The position numbers and the translations under genes were made by a program. A stretch of 64,000 nt of DNA from a virus. The stretch lies in IMG/VR virus record IMGVR_UViG_3300033475_000019. One strand, written 5' to 3'. The notes beneath the pieces were generated by a model. That model made no database searches. It saw only the letters and a program-made list of their open reading frames with translations, and was not told the DNA's origin. Positions 1-64,000 of the stretch are shown here, one piece after another (positions within the stretch are counted from its first letter, which is position 1; the number at the start of each line of letters is the position of its first letter).

Positions 1-662
1 TCGTAGAGTTGGCGCCACGCCTTTGTTACGGCGCCGATAGGCCCTCCCACATTGGGGTCCTTGTCTAGCTCCAACAGAGCTGACTTCACGCCATCTGGCG
101 TCTGCGCATGCGCCAGCTCGCGTTGCGAGTTTCCGAGCTCGGACTTCAGCCTGGCCACCTCGCGCTCGGATTTCTCTTGCTGCTTCGTGTAGTCACTCAA
201 GACCGTGAGGCAACGAGACCTATTGCCACCACCAAGTGCAAGCGAACCGATGGCAGCGAAGGCCATGTCATGCGTTACCCGCTCCGCCCCTCCGCTGCCG
301 TGGCTGGGCTCGGAAGCGGCTGGCTCGGTAGCTCCGGCTTCTTCCGCCCGCGCTTCCGGTGGGTCTTTCTGCGCTGGTGAGGCGTGGCGCACGTGTCGCA
401 ATTCGAACTGGAGCATCTCGTAAGCTCTGTGGTGTTCAGGCTTTCTATGGAGCCACTCGTTGAAGTGCTCGATTGCCTTTTCCCAGGCAGCCAGTTCGGC
501 CTCCGCTGCGGTGGCGCGCGACTCCGCGTCGGCCATGGCCAATTGCGACGACTCCAGTTCAGCGTGCGCCGCGTCGATGCTAACGCTGCGCTCCAGCTCG
601 TCACGTTGCGCCAAATACTCCGGCAGCTGCTCGAGAATGCGTAAGCGGCGCTCGGTGGGCAT
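1..662 (-). CDS. hypothetical coiled-coil protein (partial; 3' end lies left of the window)
   Basis: Own translation of the minus strand: ATG at 662-660 (MPTERRLRILEQLPEYLAQRDELER...) stays open to position 1. It is missing from the ORF track because there is no stop in the window. GC-rich third positions; Glu/Ala/Leu-rich helical text. Confidence 0.5.
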   Translation of the reverse strand, partial: MPTERRLRILEQLPEYLAQRDELERSVSIDAAHAELESSQLAMADAESRATAAEAELAAWEKAIEHFNEWLHRKPEHHRAYEMLQFELRHVRHASPAQKDPPEARAEEAGATEPAASEPSHGSGGAERVTHDMAFAAIGSLALGGGNRSRCLTVLSDYTKQQEKSEREVARLKSELGNSQRELAHAQTPDGVKSALLELDKDPNVGGPIGAVTKAWRQLY

Positions 663-694
663 GGCGGAGAGCAACTCTAGAATCTCGGAGTCAG

Positions 695-1315
695 TCACGA
701 GGCCCTCCCGATATACCGCACACCGTTCTTTCCGCGTCTGGCGTAGGCAGTCTCGTTGCCGTCAGGCCAGCCGAAGCGGTTTTTTGCCTCGACCAGCAAC
801 ATGCGCTCGCCTGCCACCTCGACATAAACATTGTTGCAGCGGTTTCTCTGCTGCTCGCTACGGGTTACCCAGCGGCAATTGCCGGGCTCGTAATTGCCGT
901 CGCCGTTGATGCGGTCCAATTGGTGCTCCAAGCTCGGGCGCGGTCCCATGTCAGCTCGGAATTCTGCAAAGTTTCTCCAGCGCTCACAGACGCGGATGCC
1001 GCGACCGCCATAGCGGTGCCACTTGACCGACTTGGGATTGGTGCAGCGCGCAATCATGCCCTGCCAGACGCGATACTCCAGCGAATGGAGACCGCCGTGT
1101 TTCCGGCATAGCTTGCGGCAGCCGCAGCTCTTGGTGTTTCCCGTGACCAATGCATTCCGCGTAACGTGGACTAGAGCGCCACACGAGCATTGGCATGCCC
1201 ACATCAAGCGCCCAGCGGGGTTTCTCAGCGCGGTCTCATGCAAGACTGTGAGGTTGTGGAAGGTGACACCCGGACCAAACTCAATCGGCTCGTCTCGCGT
1301 CGTCTTCTCGGTCAT
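695..1315 (-). CDS. HNH-type endonuclease-like phage protein
   Basis: 206 aa. Cys cluster (CQCSCG...SCGC) followed by EYRVWQGMIARC..YGGRGIRVCERW..DRINGDGNYEPGNCRW..EQ..N. I recognise this motif string from phage proteins usually annotated HNH endonuclease (from memory, not searched). Confidence 0.6.
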   Translation of the reverse strand: MTEKTTRDEPIEFGPGVTFHNLTVLHETALRNPAGRLMWACQCSCGALVHVTRNALVTGNTKSCGCRKLCRKHGGLHSLEYRVWQGMIARCTNPKSVKWHRYGGRGIRVCERWRNFAEFRADMGPRPSLEHQLDRINGDGNYEPGNCRWVTRSEQQRNRCNNVYVEVAGERMLLVEAKNRFGWPDGNETAYARRGKNGVRYIGRAS

Positions 1316-1548
1316 GCCTTCTCGCTGCCTCCCTGCTCACTGATGGACTTCGGCTCGTCACCAATCCCAAGCAGCCCGCACAGCTCCTCTGGCGTCTCTG
1401 CCGACACCAGCGCTTCGTCTCCGTTGTGCGCGTAGTAGGTGTCGCCGTCGATGGTGAAGACTTGGTGACCGGGTTTGCCGGCCCAGAACAGTAGGTCTTT
1501 GAGTGCGGCGTTCTCGGCGGCGAGGTCTTCGTAGGTGGGTTTGCTCAT
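1312..1548 (-). CDS. hypothetical protein
   Basis: ATG at 1548 overlaps the upstream stop by 1 nt (track start 1551 is a GTG one codon earlier). Acidic 78 aa with good GC3. Confidence 0.55.
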   Translation of the reverse strand: MSKPTYEDLAAENAALKDLLFWAGKPGHQVFTIDGDTYYAHNGDEALVSAETPEELCGLLGIGDEPKSISEQGGSEKA

Positions 1549-1763
1549 CACTTCTTCCTCCCCTTCCCCTCAACCCGCCTCGCCTGGCTGAGAAACGTCG
1601 ACTTCAGGACGAACGCGGTCGCGGCTGCCCGGTCGTAGATGTCGGCCTTTCGAAAGTCCTGTGCCTCATCACGAAATTGGCGAAGCTCGCGCTCGTAGGT
1701 AGCGGCCTTGCGCGCGGCCCAGCGAAGGGTCCGGGGGTCGAGGGGTTTGGGTTTGGTGGTCAT
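1548..1763 (-). CDS. hypothetical protein
   Basis: 71 aa basic helical ORF, translationally coupled on both sides. Confidence 0.5.
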   Translation of the reverse strand: MTTKPKPLDPRTLRWAARKAATYERELRQFRDEAQDFRKADIYDRAAATAFVLKSTFLSQARRVEGKGRKK

Positions 1764-2275
1764 TGTCTCGTGCTCCCAAAGTTTCCACGCGCCTTCACAA
1801 GCTCCGCCTTGAGCTGCTCGCGCGTCTTCGGCACGAACCTGCCCGGCTCGTCTTCAGGCCACTCGAACGTCGGCGAGGCGTTGATGTACTCGTACATCCG
1901 GCAGCCAAGTGCGACAGCCAGCGGCGTGCTCTGAACGGGGATGTTTTGCCAAGTGTGGAGGCCGCACCGGACAACGGCTTGGGCTAGCGCATCGCCGGCC
2001 GCTAGCGTCTTTTCGAGCTCCGCGATGCGCGCCTCAAGCTGCTCCCGAGTCGGCTTCGCGGCTTCGACCGCGGCGCGCTCACGCTGGCGACATTCACCGC
2101 AACGCAGGCGCCCGTAGCTGTGCTTATCGCCTGGGTTCGCCGCGTGGATAGCGACGTTGAACAGCTTGCAGCGCGGCTTGCTGATGGGCTTGTCGAGGTA
2201 CTCGCAGCGGCCGCACCACTCGGGGCCGCAGTCGACCTGGATGGTCGTGCCGTCGTCGCCGAGCAGGTCAATCAT
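1760..2275 (-). CDS. Cys-rich hypothetical protein (zinc-ribbon-like N-terminus)
   Basis: 171 aa; CGPEWCGRC and CGEC Cys pairs followed by a coiled-coil segment. Confidence 0.55.
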   Translation of the reverse strand: MIDLLGDDGTTIQVDCGPEWCGRCEYLDKPISKPRCKLFNVAIHAANPGDKHSYGRLRCGECRQRERAAVEAAKPTREQLEARIAELEKTLAAGDALAQAVVRCGLHTWQNIPVQSTPLAVALGCRMYEYINASPTFEWPEDEPGRFVPKTREQLKAELVKARGNFGSTRQ

Positions 2276-2324
2276 TGGAGCCTTCGATTCTCCGAGCGCT
2301 GGGCGCGTTCGCGGGTGGCGCGGG

Positions 2325-3197
2325 TCATGGGCTTGCCTCAGCCAAGTACTCCGCGCGCATCGGCATCCACGCCATGACGCGCTCCCGATCCGCCGCTCGC
2401 TGTCGAGCTCGCCTGACAGCCGGTCCCGCCGCCTCGCTCTGCGGCTCGTAGCTAGCTTCGAGGTAGCGCCGCATGCGCTCGAGGTCCCGCGCGCTGAGTG
2501 GACCCTCTAGCCGCGCCTTGGCCCGCTGAAACTCGCGCTGGCGGATCTCGAATCCGACGTAGCCGCGTCCGAGCAGCCGGCACGCAAGGCCGATCGTTGC
2601 CCGCCCCGCGTAGGGGTCGAATACGGTTTCACCGGGCTCCGTGAACCAGCTCACGAGGTCGAGCGCCTGGTCGAGCGGCTTCTCGGCCTTGTTCTTGTCG
2701 TCGCCGCGCAGGCAGGAGTGCAGGAGGGCTGTCAGATTGCCTGGGCCGTTCCAACGCTTTGCAAGCGGACGTCGTCCGCCTCTGGGACCAACGTACTGGC
2801 GATGCGTAACGAGTAGCGCCTCGAAGCCCTGCGGAGGCCGGTCTCCGCTGAGTTGCGGCATCGACCAGCGCACCCAAGGCATCGTGCGCACATACTCCGC
2901 CCCAGCTGCCTCGCACGCGATCCGCATGTCGTTGACGGACTCGACGTCGCTGTAGACGATCGACCAGCGCTTGACGGATTGAGACCAAATGGCCAGCTTC
3001 TGGCGGTCGGTGTCGGTGAGGCAATCGAAGCCGAGGTCGCGCTTGCGAGTGCCGCCGCCCTTGCTCTGGCTGGTGGCCGACGTGTGCACGTGCGCCGAGA
3101 ACGGCGGATCCGTGATCATGTGGTCGAAGCTGGAAACGCGCTCTGGCGTCGCGAATACCAAAGCGTTGCCGAGCGTGAGCGTGATCTTGGGCGCCAT
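2325..3197 (-). CDS. DNA methyltransferase, beta-class (N6-adenine or N4-cytosine type)
   Basis: Catalytic DPPF motif (MITDPPFSAH) lies N-terminal to the AdoMet-binding motif FDPYAGRATIG. Motif order IV then I is typical of beta-class amino-methyltransferases. Confidence 0.8.
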   Translation of the reverse strand: MAPKITLTLGNALVFATPERVSSFDHMITDPPFSAHVHTSATSQSKGGGTRKRDLGFDCLTDTDRQKLAIWSQSVKRWSIVYSDVESVNDMRIACEAAGAEYVRTMPWVRWSMPQLSGDRPPQGFEALLVTHRQYVGPRGGRRPLAKRWNGPGNLTALLHSCLRGDDKNKAEKPLDQALDLVSWFTEPGETVFDPYAGRATIGLACRLLGRGYVGFEIRQREFQRAKARLEGPLSARDLERMRRYLEASYEPQSEAAGPAVRRARQRAADRERVMAWMPMRAEYLAEASP

Positions 3198-3599
3198 CTA
3201 TTCCGCCGCCTCCGCCCCAACAGCATCCACGAGCACCAGCGCCCGCCCCACCCTGCGTACACCCGCTGCCGTCGGCGTGTACCGCCGGTCTTTGATGGTG
3301 CCCAGCCGCTCGATGAGCCCCAGCTGGTAGAGCTCGCTCGGGGTCGAATTGGTGTCGAAGCGCTCGCCTTGTTCTTGCTGCGCTGATAGCTCCTGCATGC
3401 GACCGATCGAGACGCAGCAGTGATGGAGCGTTTCGTGCAAAACCACGGCCAGCAGGAAAGCGAGCTGTGCCGGCGTGAGGTCGCACAGCTCGCGGCAGGC
3501 CCTCTCCCAACGGCGTCGAGCCGTCAGCGTGCCGGACGTGCGCGGCTTGTTGCTGGGGCGTCCGAAGCGCTCGGCTCCGACGATGTGAGCGGGGCGCAT
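3198..3599 (-). CDS. hypothetical protein
   Basis: Track ORF 3198..3905 has an Arg-rich run-on N-terminus. The internal ATG at 3599 overlaps the upstream TAA (TAATG). 133 aa. Confidence 0.5.
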   Translation of the reverse strand: MRPAHIVGAERFGRPSNKPRTSGTLTARRRWERACRELCDLTPAQLAFLLAVVLHETLHHCCVSIGRMQELSAQQEQGERFDTNSTPSELYQLGLIERLGTIKDRRYTPTAAGVRRVGRALVLVDAVGAEAAE

Positions 3600-3844
3600 T
3601 AGGTGGGCTCCTTGCCAGCTTCGACCGCCGGCTCGGGCTTCGTCTCCATGAGCAGCTTGACCATCAAGGCGCGCACCTCCTCCGCCGTCTTCGGATTGGC
3701 GAGCAGCTTTGCGCCCTGAGTCTGCAACGACGCAAAGAACCGGAAGCACGCATCGCACCTCGCGACGCCTGATGGCTTGTTGTAACCGCAGGCGCAGAGG
3801 TCGCTGGCGACGTGGGGGATGACGGGGGCTTTTTCTTTCGGCAT
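3599..3844 (-). CDS. hypothetical protein
   Basis: 81 aa; CAC...CDAC Cys pairs; coupled to both neighbours. Confidence 0.5.
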   Translation of the reverse strand: MPKEKAPVIPHVASDLCACGYNKPSGVARCDACFRFFASLQTQGAKLLANPKTAEEVRALMVKLLMETKPEPAVEAGKEPT

Positions 3845-4281
3845 CAGTCGGCCTCCATCGAGTACTTAAACTCGCGGCCCGTGTCGTCGCCGATCGGGTT
3901 CGCAAAGCCGAACTTCAGCGCGACTGCCTTGAACATCGGAAGGCCATACTGTGCGTAGCCCTCGGTCTCTTCCGGGTCGGGCTCCTCCAGCACCCACATC
4001 CACATGCGGATCACTTCCGCCATGCAGCCCGCGGAGATACCGCGCTTGTTGAGCGCCTTCTCGAAACCAAACGCTACGTCCTCGCGGAGCTGCTCAAGCA
4101 CCGCTTCGCGCGTCCAAGGCTTGGGCGCGGTTGGCTCTGCGCCATCCCGGAGCTTGAATCCGAAGTCTTCGTAGTTTTCGACGGGGAAGAAGTCGACCAG
4201 GCGCCCGTAGTCACGACCGTCGATCGTCTCCGACTTGCGCCCGCTTCGCACGGTCTCGAGAATTTGTTCTTGTGTCAGCAT
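3844..4281 (-). CDS. hypothetical protein
   Basis: ATG at 4281 (MLTQEQILETV...) overlaps the upstream TGA. The track start 4317 is a non-ATG codon. 145 aa, acidic. Confidence 0.6.
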   Translation of the reverse strand: MLTQEQILETVRSGRKSETIDGRDYGRLVDFFPVENYEDFGFKLRDGAEPTAPKPWTREAVLEQLREDVAFGFEKALNKRGISAGCMAEVIRMWMWVLEEPDPEETEGYAQYGLPMFKAVALKFGFANPIGDDTGREFKYSMEAD

Positions 4282-4826
4282 CAGCGATCCCTTCTTCCAC
4301 CGCGCAACCGCCCCCAATGATTCATCGGGTGCAGCAAGCCAGCGCTCCCCGACTCCTTCACGCGCTCAGCAGCGAGATTCGCCACCAGCACCGCCCGGCG
4401 ACCGGACATCTCGTCGTCGGCCTTTTGGCGCTCGAAGAGCATGAGCTCGTGGGAGAGGTCGGAGCCGCCGCCGTGGGGGCCGGTGCGTTCAGACTGCTGC
4501 TCGATGTTGAATCGGTGGCAGGCCTCCTTCACGTCGACGGGGGCGTCGCTGGCAGGATCGATGCCGCAGAAGGTCCGCTCCTTTCGAGAGACCAGCTCCA
4601 GGTCGTCTTCATAGTGGCTAGTGCCGTCGACGCGGCACACGAACCGACCGCCATGCGCTTCGGGCGTAAACCCGCGCGGGCGAACCTCGGTGATCTTGCC
4701 GACGTGTCCCAACCGGTGAGGGCCATCGCTGCGCTTTAGACGGACCGTATCCCCGACTTGGAACGGCGCATCGCTCGGTGGCTGCCCGATTCCGACCGCT
4801 GGAAAGTGAGTGATGGTGATTGCCAT
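4281..4826 (-). CDS. hypothetical protein
   Basis: Internal ATG at 4826 (MAITITHFPAV...) is preceded by GGAGGAG. The longer track ORF (to 5060) is an Arg-rich run-on. Confidence 0.6.
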   Translation of the reverse strand: MAITITHFPAVGIGQPPSDAPFQVGDTVRLKRSDGPHRLGHVGKITEVRPRGFTPEAHGGRFVCRVDGTSHYEDDLELVSRKERTFCGIDPASDAPVDVKEACHRFNIEQQSERTGPHGGGSDLSHELMLFERQKADDEMSGRRAVLVANLAAERVKESGSAGLLHPMNHWGRLRGGRRDR

Positions 4827-4965
4827 GTTCTCCTCCAAAACTCCGAAGAAGCGGCAGCGACTTTGCTGGGGGAAGCTCGGTCGCTGACCTTCTTCGAAGT
4901 CCAACCGCGAGGGTTGGATCCGAAGGCTCGCCACTGCGTTGCACCCGGCGAGCTGGGCGCGTCTG

Positions 4966-5787
4966 TTAGCCGTTGCTGCCCGGCTCCGGATCGTCATCGA
5001 CGGGCGCCTTGATCTTGCCTGACGCCTTGGCTGTCTCCGGCGCGGACAGCACCTCACCATCAGCCGTCACGAGCGGCGCCGTCGCCGTGAGCGCCGCTTC
5101 GAGCGCAGCCGGCGTGCCCGGCATCAGGGCCGCTGGTGTGCTCACCACCGGCTCGCCGTAGGTGTCGATTGCTTCTTCGGCGGTACCCATGCCCATGCCG
5201 AATTCGGGGCAGTAGAGGTCCGTCCACCACGCGCCGGCGCGGTACATGAACATCTTCTCGGGCATGGTCTTCCACTTGCTGCCCGACTTCGAAACCCAGC
5301 CTTCCGACTTCGCCAGGCCCCAGGTGATGAGCGGCCCTTCGCAGGGGACGCCGGTCCGCAGGTCCTTGGAGTAGGCGCGGCAGCCGTAGTCGTCCGTCCC
5401 GGGCTTGCCTTCCCACTTGAAGCGCAGCGGCTCGAAGCGGCCGGAGGCGTTCACGGTGGCGATCAGGAACTTGGCGCGCAGTCCCGGTCGGCCGTGGATG
5501 ACGTCCATGTTCTGGCAGATCATGAACACGCTGCACCCGATGCGGTTCGCCAGCTCCATGGCGATCATGCAGTTGGGGATGTTGTTCCGGAACGTCTCGG
5601 GCAGCAGCGAGCTAGAGCTCAGCGCCTTGGCCATGCGCTGCGCGACGATGAATGCGCTCTCGCCCGAGAATGCGCTCAAGACGCGCGAGGGCTCACCGCT
5701 GGTCGTCAGCACGTCGTCGACCGGCGCGAGCGCCGCCGCTGGCTCGTTCGCGGGTGTCGGCGCCCCGTTCTTGGGCTCGAGGTTCAT
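4966..5787 (-). CDS. recT: RecT/Red-beta superfamily single-strand annealing protein
   Basis: 273 aa from ATG 5787 (MNLEPKNG...). Central AQRMAKALSSSSLLPETF..NCMIAMELANRIG and C-terminal W..MPEKMFMYRAGAW pattern resemble Bet/RecT. Lies directly downstream of a PD-(D/E)xK exonuclease gene. Confidence 0.75.
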   Translation of the reverse strand: MNLEPKNGAPTPANEPAAALAPVDDVLTTSGEPSRVLSAFSGESAFIVAQRMAKALSSSSLLPETFRNNIPNCMIAMELANRIGCSVFMICQNMDVIHGRPGLRAKFLIATVNASGRFEPLRFKWEGKPGTDDYGCRAYSKDLRTGVPCEGPLITWGLAKSEGWVSKSGSKWKTMPEKMFMYRAGAWWTDLYCPEFGMGMGTAEEAIDTYGEPVVSTPAALMPGTPAALEAALTATAPLVTADGEVLSAPETAKASGKIKAPVDDDPEPGSNG

Positions 5788-5812
5788 TTGTTGGGTCACG
5801 GTCCTTTTCCTT

Positions 5813-6670
5813 TCAGGCCCACGGGGGCAATTCGATCTCTTTGATGCCGACCGGATAGCCCGGCCAAACGTTGTCCCGCACGCAAGTGGCGAGCAGGTCG
5901 ATGTCGGCGCGCGCGGCGCTGTAGCCGCGACCGATCCCATCGGCGTCGAGCGTGTACGTGGCCACCGCGTACGGAGGCAGCTTCTCGCACGCCAGAAACA
6001 CGAAGTACTGCACTGGTATCCCGAGCTCGACCGCTGCGCTGCGATAGAGCGCGTCTTGCACGTGGTACCGCCACTTGGCGATGTCCTTGCGGAAAGCCTC
6101 CCAGCGCGCATCGAGCGTGGACTTGGCGTCCAAGATCATGGCGTGGCCCTCGACGTACCGATCGAGTCGGCTCTTGCACGTCAGGCCCGTCTCGCTGTCG
6201 CGCCACTTCAGGGTCAACTCGCTGACGCCGTCGCGGATCATCTTTCCGGCGAGCGGGTGCTGGCGGACAGCCGCCACCATGCCGGCGATGCAGTTGGCAT
6301 CGAAGGCGTCGAGCGGCTGCTTTCCGGCGTTGGCCGTGCGCCACTCATCGCGGCGTGTCTTGTTGGCCTTCGCGTCTTCCTTGGTGGTCTTGTCGGTCTT
6401 GCGAGTGTCGCCGAAGTCGGGAGCTATTGCGTACTCCGCCGCGAAGCGGTCGGGCTCGAGCAGCGCGCAGTGAAACGCCGCGCCGAATTCGAGAGCCTCG
6501 CTGGACTCTTCGGCATCGGTGCCGTCGAGCCACGCCTTGTAGTGCGCTGGTGAACGGTGGATCTTGTCGAGCGCGGTTTTGCTTACCACCCCGAGCGCAG
6601 GCGCATGGTAGACGGCCGGCGCGACATCGCGGTGGACGCCGTTGGGCAGGTCGAGGATCGAGTCGACCAT
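5813..6670 (-). CDS. PD-(D/E)xK exonuclease (RecE/YqaJ functional analogue)
   Basis: 285 aa from ATG 6670. Motifs SRLDRYV, ILDAKST (D-x-K) and YHVQDALY (QxxxY) are typical of RecB-family/Cas4-like nucleases. Paired with recT. Confidence 0.7.
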   Translation of the reverse strand: MVDSILDLPNGVHRDVAPAVYHAPALGVVSKTALDKIHRSPAHYKAWLDGTDAEESSEALEFGAAFHCALLEPDRFAAEYAIAPDFGDTRKTDKTTKEDAKANKTRRDEWRTANAGKQPLDAFDANCIAGMVAAVRQHPLAGKMIRDGVSELTLKWRDSETGLTCKSRLDRYVEGHAMILDAKSTLDARWEAFRKDIAKWRYHVQDALYRSAAVELGIPVQYFVFLACEKLPPYAVATYTLDADGIGRGYSAARADIDLLATCVRDNVWPGYPVGIKEIELPPWA

Positions 6671-7044
6671 CAGAACGGGATCTCCTCGTCGCCGTGCGAG
6701 TTCCGACGCTTCTGTCGCTCGCGCCACAGAGCTTCGGCCTGGTCGTAAGCCACTCGGGCGTATTGCTCGAGCTCGCTCTTCGCGGTTGATCCGTTGCGAG
6801 CGATTACGCAAAGGCGCGTCGCGACCTGGTCGAGAAATTGCTGACGATCGTTTCGCGCCAGTAGTCGGGCGACGAATACCCGCAACCCAAGGACGGCGTC
6901 GAATTCCCCGCCGCTCAGCTCGCCCAATGTGCGCTCCCACATCATCTCGTAGAAACCGGATGAGTGGCGATCTCGATGGCGCGCCACCTCCGCCTCCAGC
7001 GCTTCGTGGCGGTCTTTGTGAAGTTTCAGCTCCTCAGGCTTCAT
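6670..7044 (-). CDS. hypothetical protein
   Basis: ATG at 7044 (MKPEELKLHKDRHEALE...); 124 aa; the upstream part of the track ORF is an Arg/Gly-rich run-on. Confidence 0.55.
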   Translation of the reverse strand: MKPEELKLHKDRHEALEAEVARHRDRHSSGFYEMMWERTLGELSGGEFDAVLGLRVFVARLLARNDRQQFLDQVATRLCVIARNGSTAKSELEQYARVAYDQAEALWRERQKRRNSHGDEEIPF

Positions 7045-7241
7045 CGCGAGTCCTCCGTCGGCATCGGCAACACCTCTTGCGCTCGCAACCGGCGCTGGGT
7101 CCGCACACCGCGAGCCAGCTGCGCCTGCGCTGCCGTCAGCGCTTCCTCGGTCGGCAGATCCCACGCCGCGACGAAGCGGCCGCCGGTCTGGGCAGCCTGG
7201 ACGCTGGATTCGAGGGCTTCGGTGAGGTCGGTGGCGGCCAT
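7041..7241 (-). CDS. hypothetical protein
   Basis: ATG at 7241 (MAATDLTEALE...); 66 aa; ATGA coupling on both sides. Confidence 0.45.
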   Translation of the reverse strand: MAATDLTEALESSVQAAQTGGRFVAAWDLPTEEALTAAQAQLARGVRTQRRLRAQEVLPMPTEDSR

Positions 7242-7441
7242 CAGCTTTCGCCCCCAATGACGACCATCTCGGCCTCCCAGGCCTCTTCGTAAGCATCCCA
7301 AGCCACCTCAAGCCCCTCCGGCATCTCATCCGGCCCCTTGGGCTCCAGCCCCGCCCTCGCATCCTTCTTCCCCAGCTCGATCGCTTCGGTGATGGCGGTG
7401 GCGAGCTCGGCTTCGGTGACTTGCGGCGTGTGGATGTTCAT
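7241..7441 (-). CDS. hypothetical protein
   Basis: ATG at 7441 (MNIHTPQVTEAELATAI...); 66 aa, acidic. Confidence 0.45.
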   Translation of the reverse strand: MNIHTPQVTEAELATAITEAIELGKKDARAGLEPKGPDEMPEGLEVAWDAYEEAWEAEMVVIGGES

Positions 7442-7890
7442 AGTCCGGCCTCGCGAAGGTCGGCGATCAGCGCGCGCATGCCAGCGTGCCATCCCGCCAT
7501 GTCGATTCCGTATCGCGGGATCTCGCGGTTTAGTTCGTGCTCCTCGGAGTCGTTGACGGTCTCCCAGTCTTCAGATCCCTCGACCAGCAACAGGGCCGCG
7601 CCGACATTGCCCATCCGCAGTTGATCCACGGCCACGAGCGCGTCGGCGTTGTGGTCGCCGAATAGCTTGTAGAACTCGACGTGTGAGACCACCGTCCTGG
7701 ACAAGCCGAGACGCTGAACAGCGACAGCGCCGGCCGCGCACATGGCGCACGGGCCACCGGTGCTGTCCCAGCGGCACCACGATGCCATCTCGATACCGTG
7801 GATACCGGAGCGCTCGATCGCCTCGACGTCGTCCAGCGCCATCTGCGCCAGCTCCGAGAGCTTATGCGGGAGCAAAACTTGGTCAGCCAT
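7438..7890 (-). CDS. hypothetical protein
   Basis: 150 aa; ATG at 7890 overlaps the upstream TGA; good GC3. Confidence 0.6.
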   Translation of the reverse strand: MADQVLLPHKLSELAQMALDDVEAIERSGIHGIEMASWCRWDSTGGPCAMCAAGAVAVQRLGLSRTVVSHVEFYKLFGDHNADALVAVDQLRMGNVGAALLLVEGSEDWETVNDSEEHELNREIPRYGIDMAGWHAGMRALIADLREAGL

Positions 7891-8117
7891 CACGCCGCCT
7901 CCTCCGGCCTCAGATCACTGAGGCTGTTCGTCGCCGTGTACAGATCGCCATCGAGCAGCAGGTCCTCTTCGTCGACCTCTTCCCAGAGCACGCAACTCAG
8001 CGTGTTTTGGCAGGCGCACTCCCAGAGCAGCGCATACATGAACGGGTTGATCATCGGGCGCACGCGGCTGGCGGAGGTGATCGCGACGGGGCGGGAGCAG
8101 CAGTTGCAGGTCTTCAT
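7890..8117 (-). CDS. hypothetical Cys-rich protein
   Basis: 75 aa; CNCC...CAC Cys residues and an acidic tail. Confidence 0.45.
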   Translation of the reverse strand: MKTCNCCSRPVAITSASRVRPMINPFMYALLWECACQNTLSCVLWEEVDEEDLLLDGDLYTATNSLSDLRPEEAA

Positions 8118-8746
8118 CGTGAGGCTCGCTGGTGGCTGTCCCTAGTGGTCAGTGCCGCAATCGCAAGCAAGAACTGGGCGAAGGCCGGCGGGGTCTTTCG
8201 GCGCTGCTGCGCGCTGCAAACCTTGATCCCGGTTGGCACGCTGCCGCCGCCCTTGTTGTTCCGGTTGCCTGAACACCAGTGCGTGGGCGCCCTGCCCGGA
8301 TAGGGGCGAGCGTCGTACAGGCGCGCGACTTCGAGCCAGTCCGCACCTACGATGTAAAGCCAAGTCGGCTTGCGCGCGACGTGGCCCCATTCGACTTGCT
8401 CGCACGAGATCGAAAAGCTGCCATGCGCGTCCGTCTCGCTGTACTGCATAGTACCGGGCTTGTGACGCGGGTACGGCTTGGGCAGTCCGGCCAGATCCCA
8501 GAACATCGATTCGGCCGGGTGCTCGAGAACGCCGCCAAACGCGCGCACTTGCTCGAGAGCTCGCGGCGCGCAGTCGTGCTCGGTGCCGCGGTAGTTGTGG
8601 CGCTGCTTTGAGTAGGGGCCGCAGGGCGGATGAGCCACGACCGGCGCCGGGCCCGCGTACAAGCGAGCGTCGCGCGTCACGTCCCAAGCCTCGCAGAGCT
8701 TCGGATACGGGCCGTGGGGATCGGTGTAGAGGGCTACGGGTTGCAT
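8114..8746 (-). CDS. cytosine-C5 DNA-methyltransferase-like protein (atypical; no recognisable motif I)
   Basis: 210 aa from ATG 8746. AHPPCGPYS resembles motif IV (PC), VLEHPAESMFW resembles motif VI (ENV), ARKPTWLYIVG resembles motif VIII, and RRKTPPAFAQFLL resembles the C-terminal MTase pattern. No FxGxG was seen. Confidence 0.5.
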   Translation of the reverse strand: MQPVALYTDPHGPYPKLCEAWDVTRDARLYAGPAPVVAHPPCGPYSKQRHNYRGTEHDCAPRALEQVRAFGGVLEHPAESMFWDLAGLPKPYPRHKPGTMQYSETDAHGSFSISCEQVEWGHVARKPTWLYIVGADWLEVARLYDARPYPGRAPTHWCSGNRNNKGGGSVPTGIKVCSAQQRRKTPPAFAQFLLAIAALTTRDSHQRASR

Positions 8747-8771
8747 GTTTTCAAGCTCACTTGTCACGGTG

Positions 8772-9047
8772 TCAGGCGCTCTTGCGCGCCTTCTCGATGA
8801 AGTGCTGGATGACCTGCAGGCGCGTCTCGAAGCCCACGAGCGGCTTGTTGCCGTTCGGCTTCTTGCCGATATTGATTGCCGCAGATCGCCATTCCTTGTC
8901 GCCCCACCCGCGCACCAGATCCGCAATCATCCACCCGTCGCTCTCCGGCGTGAGGCCGAGTAGCGAGACGAGCTCGGTAATGTGGCGGGTGAGCGCGGCG
9001 ACTTTCTCGCGGCGCTTCTGTTGCTCCCAGGGGTTGCGGGCAGGCAT
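8772..9047 (-). CDS. hypothetical protein
   Basis: 91 aa ORF with an ATG start; good GC3. Confidence 0.55.
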   Translation of the reverse strand: MPARNPWEQQKRREKVAALTRHITELVSLLGLTPESDGWMIADLVRGWGDKEWRSAAINIGKKPNGNKPLVGFETRLQVIQHFIEKARKSA

Positions 9048-9310
9048 TACGCCAACCTCCGCAGCTTGCTCGCGAACGGCAGCACCTTGGCGAGCGGGCG
9101 AATGGTCTCGGAGACCGTCTGGCCTTCAACGTCGATTGGGAACGGAGGCAGTGACGGCGGTTGGGTTTCGTCGTCGTCCGATTCTTCGACGACGCGAAAG
9201 GTAACGATGGTCAGGGTTGCGGTTTTACGGGTCATGGTCTTCGTGCTCAGGGCGGTTGCGGCACTCCCGAGGCTGGGGCGTTCGTCGGTGGCGTGGAGGG
9301 GTTGAGCCAC
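9047..9310 (-). CDS. hypothetical protein (start uncertain: GTG 9310 or ATG 9235)
   Basis: Stop overlaps the downstream ATG (TAATG context). Acidic and Pro-rich. Confidence 0.4.
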   Translation of the reverse strand: MAQPLHATDERPSLGSAATALSTKTMTRKTATLTIVTFRVVEESDDDETQPPSLPPFPIDVEGQTVSETIRPLAKVLPFASKLRRLA

Positions 9311-9338
9311 CGGGAGCGCCGCAGCCTCGGAGGGACTG

Positions 9339-9617
9339 CTACTCGGCTGCCGTGACCTCCAGGCGCATTGCCGTGACGTCGACCAGGTCGGCCGACGCGA
9401 CCTTCAAGCGGTGGCGCGCGGACCGCAGCTCACCGCGATAGGCGTTCGGGCAAGTCTCCTCAGGCAGCAGGCGTGCGATGGTCGTTGAGCTGGCGTCGAT
9501 GTCGGCGCGGATGGCGCGCTCAACGCTGGAGCGGAGCGGCTCGCCTTCGAGGTCGAAGCCGTCGGCGTCCACCGTGCGGGCGGCGTAGACGGTGGCGAGG
9601 GCGCGGAGGCTGATCAC
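9339..9617 (-). CDS. hypothetical protein
   Basis: GTG at 9617 overlaps the upstream TGA (GTGA). The track extension to 9878 is Pro/Arg-rich junk. 92 aa. Confidence 0.4.
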   Translation of the reverse strand: MISLRALATVYAARTVDADGFDLEGEPLRSSVERAIRADIDASSTTIARLLPEETCPNAYRGELRSARHRLKVASADLVDVTAMRLEVTAAE

Positions 9618-9859
9618 GCGACCTCCAGGCTCACCACCGGCGCAACCTCGACCCAGCTCGTCGTCGTGACCGTGTGGTTGCCCTGGTGGCTCACGCTCTC
9701 GACGCGCTGGCGGTGGATGGGACCCTGGGCGCGGACGACCTCGTAGGCCGGGCCGGTGCTGAGTTGGCCGAGGGCGATGCGGCGGTCGAGGGCGCGATCG
9801 AGCGAGGCGGTTTGGCGGGCGAGGGCGCTGTTCGTCATCGGTAGATACATTCGTATCAC
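9614..9859 (-). CDS. first gene of the leftward operon, hypothetical (start GTG 9859, ATG 9850 or ATG 9838)
   Basis: ORF abuts the divergent regulatory region. No family recognised. Confidence 0.4.
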   Translation of the reverse strand: MIRMYLPMTNSALARQTASLDRALDRRIALGQLSTGPAYEVVRAQGPIHRQRVESVSHQGNHTVTTTSWVEVAPVVSLEVA

Positions 9860-9911
9860 CGATTACCAAAGTATCCACCCCGAAAACGCACTACGGTATC
9901 AAAAAGGTAGC
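9841..9911. promoter_or_regulatory. leftward-operon operator/promoter region (OL/PL-like) with GTATC-type half-sites
   Basis: GATAC 9844-9848, GTATC 9853-9857, GTATCC 9871-9876, GGTATC 9895-9900, GGTAGC 9906-9911. Same half-site as the perfect palindrome at 10669-10684. AT-richer than its surroundings. Confidence 0.5.
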
Positions 9912-10138
9912 ACCCCCACCTACACGGACAGGGTAGGACCGGCCTTGTCTAACTTCGATTGCGCGACCAGACGTGTCGGGACTATTACGTACCGGTGAAG
10001 CGTTAAGACACCCACAACACCAGCCGAGGGGACGGGATGCTGAAGTTCGAGCGGTTCGGCGCTGCCGTGAAAGCCACCTATTACGAAGACGGCAAGGCGG
10101 TCGGCTTCGTTCTCTGCGACGAGCGCGTAGCTCAGGAG

Positions 10139-10618
10139 CTAGCGACGATGGACGCGATTCTTGTTGCGCGGCGACATGCGCGACTCCGCCAGACGGGCAC
10201 GCTCAGCGGCGGCCTCGAGGTGCTGCCACCACGTGAGGTGGTCAAAGTCGGTTCCGGGGTCCATCGCCTCAACTTCGGCAATAGCCGCCGAGGGTAGCTT
10301 CTGCGCCTCAGCCATCGCTATGGCGCCAGAACGCTGCGGGTACTTCGGGTCGATCTTGCGAACACCCTTGCCGAACGCGAGCCACTCGGGCGGAACCTTC
10401 ACGAAATTGGCGAGCTTCGTGAGCGTTCCCAACTGTATGTCTGGATCTTCTGAGGAGCGCAGGCGGCCGATCGCACGGTTTAGGGTGCTTTCCGACATGC
10501 CCGCCTTTTCGGACCAGTCGCGCGCGCTCAGCCCATGCAGGACCATGAGGTGCTCGAGCCGCCATAGGAGATCGTCGACTTCGGTCTGCGTCACCACCCG
10601 ATCGTAGGCTGACTTCAT
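10139..10618 (-). CDS. XRE/cI-like HTH repressor
   Basis: 159 aa. HTH text LSARDWSEKAGMSESTLNRAIGR. Divergent from a cro-like gene. No LexA-like Ser/Lys peptidase domain recognisable in the C-terminal half. Confidence 0.75.
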   Translation of the reverse strand: MKSAYDRVVTQTEVDDLLWRLEHLMVLHGLSARDWSEKAGMSESTLNRAIGRLRSSEDPDIQLGTLTKLANFVKVPPEWLAFGKGVRKIDPKYPQRSGAIAMAEAQKLPSAAIAEVEAMDPGTDFDHLTWWQHLEAAAERARLAESRMSPRNKNRVHRR

Positions 10619-10627
10619 CGAAAATCA

Positions 10628-10686
10628 CCGCTGACAGGCGGGTGTAAAAAATAGCGGTTGCACACTCTGGTATCCGCGGATACCTT
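10628..10686 (+). promoter_or_regulatory. rightward early promoter/operator (PR/OR-like)
   Basis: A-tract 10646-10651, -35-like TTGCAC 10658-10663, 17-nt spacer, -10-like TACCTT 10681-10686. A perfect 16-bp palindrome GGTATCCGCGGATACC at 10669-10684 overlaps the spacer and -10. Confidence 0.55.
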
Positions 10687-10693
10687 AGTCCCC

Positions 10694-10993
10694 GTGACCG
10701 ACCTCGCCGCTAGGCTCGCCGACGCAAGGACCAAGGCCGACATCAGCCAGGAGGTGCTGTCCCGTGCTGCCGGGCTCAGCTCCCGGCTCGTGGGCATGAT
10801 CGAGCGAGGCACCCGCCCGAACCCGGGCCTCAACACCATCACGTCCCTGGCCGAGGTGCTCGGGGTGAAGGTGGCCTGGCTCATCTCCGGGGAAGGGGCT
10901 GAGCCCAAGGTCAAAGCCCTGCGACTTGCCGGTGAGGCCGCGCAAGCGAAGGTCGATGCGGCGAAGCGAGCAGCGAAGGGGCGAGCTGCCTGA
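10694..10993 (+). CDS. Cro-like XRE-family HTH protein
   Basis: GTG 10694 (VTDLAARLADARTKADISQEVLSRAAGLSSRLVGMIERG...). The track start 10658 is a TTG inside the putative -35. Classic XRE HTH. Confidence 0.7.
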   Translation: MTDLAARLADARTKADISQEVLSRAAGLSSRLVGMIERGTRPNPGLNTITSLAEVLGVKVAWLISGEGAEPKVKALRLAGEAAQAKVDAAKRAAKGRAA

Positions 10994-11196
10994 TGCGCCC
11001 CCGCTGCCCCGCCCTCCCCGCCGGCCGCTTCCTCACGCACGCCGAGCTTCAGTCGATCGCCGAGTTCAACCGCGCGATGGTCGCTCAGCAATCCGAATTC
11101 GACGCCGCCCACGCGCGCGTCGAGAGCGTGATTCGTCGCGGGGCGCCGAGTGGGGTCTGCATCGTCGACAGCTCGTTCAGTCAGGCGGTGGCGTGA
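10993..11196 (+). CDS. hypothetical protein
   Basis: 67 aa; ATG overlaps the cro-like stop (TGATG). Confidence 0.45.
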   Translation: MRPRCPALPAGRFLTHAELQSIAEFNRAMVAQQSEFDAAHARVESVIRRGAPSGVCIVDSSFSQAVA

Positions 11197-11199
11197 GCC

Positions 11200-11382
11200 A
11201 TGTCCCACTGCCTCGAACCCTGGTTCCTCACGTTCGGTCTGCTCGTGGTCTGCGCGCTCGCCGCGTTCTCGATCGGTCTCGTCGTCGGCGCCGACCTCAC
11301 GCGGGCGCGGTTGCTGAAGCAGCTTCGCCAGCAGGCGTGCGACGACGACCTGAAGACGTTCAGGAGCTTGAGTCATGAGTGA
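11200..11382 (+). CDS. small membrane protein
   Basis: 60 aa with one hydrophobic helix (WFLTFGLLVVCALAAFSIGLVVG). Confidence 0.5.
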   Translation: MSHCLEPWFLTFGLLVVCALAAFSIGLVVGADLTRARLLKQLRQQACDDDLKTFRSLSHE

Positions 11383-11635
11383 GGCGAAGCTGCGCCCCCT
11401 GGCCCGCTGCCGTGTCCCCGACATGGCACAGCTCCGCGAGAGCATCCGCCTCGACGTGAGGCGCTGCATGGCTTCGCTTCAGGCTGCTAGCTGCCCGGCG
11501 ATCGACGTCGCCTACCTGATGAAGGTGTCGCGTTCGACGTTGTACCGGTGGCGCAGCGGCGAAGAGCTTCCGGACCCCGTCCAACTCGAGCAGCTCCGAG
11601 CGCTCACGGCGCAGGTCACGCGGAGGGTTGGCTGA
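11375..11635 (+). CDS. HTH DNA-binding protein (CII/AlpA-like text)
   Basis: 86 aa; DVAYLMKVSRSTLYRWRSGE is a typical phage HTH regulator pattern. Confidence 0.55.
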   Translation: MSEAKLRPLARCRVPDMAQLRESIRLDVRRCMASLQAASCPAIDVAYLMKVSRSTLYRWRSGEELPDPVQLEQLRALTAQVTRRVG

Positions 11636-11874
11636 TGGCTTGCGCTCCTGCCTTCGACATGGCCGCGTTCACTGAATTCGAGCGCGAGACCGAGCGCCGT
11701 CTGCGTCGTGAGGGATTGTTCGACGCCGCGGATATCTACCGCGAGCACCTCGATCGCTTTCCTGCCAGCGACGTCACCGTATTCGATCGTGGCCGCCCGA
11801 CAGCGCTCGACGTGATCCTCGGCGACGCCGTCGACTGGAAGCGCGGCCTCACGATCTACCCGGAGCGCGAGTAA
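11635..11874 (+). CDS. hypothetical protein
   Basis: ATG 11635 overlaps the upstream TGA; 79 aa, acidic. Confidence 0.5.
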   Translation: MACAPAFDMAAFTEFERETERRLRREGLFDAADIYREHLDRFPASDVTVFDRGRPTALDVILGDAVDWKRGLTIYPERE

Positions 11875-11877
11875 GCG

Positions 11878-12135
11878 ATGCTAGCCGCACGCCTCGCTCC
11901 GGGTTTTCGCACGTCACCCCCTGTGGCGTCCCTGCATTGCGGCGGTTCGGTAGCGGGGCCGGTGCGCACTGAATCCGGCGTCATTGGGCGTCGGCGCGTT
12001 CAGTCTTGGGAAGGATTTGCAAGCGACGTGGCCGACAAGCCCGTGGCGACCGTGCCGCCTGGTCTGGTCGCGGTGCTGATGCTCGCCGGCTTCGGTGCCG
12101 GGCTCTCGTTGGGGTCGTTGTTCGGGCTCTTGTGA
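11878..12135 (+). CDS. possible small membrane protein (weak)
   Basis: 85 aa. Only the C-terminal 30 aa (LVAVLMLAGFGAGLSLGSLFGLL) look protein-like; the N-terminal part is low quality. Confidence 0.3.
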   Translation: MLAARLAPGFRTSPPVASLHCGGSVAGPVRTESGVIGRRRVQSWEGFASDVADKPVATVPPGLVAVLMLAGFGAGLSLGSLFGLL

Positions 12136-12196
12136 CTCTCGAGGCCCCGCTCTGGGCCTGCTTCGCGTTCCTGGTGCTCTTGGAGGTTTGGTTCCG

Positions 12197-12823
12197 ATGG
12201 TCAAGAAAGCGCTGACGGGATTGATGCTGTTGACCGCGACGGCCTACGCCGATGCGCCGAGCGCGCACGTAGCCTGGACGCGCGCCGCACTGGCTCGCCT
12301 TCCCATCGCCACCGCCGATCGCTCTCGCCTCGACGAGAAGCGCCAGCAGCTCGACGCGCTCGCCGTCGCCATGGCGCACGAGTCAGAGACGGCTCCGGTC
12401 ACGCCGCGCCAATGGGTCGCGGTGCTCGGTGCCATCGGCTTCCGCGAGTCGACGTTGTCGCTCGACGTGCAGGCTGGCATCTGCCTTCCGCATCAATGCG
12501 ATGCGCTCCGGCACAAGGATGGCTCCGTCGAGTTTCGCGCTCGCTCGGGCTTTCAGCTTCACCTGAACGACCACACCCGGCCAGTATGGGGCCAGCTCGT
12601 CGGTCTCGAAAACACGGCCGTCCAGGTCGCTGCGGCGTCGAAGATGGCCAAGGTCGGGCACTACCGCTGCGCGCGGCTCGGTGTGCCCTTCCCCGCCAGC
12701 GTGTTCCGCGGCTACAGCGGCGCTTCGTGCAGCTGGGAGCATCCGGGCGAGAAGGCGCGGATCGCGACGTACAATCTTTTGCTGGCGACGCCGGGTGTGA
12801 AGGCGAATGGAGGGGCGTCGTGA
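12197..12823 (+). CDS. secreted protein, lytic-transglycosylase (SLT)-like
   Basis: ATG 12197 follows GGAGG. Signal peptide MVKKALTGLMLLTATAYA/DAP. LGAIGFRESTLSLDV resembles the catalytic E-S motif of SLT domains (weak, from memory). Confidence 0.55.
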   Translation: MVKKALTGLMLLTATAYADAPSAHVAWTRAALARLPIATADRSRLDEKRQQLDALAVAMAHESETAPVTPRQWVAVLGAIGFRESTLSLDVQAGICLPHQCDALRHKDGSVEFRARSGFQLHLNDHTRPVWGQLVGLENTAVQVAAASKMAKVGHYRCARLGVPFPASVFRGYSGASCSWEHPGEKARIATYNLLLATPGVKANGGAS

Positions 12824-12948
12824 GGGACATAGCCTTGCTTTGCATCGCCATGGCGCTGGTCGGGCTGCAGTGCTCGGTCACTGAAGCCGGTCGCGAGATA
12901 GCGCGTGCCGGTCGTGACGTCGCCAGCGCGATCAGGAGCTGCCGATGA
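12820..12948 (+). CDS. small membrane/secreted peptide (42 aa)
   Basis: GTG 12820 overlaps the upstream TGA (GTGA). Hydrophobic N-terminus IALLCIAMALVGLQC. Coupled (ATGA) to the next gene. Confidence 0.35.
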   Translation: MRDIALLCIAMALVGLQCSVTEAGREIARAGRDVASAIRSCR

Positions 12949-13199
12949 CCTCCCGCTACAGCACACCCCCAAGCGCCGAAAAGCTCGAGTCCAGCACGCG
13001 CAAGCTCACCAGCTCACTCGACGCGCTCGAGCGCAAGGTGGGCCACCTGCCGACGCCGGTCGCTGTGCGGGTGGCGAGCGTTGAGTTGACGGATGAGCAG
13101 AGGTTGGCCTTCTGCCACGAGCTCCGCCAGCGCATGGGTGTGCTGCCGGATGCAGTGGCGGTTTACGAGGCGGAGACGAAGGGGAGGCTTTTAAAATGA
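12945..13199 (+). CDS. hypothetical protein
   Basis: 84 aa; ATGA coupling on both sides. Confidence 0.5.
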   Translation: MTSRYSTPPSAEKLESSTRKLTSSLDALERKVGHLPTPVAVRVASVELTDEQRLAFCHELRQRMGVLPDAVAVYEAETKGRLLK

Positions 13200-13573
13200 T
13201 TCTCGCGTCGACACTGGTTTACATCGCCGGCCCTTTCAGCGGAGCCGACCGCGGAGCCGTCGAGGCCAACATCCACCGGGCAGCGCTCCGCGGGGTCGAG
13301 GTAGCCAAGCTCGGCGCTTGCCCGATCGTGCCGCACAGCAACACGTCACTCCCGGAGTACGAGCACGTGCAGCCGTACAAGTTTTGGATCGCTGCCACGC
13401 TCGAGATGATGCGGCGCTGCGACGCCCTGCTCACGGTCGACGGTTGGGAGCTGTCGAGCGGCGCGCGCGGGGAGGTCAACGCGATGCAGAAGATGGGCAA
13501 GCCGGTGTTTCACGACCTGGACCATTTGCGCATGTGGCTCAACGGTCGCCGGCTGGAGATCTTGGAGTCATGA
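13196..13573 (+). CDS. DUF4406/nucleoside 2-deoxyribosyltransferase-like protein
   Basis: 125 aa. The pattern VYIAGPFSG...N...A...G..PIVPH...W......L..CDALL.V.GWE.SSGARGE...A...GKPVF matches my memory of the DUF4406/NDT-like fold family. Confidence 0.6.
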   Translation: MILASTLVYIAGPFSGADRGAVEANIHRAALRGVEVAKLGACPIVPHSNTSLPEYEHVQPYKFWIAATLEMMRRCDALLTVDGWELSSGARGEVNAMQKMGKPVFHDLDHLRMWLNGRRLEILES

Positions 13574-13785
13574 AAAGCGCCAAGCCCCTCACCGCTCCCG
13601 AAGGCGCCGAGGTCTTCACACTCCAGCAGGCGGCCGCTTTTCTTCAGACTTCGCCCCACACCCTCATGAAGCGCGCCGCCACGGGCGAGCTCCCCGGCCG
13701 CCGTCTCGGCTCGGAGTGGCGCTTCACCCGCACCGATCTGCTCAACTGGATCAGCAATGGCAATCGTCCAGCGAAAACTGCGTAA
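13570..13785 (+). CDS. excisionase-family (MerR-like) HTH protein
   Basis: ATG 13570 (ATGA overlap). FTLQQAAAFLQTSPHTLMKRAATGELPGRRLGSEWRFTRTDLLNWI is the classic excisionase-type HTH pattern. Overlaps the int start by 29 nt. Confidence 0.7.
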   Translation: MKSAKPLTAPEGAEVFTLQQAAAFLQTSPHTLMKRAATGELPGRRLGSEWRFTRTDLLNWISNGNRPAKTA

Positions 13786-15205
13786 CGGCAAAACCGCCAA
13801 CTGGATCGTTCTGCGTTGGCAGGGCGAGCAGGAGTGGATCCACGGCGGCTACGACGCGCGCGCGGCCAAGCGCCAGCACGACGAGATCGCCAAGCAGATC
13901 GAGGCGAAGACCTACGTGCCCGGCGTCTCGAAGCGCTGCACCAATGCCGCCTGGCTCGAGCGCTACCTGGACTGGCGCGAGACCGAGTCGAAGGGCCCGC
14001 CGTACGAGCGCCAGGCTCTCGAGCACCACGTGCTGAGCGTGACCTGGTTCGGTGAGCTGGCCGTATCCGACACGCGCCCCAAGGACGTCGAGCGCCTCAT
14101 CAGCGAGATCCGCAAAGTGGGCAAGATCGGCGAGAAGACCATCGCGAACACGTTCACGGTGTTGAGCGGCGCCTTTAAGCGCGCCGTGTTCGAAGAGCTG
14201 CGCAGCGACAACCCCTGCGAGGGGCTGCCGCCCGGCACCATCCGCCGCCGCTCGGCCAAGAAGAAGCGCTTTCCCTACCTACGCTCCGAGGTCCGCCAAA
14301 TCTTGGCTTGCGAAGAGGTCTCGCTGCCGATGCGGGTGTTCCTGCACCTGGCCTTCTACACGGGCATGCGCAAGGGCGAGATCTGCGGCCGGCGCTGGCG
14401 CGATTGGGACCGCTTGGCCCAACCGCTCGGCGGCCTGCTCGTTCACACGCAGTACGACGACCAGCCGCTCAAGACCGACGACGAGGAAGAGGCGCACCCG
14501 CGCGTGGTTCCCGTCCACCCCGAGCTCGCCAAGGTGCTGACCTGGTGGTGGGCCGAGGGCTTCGAGCTGGTGTACTGCCGCAAGCCCCAGCTCGACGACT
14601 TCATCGTCCCGACGTTCGGCACGGCCGGCGGGCATTCGGCGTCCAGCGCCTACAAGGCGTTCCGGACGGCCATCAAGGTGGCTGGCGTCGCCAACCGGAC
14701 GCTGCACAGCAGCCGCCACACCTTCGTCAGCGTGGCCCGCTCCAGCGGCGCCGAGGGCAAGGTCGTCGAGCGCATCACCCACAACTCCGAGGGCGACGGC
14801 TTCGAGACCATCGAGACCTACACGGACTTCGAGTGGGAGGCGATGTGCAATGCCGTGCTGGGCGTTGACTACTCTGTTGATCGAAACGCTAGACCAGCGT
14901 TTTTCGTGGCTCCGACTCTAGGACTCGAAGCTGGGCCTAGCTCGGGAGATACGGGCGGTGACGGGTCCAAACACGTCGAAACCGATGGTTCAGAGGAGCC
15001 GCCAAATCACCGCCAGCATTGGGTTCCGCCTGCTCCGGTTGATCCGAGTCAAGTCCGCCAGGCTCGCCTGCTGGCGCTTGCGACCATCGACCCCGAGGGC
15101 GCCAAGCCCGGGCTCGCCGTCTGCCGGGCCGCTGACCGGGTAGCGACTGGCGACCTGGCCGGCGCGGTCGAAGAGCTCCGGCAGGAGGCGGTCCGCCGTG
15201 GCTAA
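13757..15205 (+). CDS. int: tyrosine integrase with a roughly 95-aa C-terminal extension
   Basis: 482 aa. Catalytic box RTLHSSRHTF...ERITHNSEG...IETYTD (R, HxxR, H, Y355). The ORF continues about 127 codons past the Tyr, through a locally AT-richer patch. Confidence 0.85.
   Translation: MAIVQRKLRNGKTANWIVLRWQGEQEWIHGGYDARAAKRQHDEIAKQIEAKTYVPGVSKRCTNAAWLERYLDWRETESKGPPYERQALEHHVLSVTWFGELAVSDTRPKDVERLISEIRKVGKIGEKTIANTFTVLSGAFKRAVFEELRSDNPCEGLPPGTIRRRSAKKKRFPYLRSEVRQILACEEVSLPMRVFLHLAFYTGMRKGEICGRRWRDWDRLAQPLGGLLVHTQYDDQPLKTDDEEEAHPRVVPVHPELAKVLTWWWAEGFELVYCRKPQLDDFIVPTFGTAGGHSASSAYKAFRTAIKVAGVANRTLHSSRHTFVSVARSSGAEGKVVERITHNSEGDGFETIETYTDFEWEAMCNAVLGVDYSVDRNARPAFFVAPTLGLEAGPSSGDTGGDGSKHVETDGSEEPPNHRQHWVPPAPVDPSQVRQARLLALATIDPEGAKPGLAVCRAADRVATGDLAGAVEELRQEAVRRG
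14907..14929 (-). other. tRNA 3'-end-like segment (candidate attP core) inside int
   Basis: Minus strand reads TTCGAGT-CCTAG-AGTCGGA-G-CCA: T-loop, 3' T-stem, 7-nt acceptor strand, discriminator and CCA in correct register. No 5' tRNA half. Adjacent hairpin AAACGCT-agacc-AGCGTTT at 14884-14902. Confidence 0.45.
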
Positions 15206-15503
15206 CGCCCTCCGCCTCGTCTCCGGCGGCGCCTCGCCCCGCTGCGCTCCGGCCCTCGGCCCCGTGCTGGCCTGGCACTGCGCGCTCCGCGACCTTGAGC
15301 TGGCCCAGGCGCGCGAGCTCGACCTGCTGGGCCGCCGCCTCTGCTGCCCGCTCCACGACCACCAGGCGCTGCTCGGGTTGTCGGACGAGCTGCGGGCCGC
15401 CAAGGCTGAGATCGACCGGCTGGCGCGGCGTGAGAAGGTCGAGCGGCTGAGGGCCAGCGGTCGAAGGTGGCTGCGGGTGGTGGGAGGGCGCGATGCCGGC
15501 TGA
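15198..15503 (+). CDS. hypothetical protein
   Basis: GTG start overlapping the int stop; 101 aa; coiled-coil C-terminus. Confidence 0.4.
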   Translation: MANALRLVSGGASPRCAPALGPVLAWHCALRDLELAQARELDLLGRRLCCPLHDHQALLGLSDELRAAKAEIDRLARREKVERLRASGRRWLRVVGGRDAG

Positions 15504-15744
15504 GCCGACCGACGTCCAGGTCCGCATGCTGACGGACGAAGAGATCACGAGGTGGTTTCTCAAAGTCCAATGGCGGCTCTCGGGGTTGGAGTGGCGCGCA
15601 TTCGCCGACGCCGTGAACGGCAGCCCGCGCGTGGCGGTGGACTTCGTCAACGAACGCCTCTGCGGTCGTGACCTGAGCGACGAGCTGCTGCTGGCGGTGA
15701 TGCGCGAGCTGCCGGGGCACGTGCGGAAGGCAGGGATCGGTTGA
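15493..15744 (+). CDS. hypothetical protein
   Basis: 83 aa; ATG start. Confidence 0.5.
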   Translation: MPAEPTDVQVRMLTDEEITRWFLKVQWRLSGLEWRAFADAVNGSPRVAVDFVNERLCGRDLSDELLLAVMRELPGHVRKAGIG

Positions 15745-16202
15745 TGCCTGACCGCGCCACCCTCCACGCTCACGACCACAAGGGCCGACGCCTCTCGCGC
15801 CCCGTGCGGAAGATCACGATCGGCACCCGCATCACGCTCGAAGAGAAGCGCCGGCTTTTCGTCGATGGCGAGCAGTACGAGCCGCACAGCAAGCCGCGTC
15901 TGCGCAGCGAATGTGTCGACGGCGCGCGCCCCTGCCCGTTCGTCTCGTGCAGGTACCACCTGTTCCTCGACGTCACACGCAACGGCGGCCTGACGCTCAA
16001 CTACCCCGACCTCGAGCCAGACCAGCTGCTCGAGTCGTGCTGCTTGGACGTCGCCGACCGCGGCGGAGCAACACTCGAGATCGTGGGTGAGGTGCTCAAC
16101 CTGACGCGGGAGCGCGCGCGGCAGCTCGAGGAGATTCTGCTGGAGCGCCTGCGCAAATCTGAAGCATTTCGCGAGCTGTTCGAGGAGGCCACCAATGGCT
16201 AA
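15744..16202 (+). CDS. sigma-70 region-4-like DNA-binding protein
   Basis: ATG 15744 (TGATG). RPCPFVSCRYHLFLDV followed by CCLDVADRGGATLEIVGEVLNLTRERARQLEEILLERLRK, which reads like a sigma-factor region 4 HTH. Confidence 0.6.
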   Translation: MPDRATLHAHDHKGRRLSRPVRKITIGTRITLEEKRRLFVDGEQYEPHSKPRLRSECVDGARPCPFVSCRYHLFLDVTRNGGLTLNYPDLEPDQLLESCCLDVADRGGATLEIVGEVLNLTRERARQLEEILLERLRKSEAFRELFEEATNG

Positions 16203-16330
16203 CCGCCTCACCCCCACCGAGCTGCTCGACGCCGATCTCGCGATTCTCCTCGTGACTGCGCCGATCTGGATCGCGGGCTTTGTTGGGCTCGCGGTGGCGG
16301 GGTGGTGGAACGATCGAAGGGGGGTGGCGC

Positions 16331-17644
16331 GTGGCTGAGCTCCTCCGTGCCCCGTTCCCGTGGATGGGCGGCAAGAGCCGCGCTGCCGAAATCATCTGGC
16401 GCGGCCTGGGCCCTGAGGTCGTCAACTACGTCGAGCCGTTTGCTGGCTCGATCGCGGCGCTGCTGCTGCGCCCCAACGGCGCCGGCAAGATCGAAACCGT
16501 CAACGACCTCTCGGGCGCGATCTGCAACTTCTGGCGTGCCATCAAAACCGACCCCGACGCCGTTGCCGAATGGTGCGACGACCCGGTGTCCGAGCTGGAC
16601 CTGCACACTCGCCATGCCTGGCTGGTGGTGCGGCTCGAAGAAATGGCCGAGCAGCTCCGCGCCGACCCCGAGTACTTCGACGCAAAGGTCGCGGGCTGGT
16701 GGGTCTGGGGCATCTGCCAGTGGATCGGTACCGGCTGGTGCGGCGGCGTTCGTCACGGCGAGCCGCGTCCGAACCTGAACACCGGCCAAGGCGTCCACGC
16801 GTTGGGCACGCGCGAGTTGCCGAACCAGCGCCCGCACGTCAGCGGCGACAGCGCCGGCATGGGCGTGCTGTCACAGAAGCTCCCGAACCTGTCCGGCTAC
16901 GACGTTGGTGTCCGGAGTCCGAAGCAGCAGATGCCAGAGCTGGCGGTACCGGCGCGCGCCCGCACGACCGGCAAGGGTGTGCTCAGCCAGCAGATGCTGG
17001 GCCTGCGCGTCCACAGCGGCGCGACAGGCAACGGCATCCACGCCAGCGGGCTCGCCGAAAAAATGCCCATGCTCGCGGTCAGCTCGACCGGCGGTACCGA
17101 GACCGGCCGCGGCGTGACGAGCGAGAGCGCACCCCGAGAGCATGGCCTTCCAGCCATTGGCAACGACCGCGGCATCAACGGCGTCTCGGCCCCGCCGCGC
17201 CTGGCCTGGTTCCGCGCTCTCCAGCAACGCCTGCGACGCGTTCGCGTTGTCTGCGGCGACTGGACGCGGGTGCTTGGCCCGAGCGTGCTCGGCAAGGGCA
17301 AGAACGTCGGCGGGCGACGCCCCTGCGCCGTGTTCCTGGACCCGCCTTACGACGTCACGATGCGGGCCAAGCAGATCTACGGCCACGATCGCGCCGGACT
17401 CGCGGCTGAGGTGCGGGCTTGGGCCATCGCGAACGGCGACGATCCGGATCTGCGCATCTGCCTGGCCGGCTACTTCGACGAGCACGCCGAGCAAATGCCG
17501 GCGTCGTGGACGGTCCACCGCTGGAAGGGCGCGCGCGGCTACGCCAGCGACGACAACGACAACCGCGAGCAGGAGACACTCTGGTTCTCGCCGCACTGCC
17601 TGCCTATTGACCTGCAGCCGAGCCTTTTTGGGAGGTCCGCATGA
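16331..17644 (+). CDS. dam: Dam-family (D12 class, alpha-type) N6-adenine DNA methyltransferase with a large repeat insertion
   Basis: PFPWMGGKSR..YVEPFAGS near the N-terminus and VFLDPPYD near the C-terminus. GTG 16331 is preceded by GAAGGGGGG (track start 16280 is possible). Insertion of degenerate G-x-G-[VI] repeats at about 16757-17195. Confidence 0.8.
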   Translation: MAELLRAPFPWMGGKSRAAEIIWRGLGPEVVNYVEPFAGSIAALLLRPNGAGKIETVNDLSGAICNFWRAIKTDPDAVAEWCDDPVSELDLHTRHAWLVVRLEEMAEQLRADPEYFDAKVAGWWVWGICQWIGTGWCGGVRHGEPRPNLNTGQGVHALGTRELPNQRPHVSGDSAGMGVLSQKLPNLSGYDVGVRSPKQQMPELAVPARARTTGKGVLSQQMLGLRVHSGATGNGIHASGLAEKMPMLAVSSTGGTETGRGVTSESAPREHGLPAIGNDRGINGVSAPPRLAWFRALQQRLRRVRVVCGDWTRVLGPSVLGKGKNVGGRRPCAVFLDPPYDVTMRAKQIYGHDRAGLAAEVRAWAIANGDDPDLRICLAGYFDEHAEQMPASWTVHRWKGARGYASDDNDNREQETLWFSPHCLPIDLQPSLFGRSA

Positions 17645-17955
17645 ACCACGTCCCCACCGATCTCTTCGACTGCGTGGGCATCGGCGAAGCGTGGAAGCGC
17701 TCGGCCGAGGTCGCGAAGACGCGCCGCCTGCTGGTCACGATGTGGCTACTGCACCCGGAGCTTTCGCAGCGCTCGCAGGTCGAGATCGTCGCACGCGCGA
17801 AGGCGGTCTGGGATGTTCACTGCGATGGCCTTGTGCGTGCTGGTCGCGTCTCCGTGGCGACGGTGCTCGCGCAGCTGAAAGACCTGGGTTTCGTTCGTTC
17901 CTTCGACGCGGTTGAAGGTGGGTTCGCGGTTGAGCTTGTCAAGGAGGTTGCGTGA
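17641..17955 (+). CDS. hypothetical protein
   Basis: 104 aa; ATGA coupling. Confidence 0.5.
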   Translation: MNHVPTDLFDCVGIGEAWKRSAEVAKTRRLLVTMWLLHPELSQRSQVEIVARAKAVWDVHCDGLVRAGRVSVATVLAQLKDLGFVRSFDAVEGGFAVELVKEVA

Positions 17956-18878
17956 GCTGGATCGAGTTGGACGACGGGATTCTCGATCACCCGAAGTTTG
18001 TACGGGCCATCAAGCTGGCTGGGCCCGAGGCCTTGTTCCTTTGGCTCGGGCTGCGCGTCTACTGCGCCAAGTACCTCACCGACGGCTTCGTCCCTGACGA
18101 CATGCTGGACGAGGTGCGCGGCCCCAGGGACCCCGAGAAGCGAGCCGCTGCGATGGCAGCCCTGTTCGAGGTCGAGCTGCTCGAGAAGACGCGCCGAGGG
18201 GGCCTACAGATGCACGACTACCTCCACTGGTCCAAGAGCCGCGAGCAGGTCCTGGCGGCACGTGAGCAAGCCCGGATTCGCAAGGGCAAGTCACGCGGTC
18301 CTTCCGGTGGGAGTCACGGTGGTGGTCACGCTGGTGGTCACGGCGACCGTCACGCCGTCGGTCACGGTGTGACTCCTGGCGTGACCACCACCGTCGGTCA
18401 CGCACCCGCAGGGAGTGGTGGTGGTGATGGAGATCTGTCAGTTCCGAAGGCAACAACGGATCAGAGCGGGTCTCCGCGCGCGCGCGAGCTGGTGGACATC
18501 GCGCGGCGAATCCTCAAAAACCCCTACGATGGCGAGTATTTGCAGCCCTCGCTGCTGCCCGAGGTGCAGGCCGTAGCGGCAGCCTGGTCATTCGGAAACC
18601 CCGTTCGTTTGGGCAATTCTCCAAAGTCCGACAGCGATTTGCGGGCGATCCTGGAGGCAATCGCCGCGGAAAACCCAATTCCGGACCTGCTTTTGGCCGG
18701 TTCGCTGGCTGGCGCGTCCGATTGGTTTGCAGACCCGAAACGCCGTCACCCCGGGGCCTTCACGCCGGCCGTGCTGCGGCGGCTACTCGCGTCGAATGGC
18801 GCCCCAGCTGCACCGGCCCCCGACTTTGCCGCCGCCGCCGCCGCCCAGCAGCTGCGCGAAACCTTCGGGGAAGCATGA
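17952..18878 (+). CDS. putative replication initiator/organiser (helicase-loader position)
   Basis: GTG preceded by AAGGAGG. 308 aa, immediately upstream of and coupled to the DnaB-type helicase. Central Gly/His-rich linker is encoded by the GTCACG repeat array. Confidence 0.55.
   Translation: MSWIELDDGILDHPKFVRAIKLAGPEALFLWLGLRVYCAKYLTDGFVPDDMLDEVRGPRDPEKRAAAMAALFEVELLEKTRRGGLQMHDYLHWSKSREQVLAAREQARIRKGKSRGPSGGSHGGGHAGGHGDRHAVGHGVTPGVTTTVGHAPAGSGGGDGDLSVPKATTDQSGSPRARELVDIARRILKNPYDGEYLQPSLLPEVQAVAAAWSFGNPVRLGNSPKSDSDLRAILEAIAAENPIPDLLLAGSLAGASDWFADPKRRHPGAFTPAVLRRLLASNGAPAAPAPDFAAAAAAQQLRETFGEA
18290..18402 (+). repeat. iteron-like GTCACG array (candidate origin of replication)
   Basis: GTCACG at 18290, 18313, 18325, 18337, 18349, 18361 and 18397 (five consecutive copies exactly 12 bp apart). 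Inverted GTGAC at 18369 and 18381. Confidence 0.5.
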
Positions 18879-20251
18879 GCGACGACGCACACAAGCTCCT
18901 GCTCGCGCACGTGAACATCGGCGCCCGCGTGCTGTCGGCGTGGTTCGATGACGCCAAGTTCCGGGCCGCGTGGGCGCCCCAGGTCGAGCTGTTCTGCGGC
19001 GACTGGCAGCGCGCCATCGCCGCCATCTGCGCCGCCCGCGGCGCCACGCTGACGCGCGACGACCTCGTGATCCAACTCGAGCGCCAGGGCAAGCTGAAGC
19101 TCTGGGAGAACGGCGGCGAAGGCGTCATCGACAGCCTGATGGCGCCGACCGATCTGAACCCGTGGGGCTCGGTCGACAAGCTCCGCCAGGTCGCCGGCGA
19201 GCGGCTGCTGCTCGAGCGGCTGACCGTGATCCGGGGTGAGATCGAGCGCGGCGACGGCATGGCGGCCGCCCGCGAGGCGCTGGCCAACGCGCTGCGTGAC
19301 GCCGACTTCTCGAGCGGGGCCAAGGCTCGGACGGTCCGCGAAAGCCTCTCCGTGGCCTACAAGCACGCCACCACGACCGAGCGCCGCCCGGGCTGCCGGA
19401 CCATCAGCAAGGAGCTCGACCGCGTGATCGGCGGCGTGACCCACGGCTCGGTGACCCTGCTCGCCGCGCCGACCAGCTGGGGAAAGTCGAGCTTCATCGT
19501 CGGAACCGCCAACCGCGTACTCCGCGACAAGCAGCGCCCGCTGATCGTGACGTTCGAAGACCCCGAGCGCATGTTCGGCTCGCGCCTGTTCCTGACGCGG
19601 ACCAACGTGCACGCGATGCGCCTGCGCGAGGCGCGGCTGCTCAACGACGAGCACCGCAAGCTAGCCAATGCGCTCGCCGACGCCGAGGACATCCCGTGGC
19701 TCTTGCCGGCAATCGGGCGCAGCGCTGAGGCAGTGGCCTCCGACATCCGGAGCCTCGTCGTGGCGCACGGCATCGACGTCGTGATGGTCGACTACATGCA
19801 GCGCATCCGGCTCGCGGCGCGCTCGCAGGACCGACGCAACGAGATCAACAGCATCTGTTACCTGCTCACCGACGCGATCAAAGAAGCCGGCGCGGGCGGC
19901 ATCCTGTTTAGCCAGATCACCGAGGACGAGCGCACCGGCAAGCTCAAGGCGCGCGAGTCCGAAGATCTGCACAACTCCGCAGAGAACATCCTTTTCGGCA
20001 AGAAGCGCGTCGAGCAGGACATTGACGCGGAAGGCAAGAAGGTCGGCGAAAAGATCTCGCGCGAGATCTGGGTCGAGAAGGTCAAGGAGGGGCCCGTAGG
20101 CTTCTCGATCCCGCTGAATTGGAACCCGCACTCCGCGTGCTTCATCAGCGACTACGACGCCGAAGATCGCCAGCAGCAACTCGGCCTGCCGCCGACCGAG
20201 CCTGGGCATGACCCCAGTTACGACGACTTAGACGACCGATACGGAACCTAA
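18875..20251 (+). CDS. dnaB: DnaB-family replicative helicase
   Basis: 458 aa from ATG 18875 (ATGA overlap). Walker A LLAAPTSWGKSSF, Walker B VVMVDYMQRI, RecA-like C-terminal domain. The track start 18722 gives an Arg/Pro-rich run-on. Confidence 0.8.
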   Translation: MSDDAHKLLLAHVNIGARVLSAWFDDAKFRAAWAPQVELFCGDWQRAIAAICAARGATLTRDDLVIQLERQGKLKLWENGGEGVIDSLMAPTDLNPWGSVDKLRQVAGERLLLERLTVIRGEIERGDGMAAAREALANALRDADFSSGAKARTVRESLSVAYKHATTTERRPGCRTISKELDRVIGGVTHGSVTLLAAPTSWGKSSFIVGTANRVLRDKQRPLIVTFEDPERMFGSRLFLTRTNVHAMRLREARLLNDEHRKLANALADAEDIPWLLPAIGRSAEAVASDIRSLVVAHGIDVVMVDYMQRIRLAARSQDRRNEINSICYLLTDAIKEAGAGGILFSQITEDERTGKLKARESEDLHNSAENILFGKKRVEQDIDAEGKKVGEKISREIWVEKVKEGPVGFSIPLNWNPHSACFISDYDAEDRQQQLGLPPTEPGHDPSYDDLDDRYGT

Positions 20252-20262
20252 CGGGAGAGACC

Positions 20263-20871
20263 ATGAGCCAAGAATTCACCGACGCCATCCAAGACGAAAC
20301 CATCGAAAAAGCCATGGCCGAGTCGGGCGAGATGCCCGCCCGCGACACTTACTTCGAGCTAGTCGAATGCTCGCTGACCGATGAAGAGAAGGCCGCCCGC
20401 CGCGTCGAGCTCGAGGGGATCGACCGCGAAATCATCCGGCTCGAAGAGCAGAAGAAGGCCGACAACAAGGTGATCAACGGCGAGATCAAGGTCCAGAAGG
20501 CCAAGAAGGACTGCATCTTGGAAGCGCTCGAGTCGGGAGCGGAGAAGCGCCAGGTCGAGTGCTACGAATTCGCGGTCACGTCGCCCCAAGGCGTGCTGCT
20601 GCACTACGAGATCCGCCGCGTCGACACGGACGAAAAGGTCGACGAGCGCGCAGCGACGAGCGACGAGCAGGAGGAGAATCGCCAGCCGGGCCTGTTTGAT
20701 GGTGGTGGGTCCGCGCCGCCGCCGGCCGATGACGACGAAGACGAAGAGCCGTTCGAGCCGACACCGGAAGCGCTGGCACAGGCCGCCGAGGACGAGGGGC
20801 GGGTGGTCAAGACCAACTCGAAGGCGGTCAGGGGCAAGAAGGCAAAGCAGAATGGGAGCGCCGAAGCGTGA
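20263..20871 (+). CDS. acidic hypothetical protein
   Basis: 202 aa; coiled-coil middle and Asp/Glu-rich tail. Confidence 0.55.
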   Translation: MSQEFTDAIQDETIEKAMAESGEMPARDTYFELVECSLTDEEKAARRVELEGIDREIIRLEEQKKADNKVINGEIKVQKAKKDCILEALESGAEKRQVECYEFAVTSPQGVLLHYEIRRVDTDEKVDERAATSDEQEENRQPGLFDGGGSAPPPADDDEDEEPFEPTPEALAQAAEDEGRVVKTNSKAVRGKKAKQNGSAEA

Positions 20872-21089
20872 GCGACTCTCTCGGTGAAGCGCTCCCCCGC
20901 GAGATGGCTCGCGTGCGCGATGAGGTGATTCCCCAGTACCAGCACACCGACCCGATGCTGGCGCGAGCGTGCGCGCCAGCGTTGTTCATGATGCGGCGGT
21001 CGCTCGACCTCGCGGCGAAGGCCATGGCTGAGGGCGACGTGGTTGCGATGATGCGTTGCTACGAAGACCTGAAAGGCTATACAGCTTGA
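20868..21089 (+). CDS. hypothetical protein
   Basis: 73 aa; GTG start overlapping the upstream TGA. Confidence 0.45.
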   Translation: MSDSLGEALPREMARVRDEVIPQYQHTDPMLARACAPALFMMRRSLDLAAKAMAEGDVVAMMRCYEDLKGYTA

Positions 21090-21724
21090 ACAGCTCGCCC
21101 CGAATCGTGATCGCTTGCGACCCCGGGTTGGCAAACGTCGGTTACGGGGTCGTGCGCCGGCACAGCAACTCGGCTCGCCCCGAGCTAGTCGAGTCGGGCA
21201 AGATCGAAACGCCAGCCGACTGGGGCCTTAACGATCGGCTGAAGAAGATCTGGCGCGAGCTGGCGTTGCTCTGTTGCGACAAGCAGATCCGTCCGCACTA
21301 CTTCGGGATTGAAGACCAGAACGGCGCGCGTGTCGGCGCACGCATGAACGCGAAGCGTCAACTCGACGCAGCTCGCCAAGGCAAGGCCATCAAGGCGTTC
21401 GGGTTCAACGCAAACACCGACGCAGTGGGCGAGGTCGTCGGGATCATGAAGGCAGTGGCGTTCAGCTACGGGATCCCGGTCGTGATGTACGCCCCACAGC
21501 AGGCCAAGATCGCGGTGTGCGGCAAGGGCATGGGGCACGCGACGAAGCTCGAGGTCATCAACGCAATCCGGTTCGTGATGTTTCAGGGCATCAACCAAAC
21601 GGTTGGTGAGCACGAAGCCGACGCGCTGGCAGGCGCTGTGTTCGTCGAGCGCATGGTGCACATGCAAAACAAGGTCGTGAGGGGACCGAGAGCAGCGATG
21701 CAGAAAGCAAGGAAAGCAGGCTAA
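21086..21724 (+). CDS. RuvC-like Holliday-junction resolvase
   Basis: IVIACDPGLANVGYGVV (first catalytic Asp), YFGIEDQ, EHEADALAGAVFV (C-terminal acidic pair). TTG 21086 overlaps the upstream TGA; the start is uncertain. Confidence 0.65.
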   Translation: MNSSPRIVIACDPGLANVGYGVVRRHSNSARPELVESGKIETPADWGLNDRLKKIWRELALLCCDKQIRPHYFGIEDQNGARVGARMNAKRQLDAARQGKAIKAFGFNANTDAVGEVVGIMKAVAFSYGIPVVMYAPQQAKIAVCGKGMGHATKLEVINAIRFVMFQGINQTVGEHEADALAGAVFVERMVHMQNKVVRGPRAAMQKARKAG

Positions 21725-21984
21725 TGGCACGCCATCCAAATCAGACGACAGGCTTCAACCGCCCCCTCACCCCGCGCGCCCAGCAGCTGCTAGCGCGGAG
21801 TCGGAACGTGCCGACGGGGGCGCCGCTCAAGAGGCATTGGATCCGCACCTCCAAGGGTTTCGCTGAGAATTGCAACGAGTGTGGGCGAATCATCGAGCCG
21901 AGGGCGGAACGGTATGCCGACCAGGTGAGTGGGCACTTGGTGCGGCATGTGGGGTGTCATGAGAAGGCGGAGGGGAAGCGGTGA
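21724..21984 (+). CDS. hypothetical zinc-binding protein
   Basis: 86 aa; CNECG...H..C. Confidence 0.45.
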   Translation: MARHPNQTTGFNRPLTPRAQQLLARSRNVPTGAPLKRHWIRTSKGFAENCNECGRIIEPRAERYADQVSGHLVRHVGCHEKAEGKR

Positions 21985-23051
21985 GCGACACCTACAAAGG
22001 CGAGAGCCTGCAGAAGAAGGCCGCACGGTTCGAGACACACAGGGCGAACCAAGAGTGGCTCGATCGTCACTACCCAGACTGCTTTGATCGAGGCCTGCAT
22101 GTATTCCTGGCATCGCGCGAGGGCGGCGACATCGGAGTACTGAAGCAACTAGGTGCACCGTTGCGAAATCTCGTCGGCATTGATCGAGACCTGGATGCGA
22201 TCAAAGCGTGTGCCGCAAAGTGGTGCCGTGGCGATGGCTCCGAAGAGCCGGAATTGGTCCACGCTGAGGATGCCGGAAACCAATTGGCGTGGATCAGGAA
22301 TTGCCTAGAGAAAGCTAAAGGCCTGCCTGCGCCGAATGATTGCGGGGATGCGGAGTGCTGGATTGAGAGATGGGGGCGAGAGTCAGGTTACCCCTACATC
22401 ACCTCGGTGTTTTGGGATTTCTGTGCGCACCTCGACAAGTCGACGATCGACATGTTCACCGACACCTGGCGACGTTTGTCTTACGGATCTGTGTTGTCGG
22501 TGGCGGTTCTGAAGGGGCGAGAAAAGCAACAAAGCACACACCGGGCACTGCAGGCACCACTGGCCAACCGCAAGCGAAGGCGGAGCTGGAGGAGCATCCA
22601 CCCGCCGTCCTATTCGGTGATGGCGGAGATGATGTCAGGTGCTCGCGAGTGGGACGTGTCAGGGGTATTGGAGATGATCGAACAGGAGACGGGTGATATA
22701 AACCGAACCGGTGCGCGTTGGCTGCTGATGCAGCAAGCGTTGTGGTTGGTTGACGACAAGTCGGAGCCTGCGCCAATTCTGGTGCTCGAATACCAGTCAA
22801 GCACCACGACCAGCCACGGCGTGCCCATGCTGATCTGCTCTTTTGCCAAAACGAGACTCTCGCTAGGCAGACGGCCAGCGCCGCCACCGAAGATTGTCAG
22901 GCTGAACAATGGGGACGCTCTAGCGTGGCGTAATCAAGTTCTGCAAAACGTCGACGTGGATGCCGCTGCCGATTTGCTGAACGTGCCGCGGCTTACAGCG
23001 GTTGCGTGGAAGGCTCACGCCACGCGAGGCACCTACGCGAGGACAGGTTGA
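21981..23051 (+). CDS. class-I SAM-methyltransferase-fold protein with an unknown C-terminal domain
   Basis: 356 aa. HVFLASREGGDIG (motif I-like), NLVGIDRDLDAI (motif II), LVHAEDAG (III), SVFWDFCAHL (IV region). Visibly lower GC and GC3 than flanking genes. Confidence 0.45.
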   Translation: MSDTYKGESLQKKAARFETHRANQEWLDRHYPDCFDRGLHVFLASREGGDIGVLKQLGAPLRNLVGIDRDLDAIKACAAKWCRGDGSEEPELVHAEDAGNQLAWIRNCLEKAKGLPAPNDCGDAECWIERWGRESGYPYITSVFWDFCAHLDKSTIDMFTDTWRRLSYGSVLSVAVLKGREKQQSTHRALQAPLANRKRRRSWRSIHPPSYSVMAEMMSGAREWDVSGVLEMIEQETGDINRTGARWLLMQQALWLVDDKSEPAPILVLEYQSSTTTSHGVPMLICSFAKTRLSLGRRPAPPPKIVRLNNGDALAWRNQVLQNVDVDAAADLLNVPRLTAVAWKAHATRGTYARTG

Positions 23052-23062
23052 AGCGCGTTCGA

Positions 23063-23239
23063 ATGCCCACCGTCGAGCACGTCATCCGCCGAGACCGCCG
23101 GCTCACCGAGGCCGCAAACCGAGCCATCGACGCGGCGCTGGGCAAGAGTACGCGGCGGGTGACGCGGGGCAAGGAGCCTTGGCCGAAGCCTGGTGAAGTG
23201 GACGAAGTGTTCAGGGCCGCCAAAAGAGGTGAAACGTGA
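23063..23239 (+). CDS. hypothetical basic protein
   Basis: ATG 23063; 58 aa. Confidence 0.35.
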   Translation: MPTVEHVIRRDRRLTEAANRAIDAALGKSTRRVTRGKEPWPKPGEVDEVFRAAKRGET

Positions 23240-23454
23240 AAAACATCTGGTCAGCAATCGCATGGAGCTGGCGTTACCACTTGGAGCTTTGGCTTGGTGG
23301 ACTCGCCGTTATTGCGGTCACCTGCATCGTGCTTGCTACAGCGGTCGGTGTGCGACGGGAAGAAGGCGAACGACGTGCCTTTATGGTCGACTGTCTCAGA
23401 GAGCGGAAGCAGTACGAGTGCACCGCGATCTGGCGCTGGAGGCTGCATCCGTGA
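23236..23454 (+). CDS. small membrane protein
   Basis: 72 aa; TM helix LWLGGLAVIAVTCIVLATAVGV; GTGA coupling. Confidence 0.45.
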   Translation: MKNIWSAIAWSWRYHLELWLGGLAVIAVTCIVLATAVGVRREEGERRAFMVDCLRERKQYECTAIWRWRLHP

Positions 23455-23672
23455 CGACCGAGACCAAGAAGCCGAGCGAGCGCATCACGGTCAAGATTCC
23501 GATGGGTGAACGCGCCTTTCAGCTCGAGTTAAGCGGGCCAGCGCTCTGCGACTACCTCGACGAAGAGCACGCTCGCCGCCAGGCCTTCGAGACCGACGTG
23601 TTGCAGCGCCTGGAGAAGCTGGAGAGACACAACGAAGCTGTCGCCGAGGAAGCAATGGGAGAAGACCTGTGA
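23451..23672 (+). CDS. hypothetical protein
   Basis: GTG 23451 overlaps the upstream TGA; 73 aa. The N-terminal KKPSER motif is shared with the next ORF. Confidence 0.4.
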   Translation: MTTETKKPSERITVKIPMGERAFQLELSGPALCDYLDEEHARRQAFETDVLQRLEKLERHNEAVAEEAMGEDL

Positions 23673-24163
23673 GTAAGAAACCAAGCGAGCGCTTCCTCGA
23701 ATTGCACCCGATGCGGCCGACCGACATACCGTATGGGGAAAAGCTCTACCTGCAACTGCTCGACGAGCTACACGAGAGGATCGCCAAGCTCGAAGATGGC
23801 GCGCCGCCGCCGGATGAGTTGGATCCGACGAAGACCAAGAGTCCCGAGCCAAGTGTGTGCGGCGAGTGCGGAGCCTATGCGGTTGAGGCGCTTGGCTCCT
23901 CCGTGACCAGCGCATATTACGCGCCGTACTTCGACACCGATGGTCGCCGTCACCACCACGACGCAAACGTGATTCGCAGCGCGCTGCGGTGCGCGAATGG
24001 TCACACTATCGTCCTGCCAGAAAAGATCGCAGGCAGCTGCTGGTGTGGTTGGCCGGCGAACGCAAAGGAAGCAGAGCCGGCTCCCATCGGCGTCTACGTC
24101 GGCGACAACCTCGGCAAGGTGAAGGGGTATGAGCCGGAGGCGGAAGGGAGCGAGGAGTTGTGA
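23669..24163 (+). CDS. hypothetical Cys/His-rich protein
   Basis: 164 aa; CGECG...C..H...CWC. Confidence 0.5.
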   Translation: MSKKPSERFLELHPMRPTDIPYGEKLYLQLLDELHERIAKLEDGAPPPDELDPTKTKSPEPSVCGECGAYAVEALGSSVTSAYYAPYFDTDGRRHHHDANVIRSALRCANGHTIVLPEKIAGSCWCGWPANAKEAEPAPIGVYVGDNLGKVKGYEPEAEGSEEL

Positions 24164-24471
24164 CGAGCCAGAACGAATGGGCCGATCGATTCGTGAAGAC
24201 CTTCGGCGGCATCAAGACTGCGCCTGGAGTGGTTTGGTTGCTGCCGGGTACCGAAAGAAAGCAAGACCAAGTGAGCAAGGGAATCGAGCCAAACAAGTTT
24301 CGAGGCATCGCCATCTACGCAGACCCCGAGCAGGAGATGGCCAAACGCAACATGGTCGAGCTCTCGCTGAGCAAAGCAACGAGCAAAGACCGCCAAGAGC
24401 GCGTTGACCATTTCACGCGCGTTTGGGGACGGGAGACGGTGCGCGCGGTGGTGGGAACGGACGGGGCCTGA
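24160..24471 (+). CDS. hypothetical protein
   Basis: 103 aa; GTGA coupling. Confidence 0.5.
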   Translation: MTSQNEWADRFVKTFGGIKTAPGVVWLLPGTERKQDQVSKGIEPNKFRGIAIYADPEQEMAKRNMVELSLSKATSKDRQERVDHFTRVWGRETVRAVVGTDGA

Positions 24472-24776
24472 TGGCAATCACGCGCTCTCACTGGCCGCCT
24501 CCGTTGGAGGACTACGGCGGCGACCTGCCCGAGTTGCCGCTCGCTCGAGCAATGCGAGAGAAGTCTACGGAGATCGCGCGAGAGGCGATGCTCTTGACGG
24601 CCAAGGCGCTGGACGCATGGTCGAAGCAAGCAGGGCTCACATTGAGCGAGTGGCTCGGCTTGTTCGACTACGTGGTTTCGATGAAACCTGGTGAGAAGTC
24701 GGGGACCGTCGTTCTCACTGTGACAGCGAAGGTGCGAGAGGTGCCGACGGGGCACGAGTTCACGGTGGTGGTCTAG
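24471..24776 (+). CDS. hypothetical protein
   Basis: ATG 24471 (TGATG); 101 aa. Confidence 0.5.
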   Translation: MAITRSHWPPPLEDYGGDLPELPLARAMREKSTEIAREAMLLTAKALDAWSKQAGLTLSEWLGLFDYVVSMKPGEKSGTVVLTVTAKVREVPTGHEFTVVV

Positions 24777-24890
24777 AAAACAGAAACCCCCGACATCGCT
24801 GCCGAGGGTCTCACCGTCGATTGCCGCCGCCGGATGAGACCAAGGTACCACAATGCCCCGCGCTGGTCGCGGAGCGGAAAAGGTTGAGCG

Positions 24891-25703
24891 ATGTCAGCAG
24901 CACCCGAGATTGGATTCCCGAGCGCCGTGTCCGCGCTCGCCAAAACGTCGTCCGTGATCAAGGCATCGGATGCCGAAGAGCTTCGGCGTTACTTCCGCCA
25001 AGGCGGCCTGAGCGTGTTCAACGGCAGCCCCACCGCTGCCCTCATGGCGCGGCTCAGCATGTTCGGGCGCACCGCCCACCCGTGCCCCGACTGCGGCGGC
25101 GACGTGAAGCGCTGGATCGGCGGGAGCGGCTTCGTCGCTTCGAGCCCCAAGCCCCGCGAGATGTCGGAGCGCCAGCGGGCCCTGCTCGCCGCGCTCGAGA
25201 TCTTCGTGCCGGATGGCCTCCTGCCGCCGGCCGATGACACGGTGTGCCGTACCTGCGAAGGCCGCGGCTGGTCGCTCCCCCGCCACCGCACCCACAGCCG
25301 CGCACCCATCACGGCGCGCCCCACGGGCTCCAGCAAGCGCGGGCACGCCGGCTCAGCCGTCGACGTCAACGAGTCGGACATGGCGCTCATGGGGCGCGTC
25401 TCCGGGCGCCTGGACCGCCTCAGGCTCGCTCAGGGCGACCTGCCAGCCTCGGCCACCCTGGAGGCCTTCTTCGGACCAGACGGCGGCACCCTGGGCGCGC
25501 TGTGGCACCTCGTGGCGTCGGGCAAGAGCATGCTGCGCAAGAACCCCAACAAGCTCCCGCCGCAGCAGCTTTGGCAAAACCTGCGCGCCGAGCAGTCCGA
25601 GAAACCCACCGACGGTCGAGCCGCCCAGTTCAAGGCGGCCGACGAGCAGGCCACGGCGCTCTTTCAAGCCAGCTGCCTGCTTTGGAACCAGGTGGTCCGA
25701 TGA
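24891..25703 (+). CDS. hypothetical protein with DnaJ-type CxxCxGxG zinc-finger motifs
   Basis: 270 aa; CPDCGGD and CRTCEGRG motifs. First gene after a 114-bp gap. Confidence 0.55.
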   Translation: MSAAPEIGFPSAVSALAKTSSVIKASDAEELRRYFRQGGLSVFNGSPTAALMARLSMFGRTAHPCPDCGGDVKRWIGGSGFVASSPKPREMSERQRALLAALEIFVPDGLLPPADDTVCRTCEGRGWSLPRHRTHSRAPITARPTGSSKRGHAGSAVDVNESDMALMGRVSGRLDRLRLAQGDLPASATLEAFFGPDGGTLGALWHLVASGKSMLRKNPNKLPPQQLWQNLRAEQSEKPTDGRAAQFKAADEQATALFQASCLLWNQVVR

Positions 25704-26035
25704 GGCTCCCTGTGATGATTGATGGGCAGCTTTGGGCGCTAGCAAAGGGGGAGCAAATCGGCGCGCTGGTGGTGGTCGAGGATGTGCCGACCATCGGGGG
25801 GTCGGTTTACGCCAGCCAGAAAGTGAACCTCGTTTGCGAGCTAGGCCACCACAGGGTGGTCACGTACGGAACGGTTGCCAGGTGGGAGAATTCGGAAGAA
25901 GCGAAAGAGGGCCAACATCCAGCGCGCTGTCTGACGTGCCCGGAGCCGCGTAAACTACGTGAACTCAAGCGCAAAGCTCGGGAATGGGAGCGCGACACGC
26001 TACAGCGCCTCTGTGGCAATCGCGGTGCGCAATGA
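25700..26035 (+). CDS. hypothetical protein
   Basis: ATG 25700 (ATGA); 111 aa. Confidence 0.5.
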   Translation: MRLPVMIDGQLWALAKGEQIGALVVVEDVPTIGGSVYASQKVNLVCELGHHRVVTYGTVARWENSEEAKEGQHPARCLTCPEPRKLRELKRKAREWERDTLQRLCGNRGAQ

Positions 26036-26481
26036 GCGGCCCACGCGACGTGCTCACCTTCCGGCAAATGGCCCGCCGCCTCGGCTGGTCGGACACCCGC
26101 GCGTCCGGTCGAAAGCTCGCCCGCCTGATCCGGGCCCGCGAGAAAGAGACCGGCCGCCGCATCGCCACCACCACCGAGGGCGGGCACCGACGCATCACCG
26201 AAAGTGCCCTCACCCGCTACCTGCCCGAACTCCGCCGGTCGAAGGTGGACGAGCTCATGGGCAACTTCAGGGCGTACTTATCCGACATCGACGACCGGAT
26301 CGCCGAGGGCGCGGCCGCCTACATCGCCGAGAACGTGGATCCGCAAATCGCGGAATTGCGTGCTGACGATCAGAAACTGGCACGAATGCTCGACGAACTG
26401 GGCCGCCGCATGGTCCTGGTAGCAGGCGGAAATCGGCCCAGAAAAGCCCAAATTCGCCCCACCCTGAGCACCAAGGGATGA
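26032..26481 (+). CDS. HTH DNA-binding protein
   Basis: ATG 26032 (ATGA); 149 aa. LTFRQMARRLGWSDTRASGRKLARLIR is HTH-like, followed by a coiled-coil C-terminus. Confidence 0.5.
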   Translation: MSGPRDVLTFRQMARRLGWSDTRASGRKLARLIRAREKETGRRIATTTEGGHRRITESALTRYLPELRRSKVDELMGNFRAYLSDIDDRIAEGAAAYIAENVDPQIAELRADDQKLARMLDELGRRMVLVAGGNRPRKAQIRPTLSTKG

Positions 26482-26625
26482 GAGACCTGAAGGCGTCACG
26501 CGCGCCCACGGTCCCGAGAGACGAGCCCCGAGACGGACCAGCCGGCGAAACGCTGGCGGCGAGTTGCGGGAGAGGCTCACCGACCGCGACATCACAGCGA
26601 ATACCGACAGCACCAAGCGCTCGTA

Positions 26626-26655
26626 CGCCGGACGCGGCGGTAAAAACACGGTTGC
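26626..26655 (+). promoter_or_regulatory. conserved stem-loop plus AAAAACACGGTTGC element, copy A (upstream of the terminase genes)
   Basis: CGCCG-gacg-CGGCG-gt-AAAAACACGGTTGC. The 14-mer is identical to 32119-32132, and the stem differs but stays complementary. Confidence 0.55.
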
Positions 26656-26676
26656 CGGGCGCAAGGGGCAAGCAGG

Positions 26677-27123
26677 ATGGGCAAGGCCGACACTGCCACT
26701 CAGCGCACGTGCGACAAGCGGCGCCGGAGCAAGGCACCAAAACCCGCTGAGAGGGTGATCCGCATCAAGCGGATGATGTCGGAGGGGCTGTGGCAGGAGG
26801 GCGTCTCCGACCACGAGCTCGCCGAGGAGTGGAAGTGCGACGTCTCCACCGTCCGGCACAGCTCGGCCGAGGCGTCACGCGCGATTCTGAGCCAGGTCCA
26901 GGACGCAACGTTCGCGGGCCGGATGCTCACCGTCCTGCTCGACAACATCACGAACGCCCGTAACGCACGCCGTTACGAGGCGGTGGTCCGGTCCGTCGAG
27001 GTAGCCCTCCGGATCGTCGGCATCGACGCCAACAAGCCGCCGCCCCCGGACGCGAACACGACTCGGCCAGCCGAGATCGTCTTCGTCGAAGCCAAGGCGC
27101 TCCCGGAGACTGCAGGTGGCTGA
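26677..27123 (+). CDS. putative terminase small subunit
   Basis: 148 aa basic/HTH-like protein (WKCDVSTVRHSSAEASR), immediately upstream of and overlapping the large terminase gene. Follows a 195-bp non-coding region. Confidence 0.5.
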   Translation: MGKADTATQRTCDKRRRSKAPKPAERVIRIKRMMSEGLWQEGVSDHELAEEWKCDVSTVRHSSAEASRAILSQVQDATFAGRMLTVLLDNITNARNARRYEAVVRSVEVALRIVGIDANKPPPPDANTTRPAEIVFVEAKALPETAGG

Positions 27124-28525
27124 CGCGGCGCGCCGGATGGTGCTGCCGCTCAACGGACCCCAGCGCAAAGCTCGAGCGGCACTCCGGCCCGGCAACACCG
27201 TCTTCATCGGGTGGGGCCGCGGCGTCGGCAAGTCAAAGTTCATTCGCCTGATGCTCTGGTCGCTGATCGCGGCTCACGAGTACCAGGCGCGCACCAACGC
27301 GATCACGCCGTTCTTTGGTGTGCGCATCACGGTGCTGATGCCGACCTTGAAGCAATTCAAGGACGTGCACTGGGCCGGCATCGTTGAAGACCTGACGGGC
27401 GCTTGGGCGTGGCTCGGCGCGCGGCTCGACAAGCAGACCGGGCAGATCAACTTTCCGGGCGGGAGCTGGCTCAAGCCGTTCCCCGCCACCGAGCACAACG
27501 CTCGCACTGCACTCGGCCTCCGCACCGACGTGCTGGTGATCGACGAATGCGACAGCGTCGAGACCGGCGTTTACGACGCGGTTGCGATGCCGTGGCTCTC
27601 GGAGCCGTGGTCGCTCGCCATCCAGATCATAGCTGGTACGCCCAACATGGGCCGCCACGGGCTCTGGTGGCGCACGTACCAACAAGGCCTGCAGGGTGAG
27701 CGCGTTCGCCAAGGTGAGACGCTGCCGCTGCTCGAAGGCGAGACCGAAGCCGAGCGCGACCAACGCGCCGATGCTCTCAAAACCGTCTACTCGTTTCGGG
27801 CCTCCTACAAGGACGCGCCCGAGACCGTCGGCAAGCGAGCTGTCGCGAAAGCGAAGGCGACGACGCTGCCCGCGACGTTTCGGCGTGAATGGGAAGCGGA
27901 TCCGGATGCGGGCGAAGGGCTCGTTTATCCGTTCAACGAAGACTTCCACGTCATCGGCGGGCCCGACTGCCCACACGCAGAGCCACCCGCGCTCTCCGCC
28001 TGCCGCGAGTTCCACGTCGGCATGGATCACGGCTGGGTCGATCCCGCAGTGCTCTTGCTCGGCGGCATCACGGGCCACGGCAACGACGCCACGCTCTGGC
28101 TGCTCGACGAGTGGTACGAGAGCGAGTGCCCGAACCACGTTTGGAACGAGCGCGCCAAGCTTTGGGACTTTGCCAAGTTCTGGCCTGACCCTTCCCGCCC
28201 CGATCGCATCAACGACCTGCGCAGCGCGGGCTTGAAGGTCGGCGAGACCGACAACGACATTCACGGCGGCATCGCCCGCGTCGCTGACCTGCTGTTCATT
28301 CGCACGACCGAGAGCGGCGAGCGTTGGGCGCGCATGTACGTGTCGCGCAAGTGCGTGAACTTCATCCGCGAGATGGGGCTCTACCGGCGCAAGAAGCTGC
28401 CGGATGGCACCTTCGGTGAAGAGCCGGCCGACAAGGACAATCACGCGATGGACGCCGGGCGCTACCTGGCTGTCGGGCGATTCGGTCGCGGTCCCAATTA
28501 CCGCACCCTCGTCTCGGGCAGCTGA
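27116..28525 (+). CDS. terL: terminase large subunit
   Basis: Walker A GWGRGVGKSKF, Walker B VLVIDECD, C-terminal nuclease acidic motifs (HVGMDHGWVDP, DNHAMDAGRY). Start is GTG 27116 or ATG 27137. Confidence 0.85.
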   Translation: MADAARRMVLPLNGPQRKARAALRPGNTVFIGWGRGVGKSKFIRLMLWSLIAAHEYQARTNAITPFFGVRITVLMPTLKQFKDVHWAGIVEDLTGAWAWLGARLDKQTGQINFPGGSWLKPFPATEHNARTALGLRTDVLVIDECDSVETGVYDAVAMPWLSEPWSLAIQIIAGTPNMGRHGLWWRTYQQGLQGERVRQGETLPLLEGETEAERDQRADALKTVYSFRASYKDAPETVGKRAVAKAKATTLPATFRREWEADPDAGEGLVYPFNEDFHVIGGPDCPHAEPPALSACREFHVGMDHGWVDPAVLLLGGITGHGNDATLWLLDEWYESECPNHVWNERAKLWDFAKFWPDPSRPDRINDLRSAGLKVGETDNDIHGGIARVADLLFIRTTESGERWARMYVSRKCVNFIREMGLYRRKKLPDGTFGEEPADKDNHAMDAGRYLAVGRFGRGPNYRTLVSGS

Positions 28526-29928
28526 TGCACACGTCCATCCAATTCCAGGGCCAAGAAGAGGCGAACAAGATCGCCCTGGCCAACATGCCGCCGCGCTACC
28601 GGCGTCTCGAGGATCTCGAGCGCTGGGTCGAAGGTCGGCAGTACGAGGGACGCCCGAGCTGGTGGGACGACAAGCAGCCGCTCTGGGAGCGCGCGCCCTG
28701 CATCGTCTACCCGGTCGTTCAGATCGCCATTCAGTCCAACGTGGACTTGGTGCTCGGCGAAGGCCGTGCGCCGACCTTCACCAGCAAGCCTGGTGAGGAA
28801 GAAGCCGACGAGGACAACGGGCTCGGTGAGGACGACTCGCAGAAGCTCGACCGCTTCATCGTCGAGCACCACCGCATCAGCCGCTTCCGAGCTCACTGCC
28901 GCGATGCCTTTGCCGCGGCGCAGGGCTGCGGCACCGCCGTTGCTATCCACGGCGCTCGAGCAGGGAAGCCTTTCCAAGACCTGATCCCCGCAAAGTGGGG
29001 CAACCCGACGTTTGACGTTTCGGGCGCCGTCATTGAGCTGGAGATCCGCTACCCGTACTTCGAAGAGTTTCGGCAGCGCGACGGCTCGTGGGGCGTGCGC
29101 TGCAAGCTCTACCGCCGCGTCATCGACGCCGAGAAGGACACCACGTTCCTTCCGGCCGACGCGAAGGATAGCGGCGCCGAGCCTGATTGGCAGGCAGACC
29201 CCAAGCGCACGTACCCGCACGGCTTCGGCTTCTGCCCGGTCGTCTGGTACCCGCTGCTCCGCGGCTGTGCAGCCGTCAACGTGATCGACGGGACGGCGCT
29301 GCATGCGCTGCTCACCAACGAGATCCAGGGCCACGACTTCGCGGTGAGCCAGCGACATCGCTGCGCACTGTTTAGTGAGCCGCAGGTGGTCGAGATCGGC
29401 GTCGACGCGGACCACAATCCTACGGACATGGGTCGCCCTGCCGTGGTGCCAGCCACCGAGCACGGTGGACGTATCACCACCACCAACCCGCAGAAGGGCG
29501 CCTATCTGGACACCGGCGGGAGCGCTACCGGGCCGGTGCGTAAGAAGGGCCCTGGCAACGTTTGGCGGTTTCCCAACCCTGAGACGAAGGTCGAGTACCT
29601 CTCGATCCCGGCGGATTCGCTCAAGGCCATCGACGACAACGCCCGCGACCTGCGCATCAAGCTGCAGGAGGCGCTCGGCGTGGTGTTTCTCGACCCCGAG
29701 AACATCAAGTTTGCGGCGACAACTAGCGGCAAGGCGCTCGAGGCGATCAAGCAGAAGCAGATCGACCGCTGCGACCAATTCCGCGACGACTTGCGCGACA
29801 ACTTCCTTTTGCCAAGCGTGGACATGCAGCTCCGGATCGCTCACAAGCTGGGCGCTGGGCTGAAGGTTCCGGGCGCGGCTGAGGTGCAGAAGCTGCTCAG
29901 CAAGTTCGATAGCGACGCGGTTCTCTGA
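28525..29928 (+). CDS. portal protein (main part)
   Basis: 467 aa ORF coupled (TGATG) to terL; size and position are typical. The C-terminal portal-like pattern appears to continue in the next ORF. Confidence 0.65.
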   Translation: MHTSIQFQGQEEANKIALANMPPRYRRLEDLERWVEGRQYEGRPSWWDDKQPLWERAPCIVYPVVQIAIQSNVDLVLGEGRAPTFTSKPGEEEADEDNGLGEDDSQKLDRFIVEHHRISRFRAHCRDAFAAAQGCGTAVAIHGARAGKPFQDLIPAKWGNPTFDVSGAVIELEIRYPYFEEFRQRDGSWGVRCKLYRRVIDAEKDTTFLPADAKDSGAEPDWQADPKRTYPHGFGFCPVVWYPLLRGCAAVNVIDGTALHALLTNEIQGHDFAVSQRHRCALFSEPQVVEIGVDADHNPTDMGRPAVVPATEHGGRITTTNPQKGAYLDTGGSATGPVRKKGPGNVWRFPNPETKVEYLSIPADSLKAIDDNARDLRIKLQEALGVVFLDPENIKFAATTSGKALEAIKQKQIDRCDQFRDDLRDNFLLPSVDMQLRIAHKLGAGLKVPGAAEVQKLLSKFDSDAVL

Positions 29929-30326
29929 TGGCTTGGATGTCTCCGACGCTCCAGGTGCAATGGGGCGCCTACTTCAAACCAGATCCGACTGAGCAGCTCG
30001 CGGTCGTGCAGATGACCCAAGCGGCTCTCGGCGGTGGCGCCGCTGGCGGTGAGCCTCTCATCACCAAACGCATCGCCGTCGAGCGCCTCAAGCCGATCTT
30101 CGGCATCGAGAACGTCGACGCGGTGCTCAAGGATCTCGAGAAGGAAGCCGATGAGCGAGCCCAGCGCGAGCTCGACGCTGCAACTGCCCAGATCGACGCG
30201 CAAGCTCGAGCTCAAGGGCTTGGCCAGGATGCTGGCGGCGACGCTGCCGGCGCGACTGGTGGTGGCGGGCGGCCCGCAAGCGGGAAAGACAACGCTCGTA
30301 AGCCACCTGGCTCGAGCAAACCCTGA
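29928..30326 (+). CDS. portal C-terminal-like segment as a separate ORF (possible split portal)
   Basis: ATG overlaps the portal TGA. The first ~75 aa (LQVQWGAYFKPDPTEQ...ITKRIAVERLKPIFGIENVDAVLKDLEKE) resemble the C-terminal region of SPP1-gp6-type portals (from memory). The last ~40 aa are Gly/Ala/Arg junk overlapped by the P-loop ORF. Confidence 0.4.
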   Translation: MAWMSPTLQVQWGAYFKPDPTEQLAVVQMTQAALGGGAAGGEPLITKRIAVERLKPIFGIENVDAVLKDLEKEADERAQRELDAATAQIDAQARAQGLGQDAGGDAAGATGGGGRPASGKDNARKPPGSSKP

Positions 30327-30630
30327 TGCGAAGGTGCGCGGCAGCGACGAGCTGATCGGCCTTGGCTGGTCGGAGTCGTCGGAGGCCGCATCGCACTGGT
30401 TCGATGAGCCGGGCTCATGGATCTGCGAAGGCGCCGCAATGCCGCGAGCGCTGCGCAAGTGGCTCGCCCGCAACCCCGAAGGCGCACCCGCCGACCTGAT
30501 CGTCTGGGTGAACGAGCCGGTGGTCGCGCGAAGCCGCGGCCAGCACGTCATGGCGCTCGGTTGCCAGACCGTGTGGAACGAGATCCGGACCGAGCTCACC
30601 GAGCGCGGCCAAAGAGTCCTCGAGTTTTGA
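30229..30630 (+). CDS. P-loop NTPase/kinase-like protein
   Basis: Walker A LVVAGGPQAGKTTLVSHL; about 133 aa from ATG 30229 (alternative ATG 30151). Sits in the head module. Confidence 0.55.
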   Translation: MLAATLPARLVVAGGPQAGKTTLVSHLARANPDAKVRGSDELIGLGWSESSEAASHWFDEPGSWICEGAAMPRALRKWLARNPEGAPADLIVWVNEPVVARSRGQHVMALGCQTVWNEIRTELTERGQRVLEF

Positions 30631-30631
30631 C

Positions 30632-30805
30632 ATGAAGACCTGCCTGCTCTGCAACACCGACAACGCCGACGACGCGGTCACCTGCGTGGCGTGCGGTGAA
30701 GCGACGTTTGGTGCCACCGAGGCGGCAGTTGCAAACACCGTCGACGCCATGAAGGCCAGCCCGGCACCCCAAGAGGCGCCCGTGCCTAAGCGAAGCAAGC
30801 GCTGA
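30632..30805 (+). CDS. zinc-ribbon protein (57 aa; not in the ORF track)
   Basis: Own translation: MKTCLLCNTDNADDAVTCVACGEATFG...KRSKR, with two CxxC pairs. The stop overlaps the next ATG (TGATG). Confidence 0.5.
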   Translation: MKTCLLCNTDNADDAVTCVACGEATFGATEAAVANTVDAMKASPAPQEAPVPKRSKR

Positions 30806-31245
30806 TGCATCGCGTTTTTACTATCTCCGACACGACACCCGCGGCGGCCAGCACGGCCGTCAGCACGCTGAGCGTCACGGGCCTTTCGCTCTTTCCGTAC
30901 CTGCGCGTGGACGCCGACCTCATCGGCGCCACTGGCGGGACGCTCGACATCTACCTGCAGCGCCTCATCAAGCCGAACGCATGGGCGGACTGGCTCCACT
31001 TCGCGCAGCTGGCCTCCGGCGCTTCGGCCATTCGCTACAGCGCGATCGCCTGTCACGCGCTCTCGACCACCATCACGACCAACAACCGCGGCACCGATGC
31101 GGCGCCGGGCGTGTCGCTCGCGGCGGCCACCTTCGTGGGCGGTCACCCTGGTGACGTGGTGCGAGCCGTCTACGTGGCGGGCGCGAGCACGAGTGCCGGC
31201 GCCGCTATCACCATCGACATCACCGGCTTCGGCCAATTCCGCTGA
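30805..31245 (+). CDS. small beta-rich head-module protein
   Basis: 146 aa, Thr/Ala/Gly-rich. N-terminal RVFTISDTT resembles RYFTISGGS of the ORF at 34029. Confidence 0.55.
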   Translation: MHRVFTISDTTPAAASTAVSTLSVTGLSLFPYLRVDADLIGATGGTLDIYLQRLIKPNAWADWLHFAQLASGASAIRYSAIACHALSTTITTNNRGTDAAPGVSLAAATFVGGHPGDVVRAVYVAGASTSAGAAITIDITGFGQFR

Positions 31246-31248
31246 CCG

Positions 31249-31638
31249 ATGCAACGCTGGGCCACAACGAACGCTCTGACCGAGAGCGGCGCCCCAGATC
31301 CGCACGTGTTCCAGCTGGGCGGCGGCCCTGAGCTACCGGCTCAGCGAGCGGCCTCAGAGAACGAGATCAGCGCAGCTGAGCTTGCGGCCGTGGTTCCGCC
31401 GCCGCGCGCGATGGCGGTTGCGCCGGCGCCAACTGTGACACCCAAGTCTGCGCCGACCACCGACGCGCCGCTCAATACGGCCACGGTGCTCCGGCAGCTC
31501 AAGGCGCGGCTCCGCGTCGTCGAGCGCGAAATCAAGACCCGCAAAGCGCTCGAAGCTGAGCGCGAGCAGATCCAGCGGCTCATCGCGGCCGCCAAGAACG
31601 AACGAAGCAACCTGCGCGCCATTCGCGCGACGGGCTGA
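31249..31638 (+). CDS. hypothetical protein with a coiled-coil C-terminus
   Basis: 129 aa. Confidence 0.5.
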   Translation: MQRWATTNALTESGAPDPHVFQLGGGPELPAQRAASENEISAAELAAVVPPPRAMAVAPAPTVTPKSAPTTDAPLNTATVLRQLKARLRVVEREIKTRKALEAEREQIQRLIAAAKNERSNLRAIRATG

Positions 31639-31649
31639 ACGAGGAAAAC

Positions 31650-32072
31650 ATGGCAACCATCGCAGGAACGATCCGCAGCTGCAACCTCAAGAGCAAGGCC
31701 TTCTCGGGCGCTGGCACCACCACGCGCGACCGCCTCGAGGTCTGGGAAGTGACCGCGGATTTCGCGGCCTACACGGGCTCGACCGATGACGCTTCGCTCG
31801 CAGCGGTGGGCGCGGCCATCAGCGCGCGCGCTCGCGACGGCGCCACCCGCACCATCCTCTGGGGCGCCCCGGCGTTCTGCGGTGCGGACGGCAACAACCA
31901 GGCTGTCAACTTCTGCGGCACGTCCGTCGCTGCCCTCACGGTGAGCACGGACGACCTGACGGGTGAGCTCTGCACGGTGAACACCGTGTCGACGGAAGTC
32001 ACCTCCACGAGCGGCACCACCTACGGCGTCGGCATTCTCGTGGGCGTGGCGGTGACGGTCACGAGCAACTAG
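31650..32072 (+). CDS. small beta-rich head-module protein
   Basis: 140 aa; SD GAGGA upstream. Confidence 0.55.
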   Translation: MATIAGTIRSCNLKSKAFSGAGTTTRDRLEVWEVTADFAAYTGSTDDASLAAVGAAISARARDGATRTILWGAPAFCGADGNNQAVNFCGTSVAALTVSTDDLTGELCTVNTVSTEVTSTSGTTYGVGILVGVAVTVTSN

Positions 32073-32102
32073 CGATCTGCCAGTAGCTCTCTGACTCCAA
32101 CA

Positions 32103-32132
32103 CGTCCGACGGGACGGCAAAAACACGGTTGC
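32103..32132 (+). promoter_or_regulatory. conserved stem-loop plus AAAAACACGGTTGC element, copy B (upstream of the scaffold/capsid genes)
   Basis: CGTCC-gacg-GGACG-gc-AAAAACACGGTTGC, 14 nt upstream of ATG 32147. Confidence 0.55.
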
Positions 32133-32146
32133 TTGGAGGCAAAGAG

Positions 32147-32851
32147 ATGTTTCGACGTTCCCGTTTTCTCATGAACACGGAGGGCACGGCTGCGCCCAGC
32201 GGCGCCCAGCCTACCCCTGTTGCACCGCCGCCGGCGCCAGTTGTGGCTGTGCCCGCGGCAAGCGACGACCAGAACCCGCCTTGGCTCAAGGGGCGACTCG
32301 AGAGGGCCCAAAAAGAGGCACTCGAGGCGCTCGGGATCACCGACCCAGCCAAGGCCAAGGCGGCGCTCGACGCGGCCAAAAAGGCCGAGGACGAGGCGAA
32401 GAGCGCGGCGCAGCGCCTTGGCGAAACGAGCACTGCGCTCGAAGCTGAACGCGCTCGCGCCGCTGCCTACGAGTCGGTGATCAAAGAGCGTGCTGCCAGC
32501 GAGATCGGTGGCTTGACTGCCGATCAGCAGGCAGCGGTGCGGAAGATCGCTCCCGACACCGACCCGGCAGCGCAACTCCGAGCTATCACGGCTCTGGCGC
32601 CGACATGGAAGGCGGCAGCGCCCGCGGCTCCTGCTGCACCAGCGGCAACGACGCCAGCGGCAGCCACGCCTGCTGCAGTGGCACCATCTGCGCCGCCCGC
32701 CAACACAGCACCACCGCCCACCGCGCCACCGAGCGCAGCTGGCTCACCACCAGACCACAAGGCGGAGTACGCACGCTTGAAGCAGAGCAATCCCGTCGCT
32801 GCGAGCGCGTACATGCTCGAGCACGCCGACAAGATTTACCCGCGAGCGTAA
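32147..32851 (+). CDS. scaffolding-like protein
   Basis: ATG 32147 follows GGAGG (the track TTG 32129 lies inside the conserved element). Ala/Glu/Lys helical middle and Ala/Pro-rich tail. Directly precedes the capsid gene. Confidence 0.55.
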   Translation: MFRRSRFLMNTEGTAAPSGAQPTPVAPPPAPVVAVPAASDDQNPPWLKGRLERAQKEALEALGITDPAKAKAALDAAKKAEDEAKSAAQRLGETSTALEAERARAAAYESVIKERAASEIGGLTADQQAAVRKIAPDTDPAAQLRAITALAPTWKAAAPAAPAAPAATTPAAATPAAVAPSAPPANTAPPPTAPPSAAGSPPDHKAEYARLKQSNPVAASAYMLEHADKIYPRA

Positions 32852-32940
32852 GCGCCAATCAGGGCGCCCGCTGACCCGCGGAGTTTCACCGGCCGAGAGC
32901 CGGAGCGCCGGGATCTGCCCGGAATTCACGAGGACAATCC

Positions 32941-34029
32941 ATGCCCATTTCACGAGCCGAGCTCTCCGAAGAGTTTTTCGACCGCACGTCGGCCATCCTG
33001 CTGCGCCAACCGGAGCCGCAGTACCTCTACGCGATGATGTTCAAGCGCGCCCTCGGCGTGTCTCTGAACATTCCGTCGATGATCGGCCGCACGCCGTACG
33101 AGATCGGCGGCCAAGGCGCGCCCTACACGCGCGCCGACGCGGATCGCCTGATGCTCTCGGCCGATCTCGGTGCCGAGCTGTTCGCCGCGAAGGCCAACTT
33201 CACCGGCGAGCCCGGCCACGTCATCAAGTTCAACCGGCCGCGCTTCACGGATTCGACCTACACCCAGGCGGCCCGTGAGATCGGCGTGAACCAGTCGATC
33301 TCGACCACGCCGCTGGTGGCCGGCAGCGAGCAAGCGCTCCTGCAGATCCGTCGCTACGCTGGCCCCTATGGCTCGACCGCGGTGCAGCCCTACGGCCTCG
33401 ACGCCTTCGACTCCACGATGGGCGTGCACGACCTGGCACAGTTCGTCGGCACCCACATGGGCCGCGACTACGACAAGACGCTCGACTCCTTCTGGGTGTC
33501 GCTGGCCGACAACGCCTCGACGACCGTCTACCCGTTGGGCATCACGGCCGACAACGACATCACCGCCAAGGGCATGGCGCCGTTCACGTACGAGCAGCAG
33601 TCTCGCGTCAGCAAGGCGCAGGACGAAGCAAACCTGCCCACGCTGCCCGACGGCCGCCGCATCATGGTGGTGACTCCGACGGGCAAGAAGCAGCTGAAGG
33701 ACGATCCGCAGTTCGCTCGCTACTGTGAGTTCCACAAGGAACTGAACCCCATGTTCCCCGGCTGGTTCGGTTCCACCGCCGAATACCACTACTTCATGAG
33801 CAATACGCTCACGAAGAGCTCGAACAGCTCGACGGTGCTGGTGCACAAGGCCCACGCCATCGCCCCGGGCGCGTTCCTGGGCGGCGTCGGCAAGAAGCCG
33901 GGCAACGTAGTCGCGGCGAGCGACGACAACTACGGCGAGACCGCGAAGGTCATCTGGCTGGCGTATCTCGCGCTCGGCCTCGCCGACAACCGCTTCGTGA
34001 CCAAGGTCGCCTACGGCGAGGACGTGTAA
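32941..34029 (+). CDS. major capsid protein
   Basis: 362 aa ORF after the scaffold-like gene and before connector genes; SD GAGGA. Size and position are typical. The family was not identified without a search. Confidence 0.65.
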   Translation: MPISRAELSEEFFDRTSAILLRQPEPQYLYAMMFKRALGVSLNIPSMIGRTPYEIGGQGAPYTRADADRLMLSADLGAELFAAKANFTGEPGHVIKFNRPRFTDSTYTQAAREIGVNQSISTTPLVAGSEQALLQIRRYAGPYGSTAVQPYGLDAFDSTMGVHDLAQFVGTHMGRDYDKTLDSFWVSLADNASTTVYPLGITADNDITAKGMAPFTYEQQSRVSKAQDEANLPTLPDGRRIMVVTPTGKKQLKDDPQFARYCEFHKELNPMFPGWFGSTAEYHYFMSNTLTKSSNSSTVLVHKAHAIAPGAFLGGVGKKPGNVVAASDDNYGETAKVIWLAYLALGLADNRFVTKVAYGEDV

Positions 34030-34454
34030 TGAGCTTCCCCCGACGCTACTTCACCATCAGCGGCGGCTCGGGCGATCTCACGGCCGCCCCCGTCGCTGGT
34101 ACGACCACGGCAGGCACCGCGATCCAGACGGCGAACATCGAGCCCGGCTCGTTGTCCTGCCTGTTCACGGTGCTGGCCGAAACCAACACGCTCACGCTCA
34201 CCGGCAAGTTCCAAGTCTCGGACGACAGCTCGACCTGGTACGACCTGGCGGGCGACGCTCAGAACCCCGCCAACGTCGTGATCGCCACCGGTACCGCCGG
34301 CGCCGACACCGCGGTGACGCGCGTGCTGCCCGTGCCGCCATCCGCGCTTTCGTGGAAGTGGGTGCGTGCTGCAGTCGTGAACGGCGTGGCTACGGGAGCT
34401 TCGGGCGACACCTACGCCTTCAGCTTCCGCTGCACCCGCTACTCTGGCTTCTGA
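34029..34454 (+). CDS. small beta-rich protein (decoration/accessory candidate)
   Basis: 141 aa; TAATG coupling to the capsid gene. Confidence 0.55.
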   Translation: MSFPRRYFTISGGSGDLTAAPVAGTTTAGTAIQTANIEPGSLSCLFTVLAETNTLTLTGKFQVSDDSSTWYDLAGDAQNPANVVIATGTAGADTAVTRVLPVPPSALSWKWVRAAVVNGVATGASGDTYAFSFRCTRYSGF

Positions 34455-34469
34455 TGAAGGGAGGCCCTG

Positions 34470-35072
34470 ATGGCCCTCTCAACATCGGAGCTGCAGAGAA
34501 TCAAAGCCGAGCTCGGCTGGAACGTCCTCAACACGGGCGCCGAGCCGTTCATCGGCGTGGCGATGGTGTTCGAGCAGGTGATCGCCGTCTACATGACGGC
34601 GGGCGCCGAGACGACCTCCGCCACGTCGGTACCGGACACGACCGAGCCCAAGCAGCGAACCATCACGCTCACGAGCGCGACGGGCTTTGCTGCGGGCAAC
34701 CGCATCTGGGTCGACGTCGACGATCGGCTCGAGTCGACGACGATCCAGTCGCTCTCGGGTGCCAATGCCACGGTGGTGCTCTCGAAGCCCCACTCGGGCA
34801 CGTACCCGGTGTACGTCGACGGCGGCGAAGCCATCGTCCGCGAGCTCCTGGCGCGCATCAAGGCGACCAAGGACGAGCTAGCCAACATCTTCGGTGAGGG
34901 CGCGCTCAAGCAAGTGGACGAGATCGCGTTCTACCAAACGGGCATGACGCTGTTTGGTTCGACCGCCAAAGCGCTGATGTTTTGGCGCGACGAGCTCGCT
35001 TCCGCGATCGGTGACGTCAGCCTCAACCGCTGGCGTCGGCGTGGTGGCGGCGGGTCGATGTCGGTGTACTGA
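34470..35072 (+). CDS. head-completion/connector-region protein
   Basis: 200 aa; SD GGGAGG. Confidence 0.55.
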   Translation: MALSTSELQRIKAELGWNVLNTGAEPFIGVAMVFEQVIAVYMTAGAETTSATSVPDTTEPKQRTITLTSATGFAAGNRIWVDVDDRLESTTIQSLSGANATVVLSKPHSGTYPVYVDGGEAIVRELLARIKATKDELANIFGEGALKQVDEIAFYQTGMTLFGSTAKALMFWRDELASAIGDVSLNRWRRRGGGGSMSVY

Positions 35073-35332
35073 TGGGCGCCCCCAAGCTCAGCGAAGTAAC
35101 GCAGGTCAGACCTCCTGTACCCGACGTGATCGCGGCGCTTGAGGAACTGCTCGAACAGGCGAGGGCCGGCGAGATCATCTCGGTAGGCATCGCCTACGAA
35201 ATGTCGGCGGGATACTCGGGGCACAAGGCGGTGTTTGGGCCATGGGCAAACCGCCCGCTATTGGTCGGAAAGCTCGCGGTGCTCCAGCAGCACATCGTCC
35301 TGAGCGACTGCCTTGAGTGGAAGCCGGACTGA
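35072..35332 (+). CDS. hypothetical protein
   Basis: 86 aa; TGATG coupling. Confidence 0.5.
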   Translation: MGAPKLSEVTQVRPPVPDVIAALEELLEQARAGEIISVGIAYEMSAGYSGHKAVFGPWANRPLLVGKLAVLQQHIVLSDCLEWKPD

Positions 35333-35790
35333 TGAGCATTTCAGCCTCCCGCCGCGACCGCTACCGCCGGATCGCCAACCGCGTGCGGGCGATTCCGGGG
35401 AAGCATGGGCTTCGTGAGCACTCCGTTGAGGTCGTGATCGCCACCACTTCGGGCGCTCGAACCGGAGACGGTACTCGCAGCGAGAACGCGCACCAGATCC
35501 TGGAAAGCGGCTACCCACCGAAAGTGCGGTGGCTGAACAACCAGGACTTGGCGCTGGGCCAATTGCCCATCGGCACAGTCGACATCGGGCCCATCACCCC
35601 GATCCACAGCTCGGGCGGCACTGCCATCGCGCTGGCCGACGGCAGCACATTGGCGATCGGCGACGTCGAGATCATCCGGATCTTCGGGCCGCAGCATCCA
35701 AACGGCGCTGACTACCGCAAGATCAGTATGCAAGTCGACCACGCGCTGCACTGGATGATACGCGCGATTCTGGTCGGGTCACAGGTCTGA
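35332..35790 (+). CDS. hypothetical head-tail region protein
   Basis: ATG 35332 (TGATG); 152 aa. Confidence 0.5.
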   Translation: MSISASRRDRYRRIANRVRAIPGKHGLREHSVEVVIATTSGARTGDGTRSENAHQILESGYPPKVRWLNNQDLALGQLPIGTVDIGPITPIHSSGGTAIALADGSTLAIGDVEIIRIFGPQHPNGADYRKISMQVDHALHWMIRAILVGSQV

Positions 35791-36569
35791 TGTCGCTCGA
35801 GTCGGACAGCCTCTACCAGCGCCTTGGTGGCCTGGAGCTGCCGGTATTTGGGCGCACAATCGGCCAGACCGGCCTTGCGTCACTCGACCCAAGCCGCGAC
35901 CTGCTGCTGGATCTCTTCACGGCTGCCATCAACTCCGAGTTGGGCGAGGCGTGGACCACTGCGCTCGGCAACATCGGAGGCCAGCGCGAGAATCTGGGAC
36001 AGACTCCTGTCTCGGACACCTTTGCCGACGAGCCGACTGAACAGAATCTGCGTCAGCGCAAAGGCAAGTGGCCGCTCTTGGCTATCCACCGCGCTGGCAA
36101 TGCCACCTACGAATCGTTCACGTTCGAGATCACGCGCTGCGTGCAGCCATGGGCGCTGCACTACATCCTCGGTCCGCTCGACATCATCGACGCGCGCCAG
36201 CTGAAGGACATTTGCGTCGCTGTCTCCAAGATCGTGGCGCTGGTGATCCGACGCCGCGGGCACGCGAGCTTTCAAGGCGGAGCGCTGCAGTTCTTCGGCG
36301 CGGGATCGCCTGACCAACCCTCACCGCTCACCAGCCTTCGCCTCATCTCGCACGAGGGGCCTGGGCAGGCTGTTTTCGGTGGAGCTGAGAGCACCTTGCT
36401 CTTCTGGGCCATCGAGATGCGTCTCGAGAGCACCGAGATCTCGAGCTACGTCGACGGCGCGCAAGGACCCGATCTCGACGGCCTGGACGTCACAGTCGGA
36501 GTCGGCAGCAACGAGATTTTGCCGGCAGTCATCATCGCGGCCAGCGACAGTGACGCCGCCAGCGGGTGA
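35790..36569 (+). CDS. hypothetical head-tail region protein
   Basis: 259 aa; TGATG coupling. Confidence 0.55.
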   Translation: MSLESDSLYQRLGGLELPVFGRTIGQTGLASLDPSRDLLLDLFTAAINSELGEAWTTALGNIGGQRENLGQTPVSDTFADEPTEQNLRQRKGKWPLLAIHRAGNATYESFTFEITRCVQPWALHYILGPLDIIDARQLKDICVAVSKIVALVIRRRGHASFQGGALQFFGAGSPDQPSPLTSLRLISHEGPGQAVFGGAESTLLFWAIEMRLESTEISSYVDGAQGPDLDGLDVTVGVGSNEILPAVIIAASDSDAASG

Positions 36570-36572
36570 CCC

Positions 36573-37034
36573 GTGTCGGCAATCATCAGCCAGCAGACGC
36601 TCAACAGCCTGCGATCTGCACACAAGCGTGTGATCGCGCAGACGAAGTCTGCTGTGGCGGCAGCCACCGCAGAGGCGGGCCGTCGCGCTGTCGACTACGC
36701 GCGTCAGCACCCGCGCTTCACCCCACGTAGCGGCAACCTCCAGCGCAAGACGGGCTGGCGCACGGTTCAAACGGCAAACGGCCGGATCCTGCAACTGCGC
36801 AACACCGCGAAGTACGCCGCAGCGATCGACCAGGGCGCGCGCCCACACGACATCACGGCGAAGCGTAAGCCGTTCCTGGTGTTCCTGGGCAAGCGCGGCT
36901 GGGTGCGAACCAAGCGCGTCAAGCACCCCGGCAACCGCCCCTACCGCTTCCTCTACGGCGCATCGCTCGTAGCTGGTCGGCTGATGCAAGAGCACCTGAC
37001 CGCCAGCATGAAGCGCATCGCGCGCAGCTTCTGA
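36573..37034 (+). CDS. HK97-gp10-like head-tail joining protein
   Basis: 153 aa. RSGNLQRKTGW...AKYAAAIDQGARPH...KPFLVF matches my memory of the gp10 family pattern. Confidence 0.55.
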   Translation: MSAIISQQTLNSLRSAHKRVIAQTKSAVAAATAEAGRRAVDYARQHPRFTPRSGNLQRKTGWRTVQTANGRILQLRNTAKYAAAIDQGARPHDITAKRKPFLVFLGKRGWVRTKRVKHPGNRPYRFLYGASLVAGRLMQEHLTASMKRIARSF

Positions 37035-37046
37035 TCCGGAGAATCC

Positions 37047-37382
37047 ATGCAGCTCAAGTTCTACGCACGCGAGGATGCGCTCGTGCGCGAGGCCGGCGTC
37101 CATCCGCGGATCGGCGAGGCCACCCGCTATTACGGGCGCTCGTTCGATACCGCGACGCGCGGCTACCCCGCCGACAAGGAGCCTTTCGTCGTCGAATCCG
37201 ACACCGAAGACGGCGACAAGTGCGCCAAGCAATGCCGCCAGAAGCGCGCGTTGTGGGCTGCTGACGAAAAGACCGCCGCGGCGATCGGTGTGCCGTTCGT
37301 CCCGGTCGAGTGGAAAGACGGCGCCGTCGTTGCCAAGGCCGCGCCCAAGAAAGCCGAAGCCAGCGGAAAGGGCGATAGCTGA
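37047..37382 (+). CDS. hypothetical protein
   Basis: 111 aa; SD GGAG. Confidence 0.5.
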   Translation: MQLKFYAREDALVREAGVHPRIGEATRYYGRSFDTATRGYPADKEPFVVESDTEDGDKCAKQCRQKRALWAADEKTAAAIGVPFVPVEWKDGAVVAKAAPKKAEASGKGDS

Positions 37383-38923
37383 TGTCAGCTCTGATTCCGA
37401 TCACGGGTGTTGCGCTCGACTTCCGGGTCCCCGGCGCATTCGCCGAGATCCTTTTCGCGCAGGGCCCCGCCAGCGCCGCCGCGGGCGAGCGCCAAGTCGT
37501 GTTCGTGATGCCGATGCTCAGCACCGGAACGTGGACCGCCAACACCCTCTACGGTCCGATCACCGACTCCAAGGTTGCTGAAGACGGCGCGGGCGCGGGC
37601 TCGCCGCTGCACCGCGGCATCCGCAAGTTCCTGAAGCACAACAAGGACGCCAAGGTCTGGGCCGTTCCGGTTGCCGAGACCACGGGCGGTAGCCCTGTCG
37701 CCGGCACTATGACCATCACGTGGGCGACGGCTCCGACTGGTACCGGCACCACGACCGTCACCGTGTGCGGTGAAGACGTCTCTTACTCGTTCAAGAGCAC
37801 GGACACCGTCACCACCATTTCGACGGCGATCCGCGACGCCATCAACGCCAAGTCGTGGCTACCAGTCACGGCCAGCATTTCCGCTGGCGTGCTCACGCTC
37901 ACGGCCAAGCTCAAAGGCATCAGCCAGGGCACAGCGTCGCTCGGCGTGATCCGTGTTCGGGGCTCCATTTCGAGCGGCGTCGCCACCACGATCGCGCTCT
38001 CCGGAGCGTTCGTCGGAACGACCGTGGCCGGCGCGGAGGGCTCCACCACCGAGGCCACGCAGCTGTCGACGGCGCTCGCCACGCTCGATGCGGTGCGCAA
38101 GTACTACATCGTCTCGAGCGCCAACGACGCGACCAGCCTCGGCAACCTCAAGACGCACATCGTCAACAAGAGCGAGCCGCGCCGCGGCCTGCGCTCTCGC
38201 GGAATCACCGCCTACACGGGCACGGGCGCGAACGGCGCGACGATCGCTACCGGACGCAACTACGAGCGCCTGCACATGTTCTGGCAGGAGAACAGCGACC
38301 ACGACTGCGCCGAGATCGCCGCGGCCATGGCGGCCATCATCCAAAAGGCGGAGCAGGTCGACTGCACGGTGAACCTGGCAGGCTACCGGCTCAGCGACAT
38401 CATCAGCCCCTGCTACGACGCCGCGGATCGCCCGACCGACACCGAGCAGAACGACGCCATCAACGACGGGCTGGCACCGATCGGCACCGACGAACTCGGC
38501 GCATACCTGGTGATGCACGTCAACACCCGCAGCAAGAACAGCGCGGGCACGCAGGATGACTTTCGGGCGACCGAAGGCCATCGCGTGAGCGGCGCCGACC
38601 AGTTCGTGGACGACCTGCTGGTCAACTACTCGCTGAACTTCTCGCAGAAGAAGTTCAAACCCGACGACGTGCTCGCGGACGGGAAATTCAATCCCAACCA
38701 AGAGCAGATCGCCAATGTCGTCCGGCCGAGCACGCTCGTCCCGTTCATCAAGCGCAAGATGGACGACTACAACTCCCTCGGCCATCTGCAGGACGTCGAG
38801 GCTTCGAAGTCTTCGCTGCGCGTCCTGAAGAACGGCAGCCGCGCCGAGTGCGGCTTCGATCTCCACATCATCGACCACCTGCTCCAGGCGACGTTCCGCG
38901 TCGCTGAGGTTTCGACCGGCTGA
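37382..38923 (+). CDS. tail sheath protein
   Basis: 513 aa, followed by a 126-aa tube-sized ORF, a chaperone and the tape measure. The N-terminal text resembles Mu gpL-type sheaths. Confidence 0.75.
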   Translation: MSALIPITGVALDFRVPGAFAEILFAQGPASAAAGERQVVFVMPMLSTGTWTANTLYGPITDSKVAEDGAGAGSPLHRGIRKFLKHNKDAKVWAVPVAETTGGSPVAGTMTITWATAPTGTGTTTVTVCGEDVSYSFKSTDTVTTISTAIRDAINAKSWLPVTASISAGVLTLTAKLKGISQGTASLGVIRVRGSISSGVATTIALSGAFVGTTVAGAEGSTTEATQLSTALATLDAVRKYYIVSSANDATSLGNLKTHIVNKSEPRRGLRSRGITAYTGTGANGATIATGRNYERLHMFWQENSDHDCAEIAAAMAAIIQKAEQVDCTVNLAGYRLSDIISPCYDAADRPTDTEQNDAINDGLAPIGTDELGAYLVMHVNTRSKNSAGTQDDFRATEGHRVSGADQFVDDLLVNYSLNFSQKKFKPDDVLADGKFNPNQEQIANVVRPSTLVPFIKRKMDDYNSLGHLQDVEASKSSLRVLKNGSRAECGFDLHIIDHLLQATFRVAEVSTG

Positions 38924-38941
38924 GTGCCGGAAGGCTGAACG

Positions 38942-39322
38942 ATGACCGTCGCTCAACAAGACTACGCGGTACCCAAGCTCTTCATCAACGGCGCGCCGGC
39001 GATCCAAGTCGACTCGATCGGCTTCGTCACCGAGTCCGGCGTGCAGCCGGTTCACTTGCTCGGCGCTGGCATCGGTGGTTTCACCATCGGTTCCGGCCAA
39101 TGCACCATCGAGGTCGGCATCAAGATTCCGATCGGCGGGCAAGAGCACCCCTACCAGCAGATGTGCGCCAACGGCGAAGATGTCGAGCTGCAGCTCTTCT
39201 TCGGCCGTGATTCGTACAACGGCGTCGGCAAGTTCGGGAACGTGAACCTGAACGGCGCCGTCGACCAGGCTGCCTCGGGCACCATCAACTGGACTGGCCC
39301 GAAGAAACCGATGGAGTCCTAA
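38942..39322 (+). CDS. tail tube protein
   Basis: 126 aa directly after the sheath gene; SD GGAAGG. Confidence 0.7.
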   Translation: MTVAQQDYAVPKLFINGAPAIQVDSIGFVTESGVQPVHLLGAGIGGFTIGSGQCTIEVGIKIPIGGQEHPYQQMCANGEDVELQLFFGRDSYNGVGKFGNVNLNGAVDQAASGTINWTGPKKPMES

Positions 39323-39348
39323 CAGGGCTTCGCGTTCCGACCAGCAGT

Positions 39349-39380
39349 GCGCCCTACCGGGAGAGCGGGCGCGTTGCTTT
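39349..39380 (+). terminator. weak hairpin/attenuator after the tube gene
   Basis: GCGCCC (39349-39354) pairs with GGGCGC (39367-39372), followed by GTTGCTTT. The T-tract is poor. Confidence 0.25.
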
Positions 39381-39462
39381 CCAAACTGTACGAGGCCACG
39401 CGGCTCGTGCGCGAGCTCTCCCTCGCCACGGGCTTCGTGGCCTTTTGCGTTTGGGAGATCGC

Positions 39463-39642
39463 ATGCGACGTCATTCCGTTCTGGAGCGCTTCGGCGCATT
39501 TCGCCTGACCGTTGCGGGGCAACCCTGTGACCCACAGCCTGACGCGCGACTGCGAGTCGAACCGAGAACAGAGCCCACGCCGATCGAGCTACGCCCCGAT
39601 GGGCGCGTCGAGCTCGCGGCCGCGCAAGAGGCGCAGCGCTGA
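39463..39642 (+). CDS. small hypothetical protein
   Basis: 59 aa; its stop overlaps ATG 39642 (TGATG). Confidence 0.35.
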   Translation: MRRHSVLERFGAFRLTVAGQPCDPQPDARLRVEPRTEPTPIELRPDGRVELAAAQEAQR

Positions 39643-40466
39643 TGCCCGGCCCGCCCAAGGACGTCGAGCCCAGCGAGCTGTTCCAGCGCCTACTCGAGCG
39701 CCCGCGACCCGCTGAGGTGGTGCCGTTTCCAGGTCTCGACTGGGCCGGAAACCGTGGCGAGGTGCGCATCCAAGTGCTCGCCAAAGAGGAGCACGACCGC
39801 GCCCGTCTTGTGGCGCAGCACCTGGTCAAGAAGCAGGCGCAGAAGTACGGCCTTCCGCCGCTCACCGCGGCCGACATGAACGAAGAGGCGGTCAAAGGCG
39901 TGGTGGCAGATCTCGCGGCTTGCGAGGTACTGGCCATGGCCTGCACGCAGACCAAGCCGTTCGTCGGATCGAAGGATGTCGACGACAACCCGCAGGTTCG
40001 CTACCCGCGTGTGTGGCCCGATGGCGAAGCGGTCGGCAAGACGCTGAGCGCTGACGAAGTGGCGTTCCTGTTCGCTGCCTACACGATGGTGCAGCACAAG
40101 TTCGGCCCGCACGAAGCGCTGGTCGGCACGGAAGAAGAGATCAACGCCTGGGTGAAACGCCTGGCGCTGGGAGCTGCCGACTACCCTTTTTTACGTCTAA
40201 GCTCGCCTCAGTGGGTCGAGCTGCTGACGGGTTTCGCAACAAGGTTGCTCGACCTCTCTGGGATCCTGGAATCCCAGTGGGAGAGCTTGCCCGAGTCCTT
40301 GAAGTCCGACCTTCGGACGTTCTGTTTGGACACTGGCTCTGCCTCCGAGCAGCCCGAGAATGCGTTGCAGGCTGGTACTGAACTTCCTGGTCCGGGCCGA
40401 GAGATCTCGTTCGAAGAAGCCATGCGCGTCGCGAACGTGCTGAGCCCCAAGCCCACGCAAGAGTGA
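39642..40466 (+). CDS. tail assembly chaperone-position protein
   Basis: 274 aa between the tube and tape-measure genes. Confidence 0.5.
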   Translation: MPGPPKDVEPSELFQRLLERPRPAEVVPFPGLDWAGNRGEVRIQVLAKEEHDRARLVAQHLVKKQAQKYGLPPLTAADMNEEAVKGVVADLAACEVLAMACTQTKPFVGSKDVDDNPQVRYPRVWPDGEAVGKTLSADEVAFLFAAYTMVQHKFGPHEALVGTEEEINAWVKRLALGAADYPFLRLSSPQWVELLTGFATRLLDLSGILESQWESLPESLKSDLRTFCLDTGSASEQPENALQAGTELPGPGREISFEEAMRVANVLSPKPTQE

Positions 40467-40469
40467 CCT

Positions 40470-42683
40470 TTGGCGATCCTGACGTACGAGCTGCGCGCGG
40501 TCGGCGAGCAAGACATCGCGCGTGCACTCGCGTCGGTAGAGCGCCGCTTTGCGAGCCACGCCGTCAGGATCAACCGCGCGCTAGCAATCGGTGGCGGCTC
40601 GGTGCGCTCACGCGCTGCGGCAAACCCCGACACGGCTGGGCGCGCCATCGTCCGGCAGAACCTTTCGATCGTTAAGTCGTTCGACGACGGCCAGAAGCGA
40701 GTCTACGAGGCAACGAAGCGCTACGAGATGTCGTCCCACCGACAGTCGTTGCGCAATATCGAAGACCGTAAGAAAGAGGAAATCAAAGCCATCCGGGACA
40801 CCAACCGCGAGTGGGTGCGCGAGCAGAAGAACGCTCGGGCCTCCTTCTCGCGAGCGGTAACCGGCGGCGCCACCAAAGGCGTCGGTGCTCTCGCTGCAGT
40901 CGGCAAAGCGGGCCTCGCGACGCTAGGCGTGGGCGGCTCTGTCCTTGCGGCTTCTTCGGTGACGGAGGCGCTCAAGCTCGATGAGCTCACGCGGCGTTTA
41001 GTCGTCAACGCGCGCGGACCCGGCGAAGCCGGCAAGGATCCGGGCGCTCTCCGCAAGAAGATTGTCGGCGCTGGTCTCGAGACTGGAATTGCGCCGGAGC
41101 AGATCGCGCAGGGAGCGCTCGCGTTCGTAGGCAAAACGGGCGACCTCGACACTGCCGAGCAGAACCTCAAAAACTTCGCTCTGGTGGCTCAAGCCACCGG
41201 GTCGTCGGTGGAGGACGTTGCCAAGACAGCCGCGGCGCTAACGCAGAACTTCGACATCAAGAGCACGAAGGACATGGGCGACGCGCTCGCCGTGCTGGCC
41301 TTTCAGGGCAAGAAAGGTGCATTCGAGCTCAAGAACATGGCCGAGGAGTTTCCGGAGCTCGGCGGCGCAGCCCAGCGAATCGGTCTCAAAGGCGTGGGCG
41401 GCATGCGGACGCTCGGTGGCCTGGCTCAGATCGCTCAGCGCGGCACGGGTGGCGACGGCGCCAACGCGAGCACCAGTCTCCAGGCGATGTTCACGCAGCT
41501 CACCGCCAAGGCGGGCGAGTTGCATAGCGGCCAAGCGCTCGGCGGAAAGCGCGTCGATGTCTTCCAGGGTGGAGACCCGACCAAAGCTGGCCGCGACATT
41601 CCAACCGTGCTCGCGGAGATCATTTCCCGAAGCCACGGAAACCAAACCCAGCTGACGAAGCTGTTCGACATTCGCGGCATGAAGGCCGCAAGCCCACTCA
41701 TCAACGAGTATCACCGCGCAGCCGACGCGGCCAAGGGCACCGACAAGCAGAAAGAGAAGGCTGGCTACGATGCGATCATCGCAATGATCAAGGACGCGGC
41801 GGAAACGTCCGGCAAGTTCTCTGACGTCCAGAAGGACGCGGCGGACGTGCAGAAGTCGTCGAGCATCCAGCTCGAGACGGCCATCATGGAGCTGAAGCAG
41901 GCTTTCGCAGACGACCTGATGCCGGTGGTCAAGGACCTGATTCCGCATGTTCGCGAGCTTGGGCCGGTATTTCGCGTGGTTACGCAAGACCTCATCGGGC
42001 TTGCGAAGTTTCTGGCCGACAACCCGTTCGCGGGTCTTGCCGGCGTGATGGCCGCAGCCATCACAACGGAGCTCGCTAAAGCGCAGCTTGCGCAGCTCGT
42101 AAGCACCGGCGTGGTGACGCCGCTTGGAGCGCTTGGCCTGGCCGCGGCCGCACTCACGTCTTCGTTTCTGGCTGCCAAGTCCTACATCGACGGCAAGGTC
42201 GAGCAGGGAAAACAGCACGTCGAGGACGCCGCAAAGGGCGCAAAGAGCGTGAACGATCGGGCACAGGCGGAGCTCGACGCGACCGGCAAGATCTCCCCGG
42301 AGACGGCCAAGCAGCTCGCAGATCTCCAGGCGACACAGAACAAGACGCTCACCGCCGGCGATGCGGCAGCCAAAGAAGGTTACCTCGACTATGCGGGCCG
42401 CGCGCTGAATCAATTCTTGCCAGCGATGCCCACCACCGACGCGATGGGCCACTTCCACGCCGGCACCAAGAGCACCCACAACCTGGATGAGTGGGGAACG
42501 CTATCTCAGGTGGGCGGCAACAAGGCTTACAACGAGGAGGCTTCACGCACACGGTCGCTTCTGCAGCAGGCCGGGGGCGGTACAGAGCTCAAAGCCGCAG
42601 CCTCGGCGCTCCAGGATGCGGCCACCGCGCTCAAGGCCGCGGGACCAAACCGCGGCAATGCCCCCAGCCCCGTGAAGGGCTAA
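40470..42683 (+). CDS. tail tape measure protein
   Basis: 737 aa, Ala/Gly/Lys-rich helical protein with hydrophobic stretches. TTG start. Canonical position. Confidence 0.8.
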   Translation: MAILTYELRAVGEQDIARALASVERRFASHAVRINRALAIGGGSVRSRAAANPDTAGRAIVRQNLSIVKSFDDGQKRVYEATKRYEMSSHRQSLRNIEDRKKEEIKAIRDTNREWVREQKNARASFSRAVTGGATKGVGALAAVGKAGLATLGVGGSVLAASSVTEALKLDELTRRLVVNARGPGEAGKDPGALRKKIVGAGLETGIAPEQIAQGALAFVGKTGDLDTAEQNLKNFALVAQATGSSVEDVAKTAAALTQNFDIKSTKDMGDALAVLAFQGKKGAFELKNMAEEFPELGGAAQRIGLKGVGGMRTLGGLAQIAQRGTGGDGANASTSLQAMFTQLTAKAGELHSGQALGGKRVDVFQGGDPTKAGRDIPTVLAEIISRSHGNQTQLTKLFDIRGMKAASPLINEYHRAADAAKGTDKQKEKAGYDAIIAMIKDAAETSGKFSDVQKDAADVQKSSSIQLETAIMELKQAFADDLMPVVKDLIPHVRELGPVFRVVTQDLIGLAKFLADNPFAGLAGVMAAAITTELAKAQLAQLVSTGVVTPLGALGLAAAALTSSFLAAKSYIDGKVEQGKQHVEDAAKGAKSVNDRAQAELDATGKISPETAKQLADLQATQNKTLTAGDAAAKEGYLDYAGRALNQFLPAMPTTDAMGHFHAGTKSTHNLDEWGTLSQVGGNKAYNEEASRTRSLLQQAGGGTELKAAASALQDAATALKAAGPNRGNAPSPVKG

Positions 42684-42686
42684 GTC

Positions 42687-43601
42687 ATGACGACCTTCGA
42701 CATCGACGCACTTTCAAAGCTGCCGTTCTTCGAGTGGCGCGATCAGAAGTACCCGGTGATGTCGCGCCAAGTGTCGTTCGCGCACGAGGGCGCCAAGCAT
42801 CGCCTGCAGTACCGCGACAACGACTTCATCGAGCAGCTCGGTCCGCATTCACTGATCTTCTCGTACGTGCTTCCGATGCGCCAGGGGATCGCTGTCGGCC
42901 CGTACAAGGACCTTTTCACGACGTGGTACCCGCTCCTCTTTGCCGCCATGCGCGACCGCGAGAAGGGCGTGATGGTCGATCCTGTGCTCGGCGAGTTCGT
43001 GTGCACGCCGGTCAGCTGGAACGACGACATGGACATGCAGAAGCGCGACGGCACGGACGTGCGAGTCGAGTTCGAGCATGCGCCGGACGCCGACGAAGTC
43101 GAAGACCTAAAGACCATCAACATCCAAGGCCTGAGCTCGGTGGCGGGCTCGCTTGATGCCGAGCTCGCCAAGGTCAACTGGGAGCAGGAGCCCAGCCCGG
43201 GGCCGACCATGGACGTGCTGAACGCCATCTCCGGCTTTGGTGCGCAACTCGAGGCGCAGCACGACAAGTTCGTCGCTGCGCTCGAAGACTTCGCGTACAA
43301 GAACCAAAAGATCGACCAGCAGATCGATCGGCTCCAAAACCCTGACGTCTGGCCGCTCAAACGCGCCGTCCGCCGCAACCGCGCCAACGCCGTGTCGCTG
43401 GCGAAGCGAGCCCAAGATCCGACCAAGGAGATCGTCCAGACGACGGTCAATTACGGCCGCACGCTTAGCGCCTTGGCGCGCGAAGTCGGCATGACCACGG
43501 CAGCATTGCTCGAGCAGAACCCGGCTCTGGCGCGCTCCCCGTTCGTCCCTGGCGGCACGGTCATCAACGTGACGAGGCGTCGTGAGCGGCGCGCAGCCTG
43601 A
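42687..43601 (+). CDS. Mu gpN-like (DNA circulation family) tail protein with a C-terminal LysM-like motif
   Basis: 304 aa. The N-terminal F.W......P......F.H pattern is like Mu N. C-terminal TLSALAREVGMTTAALLEQNPALA..PFVPGGTVINV is LysM-like. Confidence 0.6.
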   Translation: MTTFDIDALSKLPFFEWRDQKYPVMSRQVSFAHEGAKHRLQYRDNDFIEQLGPHSLIFSYVLPMRQGIAVGPYKDLFTTWYPLLFAAMRDREKGVMVDPVLGEFVCTPVSWNDDMDMQKRDGTDVRVEFEHAPDADEVEDLKTINIQGLSSVAGSLDAELAKVNWEQEPSPGPTMDVLNAISGFGAQLEAQHDKFVAALEDFAYKNQKIDQQIDRLQNPDVWPLKRAVRRNRANAVSLAKRAQDPTKEIVQTTVNYGRTLSALAREVGMTTAALLEQNPALARSPFVPGGTVINVTRRRERRAA

Positions 43602-44793
43602 GAGCCTGCTCGAGGTCCGGTTCAACCTACTTGGGCGCACCGAGACGCGGTTCAAGAGCTGGTCGATCGACTCGGCCTACCTTACGAGCACTGACGGCTT
43701 CAGCTTTGACCTGTACCCGGCGCGGCGCGAGGACGGGCAATTCCTCGAGCTGCAGCCCTGTGAATTGACGGTCGATGGCGCCAGCCAGGTGCTCGGGCGC
43801 ATCGACAAGACACGCATCGGCCATGACGGCAGCGTCGTCACTTGCGAGGGGCGCGACTACCTCAGTGACCTGGTCGAGTGCAACTGCGACCCCAACCTGA
43901 GCTTCGACGCCAAGACCGAGCTCGCGGACCTGATTCACGGTGCAGCAAGCCCCTGCGGCATCTTCGAGATCACCGACTTCGAAAACATCCTGATGGCGGA
44001 GATCCGGAGCGGCCGGAAGATCCGCCGGAAGCCGCGGAAGCGCCGGAAACGAAAGCTCGAGCAGTCGTACAAACCCAAGCCCGGCGAGGGGATCTTCGAA
44101 TTCATCAACCGGCCGACCGCGCGCAACGGCGCTACGATTCAGCCGGGCCCAGACCGCAACACGCTGGTCATCGACGCGCCCGACTACACGCAGGACGCCA
44201 GCTACGAGCTGATCCGGAGCGACGACCCCAACGCCGCCAACGCCAACAACATCGTAAGCGGCGAAGCGGAGCGCGACTATTCGAGCTTTCCGACCTACGC
44301 GCTGTTCGTTGGCACGTTTGGTCAGCAGGGGCAGCAGACCGGCGGCGACAAGAAGCTCTTCAAGATGAAGGAGCTGTCCGAGGCCTTCAACTCGGAGATG
44401 GGTCGGATCCTGCAGCGAGCAATCGCGCCAGATCGCAACGAGGTTTTCAAGTCAGACGCGGGGTTCAAAGCGCTGCTGTACCGGCTCCTGTTCTTCCGAG
44501 ACCAGGACGCTCGCAGTCCTGAAGATCTCGAGTCGGCAGCCAAGCGCGCCATCGCCGACCGCTTGAAAGACACGCTGCGCTACACCTGCACGGTTCGTGG
44601 TCACAAGGATCCCCGCACCGGCGCCGTCTACTCGGTGAACACGATCGCGAACGTGAACGACGCGATCTGCAACGTGCACGAGCCGCTCTGGGTGGCCAAG
44701 CGCACGCTGCGCTACGACGAGAATCAGGGCGCGCTGTGCGATCTGGAGCTGTGGCGTCCGGAGTCGTTCCAGATCGCTGAAGAAGCCAAATGA
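43582..44793 (+). CDS. Mu gpP / P2 gpD-like baseplate hub protein
   Basis: 403 aa; position after the N-like gene; GTG start. Confidence 0.6.
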   Translation: MSGAQPESLLEVRFNLLGRTETRFKSWSIDSAYLTSTDGFSFDLYPARREDGQFLELQPCELTVDGASQVLGRIDKTRIGHDGSVVTCEGRDYLSDLVECNCDPNLSFDAKTELADLIHGAASPCGIFEITDFENILMAEIRSGRKIRRKPRKRRKRKLEQSYKPKPGEGIFEFINRPTARNGATIQPGPDRNTLVIDAPDYTQDASYELIRSDDPNAANANNIVSGEAERDYSSFPTYALFVGTFGQQGQQTGGDKKLFKMKELSEAFNSEMGRILQRAIAPDRNEVFKSDAGFKALLYRLLFFRDQDARSPEDLESAAKRAIADRLKDTLRYTCTVRGHKDPRTGAVYSVNTIANVNDAICNVHEPLWVAKRTLRYDENQGALCDLELWRPESFQIAEEAK

Positions 44794-45440
44794 CCGCAGA
44801 CATCGGCATCCTGGGCGCGTCGAAAGTCGTCGCTGGCGTCGTGACATGGCAGGTCAACGTAGCGGTCGGCAACGACAACGACGACGTCGAGCCCGGCGGC
44901 GAGGTCGATGTTTTTCAGACGCTCGGTGTGTCGTCGGTGCCCTATCCGAAAACCAGCGACGGCTACGCCGAGGGCCTGTTCTTTCGCGATTGCGGCGGCA
45001 AGAGTGTGGTGTGCTTCGCTGGGCGCGACACGCGCGACGCGGGCTTCACCGGCAAACTGCGGCCAGGCGACACCACCATCCACGCGACAGGCCCCAAGGC
45101 GAGCGCGCAGTGCTTCCTCAAGAACGAGAAGAAGCAGGCAGGGCTGGCGGTCGACGATGCTGAGGGCAAGTCGATGCTCTTCTTGCTCGACGGGAAGAAC
45201 AAGAAGGCGCAGATCGCGGCCCGCGGGGCGATGATTCAGATCGGTGACGACGGGTCGATCTCGCTAATCGACAAGAGCGGCGCTGGTCTCGTGATCAGCA
45301 ACGGCAAGGTGCGGATTGTGGGAAATCTCTCGCTGCCGGGAATGACCCCGGGGCTGTGTTTGATGCAGGGGCCACCGACAGGATCACCGGGCGGAAGCCT
45401 AGCAATCGCGATGACCGCGGTGCAGAACGCAAGCAAGTAG
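44790..45440 (+). CDS. baseplate spike/assembly protein V (Mu gp45-like)
   Basis: 216 aa. The pattern GD..I......A.....DG.I.L....G..L.I..GKV.I.G.L matches gpV-type spikes. Confidence 0.6.
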   Translation: MTADIGILGASKVVAGVVTWQVNVAVGNDNDDVEPGGEVDVFQTLGVSSVPYPKTSDGYAEGLFFRDCGGKSVVCFAGRDTRDAGFTGKLRPGDTTIHATGPKASAQCFLKNEKKQAGLAVDDAEGKSMLFLLDGKNKKAQIAARGAMIQIGDDGSISLIDKSGAGLVISNGKVRIVGNLSLPGMTPGLCLMQGPPTGSPGGSLAIAMTAVQNASK

Positions 45441-45443
45441 CCT

Positions 45444-45755
45444 GTGTGCAACCTCGACATACCGCGAGCGCGCCTTCCAGTCCCGAGCTTCCCGCTCCCT
45501 GAGGTTCCGCCGCCGCTGCCGGTTTTTCACGCCGAGGTCGATTTCCCAATCAGCTTGGATCTGCCGCGAGCTCGCATTCCGTTTCCGGAGTTCGCTCGCC
45601 CTGAATTACCACCTCGGTTGGAGTCATTTCAGGTGGATCTTGATCTGCCTTCGAAACCCAGGCTGCCGCGGCCAAAACTTCCGTTGCCAGGCTTCCCGAT
45701 CCCGGAAGTGCCGCCGCGGATCCCAGCACTCCAAGCCGAGTGCCCGTTTAACTAG
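45444..45755 (+). CDS. proline-rich protein with three ~30-aa tandem repeats
   Basis: GTG start; 103 aa. Repeats are DIPRARLPVPSFPLPEVPPPLPVFHAEV / DLPRARIPFPEFARPELPPRLESFQVDL / LPSKPRLPRPKLPLPGFPIPEVPPRIPALQAE. Lower GC than neighbouring genes. Confidence 0.45.
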   Translation: MCNLDIPRARLPVPSFPLPEVPPPLPVFHAEVDFPISLDLPRARIPFPEFARPELPPRLESFQVDLDLPSKPRLPRPKLPLPGFPIPEVPPRIPALQAECPFN

Positions 45756-46291
45756 AGCGTGAAGGTTACCTTCTCAGCGTGTACCGTGGCGGAGCCACAC
45801 TGTACGGCGGCGACCCCGTCGTCCAATTGAGCGACCCCGATCGTGTAGGACTCAGCAAAAGAAGCCGGAAACTTGGTCGGAGCGTCGTCAGGGAACTTTA
45901 CCAGCACGCGAACGCTGGCCAGTTCGCTCACGGTCTTTCCGGGGAATTGCGCGACCGCAAAATAGGCCGTGCTCTTGCCCGGCTCACAAGCGGCTTCAAC
46001 CACGATTGGCTCCGGTGCGACGCAGCCACACGCAGGATCTGAGCCAGCCCCGCCTGCCGCATTGCCACTAGCCGCCATCGCGTTCGGCACGGGATCGCCG
46101 GCGAGCGAGTTAGCGCCGGCGCCGGTCACGGGCGCGCCCCCCATGCTCGGCTGTCCGCCCTCTAGAGCGTGTGCGTCGCCGCTTGCTCCAGGTAGTGCCG
46201 CGTGCGGTGTACTGCCGCCACCAGAGCAAGCCGCCATCGCGGCGTAGACCACACACCCACCGACCAACGACTCGAGCGAACGCTTCAGCAT
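45752..46291 (-). CDS. lipoprotein/secreted protein (moron, antisense to the tail operon)
   Basis: ATG 46291 is preceded by AGGAG. Signal peptide MLKRSLESLVGGCVVYAAMAAC with lipobox-like AMAAC, then a Gly/Ala/Pro linker and a beta-rich C-terminal domain. Confidence 0.6.
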   Translation of the reverse strand: MLKRSLESLVGGCVVYAAMAACSGGGSTPHAALPGASGDAHALEGGQPSMGGAPVTGAGANSLAGDPVPNAMAASGNAAGGAGSDPACGCVAPEPIVVEAACEPGKSTAYFAVAQFPGKTVSELASVRVLVKFPDDAPTKFPASFAESYTIGVAQLDDGVAAVQCGSATVHAEKVTFTL

Positions 46292-46301
46292 CACGGTACT
46301 C

Positions 46302-46577
46302 CTAGTGAACGACGATCACGCTTGGGTGCCCGAACATGTTCCAAGCGACCCAAAGAACGAAGACGGCGAAGGCGGCTACGGCGACCTTCATGCCGAAGTG
46401 CGATTGGTCGGGCGCTTTGGCCACCAGACGCGCGAACGGCGACGCGGACAGGTGAACCCACGATCCACCCTCCGGACGCACCAGCGCGTCACGCAGGCCC
46501 TTCCGTACGAGCTCCTCAAGCTCGGCCTCCTCGTACGGTCCCGCCTCGTGCTCTCCGGCACGCACCGACCAGCGCAT
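46302..46577 (-). CDS. GYF_2 (DUF4339)-like domain protein with a C-terminal TM helix (moron)
   Basis: ATG 46577; 91 aa. W.V....E.GPY.E.EL.ELV.KG......VRPEGGSW followed by TM VAVAAFAVFVLWVAWNMF. Confidence 0.5.
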   Translation of the reverse strand: MRWSVRAGEHEAGPYEEAELEELVRKGLRDALVRPEGGSWVHLSASPFARLVAKAPDQSHFGMKVAVAAFAVFVLWVAWNMFGHPSVIVVH

Positions 46578-46634
46578 AGCCGCCAACGGTAAGCACCAAC
46601 CGCTCGGCCTGCAAGCCCACCTCGAGATCCTCCT

Positions 46635-47090
46635 ATGCCTGGCTTCGGCGTCATGCCCTTTGGAACCGGCCCCATGGGGCTCGGGACCCCCGTTTCTGCA
46701 AGCGAACCGCCCGTCGGCCCCGCCGGCTGCCTGTACATCAACCCGGCGACCAAGGACTACGAGCAGGATCCCGAGACCGGGCAACTCAAGCAGATGCCGC
46801 CGGTGCGCCAGCAGGTACTGCTGGCCATCACGACGTTGACCGGTTCGGCCACGACGCTCGACTGGCTGGGCATTCGCCTGCCTCGCAAGATGGGCGACCG
46901 CTTTCAGGGCGACATCGAGGTCTCCGTGCGCGCCGCGCTGCGCCACTTGACCGACACCCAAAAGATCATCCGCGTCGACAGCATCGTCGCCCAGCGCGGC
47001 GCTGGCGGTCGTGCGCGCATCACCGTGAGCTGGACGGATCTGACCACGAAGCTCACCGACCAAGTCTCGAACTTCAACCCGAACCCGTAA
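46635..47090 (+). CDS. Mu gp46-like baseplate protein
   Basis: 151 aa; position before the gpJ-like gene. The DPETGQL...LTGSATT pattern resembles the GP46 family. Confidence 0.55.
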   Translation: MPGFGVMPFGTGPMGLGTPVSASEPPVGPAGCLYINPATKDYEQDPETGQLKQMPPVRQQVLLAITTLTGSATTLDWLGIRLPRKMGDRFQGDIEVSVRAALRHLTDTQKIIRVDSIVAQRGAGGRARITVSWTDLTTKLTDQVSNFNPNP

Positions 47091-48607
47091 TGGCTGAGCA
47101 ATTCGCGACCATCTTCGTGCCCAGCGGCAGCGCTGAGTTGCGCGATCAGTGGCTGCAGGACGCGCGCCTCGCAGCTATTGACACTGGCGTCGCTGAGCCG
47201 CCGATCGAACCGGGTACGGATTGGTACATCAAGGCCGAGGCCGACGCGCAGCTCGGGCTGGTGGCGCTCGCAAACATCGCCATCCACGGCAAGAGCACGA
47301 ACGTGCTGACCGCCGTTGGTGATGACCTCGACGCGATCCGCGAGGGTGACGGTCTGCCGGTGGTGCAGCCGGCGGGATCGACCGGCAAGATCAAGATCAC
47401 GGTCTTTGGCGCGACCACGATCGCGACCGGTACACAGGCCAAGCTGCCGAACGGGCTCAGGATCCGCACCGTCGGCACGGTCGTCAATCCTGCTGACCAG
47501 CAGGAGATCGACGTCGAAGCGATCGACGTCGGCACGCTAACCAACCTGAAAGGCGGCGAGGCTGTTCAATTCGTCTCGGCGCCGACCAACGTAGCCAAGG
47601 CGGCCAAGGTGTCGAACGCCTTCCCGCTCACGGGTGGCACCGACGCCGAGAACGACGCGCGCAAGCGAGCGCGAATCCTCAACACCCGCCGCAACAAGCC
47701 CGCCGGTGGCAACTGGGCCTATTGGCGACAGTTCGTACAAGATCGCTTTGCCTCGATCTCGGACACGTACGTGTACGCAGCTCCTGGAGGCCCGAGCTCA
47801 CAGCTCATTGTGCCGGTGAGAGCATTCGACCGCAGCGCCAACGACTACTCGCGCTCCCCTTCGACGACGCTGATCCAGAAGATCCGCAACACGATTCAAT
47901 CAGATGCGACGACGGGCGTAGAGACGGTTGTTCGTGCTTCGGCAGATGAGCTGGTCGACTTCACGTTGCTCATCGAGATCCCAGCCTCTACGCTTTCAGG
48001 CGGCAACGGCCAGGGGTGGACCAACCAAAGCGTGTGGCCCACCCTCGAGGTTGCGGACGCCAACAAGGTCACGGTTTCTGGATCACCCAGCGACTACAGC
48101 CAGATCACGGTGACTGCCAACACCGCGACAGCGCCATCGAATGGGCAAACCGAGATCGCTTGGTGGAGCCCGGCCGATCGCATGTTTTACACGGGGCTCG
48201 TTATCAGCCACACGGGTAGTGCGGGAGCTTGGGCGCTCACGCTCGACCGACCGCTCGTCGGCAAGAACGGCGTTGGAGTCGCCAACGGCGACTTCATCTG
48301 CCCCAACGCCCAAAACCTCACCGCGTACGGCGAGAGCTGGGTTGCGCTGCTCGAATCGCTGGGACCTGGTGAGATCCTCGAGAACGACCCGGATCGCCTA
48401 CCTCGCGCGCTCCGCAACCCCAACGCCTCCGACGAGGCTCCGAGCTCGATCACGAAGGCGACGCTCAAAGGCTTCACGAACAAACACCCGGAAGTCACCG
48501 ACATCGACTTCGGGTACGCGCCAACCGCCACACCCACCGTCCCGGCGTCGGTTGACGATCCGCCGAACATCCTCGTTCCGCGCCACTTCGCAGTCTACCC
48601 GCAATGA
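47090..48607 (+). CDS. baseplate J-like protein (Mu gp47)
   Basis: 505 aa. FPLTGGTDAENDARKRARIL is the typical gpJ motif (GG.D.E.D..lR.R). Confidence 0.7.
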   Translation: MAEQFATIFVPSGSAELRDQWLQDARLAAIDTGVAEPPIEPGTDWYIKAEADAQLGLVALANIAIHGKSTNVLTAVGDDLDAIREGDGLPVVQPAGSTGKIKITVFGATTIATGTQAKLPNGLRIRTVGTVVNPADQQEIDVEAIDVGTLTNLKGGEAVQFVSAPTNVAKAAKVSNAFPLTGGTDAENDARKRARILNTRRNKPAGGNWAYWRQFVQDRFASISDTYVYAAPGGPSSQLIVPVRAFDRSANDYSRSPSTTLIQKIRNTIQSDATTGVETVVRASADELVDFTLLIEIPASTLSGGNGQGWTNQSVWPTLEVADANKVTVSGSPSDYSQITVTANTATAPSNGQTEIAWWSPADRMFYTGLVISHTGSAGAWALTLDRPLVGKNGVGVANGDFICPNAQNLTAYGESWVALLESLGPGEILENDPDRLPRALRNPNASDEAPSSITKATLKGFTNKHPEVTDIDFGYAPTATPTVPASVDDPPNILVPRHFAVYPQ

Positions 48608-49146
48608 CCGCCATCATCCCCACAGGCGCCCCGGCGTGGACGCGACAAACGTCGCATACCGACTACGGCGGGAACGTGAACAAGCGCAACTATATGGGCC
48701 AGGGCGTGGTCAACGCGCTCACCGACGTGGGCGCAGAGGACTTCTGCCGTGCTTGCTCAGACCTCGCAGCCGTCGCGCGCACGGCCCCGATGTGGGTCAT
48801 CACGTACCTGTGCAGTGACAGCGTGCCGGCGGCGCCCACCATCGAAGTCGCTGATGGTATGACGGGCGTTCGGCTGCTCAGCTACGTGGGCGACGCAGCG
48901 CCGACTGGGTTTCCCAGCGCAGCACGCAACGGCACGGGCGACGTGACGTTCACATTCTCCGCGAGCTACTCCGACGACTACGGCGTAGCCGGCGCATGGG
49001 TGCCCAAGACTGCCGATGCGGGTCTGCACGGCGCAACCGGTGGCGCGGCGCCCTGCGTGATCTCTGGTTCGACGGTGCGCGTTCGCGCGATCAGCCACGC
49101 GGGCGCAGCGATCAGCGATGCACGGGTCACGCTCGAGGTGGGCTGA
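48604..49146 (+). CDS. baseplate/tail protein, paralogue 1
   Basis: 180 aa. Shares DLAAVARTAP, GDVTFTFSASYSDDYG and VISGSTVRVRAIS blocks with the next ORF. Confidence 0.55.
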   Translation: MTAIIPTGAPAWTRQTSHTDYGGNVNKRNYMGQGVVNALTDVGAEDFCRACSDLAAVARTAPMWVITYLCSDSVPAAPTIEVADGMTGVRLLSYVGDAAPTGFPSAARNGTGDVTFTFSASYSDDYGVAGAWVPKTADAGLHGATGGAAPCVISGSTVRVRAISHAGAAISDARVTLEVG

Positions 49147-49595
49147 TGCCCTGGGGAGCCTTTGCACCGCTGCCGATACGGCTTGGCGGTAACCCCGAAG
49201 AGGGTTGGGCGCCGGAACAGCACGCCCGTTTTTCCGCGGACCTGGTGGCCATCAAGCGCACGGCGCCGCTCGCGCGGCTCTACTGCAACCAGGATTCCGG
49301 GTCGCCGTTCGCTGCTTCGATCACGTACTACTTCGGCCAGAATGGCGCCGGCACCCTTTACGCGCCCACGGTGACCGTTGGAGGCGCCGGCGACGTCTCG
49401 GTCACATTCCCGAGTTACTGGACTGACGACTACGAGCGGCAACACCCGCTGAAGATTCGTCAGGCGATTGCCCGTCCGCACGCGGCCGCTGGTCGCTTTC
49501 CAACTTGCACCATCACCGGCAACGTCGTCCGTGTTCGGACCGTGACCGACGCCGGGGTGGCCTCTGCAACACCATTCTCGCTGCGCGTTTGGTGA
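49146..49595 (+). CDS. baseplate/tail protein, paralogue 2
   Basis: ATG 49146 (TGATG); 149 aa. Blocks DLVAIKRTAP, GDVSVTFPSYWTDDYE, TITGNVVRVRTVT. Confidence 0.55.
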   Translation: MPWGAFAPLPIRLGGNPEEGWAPEQHARFSADLVAIKRTAPLARLYCNQDSGSPFAASITYYFGQNGAGTLYAPTVTVGGAGDVSVTFPSYWTDDYERQHPLKIRQAIARPHAAAGRFPTCTITGNVVRVRTVTDAGVASATPFSLRVW

Positions 49596-49598
49596 GCC

Positions 49599-50369
49599 AT
49601 GGGCGAAGCCACAATCGTACCCAGCGGCAAGCCCAGCTGGTCGCGCGAAGCTGCGGTCGGCGACTACGGCGGCGATCCAAGCAAGCGCGCCAGTAGCACC
49701 GAAGGCAATGCGCCCTACGCTTGGCTCTGCTACCGCGAGCTCCAGGCGATGCGCGGATCGGCTTACTCGCAGCGCATCGGTGGAACGCTCGTTCATTGCG
49801 AAAACCTCGCCACGGCGCGCCTCATGGCTTGGTGGGGCTGGCGCATGCCTGAGAAGCTCCAGGCCAACAGTCAGCCAGCCACGGCCGACGACGCGCTCCC
49901 CTATTGGGTGGAGGTGCTCAAGGTGCCGTCACGCTCAAGTGACCAGAAGTGGCAGATCCGCCAGCGGTGCGCGGCTCACCAAAAGGCGATCCTTAGCCTC
50001 AACCTGACCACCATCCAGACGGCCGTGCAGGCACTGATCGGCGACGTCTACGTCGATTCGTTTTTCACGTTCGGCGATGCCCTCTCCACTCCGCCGGTCA
50101 TCACCTTTTGGCCCGGCGTAAACCCTGGTCCGGCCGATTTCTCGCTCGGCGGCGGCGCTTGGATCAGCGAGCGCAGCCGGTTCACGGTCGTGACTCAGAT
50201 CCCGCCGGGCATGCCACTTGGTGAATACCGCCAGCTTGTGGATGTGCAGCTGTTCCAGCTCCTGCACCGCATGCTCCCGGCGTACTGCACCTTCGGGTGG
50301 ACGGTCGGTAGCGACGGGTTCTTCCTCGACGTCTCTTCGCTCGATCTCACGGGGCTTACGCCATCATGA
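49599..50369 (+). CDS. tail protein (Mu gp48/DUF2313-like position)
   Basis: 256 aa. The N-terminal IVPSGKPSWSREAAVGDYGGDPSKR is similar to the N-terminus of the ORF at 48604. Confidence 0.5.
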   Translation: MGEATIVPSGKPSWSREAAVGDYGGDPSKRASSTEGNAPYAWLCYRELQAMRGSAYSQRIGGTLVHCENLATARLMAWWGWRMPEKLQANSQPATADDALPYWVEVLKVPSRSSDQKWQIRQRCAAHQKAILSLNLTTIQTAVQALIGDVYVDSFFTFGDALSTPPVITFWPGVNPGPADFSLGGGAWISERSRFTVVTQIPPGMPLGEYRQLVDVQLFQLLHRMLPAYCTFGWTVGSDGFFLDVSSLDLTGLTPS

Positions 50370-50680
50370 CGGGACTGCACGAAAGCACGCTGGCGCTCAG
50401 CGTCTACAACGCGGTGGCGCGCGACGGCGCGATGGACGGCGAGCAACTGCTGGCCTACCTGCGATCCAACTGGGATCCGCGGCTCGAGCCCAACGAGGTT
50501 GTTGCTGGGTGCGATTACCTCAAAGCCCGGAGGATGATCGTGGTCGCGGACGGCGTTGTTGCGCCAGCGCGCCTCGAAAGCGGCGCTGCACGCACGGTGC
50601 TCCGCCATCCCGCGCGCCAGACCGAGCTCGTTTATGGGCTTGGCGCTGGCAAGCCGACTGCTGGAACTAAGCTCGGATGA
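50366..50680 (+). CDS. hypothetical protein
   Basis: 104 aa; ATGA coupling. Confidence 0.5.
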   Translation: MTGLHESTLALSVYNAVARDGAMDGEQLLAYLRSNWDPRLEPNEVVAGCDYLKARRMIVVADGVVAPARLESGAARTVLRHPARQTELVYGLGAGKPTAGTKLG

Positions 50681-51390
50681 CTCTCACCAATCCAAAACCG
50701 CTGGGCTGGGCTTTCGGCGAGATCCTGACGTCCACCCAGATCAACAGCGTCGCGTCCCAACTCACTCACGCGCTCGATGGCGCGGGCGGCGGTTCGTACA
50801 CGCTGAGCGCGCCACTTACTATCGGCGGCGACACCGTCACCATCAGCGACACCCTAGTCGCGCCAACGATTAGCGGGAACACTGCGTTCGCGAACGACGT
50901 CGACATTGCCGGCTCGCTGTCCGTACCGTTGGTTAGCAGCGCGATCCAATTCGACGACGATGCCACGTTTGCAGGTACCAACCCGGTTTCGTTCAGCAAC
51001 GGCATGACCGTGAGCGGGACCCCAACGTTCAACGGCTACGCGCAACTGAATGGTGGCGCGGATCTGGGGAATGCGGCGAGTGACCCTGTCGCGCTGAAAG
51101 GCACCCTGACGCCTACGAGCGGTGGTCACATCCAGAAGACTGGCATTGTGGTATCGACGGCCGCTGCGAGCGTTGACATCAACAGCTTCCAGCACGTCAA
51201 GGTCACGCACGGCTCATCGACCACGACCACGCTTACAGCAACCGGCGTTGGGAACAACGACTGGTTCCGTCTCTACAACGCCTCGGGTGTCAGCCAGGAC
51301 TTCAATGGGCTCGTTACCTTCACGGCCGCAAACGGAGAGGGCGCGCTCTTTGTTCGCATCTCCGGCACCTGGCAGCGCTTCGGTTCATGA
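50677..51390 (+). CDS. tail fibre-like protein
   Basis: 237 aa, Thr/Ser/Gly/Asn-rich with repetitive beta text. Confidence 0.55.
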   Translation: MTLTNPKPLGWAFGEILTSTQINSVASQLTHALDGAGGGSYTLSAPLTIGGDTVTISDTLVAPTISGNTAFANDVDIAGSLSVPLVSSAIQFDDDATFAGTNPVSFSNGMTVSGTPTFNGYAQLNGGADLGNAASDPVALKGTLTPTSGGHIQKTGIVVSTAAASVDINSFQHVKVTHGSSTTTTLTATGVGNNDWFRLYNASGVSQDFNGLVTFTAANGEGALFVRISGTWQRFGS

Positions 51391-52517
51391 CCACGCTTTC
51401 GACGGTTCCGGTCTACGCAGCGCCGAACCGTGATACGCAAGTCATCTTCGCGCTCACTGGAACCGGCGCGAACTTCGTGCGTGTATGGGTCACCGCCGCG
51501 CCGCCCGGCTCCGAGCTCCGCAAGAAGCTGGATGATTCTGGTCTAAGCCGGATACCGTTTTACGAGGGCGACGGCGGCGAGAAGCGCCCGGAGCGCCGCC
51601 GCTTCGACGTTGGCGGAAAGTACACGCTCGTTGCACAGGAGTACACGCGCGGAGCGAGCTCCTATGGTGGCGGCTACCAGCGCTCGCCGGATGGCGCGCC
51701 GAGCGAGACCAAGGTCGGCGGTGAGGCCACCCTCTCACTCTTCATCGGACAGCGCCTAACCTCGGAGATCTCCGTTGGCGCCGACACCGTCACGGTTGTG
51801 CTGTGGGTTTGGGATGCCACGATCCGTGCGACCACCCAAGCCACGCACGGCGAAGTCTCGCCAGCGGTGCTGGCCACTTCAGGCACGACCAAAGCCCTAG
51901 CGGTGATCGAGTCGACGTCGGTGCGCAATGCGCTGATCGACTTGGTTGACGTTGCGGCGGGCACAGCGGTCGGCGACGTCGCGACCGTATTCGCCGATCT
52001 GATCGCAAAGTGGAACGCGCACCTAATCGAGACCGGAATCCACCAGACGGATGACGCCGACAACGGCCTACCGGTGGCGCTCGGCAGTACAGCATCGGCA
52101 AAGGCTTTGGCCGAGGGCGTGACGGAAGCGATCCCGAAGCTGCGTCAGCACTACCTGAATGACGCCGTGATGGGCGGGGTCGCGTCGGGTCGTGACAGCG
52201 CCGACTACCACGAGAAGGCCGGCGTCAAAAAGAACGACAACCGCAACCTGCCTCTCATCGCGGGCGCCTCTGAGCTTTCCGATTCGTACTGGGCCGTAGC
52301 GGACCTATGTCGCTCATACGACGGGCACCGCGCCGCGCTGACTTACCATCTCTTCAGCGACACCGTGAATCTGCTCGCAGATCGACCAGCGTTGATGGCG
52401 CTCGGCGAGGTGGTTCTCTCTGTGCTCGCCTCGACCAGCGCTGTCGCGCCACCGACGCAAAGCTCGGGCGCAATGTGGCTGATCGCTTCTGCCGGCTTCG
52501 CCGAAAAGCCGCTCTGA
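51387..52517 (+). CDS. tail-fibre-region protein
   Basis: 376 aa. Confidence 0.55.
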   Translation: MTTLSTVPVYAAPNRDTQVIFALTGTGANFVRVWVTAAPPGSELRKKLDDSGLSRIPFYEGDGGEKRPERRRFDVGGKYTLVAQEYTRGASSYGGGYQRSPDGAPSETKVGGEATLSLFIGQRLTSEISVGADTVTVVLWVWDATIRATTQATHGEVSPAVLATSGTTKALAVIESTSVRNALIDLVDVAAGTAVGDVATVFADLIAKWNAHLIETGIHQTDDADNGLPVALGSTASAKALAEGVTEAIPKLRQHYLNDAVMGGVASGRDSADYHEKAGVKKNDNRNLPLIAGASELSDSYWAVADLCRSYDGHRAALTYHLFSDTVNLLADRPALMALGEVVLSVLASTSAVAPPTQSSGAMWLIASAGFAEKPL

Positions 52518-52530
52518 AAGTACCGACAAC

Positions 52531-52992
52531 ATGGCAGGAATTACAGCGGCGAGCGCTTCTGCGCCCTCGTTTACGCCGGCCTCCGACAACACGGCATCAG
52601 GCTTCGTGACAGGCGAGCGCGTCACGTTGGGTGTGAATCCATCGGGCACCACGTTCCAGTGGGGTATTGCCCAACCTTCGGCGTCATCGCGGTCGCGTGC
52701 GGGGCTCGATGACACGACATCGGCAGTTCCGACGTTCGTGCCCGACGTTGCCGGCACCTACGCGATCACAGCGCTGGTCGATGGCGTGACCACGTACCAA
52801 CTCCGCATCACCGTGCAGAGCGTCTCGATTGCTGAACCAGTCGAGGCTGTGCGGTTCAGCCCCCGTGGCGACTCGACCATTCCCGCGCCGGCAGCGGGCG
52901 TCACCATGTACTACTCGAGCGACCAGGACGCGCTGTGCGTGAAGGACCCCAACGGCGACGTGTCGACCGTTGACCTGACGGCGGTACCATGA
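52531..52992 (+). CDS. Ig/PKD-like beta-sandwich protein
   Basis: 153 aa. FVPDVAGTYAITALVDG matches the PKD-like motif PDxxGxYxxxLxVxD. Confidence 0.5.
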   Translation: MAGITAASASAPSFTPASDNTASGFVTGERVTLGVNPSGTTFQWGIAQPSASSRSRAGLDDTTSAVPTFVPDVAGTYAITALVDGVTTYQLRITVQSVSIAEPVEAVRFSPRGDSTIPAPAAGVTMYYSSDQDALCVKDPNGDVSTVDLTAVP

Positions 52993-54605
52993 CTCTCAGT
53001 GCTGAATTCAGCGTCAACAGCGATCCGGACGTGCAAGAGCACATCGTCGCTTATGGCGGCTCGGTTGCTCTCGCGGCGCTCTCGCAGAGCTTCACGACGA
53101 TTGCATGGGAGATCTCTTCCGGCAGCAAGAGCGGCGCGACGGCCCCCACAATTACGCTTAGCGGTGCTCCGCTCGGAGTCACTGCCAGCTTTACGCAGGT
53201 CGCGGACCCAGGAGACGGGCTTGGCCGCGCCTGGGTCGTCAAATGCACCCAGACCGACGCCGCTGGCGCCACATCCGTAGCCTACCGCGTTGTCGGCACA
53301 CGGAACGTTAGCTCACTGCTACCGATCTGCGCTGACGAGGGTAACTATCGCGATTCGACGCACGGGTGGTCGCAAGTCATCAATGCTTTGCTCGCGGCCT
53401 CGGGCGGAGGAGCCACGGGCGACGTCACCGGTCCCGGCTCCTCCACCAACGGCGACCTCCCCAGCTTTAACGGCACGACCGGCAAAGTTCTCCAAGACTC
53501 CGGCGTTGCCGCTGCCGACGTCGTCAAGCGCACGGGCACGGTGCCCTTCACGGGCAACCAGAGCATGGGGAGCCACAAGCTCACCAGTGTCACCCAAGGC
53601 ACCGTGTCAGGCGATGCGGTCGCCTACCCCGTAACCAACTCCGAGATCGACGCAGCTGCGGCCATTGCGCTGTCCAAGTTGGCAAGCGGGACGGCTTGCA
53701 GTGTCGTAACGCGCTCTGCCAACTCGACGGGTGCGCTTGGCCTGACTTCGATCGCCAACAACGACGAGGTGCTGATGCGCACCTCGAACGCGCTGACGTC
53801 GGGGAAAATCGCCAACGCGAACGTCTCTTCGTCAGCAGCGATTGACGGTACCAAGATCTCGCCAGACTTCGGCTCGCAGGTCGTTCGCACCACCGGCCAA
53901 TTCGTCGGCGCCACCTCCGGCACACCAACCGCCACGAGTGACGCTGGGAGCTTCGAGAGCTGCACGACCGGCTCGGGCTCGCTCCGCGGTCTTTGCCACC
54001 GGCAAGCCAGCGCAGACGCCAACGGCGCGCGCGTGGTGCTTCAGAAGTGCCGCGGCACGCACGCTTCGCCCTCTGCCCATAGCGCAGACGACCATCTCGG
54101 CTCAATGGTCGCCCGCGGCTATGACGGCGCGTCGTTCTACGACGCCGGCATTCTCCGCTTCGTCGGCGACGCCGCTGGCGGCACCAGCAAGCGCACGCGG
54201 TTCGAGTCGCAGCTCCACAACGGCACGGCGCTCATCACGGGCGAAGTTGGGCTCCAGGCCGTCTCGACCACGACGGACGCGACGCTCACGACCGTCTACT
54301 CCATCTCTGTTGCTGCGGACGCAATCACGTCCATTGCGATTCGCTGGGCCGGAAAACAGAGCGGATCGAGCAACCGCGCCTTTCGCGAGACAACCCTCGC
54401 GGTGCGTCGCAACGGCTCTGGCAACGTCACCGAGTATTCGCATTCCGATGGCGTGTCGCTCCAAAAGGACGACGCGACTTGGGGCGACAGCACGCAGATC
54501 GGCTACGCGCTGAACACCGGCACCCAAGCGGTCGACATCAAGGTTCAGGGCAAGGCTGCAACGACCATCGATTGGACGATCGACGTCGTCTACTCGCACC
54601 GGTAA
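52989..54605 (+). CDS. tail fibre protein
   Basis: 538 aa, Ser/Thr/Gly/Ala-rich. Confidence 0.6.
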   Translation: MTLSAEFSVNSDPDVQEHIVAYGGSVALAALSQSFTTIAWEISSGSKSGATAPTITLSGAPLGVTASFTQVADPGDGLGRAWVVKCTQTDAAGATSVAYRVVGTRNVSSLLPICADEGNYRDSTHGWSQVINALLAASGGGATGDVTGPGSSTNGDLPSFNGTTGKVLQDSGVAAADVVKRTGTVPFTGNQSMGSHKLTSVTQGTVSGDAVAYPVTNSEIDAAAAIALSKLASGTACSVVTRSANSTGALGLTSIANNDEVLMRTSNALTSGKIANANVSSSAAIDGTKISPDFGSQVVRTTGQFVGATSGTPTATSDAGSFESCTTGSGSLRGLCHRQASADANGARVVLQKCRGTHASPSAHSADDHLGSMVARGYDGASFYDAGILRFVGDAAGGTSKRTRFESQLHNGTALITGEVGLQAVSTTTDATLTTVYSISVAADAITSIAIRWAGKQSGSSNRAFRETTLAVRRNGSGNVTEYSHSDGVSLQKDDATWGDSTQIGYALNTGTQAVDIKVQGKAATTIDWTIDVVYSHR

Positions 54606-54611
54606 CGGCGC

Positions 54612-55787
54612 ATGCTGGAGACCGTTTCATCGGCGCCGCGCCGGATTGCGCGGAAGGCCTACAGCTTCGCCTGTATGGGCGCACTGTGGATGCCCGTCAG
54701 CAAGCGCATCGAGCTTTCGCCGCTTGGGCTAAGTCGCGGCCTTGGGCTATCGACTGGGCAGCCTCGCGCGGCGTCGTCGCCAGCATCGATGCTCGACTCG
54801 GCCAGCCTGGTTTGCTGGCTGATCGCTGACCGAGGGCTCGCGCTCAACAGCACGACCGCTGCGACCGGCACAGGAGCCCCGGCGCCGGTCACGCTGAGCG
54901 GCAACCTGAACCAGTCGATCGGGCTGGTGCTCAAGATCTCGGACGTGTCGGGTGGTACGTCGCGCGGCCAAGCAAAGTTCGACGTCTATGTCGACGGCGG
55001 CACGACGCCCTACATCACCGGACTCACGACGGGCGCCAGCGTCTCGCTCACCAACGGCGGCTCGCTCGACCTCGGCATCACGGCGGCGTTCCCCGTCGGT
55101 ACCTATAGCGTCGTCAACGCCCACACGTACACGGCCACCACCGCATCGTGGACCGACCAGATCGCCGGTCACGTCTTCTCAGGTACGGGTGGCGTCACCT
55201 CGAGCCCGCGCCCCATCTGGCAGGGACTGAACAACCGCCCGATCATCACGAGCAACGGCAGCAACAACACGCGCCTTTCGTGCACTGATTCATTCGCCAA
55301 CACGTTCAGTGGCAATGACACGCCGATCACCGTGTTCATGGTGATGAAGTCGAACACCGCGGCGCCTGGCGCTTCGAACCCGTGGCTCAACTTCGGCAAC
55401 ACGGGCGGCGGCACAACCGCCCGCTTTGACTTCGGCGTCACCAATACGCCGGCCTATCGCTCGACGAAGACTGACGACGCCGCGAGCAGCGCGCTCCCAA
55501 GCGGCGGCAGCATCGACACCAGCTTTCACTATTCGAGCTGGAACCAGGCCGGCACCACGATGGCGCTGCGCGTCGACGGCTCCGCGGTGAGCTTGAGCGG
55601 GTCGGGCGCGCAGAACGTCGGCACCTGCACCTTCAACGAGTGCTTGCTCTTTGCGCGCAACACAGCTGGCACGCCCAGCAACAGCATCGATGGGGCCCTC
55701 GCTGAGGTGCTCATCTACTCGGCTTCGCTGAGCGCCGACAGCGTGCTCGAGAAAGAAACCTACCTGAAGTCGCAGTGGCGTCTTTGA
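54612..55787 (+). CDS. LamG/concanavalin-like fibre-associated protein
   Basis: 391 aa. The C-terminal half (PITVFMVMK...FNECLLFAR...ALAEVLIYSASLS) resembles Laminin_G_3 domains. Confidence 0.55.
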   Translation: MLETVSSAPRRIARKAYSFACMGALWMPVSKRIELSPLGLSRGLGLSTGQPRAASSPASMLDSASLVCWLIADRGLALNSTTAATGTGAPAPVTLSGNLNQSIGLVLKISDVSGGTSRGQAKFDVYVDGGTTPYITGLTTGASVSLTNGGSLDLGITAAFPVGTYSVVNAHTYTATTASWTDQIAGHVFSGTGGVTSSPRPIWQGLNNRPIITSNGSNNTRLSCTDSFANTFSGNDTPITVFMVMKSNTAAPGASNPWLNFGNTGGGTTARFDFGVTNTPAYRSTKTDDAASSALPSGGSIDTSFHYSSWNQAGTTMALRVDGSAVSLSGSGAQNVGTCTFNECLLFARNTAGTPSNSIDGALAEVLIYSASLSADSVLEKETYLKSQWRL

Positions 55788-56626
55788 TGCGGTCGCTGCG
55801 GCTGGTGCTCTTGGCGCTGCTGGCCCTCGCCTGCGGGGCCGAGCCTCCCGAACGACACATGACGAATCGACTCGTGCTCTGGATGACGGGGCAATCTAAC
55901 TCCTGGGGTGTCGACCCGGGAGAGGCCTACGTTAACGCGGGGAATCCGGGCACCTATGCGAACGTCGACTATTGGGACACGCTCCTCAGCTCCATCGACT
56001 GCGAAGCATTCCGTCCGCTTGATGGCTCCCACGGCAAAGACCGCACGGTCGGCAGGCTGCTCTACGAAGCGGGCTTCAACCCGGTCATCATCAACATCTC
56101 GAAGGGCTCCACGTACTCGAACCAGTGGATCCCGAATCACCCTTACTATCAGCTGTACATCGCTGAGGTCGCCGAAGTCTATCCGATCCTCGTTGCTCGC
56201 TTTCCCGGCGACACGTTCACGCACATTCACATTCGCGACCAGGGTGAGGAAGAAGCTCGCTACGACACCAGCACTCCCGCGGGCCTCGCAGTTGTGACCA
56301 ATTGGTCTGAAAACTTCGAACTCACCCACGGTGCTCTCCAGAACATCATCGGCCCCGCCGAGCGGATCATCATCCAGACCAACTCGAACATCGTCGGCAA
56401 AACGAGCCCGGGTTTGCTCGAAGGCGAGCAGCTGACCGCGGCAGGCAGCTACCTGCGTTTCGTGGATCGCAACTCTGTCGCGTATGAGATCAACGGCATC
56501 CACATGACGACGCCGGGATACATCTCGTGCGGCACGCTCGTGGCTCAGCAAGTCCAACGCTTGCTCTGGGACAAGTCGAAGCAGAGCCGCTCGCTGCCGA
56601 GTCACACGCTCTCGTTCGGCCTTTAG
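55787..56626 (+). CDS. SASA/GDSL-type carbohydrate O-acetylesterase-like protein
   Basis: LWMTGQSNSWG matches the GQSNMxG catalytic-Ser motif of sialate O-acetylesterase (DUF303) enzymes. ATG 55787 gives the signal peptide MRSLRLVLLALLALAC/G. The alternative ATG 55859 gives a cytoplasmic form. Confidence 0.6.
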   Translation: MRSLRLVLLALLALACGAEPPERHMTNRLVLWMTGQSNSWGVDPGEAYVNAGNPGTYANVDYWDTLLSSIDCEAFRPLDGSHGKDRTVGRLLYEAGFNPVIINISKGSTYSNQWIPNHPYYQLYIAEVAEVYPILVARFPGDTFTHIHIRDQGEEEARYDTSTPAGLAVVTNWSENFELTHGALQNIIGPAERIIIQTNSNIVGKTSPGLLEGEQLTAAGSYLRFVDRNSVAYEINGIHMTTPGYISCGTLVAQQVQRLLWDKSKQSRSLPSHTLSFGL

Positions 56627-56649
56627 CCGCACCACAACAGAAAGTCCTC

Positions 56650-57486
56650 ATGCTCTGGGTTCCCCAAAAGGGCGTGCTTCGCTGCGACCACAACACGGGC
56701 ACGGTCGGCGCAACGACCGTTGGCACCGCCGTCACCACAGGCGCGAGCGCGTCCACCAAAGGTACGCCCGCGCAGCTGATCGCCTCCACGGCGTTCGATG
56801 CCTACTGGATCCGTGTCTGCGCCTCCGCCTACGCATCAAGCGGCGCCGCCAGCGACGGCAGTCTCGACATCATGGTGGGAGCCGCCACCGAAGAGATCAT
56901 CATCCCCGACCTCCTGATGGGCTATTGCGGCGACCCCGTCACGAGCATCGGCGGTATGGCCAAGACCTGGGACTTCCCGCTCTACATCCCAGCCGGCACC
57001 CGCATCTCCGCACAGGCGGCGGGCGTCCGGACCGCGACCGCAATGCGCGTCGCCATCTTCCTGTACGGCGGCGACGGCTACCCGCCCTTCCGTGTCGGCA
57101 GCAAGGTCGTGACCTACGGCATGGGCACCGTCCCGAACGCCACCGCGGTCACGCCGGGCGCATCGGGGGCCGAGGGCTCGTGGACGCAGATCACCGCCAG
57201 CACGAGCGAGAGCCACTTCGCGATCGTGCCGAGCCTGCAGCAGAACAACAACACCAATATGGTGGCCCGTGCGCTCGCCATGGACATCGGCGTGGGCGCG
57301 GCGACCGAAGAAGAGATCTTGCAATCGTCGTGGTGGGGCATCGGCTCCACAGAGACGGTGGCGGGACCGATGAACGGCATGCCGTGCTTCCAAGATATCC
57401 CGGCGGCGACGCGACTAACGGCGCGCATGAGCTGCTCGGGCACCACCAGCGGCACCTACGAGGTCGCCCTCCACGCGGTGAGTTGA
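56650..57486 (+). CDS. two-domain beta protein (internal tandem duplication)
   Basis: ATG 56650; 278 aa. The halves share AVT.GAS...G.W.QI.AST and GAATEE.I blocks. Confidence 0.55.
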   Translation: MLWVPQKGVLRCDHNTGTVGATTVGTAVTTGASASTKGTPAQLIASTAFDAYWIRVCASAYASSGAASDGSLDIMVGAATEEIIIPDLLMGYCGDPVTSIGGMAKTWDFPLYIPAGTRISAQAAGVRTATAMRVAIFLYGGDGYPPFRVGSKVVTYGMGTVPNATAVTPGASGAEGSWTQITASTSESHFAIVPSLQQNNNTNMVARALAMDIGVGAATEEEILQSSWWGIGSTETVAGPMNGMPCFQDIPAATRLTARMSCSGTTSGTYEVALHAVS

Positions 57487-57489
57487 CCC

Positions 57490-58008
57490 ATGCTTCGACG
57501 AGCCCAGCAGCAGACGGTTACGATCATCGCGATCGACACGTCCAACCCACCGGCGCGCAAGAGCGGCCTGACTCTGCTCAACACCGATGTGAAGATCAGC
57601 AAGGATGGCGGCAGCTTCACGAGCGCCACCAACGCGCCCTCCGAGATCGGCTCAACGGGGCGCTATGCCCTCGTCCTGACGGCAGCCGAGACCGACTGCA
57701 TTTGGCTCCACTGGTACGTCGAAAAGACCGGCATGCAGCCCTTCGACAAGGAAGGCTCGACGTCCGGGCACCCGAGCGGCCAGGTGCTCACCGATCCGAG
57801 CAACACGTCGTCCACGTTCAAGACCGACCTCGCCAGCTCGACCACCGACTTTTGGAAGGACACCTTCATGACGTTCACGAGCGGAGCGCTGCTCGGGCAG
57901 ACCAAGAAGGTTACAGGCTACAACGGCTCGACGAAGTTCCTGACCTTCCTCAGCGGCTTCACGGGCACGCCGTCCAACGGCGACAGGTTCGTTTTGGTCA
58001 ACGTGTAG
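57490..58008 (+). CDS. hypothetical beta-rich protein
   Basis: 172 aa. Confidence 0.55.
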   Translation: MLRRAQQQTVTIIAIDTSNPPARKSGLTLLNTDVKISKDGGSFTSATNAPSEIGSTGRYALVLTAAETDCIWLHWYVEKTGMQPFDKEGSTSGHPSGQVLTDPSNTSSTFKTDLASSTTDFWKDTFMTFTSGALLGQTKKVTGYNGSTKFLTFLSGFTGTPSNGDRFVLVNV

Positions 58009-58015
58009 GGGCAGC

Positions 58016-58234
58016 GTGTCGCTACTCCTGCTCGACTCCCAGGACGCCGGCCCCGCGGTGGCGATCGCCGTCGCGGTCGATGTGTCCGGGGACGTCACAG
58101 CATCCGTGACCGTCGTCGAGACCATGACGATGACGATCGCCGTCGACATCACCAACGATCTCTCCGCTTCGGCTCACACGCCTTTCATCGTCCCTGAACC
58201 CGGCTGCGTGCGCGTAGCCATCATCACGCACTGA
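58016..58234 (+). CDS. repeat-motif protein (short paralogue)
   Basis: GTG after AGGGG; 72 aa. AVDVSGDVTASVTV / AVDITNDLSASA repeats; ends in PFIVPEP. Confidence 0.45.
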   Translation: MSLLLLDSQDAGPAVAIAVAVDVSGDVTASVTVVETMTMTIAVDITNDLSASAHTPFIVPEPGCVRVAIITH

Positions 58235-58288
58235 CCACTACAGGACGTTCGCGGCGAAGGCCGAGGTGCGTCCGGAAAGCACGATCTC

Positions 58289-58699
58289 ATGGCTAGGTTT
58301 GCCGTCGAGCGCCGAAGCGAAGCGCTCGTCACCCTCATCGACAACGCCAACTCGGGCAAGCTCCGCGTCTACTCGGGCACGCGCCCCGCCACCGCCAACA
58401 CGGCGCTCTCGGGCAACACGCTCTTGGCTGAGCTCACCCTGGGCGCGACGTCATACACCGAAAGCGGCGGCGTCCTGACGGCCAGCGCCATCGCGTCGGA
58501 CTCCTCGGCAGATGCCAGTGGCACCGCGTCGTTCGTGCGCATTGTCGAATCGAACGGCACCACGCCCGTTGTCGATCTCGGGGTGACGACGTCGAGCCCA
58601 TCGAGCGGAAATGAGTGCCAATTGAACACTCTCAGCATCGTCGCTGGCGCAGTCGTCTCCTGCACGGCCATGACGATCACCTGGGGCGTTGGGGCCTGA
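58289..58699 (+). CDS. hypothetical beta-rich protein
   Basis: 136 aa. Confidence 0.5.
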   Translation: MARFAVERRSEALVTLIDNANSGKLRVYSGTRPATANTALSGNTLLAELTLGATSYTESGGVLTASAIASDSSADASGTASFVRIVESNGTTPVVDLGVTTSSPSSGNECQLNTLSIVAGAVVSCTAMTITWGVGA

Positions 58700-58702
58700 G
58701 CG

Positions 58703-59047
58703 ATGGCCATCACGCAGACGCCCCAAACGGCCCTGTCCGTTTCGACCACGGAGCTGAGCCTGCTCAGCGGTACGTCGTCACTGCAGGCCGACACAACCGC
58801 GTGCGTCATGCAGGCGTTTATCGACATCTCGAACATGGCCAAAGGCGACGAGTTCGTCGTGAAGGTCTATGAGACTGCGCGTGCCAGCGGGACCAAGCGT
58901 CTGCTGTTCAAAGCGGTTCTGAGCGACGCCCAGAGCGAGCTTTTCTGCACGCCGCCCATCACCGTCGTCAACGGGTGGGACGTGACCATGACCAAAACCG
59001 CGGGCACGGACCGGGCGTTCGACACCAGCGTGCGGAAAGTGGCCTAG
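58703..59047 (+). CDS. hypothetical protein
   Basis: 114 aa. Confidence 0.5.
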   Translation: MAITQTPQTALSVSTTELSLLSGTSSLQADTTACVMQAFIDISNMAKGDEFVVKVYETARASGTKRLLFKAVLSDAQSELFCTPPITVVNGWDVTMTKTAGTDRAFDTSVRKVA

Positions 59048-59050
59048 CGC

Positions 59051-59446
59051 ATGGCGGCGTTTGCCTGGTACAGCGGCGCGGCGGCGTCCGCGAACCTGCT
59101 CGCCAACAACGCCGTCTCGCTATCCGCGGCCGTCGACATCTCCGACGACGTCACGGCATCGGTCACGCTTTCCGAGTCAATCCCCGCGACGATCGCCGTT
59201 GATGTAGCGGACGACGTCGCGGTTTCCGTTCTGCTGCAGAGCGCAATCGAGGTCACCTTCACGGCGGCCATCGATCTCTCGGACGAGGTCATTGCCAGCG
59301 CCACCCTGCAGATGTCGGTGCCGGTATTCGCTGCCATCGCGATCGACCTGACCGTCGACGTAGGCGCCAACGTCCAGCTCCAGTCCGGCGCCGTCTTCAT
59401 CATCCCGAACGAGCTCAATCCTCGCATCGCGGTCGTCCCACCATGA
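59051..59446 (+). CDS. repeat-motif protein (long paralogue)
   Basis: 131 aa. Four to five copies of A[VI]D[VIL][ST]D[DE]V.ASVT-like units; ends in VFIIPNE. Confidence 0.5.
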   Translation: MAAFAWYSGAAASANLLANNAVSLSAAVDISDDVTASVTLSESIPATIAVDVADDVAVSVLLQSAIEVTFTAAIDLSDEVIASATLQMSVPVFAAIAIDLTVDVGANVQLQSGAVFIIPNELNPRIAVVPP

Positions 59447-59754
59447 CGTGCTCAATCCGTTCGTGGCCTTCCAAAGACCCACAGTCCAACCTGCCTTATT
59501 GGTTCGATTGGACGCGCTGGCTGGCGATCGAAGACCGCGGGGAGATCGACACGTTCGAGCTGGCGATCGATGAGGGCGACGCGGCGCTCGTGATCGGGGA
59601 CTCGGCGCGGGGCGATGGCGCGTACGCCGGCTTCATCATGCTGTGGCTGTCTGGCGGAACCGAGGGAGCTGAGTACGTCGTGCGCTGCCGCGTCACGCTC
59701 GGCGACGGCTCGATCGAAGACGGTAGCCGCCGGTTGACGATCTGCAGCCACTAG
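59443..59754 (+). CDS. conserved-looking phage protein
   Basis: 103 aa. The N-terminal KDPQSNLPYWFDWTRWL pattern recurs in phage structural-region proteins (from memory). Confidence 0.5.
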   Translation: MTCSIRSWPSKDPQSNLPYWFDWTRWLAIEDRGEIDTFELAIDEGDAALVIGDSARGDGAYAGFIMLWLSGGTEGAEYVVRCRVTLGDGSIEDGSRRLTICSH

Positions 59755-59993
59755 TCGGCGGCCATCGCCGCCCTGTAGTGCTCAGCGACGCGCCCCTTCT
59801 CCGCTTCGCTCATCCCCGGATCCGCCAGCGTCTCTTCGAGCTCCGCCCTGGCAATCCCCGCGCTCTGCCCCATCGTCAAGATCACGAGACCCGGCGTCGG
59901 CGCCCGCGTCACCTTGCGCGGTTCGGCGCAGCAAGCGGCCCAGTCGCAGAGCATCCACGGGGTGCCGTCGTGGCAGGGACAGCGGCAAGGCAT
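59751..59993 (-). CDS. Cys-rich hypothetical protein (antisense to the late operon)
   Basis: 80 aa; MPCRCPCHDGTPWMLCDWAACC. Convergent with the ORF at 59443. Confidence 0.35.
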   Translation of the reverse strand: MPCRCPCHDGTPWMLCDWAACCAEPRKVTRAPTPGLVILTMGQSAGIARAELEETLADPGMSEAEKGRVAEHYRAAMAAD

Positions 59994-60010
59994 GGCGCGA
60001 GCCTAACACA

Positions 60011-60072
60011 CCACCCCGCCGCTCGCTGCTTCCTCCTCCCAAGGTGGAGAGCGGTGGCGGTGGAGCTTTTTT
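60011..60072 (+). terminator. imperfect long hairpin plus T6 between the tail and lysis modules
   Basis: CCACCCCGCCGCTC...GAGCGGTGGCGGTGG followed by TTTTTT (60067-60072), then AGGAG and TTG 60084. Confidence 0.4.
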
Positions 60073-60083
60073 AGGAGACCACA

Positions 60084-60641
60084 TTGACCACCACCCAGCT
60101 CATCGCCTTGCTCTCCTCACCGCTCGCGCCCGTCGTGATCGGCCTCATCGGCTCGCTCGTCGAAAAGGTCGGCCTCAAGCTCGAGTTGGCCCGCGTCGTC
60201 GCGTTCGGCAAGATGCTGGAAGCTGTCGCGGCGGACCTGCCGAAGCTGCTCAGTAACGTCGTGGCGCTGGCCAAGGGTGAGCCGAAGGATCCGCCCAAGT
60301 CGCCGCCGGCAGACTCCCCGCCCGTCGCTGCCAAGGAAGTCTTTCCGCAGGACATGAGCGGTAGTCCGTTGGAGATGCGAAGCCTCACTGACAACATGGC
60401 GCTGGCGATCAGCATGGTGGCGATGGCCATCGCGACCTGCCTGCTTCTCACGAGTTGCGCCCCAGTGCCGCAGACCATCGCCAAGCCCGAGCCCTGCAGC
60501 ATCGTCGCGCTGAGCACCATCATGGCCGGCTGCGAGGCGCGGATCCGTGTCGAGTGCCACGACGGCGACGACACCTGCAAGACCTACCAAGAGTGCCGCC
60601 TGGCCATCAAGAATTGGCGAGCCTGCGGAGGTGACCAGTGA
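60084..60641 (+). CDS. membrane protein with an internal lipoprotein-type signal (holin/spanin candidate)
   Basis: TTG start after AGGAG. N-terminal TM LIALLSSPLAPVVIGLIGSLV. Internal MRSLTDNMALAISMVAMAIATCLLLTSC (lipobox LLTSC) followed by a Cys-rich tail. Confidence 0.5.
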   Translation: MTTTQLIALLSSPLAPVVIGLIGSLVEKVGLKLELARVVAFGKMLEAVAADLPKLLSNVVALAKGEPKDPPKSPPADSPPVAAKEVFPQDMSGSPLEMRSLTDNMALAISMVAMAIATCLLLTSCAPVPQTIAKPEPCSIVALSTIMAGCEARIRVECHDGDDTCKTYQECRLAIKNWRACGGDQ

Positions 60642-60847
60642 CGCGCGACGCCATCGTCGAGTTGCTCAAGGACGCGGGCGAGGAGCTGTTGCCCGTCATC
60701 GGCAAGGCCATTCAGGGCTTGATCGCTGGCAAGCCGCCCGAGCAGGTGCTGTCGCAAGCCGAGCGCGACATCTTGGCGGACCAGGCTGAGAAGCGGCTGG
60801 ACGCGGCGTTGCATCACAAGCCGATCGTGCCGGGGAGCGGCGTCTGA
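60638..60847 (+). CDS. hypothetical protein
   Basis: 69 aa; GTGA coupling. Confidence 0.45.
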   Translation: MTRDAIVELLKDAGEELLPVIGKAIQGLIAGKPPEQVLSQAERDILADQAEKRLDAALHHKPIVPGSGV

Positions 60848-61188
60848 TGTCCAAGTCCTGCAAGCACTGCAAGCGCTGCATCTCGGGCTGCAAGGAGTTC
60901 TGCTCTTGCTGCGGCCTGTGCCAGGAGTGCGGCCAGCCCGCGAAGACAGCACCGCTGCCAGAGCCGGTTTACGTGCCGTATCCGGTGTACCCACCGATCC
61001 AACCGTGGCCCACGGAGCCGACCTGGGTACCGGGCGGGCCGATCGTGACGCAGCCGACGTGGGTCTACCGAACGACCACGACCTGCAAGTCTGACGTGCT
61101 GCAAAGCACAGGCGCCGCAACCCAGCTCGGCGGCATCAGTCTGGCCGAACCGTTCGTCGTCGCGTTCAACGCTGACTCGGTGCACTGA
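60847..61188 (+). CDS. Cys-rich / Pro-rich protein
   Basis: 113 aa. 11 Cys in the first 28 aa (CKHCKRCISGCKEFCSCCGLCQEC), then a PxP-rich segment. Confidence 0.5.
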   Translation: MSKSCKHCKRCISGCKEFCSCCGLCQECGQPAKTAPLPEPVYVPYPVYPPIQPWPTEPTWVPGGPIVTQPTWVYRTTTTCKSDVLQSTGAATQLGGISLAEPFVVAFNADSVH

Positions 61189-61283
61189 TGCGCCGCGCCT
61201 TCGAAAAGGTCGTCCTGGTCGGCGCCGCCTGCGTCGTCGGCCTCTCGTTCTTCGCTGACGCGGTCAGGCTTTGGAGGAAGTAG
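61188..61283 (+). CDS. 31-aa single-TM peptide (not in the ORF track)
   Basis: Own translation: MRRAFEKVVLVGAACVVGLSFFADAVRLWRK. TGATG coupling upstream; TAG immediately before the endolysin ATG. Confidence 0.45.
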   Translation: MRRAFEKVVLVGAACVVGLSFFADAVRLWRK

Positions 61284-62048
61284 ATGCTAGCCACCTACAC
61301 GGCGCCGAAGAAAACTCCGTTCGGATTCGGCGAAGCATCCGACGCCATGCGCGCCGCGTTGCGCGACAAGCTCGGCAAGGATCCAACGCGCGAAGTGCTG
61401 GCGCTGGCGCTCGCCAAAACAGCGCTCGAGACCGGCCGCTGGCAGTCGATCTGGAATGCCAACTGGGGGAACGTGAAGGCCGGCGAGCAGTACGTTGGCC
61501 AGTACACGTGCATCCTGCTCAACGAGGTGCTTCACCGTGACGGGAAAGACGTCGTGGTGTGGTTCGCTCCCGAAGGTGAGCTTGTTGGCGGCCCCGGGTC
61601 GGCGATCAAGGGTGTTCGCGTTGCTGTGCCGAGTGGTCACCCGCAGACACGGATGCGCGCCTACGCGAACCGCTTCGACGGCGCGTTCAGCTACGTCGAC
61701 TTCGTTGGTGGTGGGCACTATGCGGCGGCTTGGCAGCGTCTGCTGGCTGGTGACGCCGCGGGCTACGTGCACGCACTCAAGCTTGCCGGATACTTCACCG
61801 CGGACGAGGCCACCTACGCCCGTACCGTCGTCTCGCTGCACAAGGAATTCTTGGGCAAGCTCGCGGGTCAGAACCCGGGCGAGCTGGTGAGCAGTGGTGA
61901 GATCTGCGAGGCGCTTGCTTGCGTCGGCCGCGACGGCGAGACCTACCTGCACACCGAGGCTGTCCTCGCCGCGATGTCGAGCATGGACGGCGTGTGGGAC
62001 GCCATCGACGCCGAGAAGCGCGCCGCGATGCTGGAGTCGGAATCGTGA
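61284..62048 (+). CDS. endolysin, glucosaminidase (FlgJ/GH73-like) type
   Basis: 254 aa. ALAKTALETGRWQS..NWGNVKAG..MRAYANRFDGAFSYVDF..YAAAW..AGYFTADEATY matches the mannosyl-glycoprotein endo-beta-N-acetylglucosaminidase pattern. Confidence 0.7.
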   Translation: MLATYTAPKKTPFGFGEASDAMRAALRDKLGKDPTREVLALALAKTALETGRWQSIWNANWGNVKAGEQYVGQYTCILLNEVLHRDGKDVVVWFAPEGELVGGPGSAIKGVRVAVPSGHPQTRMRAYANRFDGAFSYVDFVGGGHYAAAWQRLLAGDAAGYVHALKLAGYFTADEATYARTVVSLHKEFLGKLAGQNPGELVSSGEICEALACVGRDGETYLHTEAVLAAMSSMDGVWDAIDAEKRAAMLESES

Positions 62049-62698
62049 TCGCGTCCGTGCTCTGCGACAGCGGGCACCTGCGCCACCAGCCGCCGCTGCT
62101 CTACATGTCCAGCCTCGACGACCCCGAAGACGACTTTCCAACGCGAGAGCCGATGCCGAACGATACCGACCGCGAGACCGCCGAAACCATCGCTCCCGAC
62201 ACCGACCGCGCGGAGCGCGACACGAGTCCGCCCGGAGCCGATGATGCAGAAGCGACGCGGGCCGCAGCGACCATGCTGCCGGCTGCCCCGTCTGCTCCTG
62301 CTCCTGCACCACCCGAGTACTGGAAAGCCGCCTACGACAAGCTCGTAGAAATCCACGAAGACCAACGAAAAGACCGCGAGGGTCGGGCTGCACGCGATGA
62401 TGCGCTGGTGCTCCGTCTAAGTGCCGCCGCAAGGGAGGCCTCCGACGCCAACGTTGCCGATCTCAAAGCTGCCATGAGCGAGGTCGTCTATTCGGTCGAG
62501 AGCATCGGGAATCGGCTGATCACTCTCGAGGAAAGCGACGCGCAGCAAACCAAGCGCCTGGCCGAAGGCGAGAAGCGTTTCGACGACATCGAGCGACAGC
62601 TGGCCGATCTCAAGGGCCTCGTGACCAAGCTGGAAGCGGACCTCAAGGAAGCGAAGGCCAATGTCCCCGCCCGCCCCGCCCCGTCGCCCGGGCAGTAG
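62045..62698 (+). CDS. acidic coiled-coil protein (start GTG 62045 or ATG 62105)
   Basis: GTGA overlap with the endolysin stop. C-terminal heptad-rich segment. Confidence 0.5.
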   Translation: MIASVLCDSGHLRHQPPLLYMSSLDDPEDDFPTREPMPNDTDRETAETIAPDTDRAERDTSPPGADDAEATRAAATMLPAAPSAPAPAPPEYWKAAYDKLVEIHEDQRKDREGRAARDDALVLRLSAAAREASDANVADLKAAMSEVVYSVESIGNRLITLEESDAQQTKRLAEGEKRFDDIERQLADLKGLVTKLEADLKEAKANVPARPAPSPGQ

Positions 62699-63500
62699 CC
62701 CAGAGCTCCAGGGCATCGTCACGCCCGACCAGCCCGAGCGCGGCGCCGTGAGGCACCATCCTGGGCTCGAAGGCGCTCCGGTCGCCCCTCGCCAACGGAC
62801 CCAGACCCTGCCCGGCATCCCGCGCCTGTCGCCGCCCGCGCTCCCGCGAGAGCTTGCGAAAACCGAGCGCGCGCCGTCCACAACGGCTCAGACGGTGCGA
62901 GCAACCCCGTCGGCGGGCATCGAGGCCCAGCGCTCCCAAACGCCCGTCAGCGGGCAGCCAGCGCAGCCCCTGCCCCCTCCCAGCCTTCACCCCGCCGAAG
63001 CCCAGGCCGCCGCCTACAAGCGCCGCGCCGAGGAGGCCGAGAAGCAGCTGGCGGAGCAGCGCGCCGCTAAGGCCAGCGAGGCGCCCGCGTCGGGCAATGC
63101 CGTCCTGAGCGACGAGCACATCGGCCGCTTCGTCAGAGAGGTCACACGCGTCTTCCTACGCCGCATAGGCGCGCCGGCGGCGCTCGTGGCCATGCTCGGC
63201 GGCGGCGGATACGCCCTGAAGGCCTCGCACGACAAACCGGCACCGCCGCCCCTGACGGCTCAGCAGCTCGATGAGCGGCTAGAAAAGTTCGAGGGCAAGG
63301 TGGTCTCCCGGCTCGACAAGCTCACGACCACGACCAACGAGGGAATCGACCTGCAGCGCTGCTTGCGGAAGAAGGTCGGCCAAATCGGCGGCTCACTCCT
63401 GCCGGCGGTCGACCGAATGGGCGCGGCGCTGAAGCAGCAGCCCTTCGACGACGATTGCCCTGACTCTCCCAAGAGATTGCCCGAGCCGAAGCCGCAGTAG
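62661..63500 (+). CDS. Pro-rich protein with one TM helix
   Basis: 279 aa; TM IGAPAALVAMLGGGGYAL. Last gene before the terminator. Confidence 0.5.
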   Translation: MSPPAPPRRPGSSPELQGIVTPDQPERGAVRHHPGLEGAPVAPRQRTQTLPGIPRLSPPALPRELAKTERAPSTTAQTVRATPSAGIEAQRSQTPVSGQPAQPLPPPSLHPAEAQAAAYKRRAEEAEKQLAEQRAAKASEAPASGNAVLSDEHIGRFVREVTRVFLRRIGAPAALVAMLGGGGYALKASHDKPAPPPLTAQQLDERLEKFEGKVVSRLDKLTTTTNEGIDLQRCLRKKVGQIGGSLLPAVDRMGAALKQQPFDDDCPDSPKRLPEPKPQ

Positions 63501-63544
63501 CCGCCAATCCCATCCCCCCGCCAGCGCTTCGGTGCTGGTGTAGA

Positions 63545-63587
63545 CGCCGTCTCAGCCTTCGCGGGCTGGGGCGGCGTTTTGCTTTTT
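63545..63587 (+). terminator. intrinsic terminator ending the rightward late operon
   Basis: CGCC-gtct-CAGCC-ttcgcg-GGCTG-gggc-GGCG followed by TTTTGCTTTTTGT. Confidence 0.65.
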
Positions 63588-63830
63588 GTCGCGCTCTGCC
63601 ACTCGCGAATCGACCCAAGCGGCCATGGCCAACGCTTCGTGTCCCGGCGCGAAAGCCCCGCCATCGCGACACCACCGAATCTTGCGCACGAGCTCGTAGA
63701 TGATGCTCGTCGGCGGCTGGAGCAGCAGGCTGAATTCGCCGCTCCAGAGCATCCCGTCGCAGGTGTATTCGTAGCGGTCGCCGTTGACGCGAACGCCAAT
63801 GTGTCCTGAGAAGGCTTCGACCCGGGTCAT
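63552..63830 (-). CDS. hypothetical protein
   Basis: 92 aa; convergent with the late operon. Its 3' end overlaps the terminator hairpin. Confidence 0.45.
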   Translation of the reverse strand: MTRVEAFSGHIGVRVNGDRYEYTCDGMLWSGEFSLLLQPPTSIIYELVRKIRWCRDGGAFAPGHEALAMAAWVDSRVAERDKKQNAAPAREG

Positions 63831-64000
63831 AGTCCCCAGCGCGCTTTGAGATAGTCCTCGATTCGTTTCCTTCTCTCCTCATCAAGGGGACCCGGAAACC
63901 AGTACCATTCGACGAGGCAGAGAGCAGATGGCGCCAATGGCGCCGGCACCTTCGGCACGGGGACAAACGCCGTGGCTGCCGCGAGAAGGAAGCCGCGACG
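63827..64000 (-). CDS. hypothetical protein (partial; 5' end right of the window)
   Basis: Own translation: ...VEWYWFPGPLDEERRKRIEDYLKARWGL*. The stop overlaps the downstream ATG (ATGA). Confidence 0.4.
   Translation of the reverse strand, partial: RRGFLLAAATAFVPVPKVPAPLAPSALCLVEWYWFPGPLDEERRKRIEDYLKARWGL

Follow-up and report, generated by a model that had tools for sequence, protein, structure and literature searches.

Positions 14907–14929 of the window, the 64,000-nt stretch of viral DNA analyzed here, very probably form the attP core of a temperate contractile-tailed Polyangiaceae phage, lying inside the phage's own integrase gene (int) as in Myxococcus phage Mx8, so that integration would restore a host tRNA-Asn gene and shorten the integrase (Int). 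The first-pass annotation had proposed integration into a tRNA gene, and this proposal is now supported by identity with host tRNA, homology with Mx8 and the att sites of integrated relatives.

On the minus strand, 14929–14907 reads TTCGAGT-CCTAG-AGTCGGA-G-CCA (TTCGAGTCCTAGAGTCGGAGCCA), and the parts of a tRNA end were found where they had been annotated: T-loop (14929–14923), 3' T-stem strand (14922–14918), acceptor strand (14917–14911), discriminator G (14910) and CCA (14909–14907). The 23-mer is unique in the window at up to three mismatches, and 0 of 100 shuffles matched it. Its first 20 bases, T-loop through discriminator, are the exact 3' end of tRNA-Asn(GTT). The 20-mer TTCGAGTCCTAGAGTCGGAG was searched against 185,579 species-representative genomes (596 Gb) and gave nine matches, all in Polyangiaceae/Myxococcota, compared with about one expected at random. 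Eight of these are the 3' ends of complete tRNA-Asn(GTT) genes and the ninth is truncated by a contig end; the identity grows to 23–24 nt in hosts with an encoded CCA. The earlier guess of tRNA-Asn is borne out by these eight genes, and the host identity of at least 20 nt on which that reading had been made to depend is present as an exact 20-nt match to Polyangiaceae tRNA-Asn.

The fragment is not itself a tRNA gene. ARAGORN found no tRNA across the entire 64-kb window, and Rfam gave no match within 14700–15100 at E ≤ 10. A complete cloverleaf with acceptor, D, anticodon and T arms is absent, the T-loop to CCA being the only part present; the identity starts at the T-loop, leaves out the 5' T-stem strand, and gives way upstream to sequence that differs from tRNA. 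A tRNA gene was ruled out on these grounds, in agreement with the earlier view that the 5' half is missing.

The int gene (13757–15205, plus strand) encodes a 482-aa lambda-type tyrosine recombinase, as judged from the open reading frame, the PF00589 domain, invariant residues and homology to Mx8 IntP. In an alignment of 36 sequences including Mx8 (A1), R205, H317, R320, H342 and Y355 are invariant, which gives the R-H-R-(H)-Y catalytic set of tyrosine recombinases. The codon of the catalytic Tyr355 (14819–14821, plus strand) occupies an invariant column and aligns with the catalytic Tyr region of Mx8 IntP. Predicted parts of Int are an N-terminal arm-binding beta-sheet domain, a core-binding domain, a catalytic domain (to about aa 368), a disordered linker and a helical tail. 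The best PDB matches of the AlphaFold model were full-length lambda Int (1z1b and 1z1g), so the modeled fold is lambda-Int-like, arm-binding domain included.

The core occupies int codons 384–391 in antisense, 29–36 codons past Tyr355, consistent with the earlier estimate of about 30. The reading frame continues beyond the core as annotated, for 91 further codons instead of about 95. The locally AT-richer patch that had been noted was also recovered, with a GC content of 0.53–0.57 over 14860–14939 versus about 0.66 in the surroundings. GC at third codon positions falls from 0.93 in the catalytic part to 0.64 in the AT-rich patch and 0.29 in the core; this collapse spans 14822–15034 and is followed by a recovery to 0.79 in the tail. 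Codons 392–433 (14930–15055, plus strand; third-position GC 0.54) encode a linker predicted to be disordered, with AlphaFold pLDDT values of 25–32 over aa 372–433, which is unconserved among homologues and would double as the P arm of attP. The tail, aa 434–482 (15056–15205, plus strand), is a conserved, predicted three-helix bundle (helical, pLDDT 78–91) and has a motif, FDAxQRRLLKLAEVDPExARPGLAVCRGL..GD, common to 15 of 120 homologues. The following gene, beginning at 15198, overlaps the stop codon of int. Pfam returned nothing for this tail or for the second type of tail described below.

More than 300 homologues of Int were found, and hundreds of uncultured ones bear a tRNA or tmRNA 3' end at this position. 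Such an end lies in antisense 36–69 codons past the Tyr codon in 13 of 17 related viral contigs, and in none of the 17 does a complete tRNA adjoin the int 3' end. At the protein level, 83 of 116 homologues contain an antisense T-arm tripeptide in one of the three frames, mostly 33–45 residues past Tyr. The same tRNA piece is thereby read as GLE, TRT or DSN, the products of the three antisense frames, with DSRTRT and LDSNRG as further readings of the same DNA. Even the Asn-type core is read in two frames, as APTQGLEP in locus L018 and GSDSRTRT in L027, and the tail is kept in frame although homologues read the tRNA piece differently. As the piece is read in three frames, the constraint acts on the DNA and not on the peptide. 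The earlier concern that Int homologues might show protein-level conservation straight through the segment is answered by this DNA-level conservation.

Integrated relatives carry a shortened integrase beside complete tRNA-Asn or tmRNA genes. The int gene of L041 and a complete tRNA-Asn gene overlap, and the Int product ends in GLEPGTRRLTAACSTD before the stop codon; int of L128 likewise overlaps a complete tRNA-Asn, the genes of L122–L124 end inside tRNA-Asn, and those of L044 and L049 adjoin complete tmRNA genes. HTH_17 genes lie directly upstream of int in L041 and L122–L128. Matched integrated and free pairs share 82–99% identity over 140 nt from the T-loop onward and 8–25% identity 5' of it, which places the breakpoint at the 5' edge of the T-loop. 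The att sites of integrated relatives thus map exactly to this segment, whereas the first-pass annotation had allowed that they might lie elsewhere.

The earlier observation of CTAGG, a 5' T-stem sequence shifted by 6 nt, was reproduced at 14940–14936 on the minus strand, 6 nt before the T-loop. The attP of most relatives likewise does not keep the 5' T-stem strand, so the displaced CTAGG is probably not meaningful, being either a coincidence or the trace of a two-codon insertion. This absence in relatives, together with the breakpoint at the T-loop edge, indicates that the 5' T-stem strand is not needed.

The annotated hairpin is also present, reading AAACGCT-ggtct-AGCGTTT on the tRNA-sense strand at 14902–14884. 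It lies directly after the tRNA 3' end, and its arms extend to CGAAAAACGCT-ggtct-AGCGTTTCG (14906–14882, minus strand); a 66-nt stretch containing it folds at -20 kcal/mol (z = -2.8). Hairpins occupy the equivalent place in Mx8, where it is a canonical terminator, and in L041 and L128. A promoter and terminator scan gave no call, and since the window hairpin is not followed by a T-run, we do not call it a terminator; it is not a canonical one.

Beyond the hairpin, TCAAC (14880–14876) and GTCAAC (14869–14864) on the minus strand are direct repeats 12 nt apart, and the same DNA encodes VD..VD. Asn-type relatives, the integrated L041 and L128 among them, have paired GTCAAC-like repeats equally far from the tRNA end, and analogous pairs occur in Mx8 (CTGTCAC twice) and in tmRNA-targeting clades. 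From the sequence comparison, the two repeats are candidate P' arm-type Int-binding sites. On the other side of the core, weak candidate P-arm direct repeats, GTTTCGAC (14982–14975) and GTTTGGAC (14972–14965), lie on the minus strand; GTTTNGAC gives these repeats of 14965–14982 as candidate arm sites. A repeat search of 14700–15250 found weak repeats only, so the arm sites are presented as candidates drawn from cross-locus comparison.

Upstream of int, a gene at 13570–13785 (plus strand) encodes an excisionase-like HTH_17 protein of 71 aa from an internal ATG (PF12728, E = 5.5e-11), and its last 29 nt overlap the start of int, the position that uoi has in Mx8. Only position and domain mark it as an upstream overlapping excisionase gene; its product shows no sequence similarity to Mx8 Uoi. 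Phage early genes in the same orientation, with stop and start codons that overlap, lie to either side of int; genes for terminase, sheath and baseplate come after them. No host genes were seen immediately next to 14907 or 14930 in the full contig. The unintegrated attP arrangement that the first-pass annotation had deduced from these flanking phage genes is confirmed.

Searches directed at the window's own phage found no lysogen, attL or attR. The 22-mer joining the core to the phage arm (AGTCGGAGCCACGAAAAACGCT) had no match in the metagenome and viral contig collections. A protein search with the C-terminal 102 aa of the predicted shortened integrase (Int404) gave four word-sharing candidates, none significant. 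The tblastn search of Int against nine host tRNA-Asn loci found no Int, so none of these loci is a lysogen of this integrase family. The contig encoding the window's own Int was not on record, and megablast of 8000–30000 against a phage collection gave no match.

Among the alternatives, the least weak is that the tRNA-like piece is an inactive relic of a damaged ancestral attP, for example through a 6-nt insertion, and that the phage integrates elsewhere or nowhere. The displacement of CTAGG by exactly 6 nt, equal to two codons, and the lack of a detected lysogen in the metagenome and viral contig collections fit this idea, which we nevertheless consider unlikely: the 20–23 nt required for tRNA restoration are perfectly intact, as are the int catalytic residues, the excisionase-like gene and the tail, and most relatives in the attP state also do without the 5' T-stem strand while their matched pairs break at the T-loop edge. 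It is very improbable that the window is an integrated prophage with a displaced tRNA end, an attR-type repeat, at its border. A partial tRNA 3' end without a 5' half does resemble a far-end repeat, but the 64 kb hold no second copy and no complete tRNA, co-oriented early genes with overlapping stop and start codons lie on both sides, and int crosses the fragment into a tail that is conserved in free phage genomes, such as that of the P0028 phage (about 121.7 kb, apparently circularly permuted).

A conserved Int peptide of the GLE type could resemble antisense tRNA by chance while att lies elsewhere, and peptides like GLE[AP]G or APxxGLE[AP]G do recur at the core position in many homologues. 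This explanation is most improbable, given that other homologues read the remaining two frames (DSRTRT or LDSNRG), that third-position GC is 0.29 in the core versus 0.93 in the catalytic part, that the segment is predicted to be disordered, and that integrated relatives break exactly here. We regard a chance resemblance of the 23-mer to a tRNA end, the caveat attached to the first-pass annotation, as hardly credible. The match covers few bases, and TTCRANY, a generic T-loop motif, occurs commonly, with spurious T-loop-like matches elsewhere; against this, about one random match would be expected in 596 Gb and nine were found, every one of them at a tRNA-Asn 3' end within one lineage, and the position is homologous to the Mx8 attP.

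The preferred reading is an attP inside int. Computational support covers the tRNA identity, the homologous position, the integrated relatives and their breakpoints, tail conservation and linker disorder; for this very phage, we infer integration at the site, the exact crossover, the arm sites and the regulatory effect. The full attP would probably span about 14860–15040 and have a pair of arm-type repeats to either side of the core, to be bound by the lambda-like N-terminal domain (aa 1–60); the core falls in the predicted disordered linker between the catalytic domain and the conserved helical tail. Strand exchange between the phage and the chromosomal tRNA-Asn gene, catalyzed by Int, would take place at the 7-nt T-loop or close to it, where the identity ends on its 5' side, with the crossover expected inside TTCGAGT..GGAG. 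At one junction, the phage 3' end with its own hairpin and encoded CCA would restore an intact tRNA-Asn, the phage hairpin replacing the host tRNA-Asn terminator. Reading into the antisense tRNA, int would then encode Int404 instead of Int482, with the last 91 residues replaced by 13 (PRTRRLTAACSTN), and the tail coding region would move to the opposite prophage end. The predicted attL joins the tRNA-Asn 5' part (...GGTCCTAGG) to TTCGAGTCCTAGAGTCGGAGCCACGAAAAACGCT, and in the predicted attR, window sequence ...GAGCTAGGCCCAGC with the core leads into the host sequence that follows tRNA-Asn. In-silico integration yielded an ARAGORN-valid tRNA-Asn and a 404-aa Int, and replacement of the C-terminus together with restoration of the tRNA is observed in the relatives L041, L128, L044 and L049.

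By analogy with the change from IntP to IntX in Mx8, the truncated Int404 of the prophage would have altered, lower activity, which would stabilize lysogeny, and excision would rebuild the full int. This suggested switch function of tail loss draws on the Mx8 literature (PMC6070905) and on the conserved tail.

For this uncultured phage contig of 69 kb, the analysis predicts with base precision which host it infects and where it integrates, namely soil myxobacteria of the Polyangiaceae and their tRNA-Asn(GTT). The NCBI bin holding the contig is labelled Steroidobacteraceae, not Polyangiaceae; this label contradicts the prediction and counts against a Polyangiaceae host. The region 13570–15205, which holds attP together with int and the excisionase-like gene, is a candidate cassette for integration into Sorangium and other Polyangiaceae, bacteria for which, to our knowledge, genetic tools are scarce. 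Vectors based on int-attP of Mx8 and Mx9 are in use for Myxococcus.

The attP-in-int arrangement is widespread among Myxococcota phages, with tRNA-Asn, tmRNA and other tRNAs as targets. At least two unrelated C-terminal modules occur among the homologues, the three-helix tail and a module with a conserved TGIPRKTIA-RL-GW motif, which may be HTH-like judging from its sequence. We tentatively suggest, at somewhat less than even confidence, a large undescribed radiation of Myxococcota phage integrases with attP in a disordered, frame-tolerant linker before a detachable C-terminal module, which would make it a general self-editing directionality switch and not a peculiarity of Mx8. If so, recombination would reversibly remove an integration-specific domain from its own enzyme, and the tail could be a reader of the attP arms or of the excisionase.

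Of 50,697 phage records, Mx8 IntP, the closest characterized homologue, matched Int best (28% identity over 323 aa, pairwise E = 3e-31), and the homology stops at about aa 367. The annotated Mx8 attP core, ACGGGTTCAAGTCCCGTACTCCTCGCCAC (D86464, 2387–2415), is a tRNA 3' end. In both phages, the tRNA 3' end that forms the core starts in the T-arm, lies antisense to int and past the catalytic Tyr codon, and leads into a hairpin and paired direct repeats; each phage also has a small gene that overlaps the start of int. Integration in Mx8 swaps the Int C-terminus for a short antisense-tRNA peptide, reportedly replacing 112 residues of IntP by 13 in IntX, and a swap of 91 residues for 13 is predicted for the window phage. 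The predicted target here is tRNA-Asn of Polyangiaceae, whereas that of Mx8 is said to be tRNA-Asp of Myxococcus. The identity block measures 20–23 nt from the T-loop here versus 29 nt from the 5' T-stem strand in Mx8, and the core lies 29–36 versus 59–68 codons past Tyr. The window phage is contractile-tailed, as read from its sheath and baseplate genes, and Mx8 is short-tailed. No significant similarity to the Mx8 counterparts was detected for the Int tail (tail profiles, hhalign E = 0.18) or for the excisionase-like protein, so the regulatory model is transferred by analogy. Mx9 is also reported to use a principle like that of Mx8. The window phage is a well-supported further example of the Mx8 arrangement, the mechanism itself being already known: the attP site of Mx8 is part of int, which gains a new 3' end upon integration (PMC6070905), and the integrases of Mx8 and SSV both extend across attP (PMC4383910).

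SSV-type integrases are similar in having the att site inside int, a tRNA target and an int gene changed by integration (PMC5861418, PMC4383910). They are archaeal, are described as simple reversible recombinases without arm sites, and are defined by an R..K..R..Y active-site tetrad (PMC5861418), in contrast to the invariant H317 here; their gene is interrupted, whereas here the tail is shortened, and no sequence relationship with the window Int was seen. Membership in the SSV (fusellovirus) type was ruled out by H317 at the second position and the bacterial (Myxococcota) host tRNA.

The classical lambda-, P4- and HP1-type systems share with the window phage a heterobivalent lambda-like fold with an N-terminal arm-binding domain, a phage-borne tRNA or tmRNA 3' part that restores the gene on integration, and the T-loop as crossover sublocation, which is established and summarized for Islander (PMC4383910). 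In those systems attP lies beside int, whereas here it is intragenic and translated as a linker, so the reaction would edit the enzyme's own gene and remove a conserved tail domain.

The minus strand at 14929-14907 reads TTCGAGT CCTAG AGTCGGA G CCA, a tRNA 3'-end fragment lying inside int (13757-15205), which encodes a 482-aa tyrosine recombinase (PF00589). The first-pass annotation had described this tRNA 3'-end mimic together with a hairpin and a displaced CTAGG, and all three are present. Its statement that the fragment is not a tRNA gene also holds, as ARAGORN called no tRNA across the whole 64 kb and Rfam gave no match around the site. The fragment is single-copy in the window, even at three mismatches. 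Directly after CCA stands the hairpin AAACGCT-ggtct-AGCGTTT (14902-14884, extendable to 14906-14882), a stretch that folded better than 200 of 200 shuffles and is not a canonical terminator. The CTAGG at 14940-14936, 6 nt before the T-loop, is most simply a coincidence, because the attP of relatives also has no 5' T-stem strand. Arm-type sites near the core are candidates only.

Phage genes lie on both sides of int, so the window represents a phage genome that is not integrated (attP state), as had been proposed. A gene for an HTH_17 excisionase-like protein overlaps the int start, and the following gene begins 8 nt upstream of the int stop. Co-oriented early genes follow downstream (Sigma70_r4, D12 methyltransferase, DnaB-type helicase), then terminase, tail sheath and baseplate genes. 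The same synteny was found around the related integrase P0028, in a phage of roughly 121.7 kb whose occurrence in many samples, at varying contig positions, suggests circular permutation; this phage carries its own tmRNA (tag ANDNAVLARAAA) and tRNA-Met (L125, 5259-5603 and 5735-5809). Elsewhere in the window, 20000-25000 has a GC content of 0.58-0.63 compared with about 0.66, strongly positive GC and AT skew, and ORFs with weaker third-position GC bias (21981-23051, 23193-23672 and 23669-24163); the stretch may have been acquired recently as a module.

To identify the tRNA, the 20-mer (the fragment minus CCA) was scanned against one genome per species (185,579 species, 596 Gb). Nine contigs matched, all from Polyangiaceae or other Myxococcota MAGs, where about one match would be expected by chance. 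In eight of them a complete tRNA-Asn(GTT) ends in exactly this 20-mer, so the earlier guess of tRNA-Asn was correct; the ninth is cut by the contig end. From the first T of the T-loop, and no earlier, window and host are identical up to the discriminator, and further through CCA in the two hosts with an encoded CCA. A host from the Polyangiaceae is predicted. NCBI places the window integrase (HTJ17790.1) in a Steroidobacteraceae MAG; since the core matches only Polyangiaceae or Myxococcota tRNA-Asn genes and the integrase family is myxobacterial, this phage contig was probably mis-binned. The same tRNA-Asn may be used by a different mobile element in a Polyangiaceae MAG (L011), where a large serine recombinase ORF with Recombinase and Zn_ribbon_recom domains (5611-6720, plus strand) runs 15 nt into the 3' end of the gene (6706-6781, minus strand) and stops; there the tRNA has CCA after it and lacks a terminator hairpin.

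With a cut-off of E<=1e-10, a protein search retrieved 312 homologues, most of them 440-550 aa long. Many carry APxxGLE[AP]G, GIEPG, SDSRTRT, SSWTRT or LDSNRG 33-45 residues after the catalytic Tyr; these peptides are the tRNA T-arm in its three antisense reading frames. A T-arm tripeptide was present in 83 of 116 proteins (the first frame accounting for 41, the second for 25 and the third for 17), against a loose chance estimate of about 40% anywhere in an 80-residue span. In 13 of 17 related viral contigs the 3' end of a tRNA or tmRNA lies antisense, 36-69 codons past Tyr, and none of the 17 has a complete tRNA adjoining the int 3' end. Two loci (L018 and L027) share the same Asn-type core in different reading frames, and all three frames are used, which argues that the constraint is on the DNA and not on the peptide; this answers the refutation set out earlier, protein-level conservation through the segment. 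The overlap of int and attP is variable within the family, because in L015 (int 4001-5161) the Asn-type fragment lies after the stop codon, with its T-loop at 5234. This locus belongs to a subclade of short integrases (386-408 aa; also L023, L025, P0096, P0097 and P0116) that stop 29-33 residues after Tyr.

Shorter homologues (about 390-410 aa), from integrated relatives, terminate in peptides from a whole antisense tRNA. In L041, a complete tRNA-Asn (2131-2204) lies on the strand opposite int of P0083 (973-2193) and overlaps it, and the protein ends in GLEPGTRRLTAACSTD (stop). P0042 int in L128 likewise overlaps a complete tRNA-Asn, and the phage arm after the tRNA has the architecture of the window, a hairpin and then ATCAAC-gaaaa-GTCAAC. 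The ends in L122-L124 fall inside tRNA-Asn, and L044 and L049 lie against complete tmRNA genes. For two tmRNA-targeting clades, both integrated and free states were recovered; they are 82-99% identical over 140 nt from the T-loop and 8-25% identical 5' of it. This drop places the breakpoint in relatives at the 5' edge of the T-loop, which coincides with the start of the identity between window and tRNA-Asn. In the tmRNA-targeting clades, the phage arms contain paired direct repeats, two copies each of ATGTCATAA and TGGCAAAA (L044, L046 and L055, about 45-70 nt beyond the 3' end of tmRNA; L047, L049, L051 and L056). Their distance from the core is similar to that of the paired GTCAAC repeats in the Asn clade and of the paired CTGTCAC repeats in Mx8; they are probably clade-specific arm-type Int sites.

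In the window protein, R205, H317, R320, H342 and Y355 do not vary among 36 homologues, and conservation stops near residue 368. The fragment occupies codons 384-391, with 91 codons remaining, at a local GC of 0.53-0.57. GC at third codon positions is 0.93 over the catalytic part and 0.64 from Tyr355 to the core; it drops to 0.29 in the core itself, then rises to 0.54 over codons 392-426 and to 0.79 over the final 56 codons. AlphaFold2 with a 20-sequence alignment gave an N-terminal three-stranded sheet plus helix, residues 372-433 at pLDDT 25-32 and a three-helix tail at pLDDT 78-91; the best PDB match was full-length lambda Int. According to this model, attP lies within the coding region of a disordered linker, making the tRNA end, hairpin and arm sites compatible with translation. 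The tail motif FDAxQRRLLKLAEVDPExARPGLAVCRGL..GD...L is common to at least 15 of the 120 best homologues, in frame irrespective of the reading frame of the tRNA piece. Pfam gave no match for the tail, which integration would remove, and its similarity to the Mx8 tail was not significant; by analogy, we infer a role for it in integration. In some family members a second, unrelated C-terminal module takes the place of the three-helix tail, over the last 70-90 aa of P0002, P0032, P0036, P0046 and P0051; its motif, GHxT..F.G...TVT.WE..TGIPRKTIA.RL..GW..E.ALT.P.D.RK, looks HTH-like and had no Pfam match.

In-silico integration at the core was run with six host tRNA-Asn loci. ARAGORN called the resulting attL as tRNA-Asn, and the int ORF stopped after 404 codons, with PRTRRLTAACSTN taking the place of the last 91 residues. 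No copy or lysogen of the window phage was found in the searched collections.

The Int of Myxococcus phage Mx8 was the best match to the window integrase in a set of 50,697 phage records (28% identity over residues 56-367, pairwise E = 3e-31). In Mx8, attP lies within int, and integration gives int a new 3' end that alters the enzyme properties and acts as a molecular switch (PMC6070905); the Mx8 and SSV integrases have been described as extending across attP (PMC4383910). The Mx8 core is annotated at 2387-2415 of GenBank D86464, inside intP, and reads ACGGG TTCAAGT CCCGT ACTCCTC G CCA C on the antisense strand, followed by a terminator hairpin and tandem CTGTCAC repeats. This layout matches the window core in anatomy, strand and relative position. 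The window also has two DNA methyltransferase genes (16280-17644 and 2325-3197); one is a D12-class N6-adenine enzyme and lies downstream of int, the other is on the minus strand; Mx8 likewise has an adenine methylase (mox) near the int region. The tRNA-Asn identity, the Mx8 homology, the use of three frames and the breakpoints of relatives support the Mx8-style reading of the first-pass annotation. Apart from the exchange of the Int C-terminus on integration, which is predicted here and seen in relatives, every feature of the Mx8 kind that sequence can test is present, and the system very probably operates like Mx8 IntP/attP. For mechanism the value is moderate to low; it is greater for assigning the host and, potentially, as a genetic tool. 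Compared with Mx8, the target tRNA-Asn and the host group Polyangiaceae are new, and the mechanism is already known.

Follow-up and report, generated by a model that had tools for sequence, protein, structure and literature searches.

A predicted structured RNA leader at terminase and scaffold genes of uncultured tailed phages, with a probable role in translation initiation

In the 64,000-nt stretch of viral DNA analysed here (IMG/VR record IMGVR_UViG_3300033475_000019, referred to below as the window), a conserved element precedes two late genes, and each copy is probably a structured leader RNA acting in cis, through which translation initiation of the adjoining downstream gene is controlled. 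About 60 related elements, which occur in dozens of uncultured phages, were compared, and the comparison shows changes of the kind predicted for an RNA fold and not for a DNA site. An initial annotation of the window had proposed that the element is conserved, is not a product of chance, and controls late genes (those for head and packaging), and this much has held up. Among the mechanisms it listed, an RNA structure acting on translation is now favoured, whereas a promoter and an activator site do not fit.

The two copies in the window

The first copy had been read as CGCCG-GACG-CGGCG-GT-AAAAACACGGTTGC at 26626-26655 and its twin as CGTCC-GACG-GGACG-GC-AAAAACACGGTTGC at 32103-32132. Both readings are correct, as is the remark that the 14-mer and the GACG loop are the same in the two copies and that the stems are complementary although they differ. 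Over 31 nt (repeat family D11) the copies are identical at 26 positions, and four of the five differences are compensatory, changing one pair from C-G to U-A and another from G-C to C-G. The 14-mer was said to end 14-21 nt upstream of the ATGs of late blocks, and ATG 26677 indeed follows it by 21 nt and ATG 32147 by 14 nt. The latter start codon is fixed because the N-terminus of the scaffold protein, MFRR, is kept in three relatives (L001, L004, and L023). The parts of both copies are collected in Table 1.

Table 1. Parts of the two leaders and neighbouring genes in the window.
Feature	Position	Strand	Basis or remarks
Copy 1 (terS leader), P0 5' strand, CC-aa-GCGCUCG	26613..26623	+	RNAfold: 26617-26623 with 26656-26662, 26613-14 with 26665-66
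Copy 1, hairpin P1, CGCCG / CGGCG, GACG tetraloop	26626..26639	+	RNAfold; 5-bp stem covaries across type B copies
Copy 1, A-rich linker L3 GUAAAAACA, then conserved CGG	26640..26651	+	Aligns with type A L3 and P2 3' strand
Copy 1, UUGC linker, tail of the 14-mer	26652..26655	+	Lineage-specific; 7 of 18 type B copies
Copy 1, P0 3' strand, CGGGCGC-aa-GG	26656..26668	+	Overlaps Shine-Dalgarno AAGGGG 26663-26668
Copy 1 gene, putative small terminase (terS), 148 aa	26677..27123	+	Adjoins terL; homologous leaders before terS-like genes in L001, L003, L004, L011
Large terminase gene terL, directly downstream of putative terS	27116-28525		phrog_2
Copy 2 (scaffold leader), P0 5' strand CUCUCUGACUCC, anti-Shine-Dalgarno mimic	32087..32098	+	RNAfold: pairs with 32135-32146
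Copy 2, hairpin P1, CGUCC / GGACG, GACG tetraloop	32103..32116	+	RNAfold; type B covariation
Copy 2, A-rich linker L3 GCAAAAACA, then conserved CGG	32117..32128	+	
Copy 2, UUGCUU linker	32129..32134	+	
Copy 2, P0 3' strand GGAGGCAAAGAG	32135..32146	+	Holds Shine-Dalgarno GGAGG, reaches start codon
Copy 2 gene, head scaffolding protein, 234 aa	32147..32851	+	phrog_2303
Major capsid gene, after scaffold	32941-34029		Weak match to phrog_1357

The initial annotation also held that an A-rich 14-mer repeated exactly is improbable by chance. This is true in part. Exact 14-mer repeats as such are not rare in the window (110 against about 28 in shuffled sequence). Those of low GC content are: there are six repeated 14-mers with 50% GC or less where 0.7 are expected, and for this particular one the base composition of the window predicts 1.6e-4 further occurrences. 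The decisive evidence for the element is comparative and does not lie in repeat statistics. The 14-mer has also lost its standing as the conserved unit. It is not kept as such in the capsid relatives; in the variant to which the window copies belong (type B, see below) only AAAAAC-N-CGG is kept, and the TTGC that follows is a linker present in 7 of 18 copies. Nor can the proposed third version, at the cro promoter (10628-10661), be counted as a member of the family. It is detected by no profile and has no GACG loop, Shine-Dalgarno sequence, or closing helix, and the five matches that the 14-mer finds when three mismatches are allowed are within chance (3.05 expected).

Distribution in relatives

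A search of related genomes had been suggested as a check, and a profile built on sequence alone does find the element in dozens of related contigs. Matches number 55 on the coding strand and three on the other, a count to be read with the fact that most loci had been oriented beforehand by their capsid gene, while those found by pattern had not. Each phage has it at two fixed sites, immediately before the start codons of terS and of scaffold, and it is found more rarely before major-head genes. From the end of its core the median distance is 3 nt to the Shine-Dalgarno sequence and 14 nt to the start codon. In L001, L004, and L023 it begins just 4 nt past the stop codon of the preceding gene. 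It therefore lies inside a polycistronic mRNA in these phages, with no space left for a promoter. Coupling of translation to that of the preceding gene was considered and rejected as a general explanation, since the gap between stop codon and P0 is 14 to more than 30 nt elsewhere. The placement has exceptions: a distance of 45-60 nt separates the element from a major-head gene in L197 and L148, and the Shine-Dalgarno sequence of that gene lies outside P0.

Variants are not tied to one gene or one lineage. Type B at terS and type A at scaffold are found within the same phage (L001 and L101), and type B also precedes scaffold genes of the PF06810 and PF14265 families in unrelated phages, one of them with 47% GC. 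The scaffold proteins encoded after the L124 and L112 copies match PF06810 and PF14265, and the scaffold of the window matches only phrog_2303. A pattern for type A run over the whole collection gave 116 matches, mostly coincidences in coding sequence, with P1 paired in only 10; about eight look genuine, of which about five are new. No near-identical phage was found when positions 24000-34000 were compared by megablast with 50,697 GenBank phage records.

Some features of the surroundings were seen along the way. Many copies have a stable hairpin, capped by a GNRA or UUCG loop, directly 5' of P0, which is absent from the window copies. L007 and L038 have a terminator-like hairpin just upstream of the element. 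As to hosts, the matches of the capsid relatives to metagenome-assembled genomes point to Planctomycetota and Myxococcota.

The predicted fold

Alignment of the copies shows a fold with three predicted helices. P1 is the hairpin described from the window, P0 is an outer helix that encloses it, and P2 is a pseudoknot helix present in the commonest variant, type A, where the P1 loop pairs with sequence past the A-rich linker and so makes an H-type pseudoknot. Neither P0 nor the type A pseudoknot had been noticed in the initial annotation.

The case for P1 and P2 is strongest in type A. All 196 P1 and P2 cells are paired in the 28 copies; two of these copies came from a search in which pairing was a condition. 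Covariation scores 0.472, where shuffles give 0.096 (0 of 500 reach 0.472), and controls with slid pairings do not exceed 0.054. The P1 pair 18-26 takes four forms (CG in 12 copies, GC in 8, UA in 6, and UG in 2) and the pseudoknot pair 23-41 takes two (CG in 19, AU in 9). RNAalifold recovered P2 independently. In type A, the linker L3 is G(U)(N)AAC, with the Shine-Dalgarno sequence 1-4 nt further on. In P1 and P2, G-U pairs are present and A-C pairs are not, which means that it is the RNA of the sense strand that pairs.

Type B, the variant of the window, has a 5-bp P1, a GACG tetraloop, and AAAAAC-N-CGG. Covariation of its stem had been claimed from the two window copies and put forward for testing. 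The larger set bears it out: 94% of the P1 cells are paired, the score is 0.489 against 0.164 in shuffles (0 of 500 reach it), and relatives supply four further complementary versions of the stem. When copies were collected with a pattern that did not ask for CGG, AAAAAC-N-CGG was present in every type B copy that had a paired stem before a start codon. No pseudoknot is demonstrable in type B, where there is at most a 2-bp contact between the CG of the loop and the CG of the tail. Other pairings were tried and set aside. The tail CGG with the CCG of the 5' half of the stem falls out of register between copies closed by G-C and by C-G. A mini-helix of GYAA with UUGC, drawn by RNAfold in both window copies (GUAA 26640-43 in copy 1), is absent from most other type B copies.

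Among distant relatives the architecture is kept although the P2 sequences are unrelated (CCGC/GCGG, CCAC/GUGG, CACGCG/CGCGUG, CGCUG/CAGCG, and UGUG/CACA are examples). A strict pseudoknot descriptor matches six of nine such loci where shuffles lead one to expect 0.03. A loose descriptor proved useless in DNA of 65% GC, with 33 matches in the window on the + strand and 35 on the - strand, and reliance was therefore placed on aligned covariation and on the strict descriptor with its shuffles. By minimum free energy the window copies do not stand out (z-scores of -0.43 and -0.19), and the case for the fold rests on comparison because sequence this rich in GC folds anyway.

The remaining helix, P0, brings the ribosome-binding site into the structure. 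Its 5' strand mimics the anti-Shine-Dalgarno sequence of 16S rRNA (CUCC) and its 3' strand usually is, or abuts, the Shine-Dalgarno sequence. The complementarity is specific to each copy (CCUUCC/GGAAGG, UCCCUU/AAGGGA, GCUCCC/GGGAGC, and UCCUCU/AGAGGA, for example). Because MAFFT put gaps at the ends of the alignment, no covariance model was built and P0 was instead assessed by duplex energies: the two flanks of one copy give a mean of -11.3 kcal/mol and non-cognate flanks -8.3 kcal/mol (permutation p < 1e-4, 46 copies). The cognate duplexes of the window copies reach -18.6 kcal/mol at terS and -14.5 kcal/mol at scaffold, and in the latter 10 of 12 positions pair when counted by eye, with nine pairs drawn by RNAfold itself. 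In the minimum-free-energy folds the Shine-Dalgarno sequence is occluded in both window copies. P0 covers it only partly in copy 1, however, and this together with the placement in L197 and L148 makes occlusion usual but not universal.

Proposed role and alternative explanations

The genes that would be under control in the window are the small terminase gene, at the head of the packaging genes, and the scaffold gene, at the head of the scaffold-capsid pair. The folded leader would occlude the ribosome-binding site, in which case translation would need the fold to be opened or left unformed. What would open it? The likeliest controller may be a trans-acting factor that reads the features common to all variants, namely the 5' A-CG of P1, the GA-CG of the loop, and the G-YAA..AC-N-CG tail. 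As a first guess, this factor could be a late protein of the phage, or one of head assembly, that represses or activates translation in a manner resembling P22 scaffold autoregulation, the T4 gp32 and gp43 operators, and Mu Com at mom. A protein specific for sequence would need to accept some variety, since more than one variant can be present in a phage. The proteins encoded just upstream of the copies (24891-25703, 25984-26481, and 31650-32072) have no informative family matches, a protein with a Sigma70_r4 domain (15741-16202) has nothing beyond that Pfam domain, and a Zn-ribbon protein encoded after the L171 copy is unrelated to the candidate trans-acting proteins of the window. As a fallback, the leader might have a constitutive role, fixing the ratio of the proteins made or keeping read-through transcripts silent in the lysogen. 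A bolder proposal, and a doubtful one, is that the family is a new class of trans-regulated riboregulator, responsive to protein or ligand: a portable "head-gene switch", swapped horizontally among unrelated tailed phages, whose pseudoknot-clamped anti-Shine-Dalgarno helix gates translation of terminase, scaffold, and capsid. If so, packaging and capsid assembly would be coupled post-transcriptionally.

Could a compact RNA at this place serve another purpose? The pseudoknot and closing helix might be a protective 5' structure for the scaffold/capsid message, which is needed in abundance, acting as a barrier to RNases that depend on the 5' end or as the mark of a processing site, with any effect on translation secondary. 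Scaffold and major-head genes, with which the element is associated, are among the most highly expressed late genes, and the capped hairpin directly 5' of P0 in many copies would suit such a role, as would the L197 and L148 copies, 45-60 nt before a ribosome-binding site that P0 leaves free. This is nevertheless an unlikely explanation. A simple stabiliser has no need of a P0 whose 3' strand is the Shine-Dalgarno sequence and covaries with the opposite strand, as is the case in most copies; terS is not highly expressed; and the window copies do without the capped hairpin. A second alternative is a metabolite-sensing riboswitch of the preQ1-I, SAM-II, or guanidine-III kind, in which the pseudoknot, with the Shine-Dalgarno sequence at its 3' edge, would bind a small molecule and tie head-gene translation to host metabolism. 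These are the smallest pseudoknot riboswitches, and the element is like them in size and topology. The type B sequence CGCCCGACGGGGCGGCAAAAAC-N-CGG does not vary among phages whose GC contents span 47-67% and whose capsid and scaffold families are unrelated, which suggests a partner that is not phage-specific, and the distance to the ribosome-binding site varies in a few copies as it does in modular expression platforms. However, the L1, L2, and P2 sequences are not conserved across the family, so that apart from the needs of folding no conserved pocket remains, type B has a 4-nt loop that is too small for a pocket like that of preQ1-I, short stretches have no match in Rfam even with the threshold at E <= 10, and the genes concerned are structural and not metabolic. 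A riboswitch thus seems improbable.

Explanations at the level of transcription or of DNA fare worse. Under one of them the element is a processive antitermination RNA like lambda nut or HK022 put, whose hairpin and CUCC(A)A box modify RNA polymerase at the heads of late units. Two copies per genome do head two late gene blocks, the sequences 5' of the 5-bp hairpin (GCGCUCGUA and CUCUCCAAUA) are boxA-like, and L007 and L038 have the terminator-like hairpin just upstream. But the box covaries with the Shine-Dalgarno sequence, which makes it one strand of a helix instead of a box to which protein binds. A start codon always adjoins the element, which can begin as little as 4 nt after the preceding stop codon and has no intrinsic terminators to overcome on the + strand between 24500 and 33000, all of which makes antitermination very unlikely. 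None was called at either window copy; P1 is followed by an A-run on the + strand, and on the - strand a T-run precedes the hairpin. The other explanation is a site in DNA, be it a promoter at which a phage-modified polymerase starts late transcription, a dyad bound by an activator, or a site recognised by the terminase. The Sigma70_r4 protein of the window could serve the promoter version, a stem is also an inverted repeat in DNA, and pac sites often adjoin terS, as one copy does. Yet the compensatory changes keep pairing and not sequence, whereas a dimeric DNA-binding protein would keep the sequence of its half-sites. G-U pairs are present without A-C pairs, the element is strand-specific, a pseudoknot and pairing with a Shine-Dalgarno sequence have no meaning in double-stranded DNA, and L001, L004, and L023 leave no space for a promoter. 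The initial annotation had seen no ordinary sigma-70 promoter at the late copies, and a sigma-70 scan of 24500-33000 agrees in finding no promoter-like site. Readings as sigma-70, sigma-54, or ECF-type promoters, by eye and with that scan, gave no consistent hexamers, sigma-70-like ones included, and no shared promoter block was seen upstream of the terS or scaffold copies. A DNA site is extremely unlikely.

Significance

Accounts of how tailed phages control their late genes usually deal with transcription. In the present case an RNA fold supported by covariation lies on the ribosome-binding sites of two genes, the first for packaging and the first for capsid assembly. Control of translation initiation by such a leader would offer a concrete handle on the post-transcriptional coordination of head assembly. 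Autoregulation of the P22 scaffold has been known since 1985, and to our knowledge no RNA operator has been defined for it. An apparently undescribed family is also added to the poorly understood RNA motifs upstream of scaffold genes. A practical use lies in annotation, where the element marks the true start codons of terS and scaffold in divergent phages.

Comparison with known systems

Short pseudoknots with A-rich loops are familiar from frameshift signals. Like the luteovirus-type pseudoknot of BWYV, the element has a short GC-rich stem 1, a first loop of 1-3 nt, and a stem 2 of 3-6 bp, and the A-rich last loop of BWYV ends in ...AAAC-CGG, which it resembles. Unlike BWYV, it is an intergenic leader 5' of a start codon and is enclosed by a helix that includes the Shine-Dalgarno sequence; a -1 frameshift signal would lie 5-8 nt past a slippery heptamer inside overlapping frames. 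The preQ1-I, SAM-II, and guanidine-III riboswitches share with it a tiny H-type pseudoknot, an A-rich third loop presumably in the P1 groove, and a Shine-Dalgarno sequence at or beside the 3' strand of P2, and in the element, as in them, regulation would act on translation by sequestering the ribosome-binding site. Type A has the H-type pseudoknot, A-rich tail, and adjoining ribosome-binding site of preQ1-I, with P2 not demonstrable in type B. The family differs in its extra closing helix P0 with the anti-Shine-Dalgarno mimic and in serving structural phage genes, and the preQ1-I model (RF00522) gave no match at E <= 10 on stretches of 101-161 nt. Lambda nut and HK022 put likewise occur in two copies per genome at the heads of gene blocks and have a short hairpin after a pyrimidine-rich box. 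In contrast to lambda nut, the box varies and is complementary to the Shine-Dalgarno region of its own copy, the element can sit between cistrons, and the loop, either GACG or one of 7 nt with its pairing partner downstream, is not a GNRA-like pentaloop.

Translational operators under protein control, of which Mu Com at mom is one, make another comparison. The leader pseudoknot of T4 gene 32 (PMC10690425) and the E. coli rpsO pseudoknot with S15 (PMC7038950) belong here, and synthesis of the P22 scaffold is described as being under post-transcriptional control by free scaffold protein (Casjens and Adams, 1985; Wyckoff and Casjens, 1985, as cited in PMC5529062). These systems have a structure, often a pseudoknot, at the ribosome-binding site, by way of which a protein adjusts translation of its own gene or a partner gene, and the element is like them in location and predicted fold only. 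It has no sequence similarity to them and serves two or three different genes, and the unrelated scaffold and capsid families encoded downstream argue against one specific assembly protein as its universal partner.

Motifs directly comparable in location have been reported upstream of phage scaffold genes, namely GP20-a (RF02991), GP20-b (RF03003), and six candidate structured RNAs (PMC10690425). Searches of Rfam 15 (4227 families, cmscan) gave no match at gathering score for the whole window and eight related loci, none at E <= 10 for short stretches around copy 2 and one type A copy, and none at E <= 1 for seven loci with type B before GP20-type scaffold genes. The family is thus apparently undescribed by comparison with the named Rfam 15 families, next to which the same study has 10,006 unnamed candidates (PMC10690425). 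GP20-a and GP20-b are 107 and 72 nt long, whereas the element is a pseudoknot and closing helix of about 45-60 nt that is also found before terS and major-head genes. Type B copies do lie directly upstream of Phage_scaffold genes (PF06810, formerly GP20). Like GP20-a and GP20-b, which have been proposed to be cis-regulatory, the element is a conserved, predicted structured RNA directly upstream of the scaffold genes of tailed phages.

Conservation and placement of the leader

The element that precedes terS and the scaffold gene is a conserved RNA fold of the sense strand. It has three helices and either abuts or takes in the ribosome-binding site (RBS) of head and packaging genes. Both copies in the window read as the initial annotation gave them, CGCCG-GACG-CGGCG-GT-AAAAACACGGTTGC for copy 1 (terS) and CGTCC-GACG-GGACG-GC-AAAAACACGGTTGC for copy 2 (scaffold). 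They are identical at 26/31 positions, and the claimed stem covariation holds: 4/5 differences form two compensatory pairs. The shared A-rich 14-mer, AAAAACACGGTTGC, stands 21 nt from the ATG in copy 1 and 14 nt in copy 2. Its repetition had been called very unlikely by chance. This is correct for the particular 14-mer (1.6e-4 further occurrences expected in the window), but not for exact 14-mer repeats in general, of which the window has 110 vs ~28 in block shuffles (6 vs 0.7 expected at GC <=50%). An exact 14-mer repeat alone is weak evidence. The window-wide excess is mostly of GC-rich repeats, which are assumed to lie in coding sequence.

Positions of the leader parts and of selected genes in the window
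Feature	Position (copy 1 for leader parts)	Copy 2	Strand	Remark
P0 5' strand (outer closing helix)	26613-26623	32087-32098
P1 (hairpin)	26626-30 / 26635-39	32103-07 / 32112-16
Hairpin through 14-mer	26626-26655	32103-32132
P0 3' strand	26656-26666	32135-32146
Shine-Dalgarno	26663-68	32135-39		GGAGG in copy 2
Start ATG	26677	32147		terS (copy 1), scaffold (copy 2)
N6_N4_Mtase	2325-3197		-	DNA methyltransferase
cI-like HTH protein	10139-10618		-
cro-like HTH protein	10658-10993		+
Tyrosine recombinase	13757-15205		+	PF00589; in mid early operon
Sigma70_r4 protein	15741-16202		+	next after recombinase; 153 aa, Cys-rich
D12 class N6-adenine methyltransferase	16280-17644		+	second DNA methyltransferase
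Replication initiation protein	17952-18878		+
DnaB-like helicase	18722-20251		+
RuvC-like endonuclease	21056-21724		+
Large terminase	27116-28525		+
Putative portal	28525-29928		+	by position only; without family match
Scaffold	32147-32851		+
Major capsid	32941-34029		+

The window is a temperate-phage-like genome of 65% GC. The C-terminus of its Sigma70_r4 protein matches sigma-70 region 4. No close relative was found among GenBank phages, and capsid relatives were taken from IMG/VR, metagenomes and three MAGs (Phycisphaerales, Planctomycetales, Myxococcota). The best available hint that Planctomycetota are the hosts of this phage group is L021 (CAZNDQ010000001.1), a 94.9-kb contig of a Planctomycetales MAG with leader copies at 2308 and 9058, whose capsid has 49% identity to the window's. 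In many relatives an additional small ORF (L001 8797-9110, L004 8774-9067, L009 2807-3112, others), absent from the window, separates the scaffold leader from the homologue of window 31650-32072. Judged by eye, its product resembles GroES (MALDIKPVEGMVALQI...).

The 14-mer had been proposed as the conserved unit, and it is not kept in the capsid relatives. Even so, a common motif is present upstream of their scaffold genes. The proposed search of related phages, made with a sequence-only profile built from these scaffold-upstream regions, did find the element at two fixed places per phage, directly 5' of the scaffold ATG and directly 5' of the terS ATG. Matches number 55 on the coding strand vs 3 on the other, most loci having been pre-oriented by the capsid gene. 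The element is absent from relatives with ~35% capsid identity. From the core end, the Shine-Dalgarno-like tetramer lies at a median of 3 nt and the start codon at a median of 14 nt (range 7-39). In L001, L004 and L023 the element starts 4 nt past the preceding gene's stop codon. The element there is thus internal to a polycistronic mRNA, and a promoter would have no room.

A looser third version had been reported at 10628-10661. Its match level is within chance and no profile found it. The site is the divergent regulatory region between the cI-like and cro-like HTH genes, and the cI/cro operator-promoter region accounts for the report. Between these genes (region 10652-10690) is a perfect 16-bp palindrome, GGTATCCGCGGATACC (10669-10684), within a possible promoter, TTGCAC-N17-TACCTT. 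It has a single copy in the window and is probably a repressor operator.

The type A fold

The commonest variant, type A, is exemplified by L009 3130-3179. From 5' to 3' it consists of the P0 5' strand CUCUCC (an anti-Shine-Dalgarno mimic), AAAUA, the P1 5' strand CGC, the loop GA-CGCC-G (CGCC being the 5' strand of P2, the loop/tail pseudoknot helix), the P1 3' strand GCG, the A-rich linker L3 (G-UAAC-U-G), the P2 3' strand GGCG, AA, the P0 3' strand GGAGAG (the Shine-Dalgarno), the spacer AGAC and AUG. P1 and P2 are 100% paired in 28 copies, 26/28 of them found before any pairing filter and 2/28 by a regex demanding pairing. The covariation score is 0.472 vs 0.096 in shuffles (reached by 0/500), and slid controls score <=0.054. 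The P1 pair 18-26 occurs in CG, GC, UA and UG forms, and the pseudoknot pair 23-41 switches cleanly from C-G (19 copies) to A-U (9). RNAalifold also recovers P2 independently. In distant capsid relatives the architecture is kept with unrelated P2 sequences (CCGC/GCGG, CCAC/GUGG, CACGCG/CGCGUG, CGCUG/CAGCG, UCGCG/CGCGA, UGUG/CACA), and a strict descriptor matches 6/9 of their leaders vs 0.03 expected in shuffles. A loose pseudoknot descriptor proved worthless in this GC-rich DNA, so reliance is placed only on aligned or shuffle-controlled tests.

P0 could not be aligned column by column and was tested by flank duplex energies instead. The mean energy of cognate 5'/3' duplexes is -11.3 kcal/mol vs -8.3 for non-cognate ones (permutation p < 1e-4, 46 copies). 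The complementarity is specific to each copy, as in CCUUCC/GGAAGG, UCCCUU/AAGGGA, GCUCCC/GGGAGC, UCCUCU/AGAGGA and CUCCG/CGGAG. In window copy 2, P0 takes in GGAGG and extends to the ATG; 10/12 positions are pairable in a by-eye count and RNAfold draws 9.

Many copies have a stable GNRA- or UUCG-capped hairpin directly 5' of the P0 strand (L001 3369-3380, L101, L102, L108, L003 2846-2857, L020, L009 3117-3133, L004 2985-3000). Examples are GCGC-GAAA-GCGC, GCAGG-GAAA-CCUGC and AGCGC-UUCG-GCGCU; the structure is kept, the stem sequence varies and 1-2 nt are common with P0. Both window copies lack it. Terminator-like hairpins occur shortly upstream of the leaders of L038 (about 2500-2530; CCCCGC...GCGGGG then TTTTT) and L007 (4864-4890; GGGGCGG...CCGCCCC then TGTTT).

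Type B and the spread of the element

Both window copies are type B: a 5-bp P1, a GACG tetraloop, G-(C/U)-AAAAAC-N-CGG, a linker and the P0 3' strand. The stems observed are CGCCG/CGGCG, CGUCC/GGACG, CGCCC/GGGCG, CGUCG/CGACG, CCUCG/CGAGG and CGCCU/GGGCG, and the covariation test proposed for relatives scored 0.489 vs 0.164 in shuffles (reached by 0/500). Every type B copy with a paired stem and a following start codon has AAAAAC then N-CGG, the latter counted where the search pattern did not demand it. TTGC, present in only 7/18 type B copies, is linker; in the RNAfold predictions for the window copies it pairs with GYAA, in a helix absent elsewhere. No pseudoknot was demonstrated for type B, the only contact consistent across copies being 2 bp between loop CG and tail CG.

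The two types are interchangeable: in L001 and L101 terS has B and the scaffold gene has A, in the window and L095 both genes have B, and in L003, L004, L011, L021, L038, L014 and L008 both have A. L095 also has a third type B-like copy on the - strand (about 11340-11385, reverse-strand coordinates), apparently ~3 kb past the point where the scaffold gene starts. It reads GGCUCC-UA-CGUCG-GUCG-CGGCG-GC-AAAUUCGAAACAA-CGG-AGCC, with a perfect 6-bp closing helix and without a start codon right after.

Scaffold genes from other families (PF06810, PF14265) can also have type B in front of them, identical in hairpin sequence. Their phages have HK97-type capsids unrelated to the window's, and the GC content of one is only 47%. 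Type A was additionally seen before a scaffold gene in L155, a terS gene in L158 and the gene of an uncharacterised Zn-ribbon protein in L171. In L197 (6559-6632) and L148 (3051-3110), 45-60 nt separate type A from the major head protein gene (phrog_1357) that follows, and the closing helices (GCUCC/GGGAGC, CUCGC/GCGAG) exclude the gene's own Shine-Dalgarno. P0 is thus a closing helix with the RBS usually, not always, inside. These copies suggest that the element is modular and its expression platform variable.

Mechanism and known systems

The folded state probably occludes the Shine-Dalgarno, and the element would thereby set or gate translation initiation. Other roles fit less well. A stabiliser of the mRNA is unlikely, an antitermination RNA very improbable and a site acting at the DNA level scarcely probable, all three accounting for the data more poorly than translational control. 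The type A and type B alignments contain G-U pairs and lack A-C pairs, which indicates pairing in sense-strand RNA. A small-molecule riboswitch is quite improbable, as the element has no conserved pocket.

What would read a translational control element of this kind? Since a single phage can have both A and B, and type B moves among unrelated head modules, any partner must recognise either the shape of the fold or features common to both types (5' A-CG, GA-CG, G-YAA..AC-N-CG). By analogy, the element would most likely be a protein operator. Failing that, it would be an attenuator that acts constitutively, or a safety lock on lysogen read-through transcripts.

The element has no match in Rfam 15, GP20-a and GP20-b included. 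Those two are the motifs described so far in front of scaffold genes; the same study lists six more candidates, without names, that precede GP20 genes, and others that precede terminase and capsid genes (PMC10690425). The element is rated a cis-regulatory leader RNA of phage head genes and may be among the 10,006 candidates of that study. Its architecture of a pseudoknot, known from type A, plus an anti-Shine-Dalgarno helix is well supported. Analogues of a protein operator would be P22 scaffold autoregulation (references in PMC5529062), the T4 gp32 leader, which is a pseudoknot (PMC10690425), and rpsO with S15 (PMC7038950).
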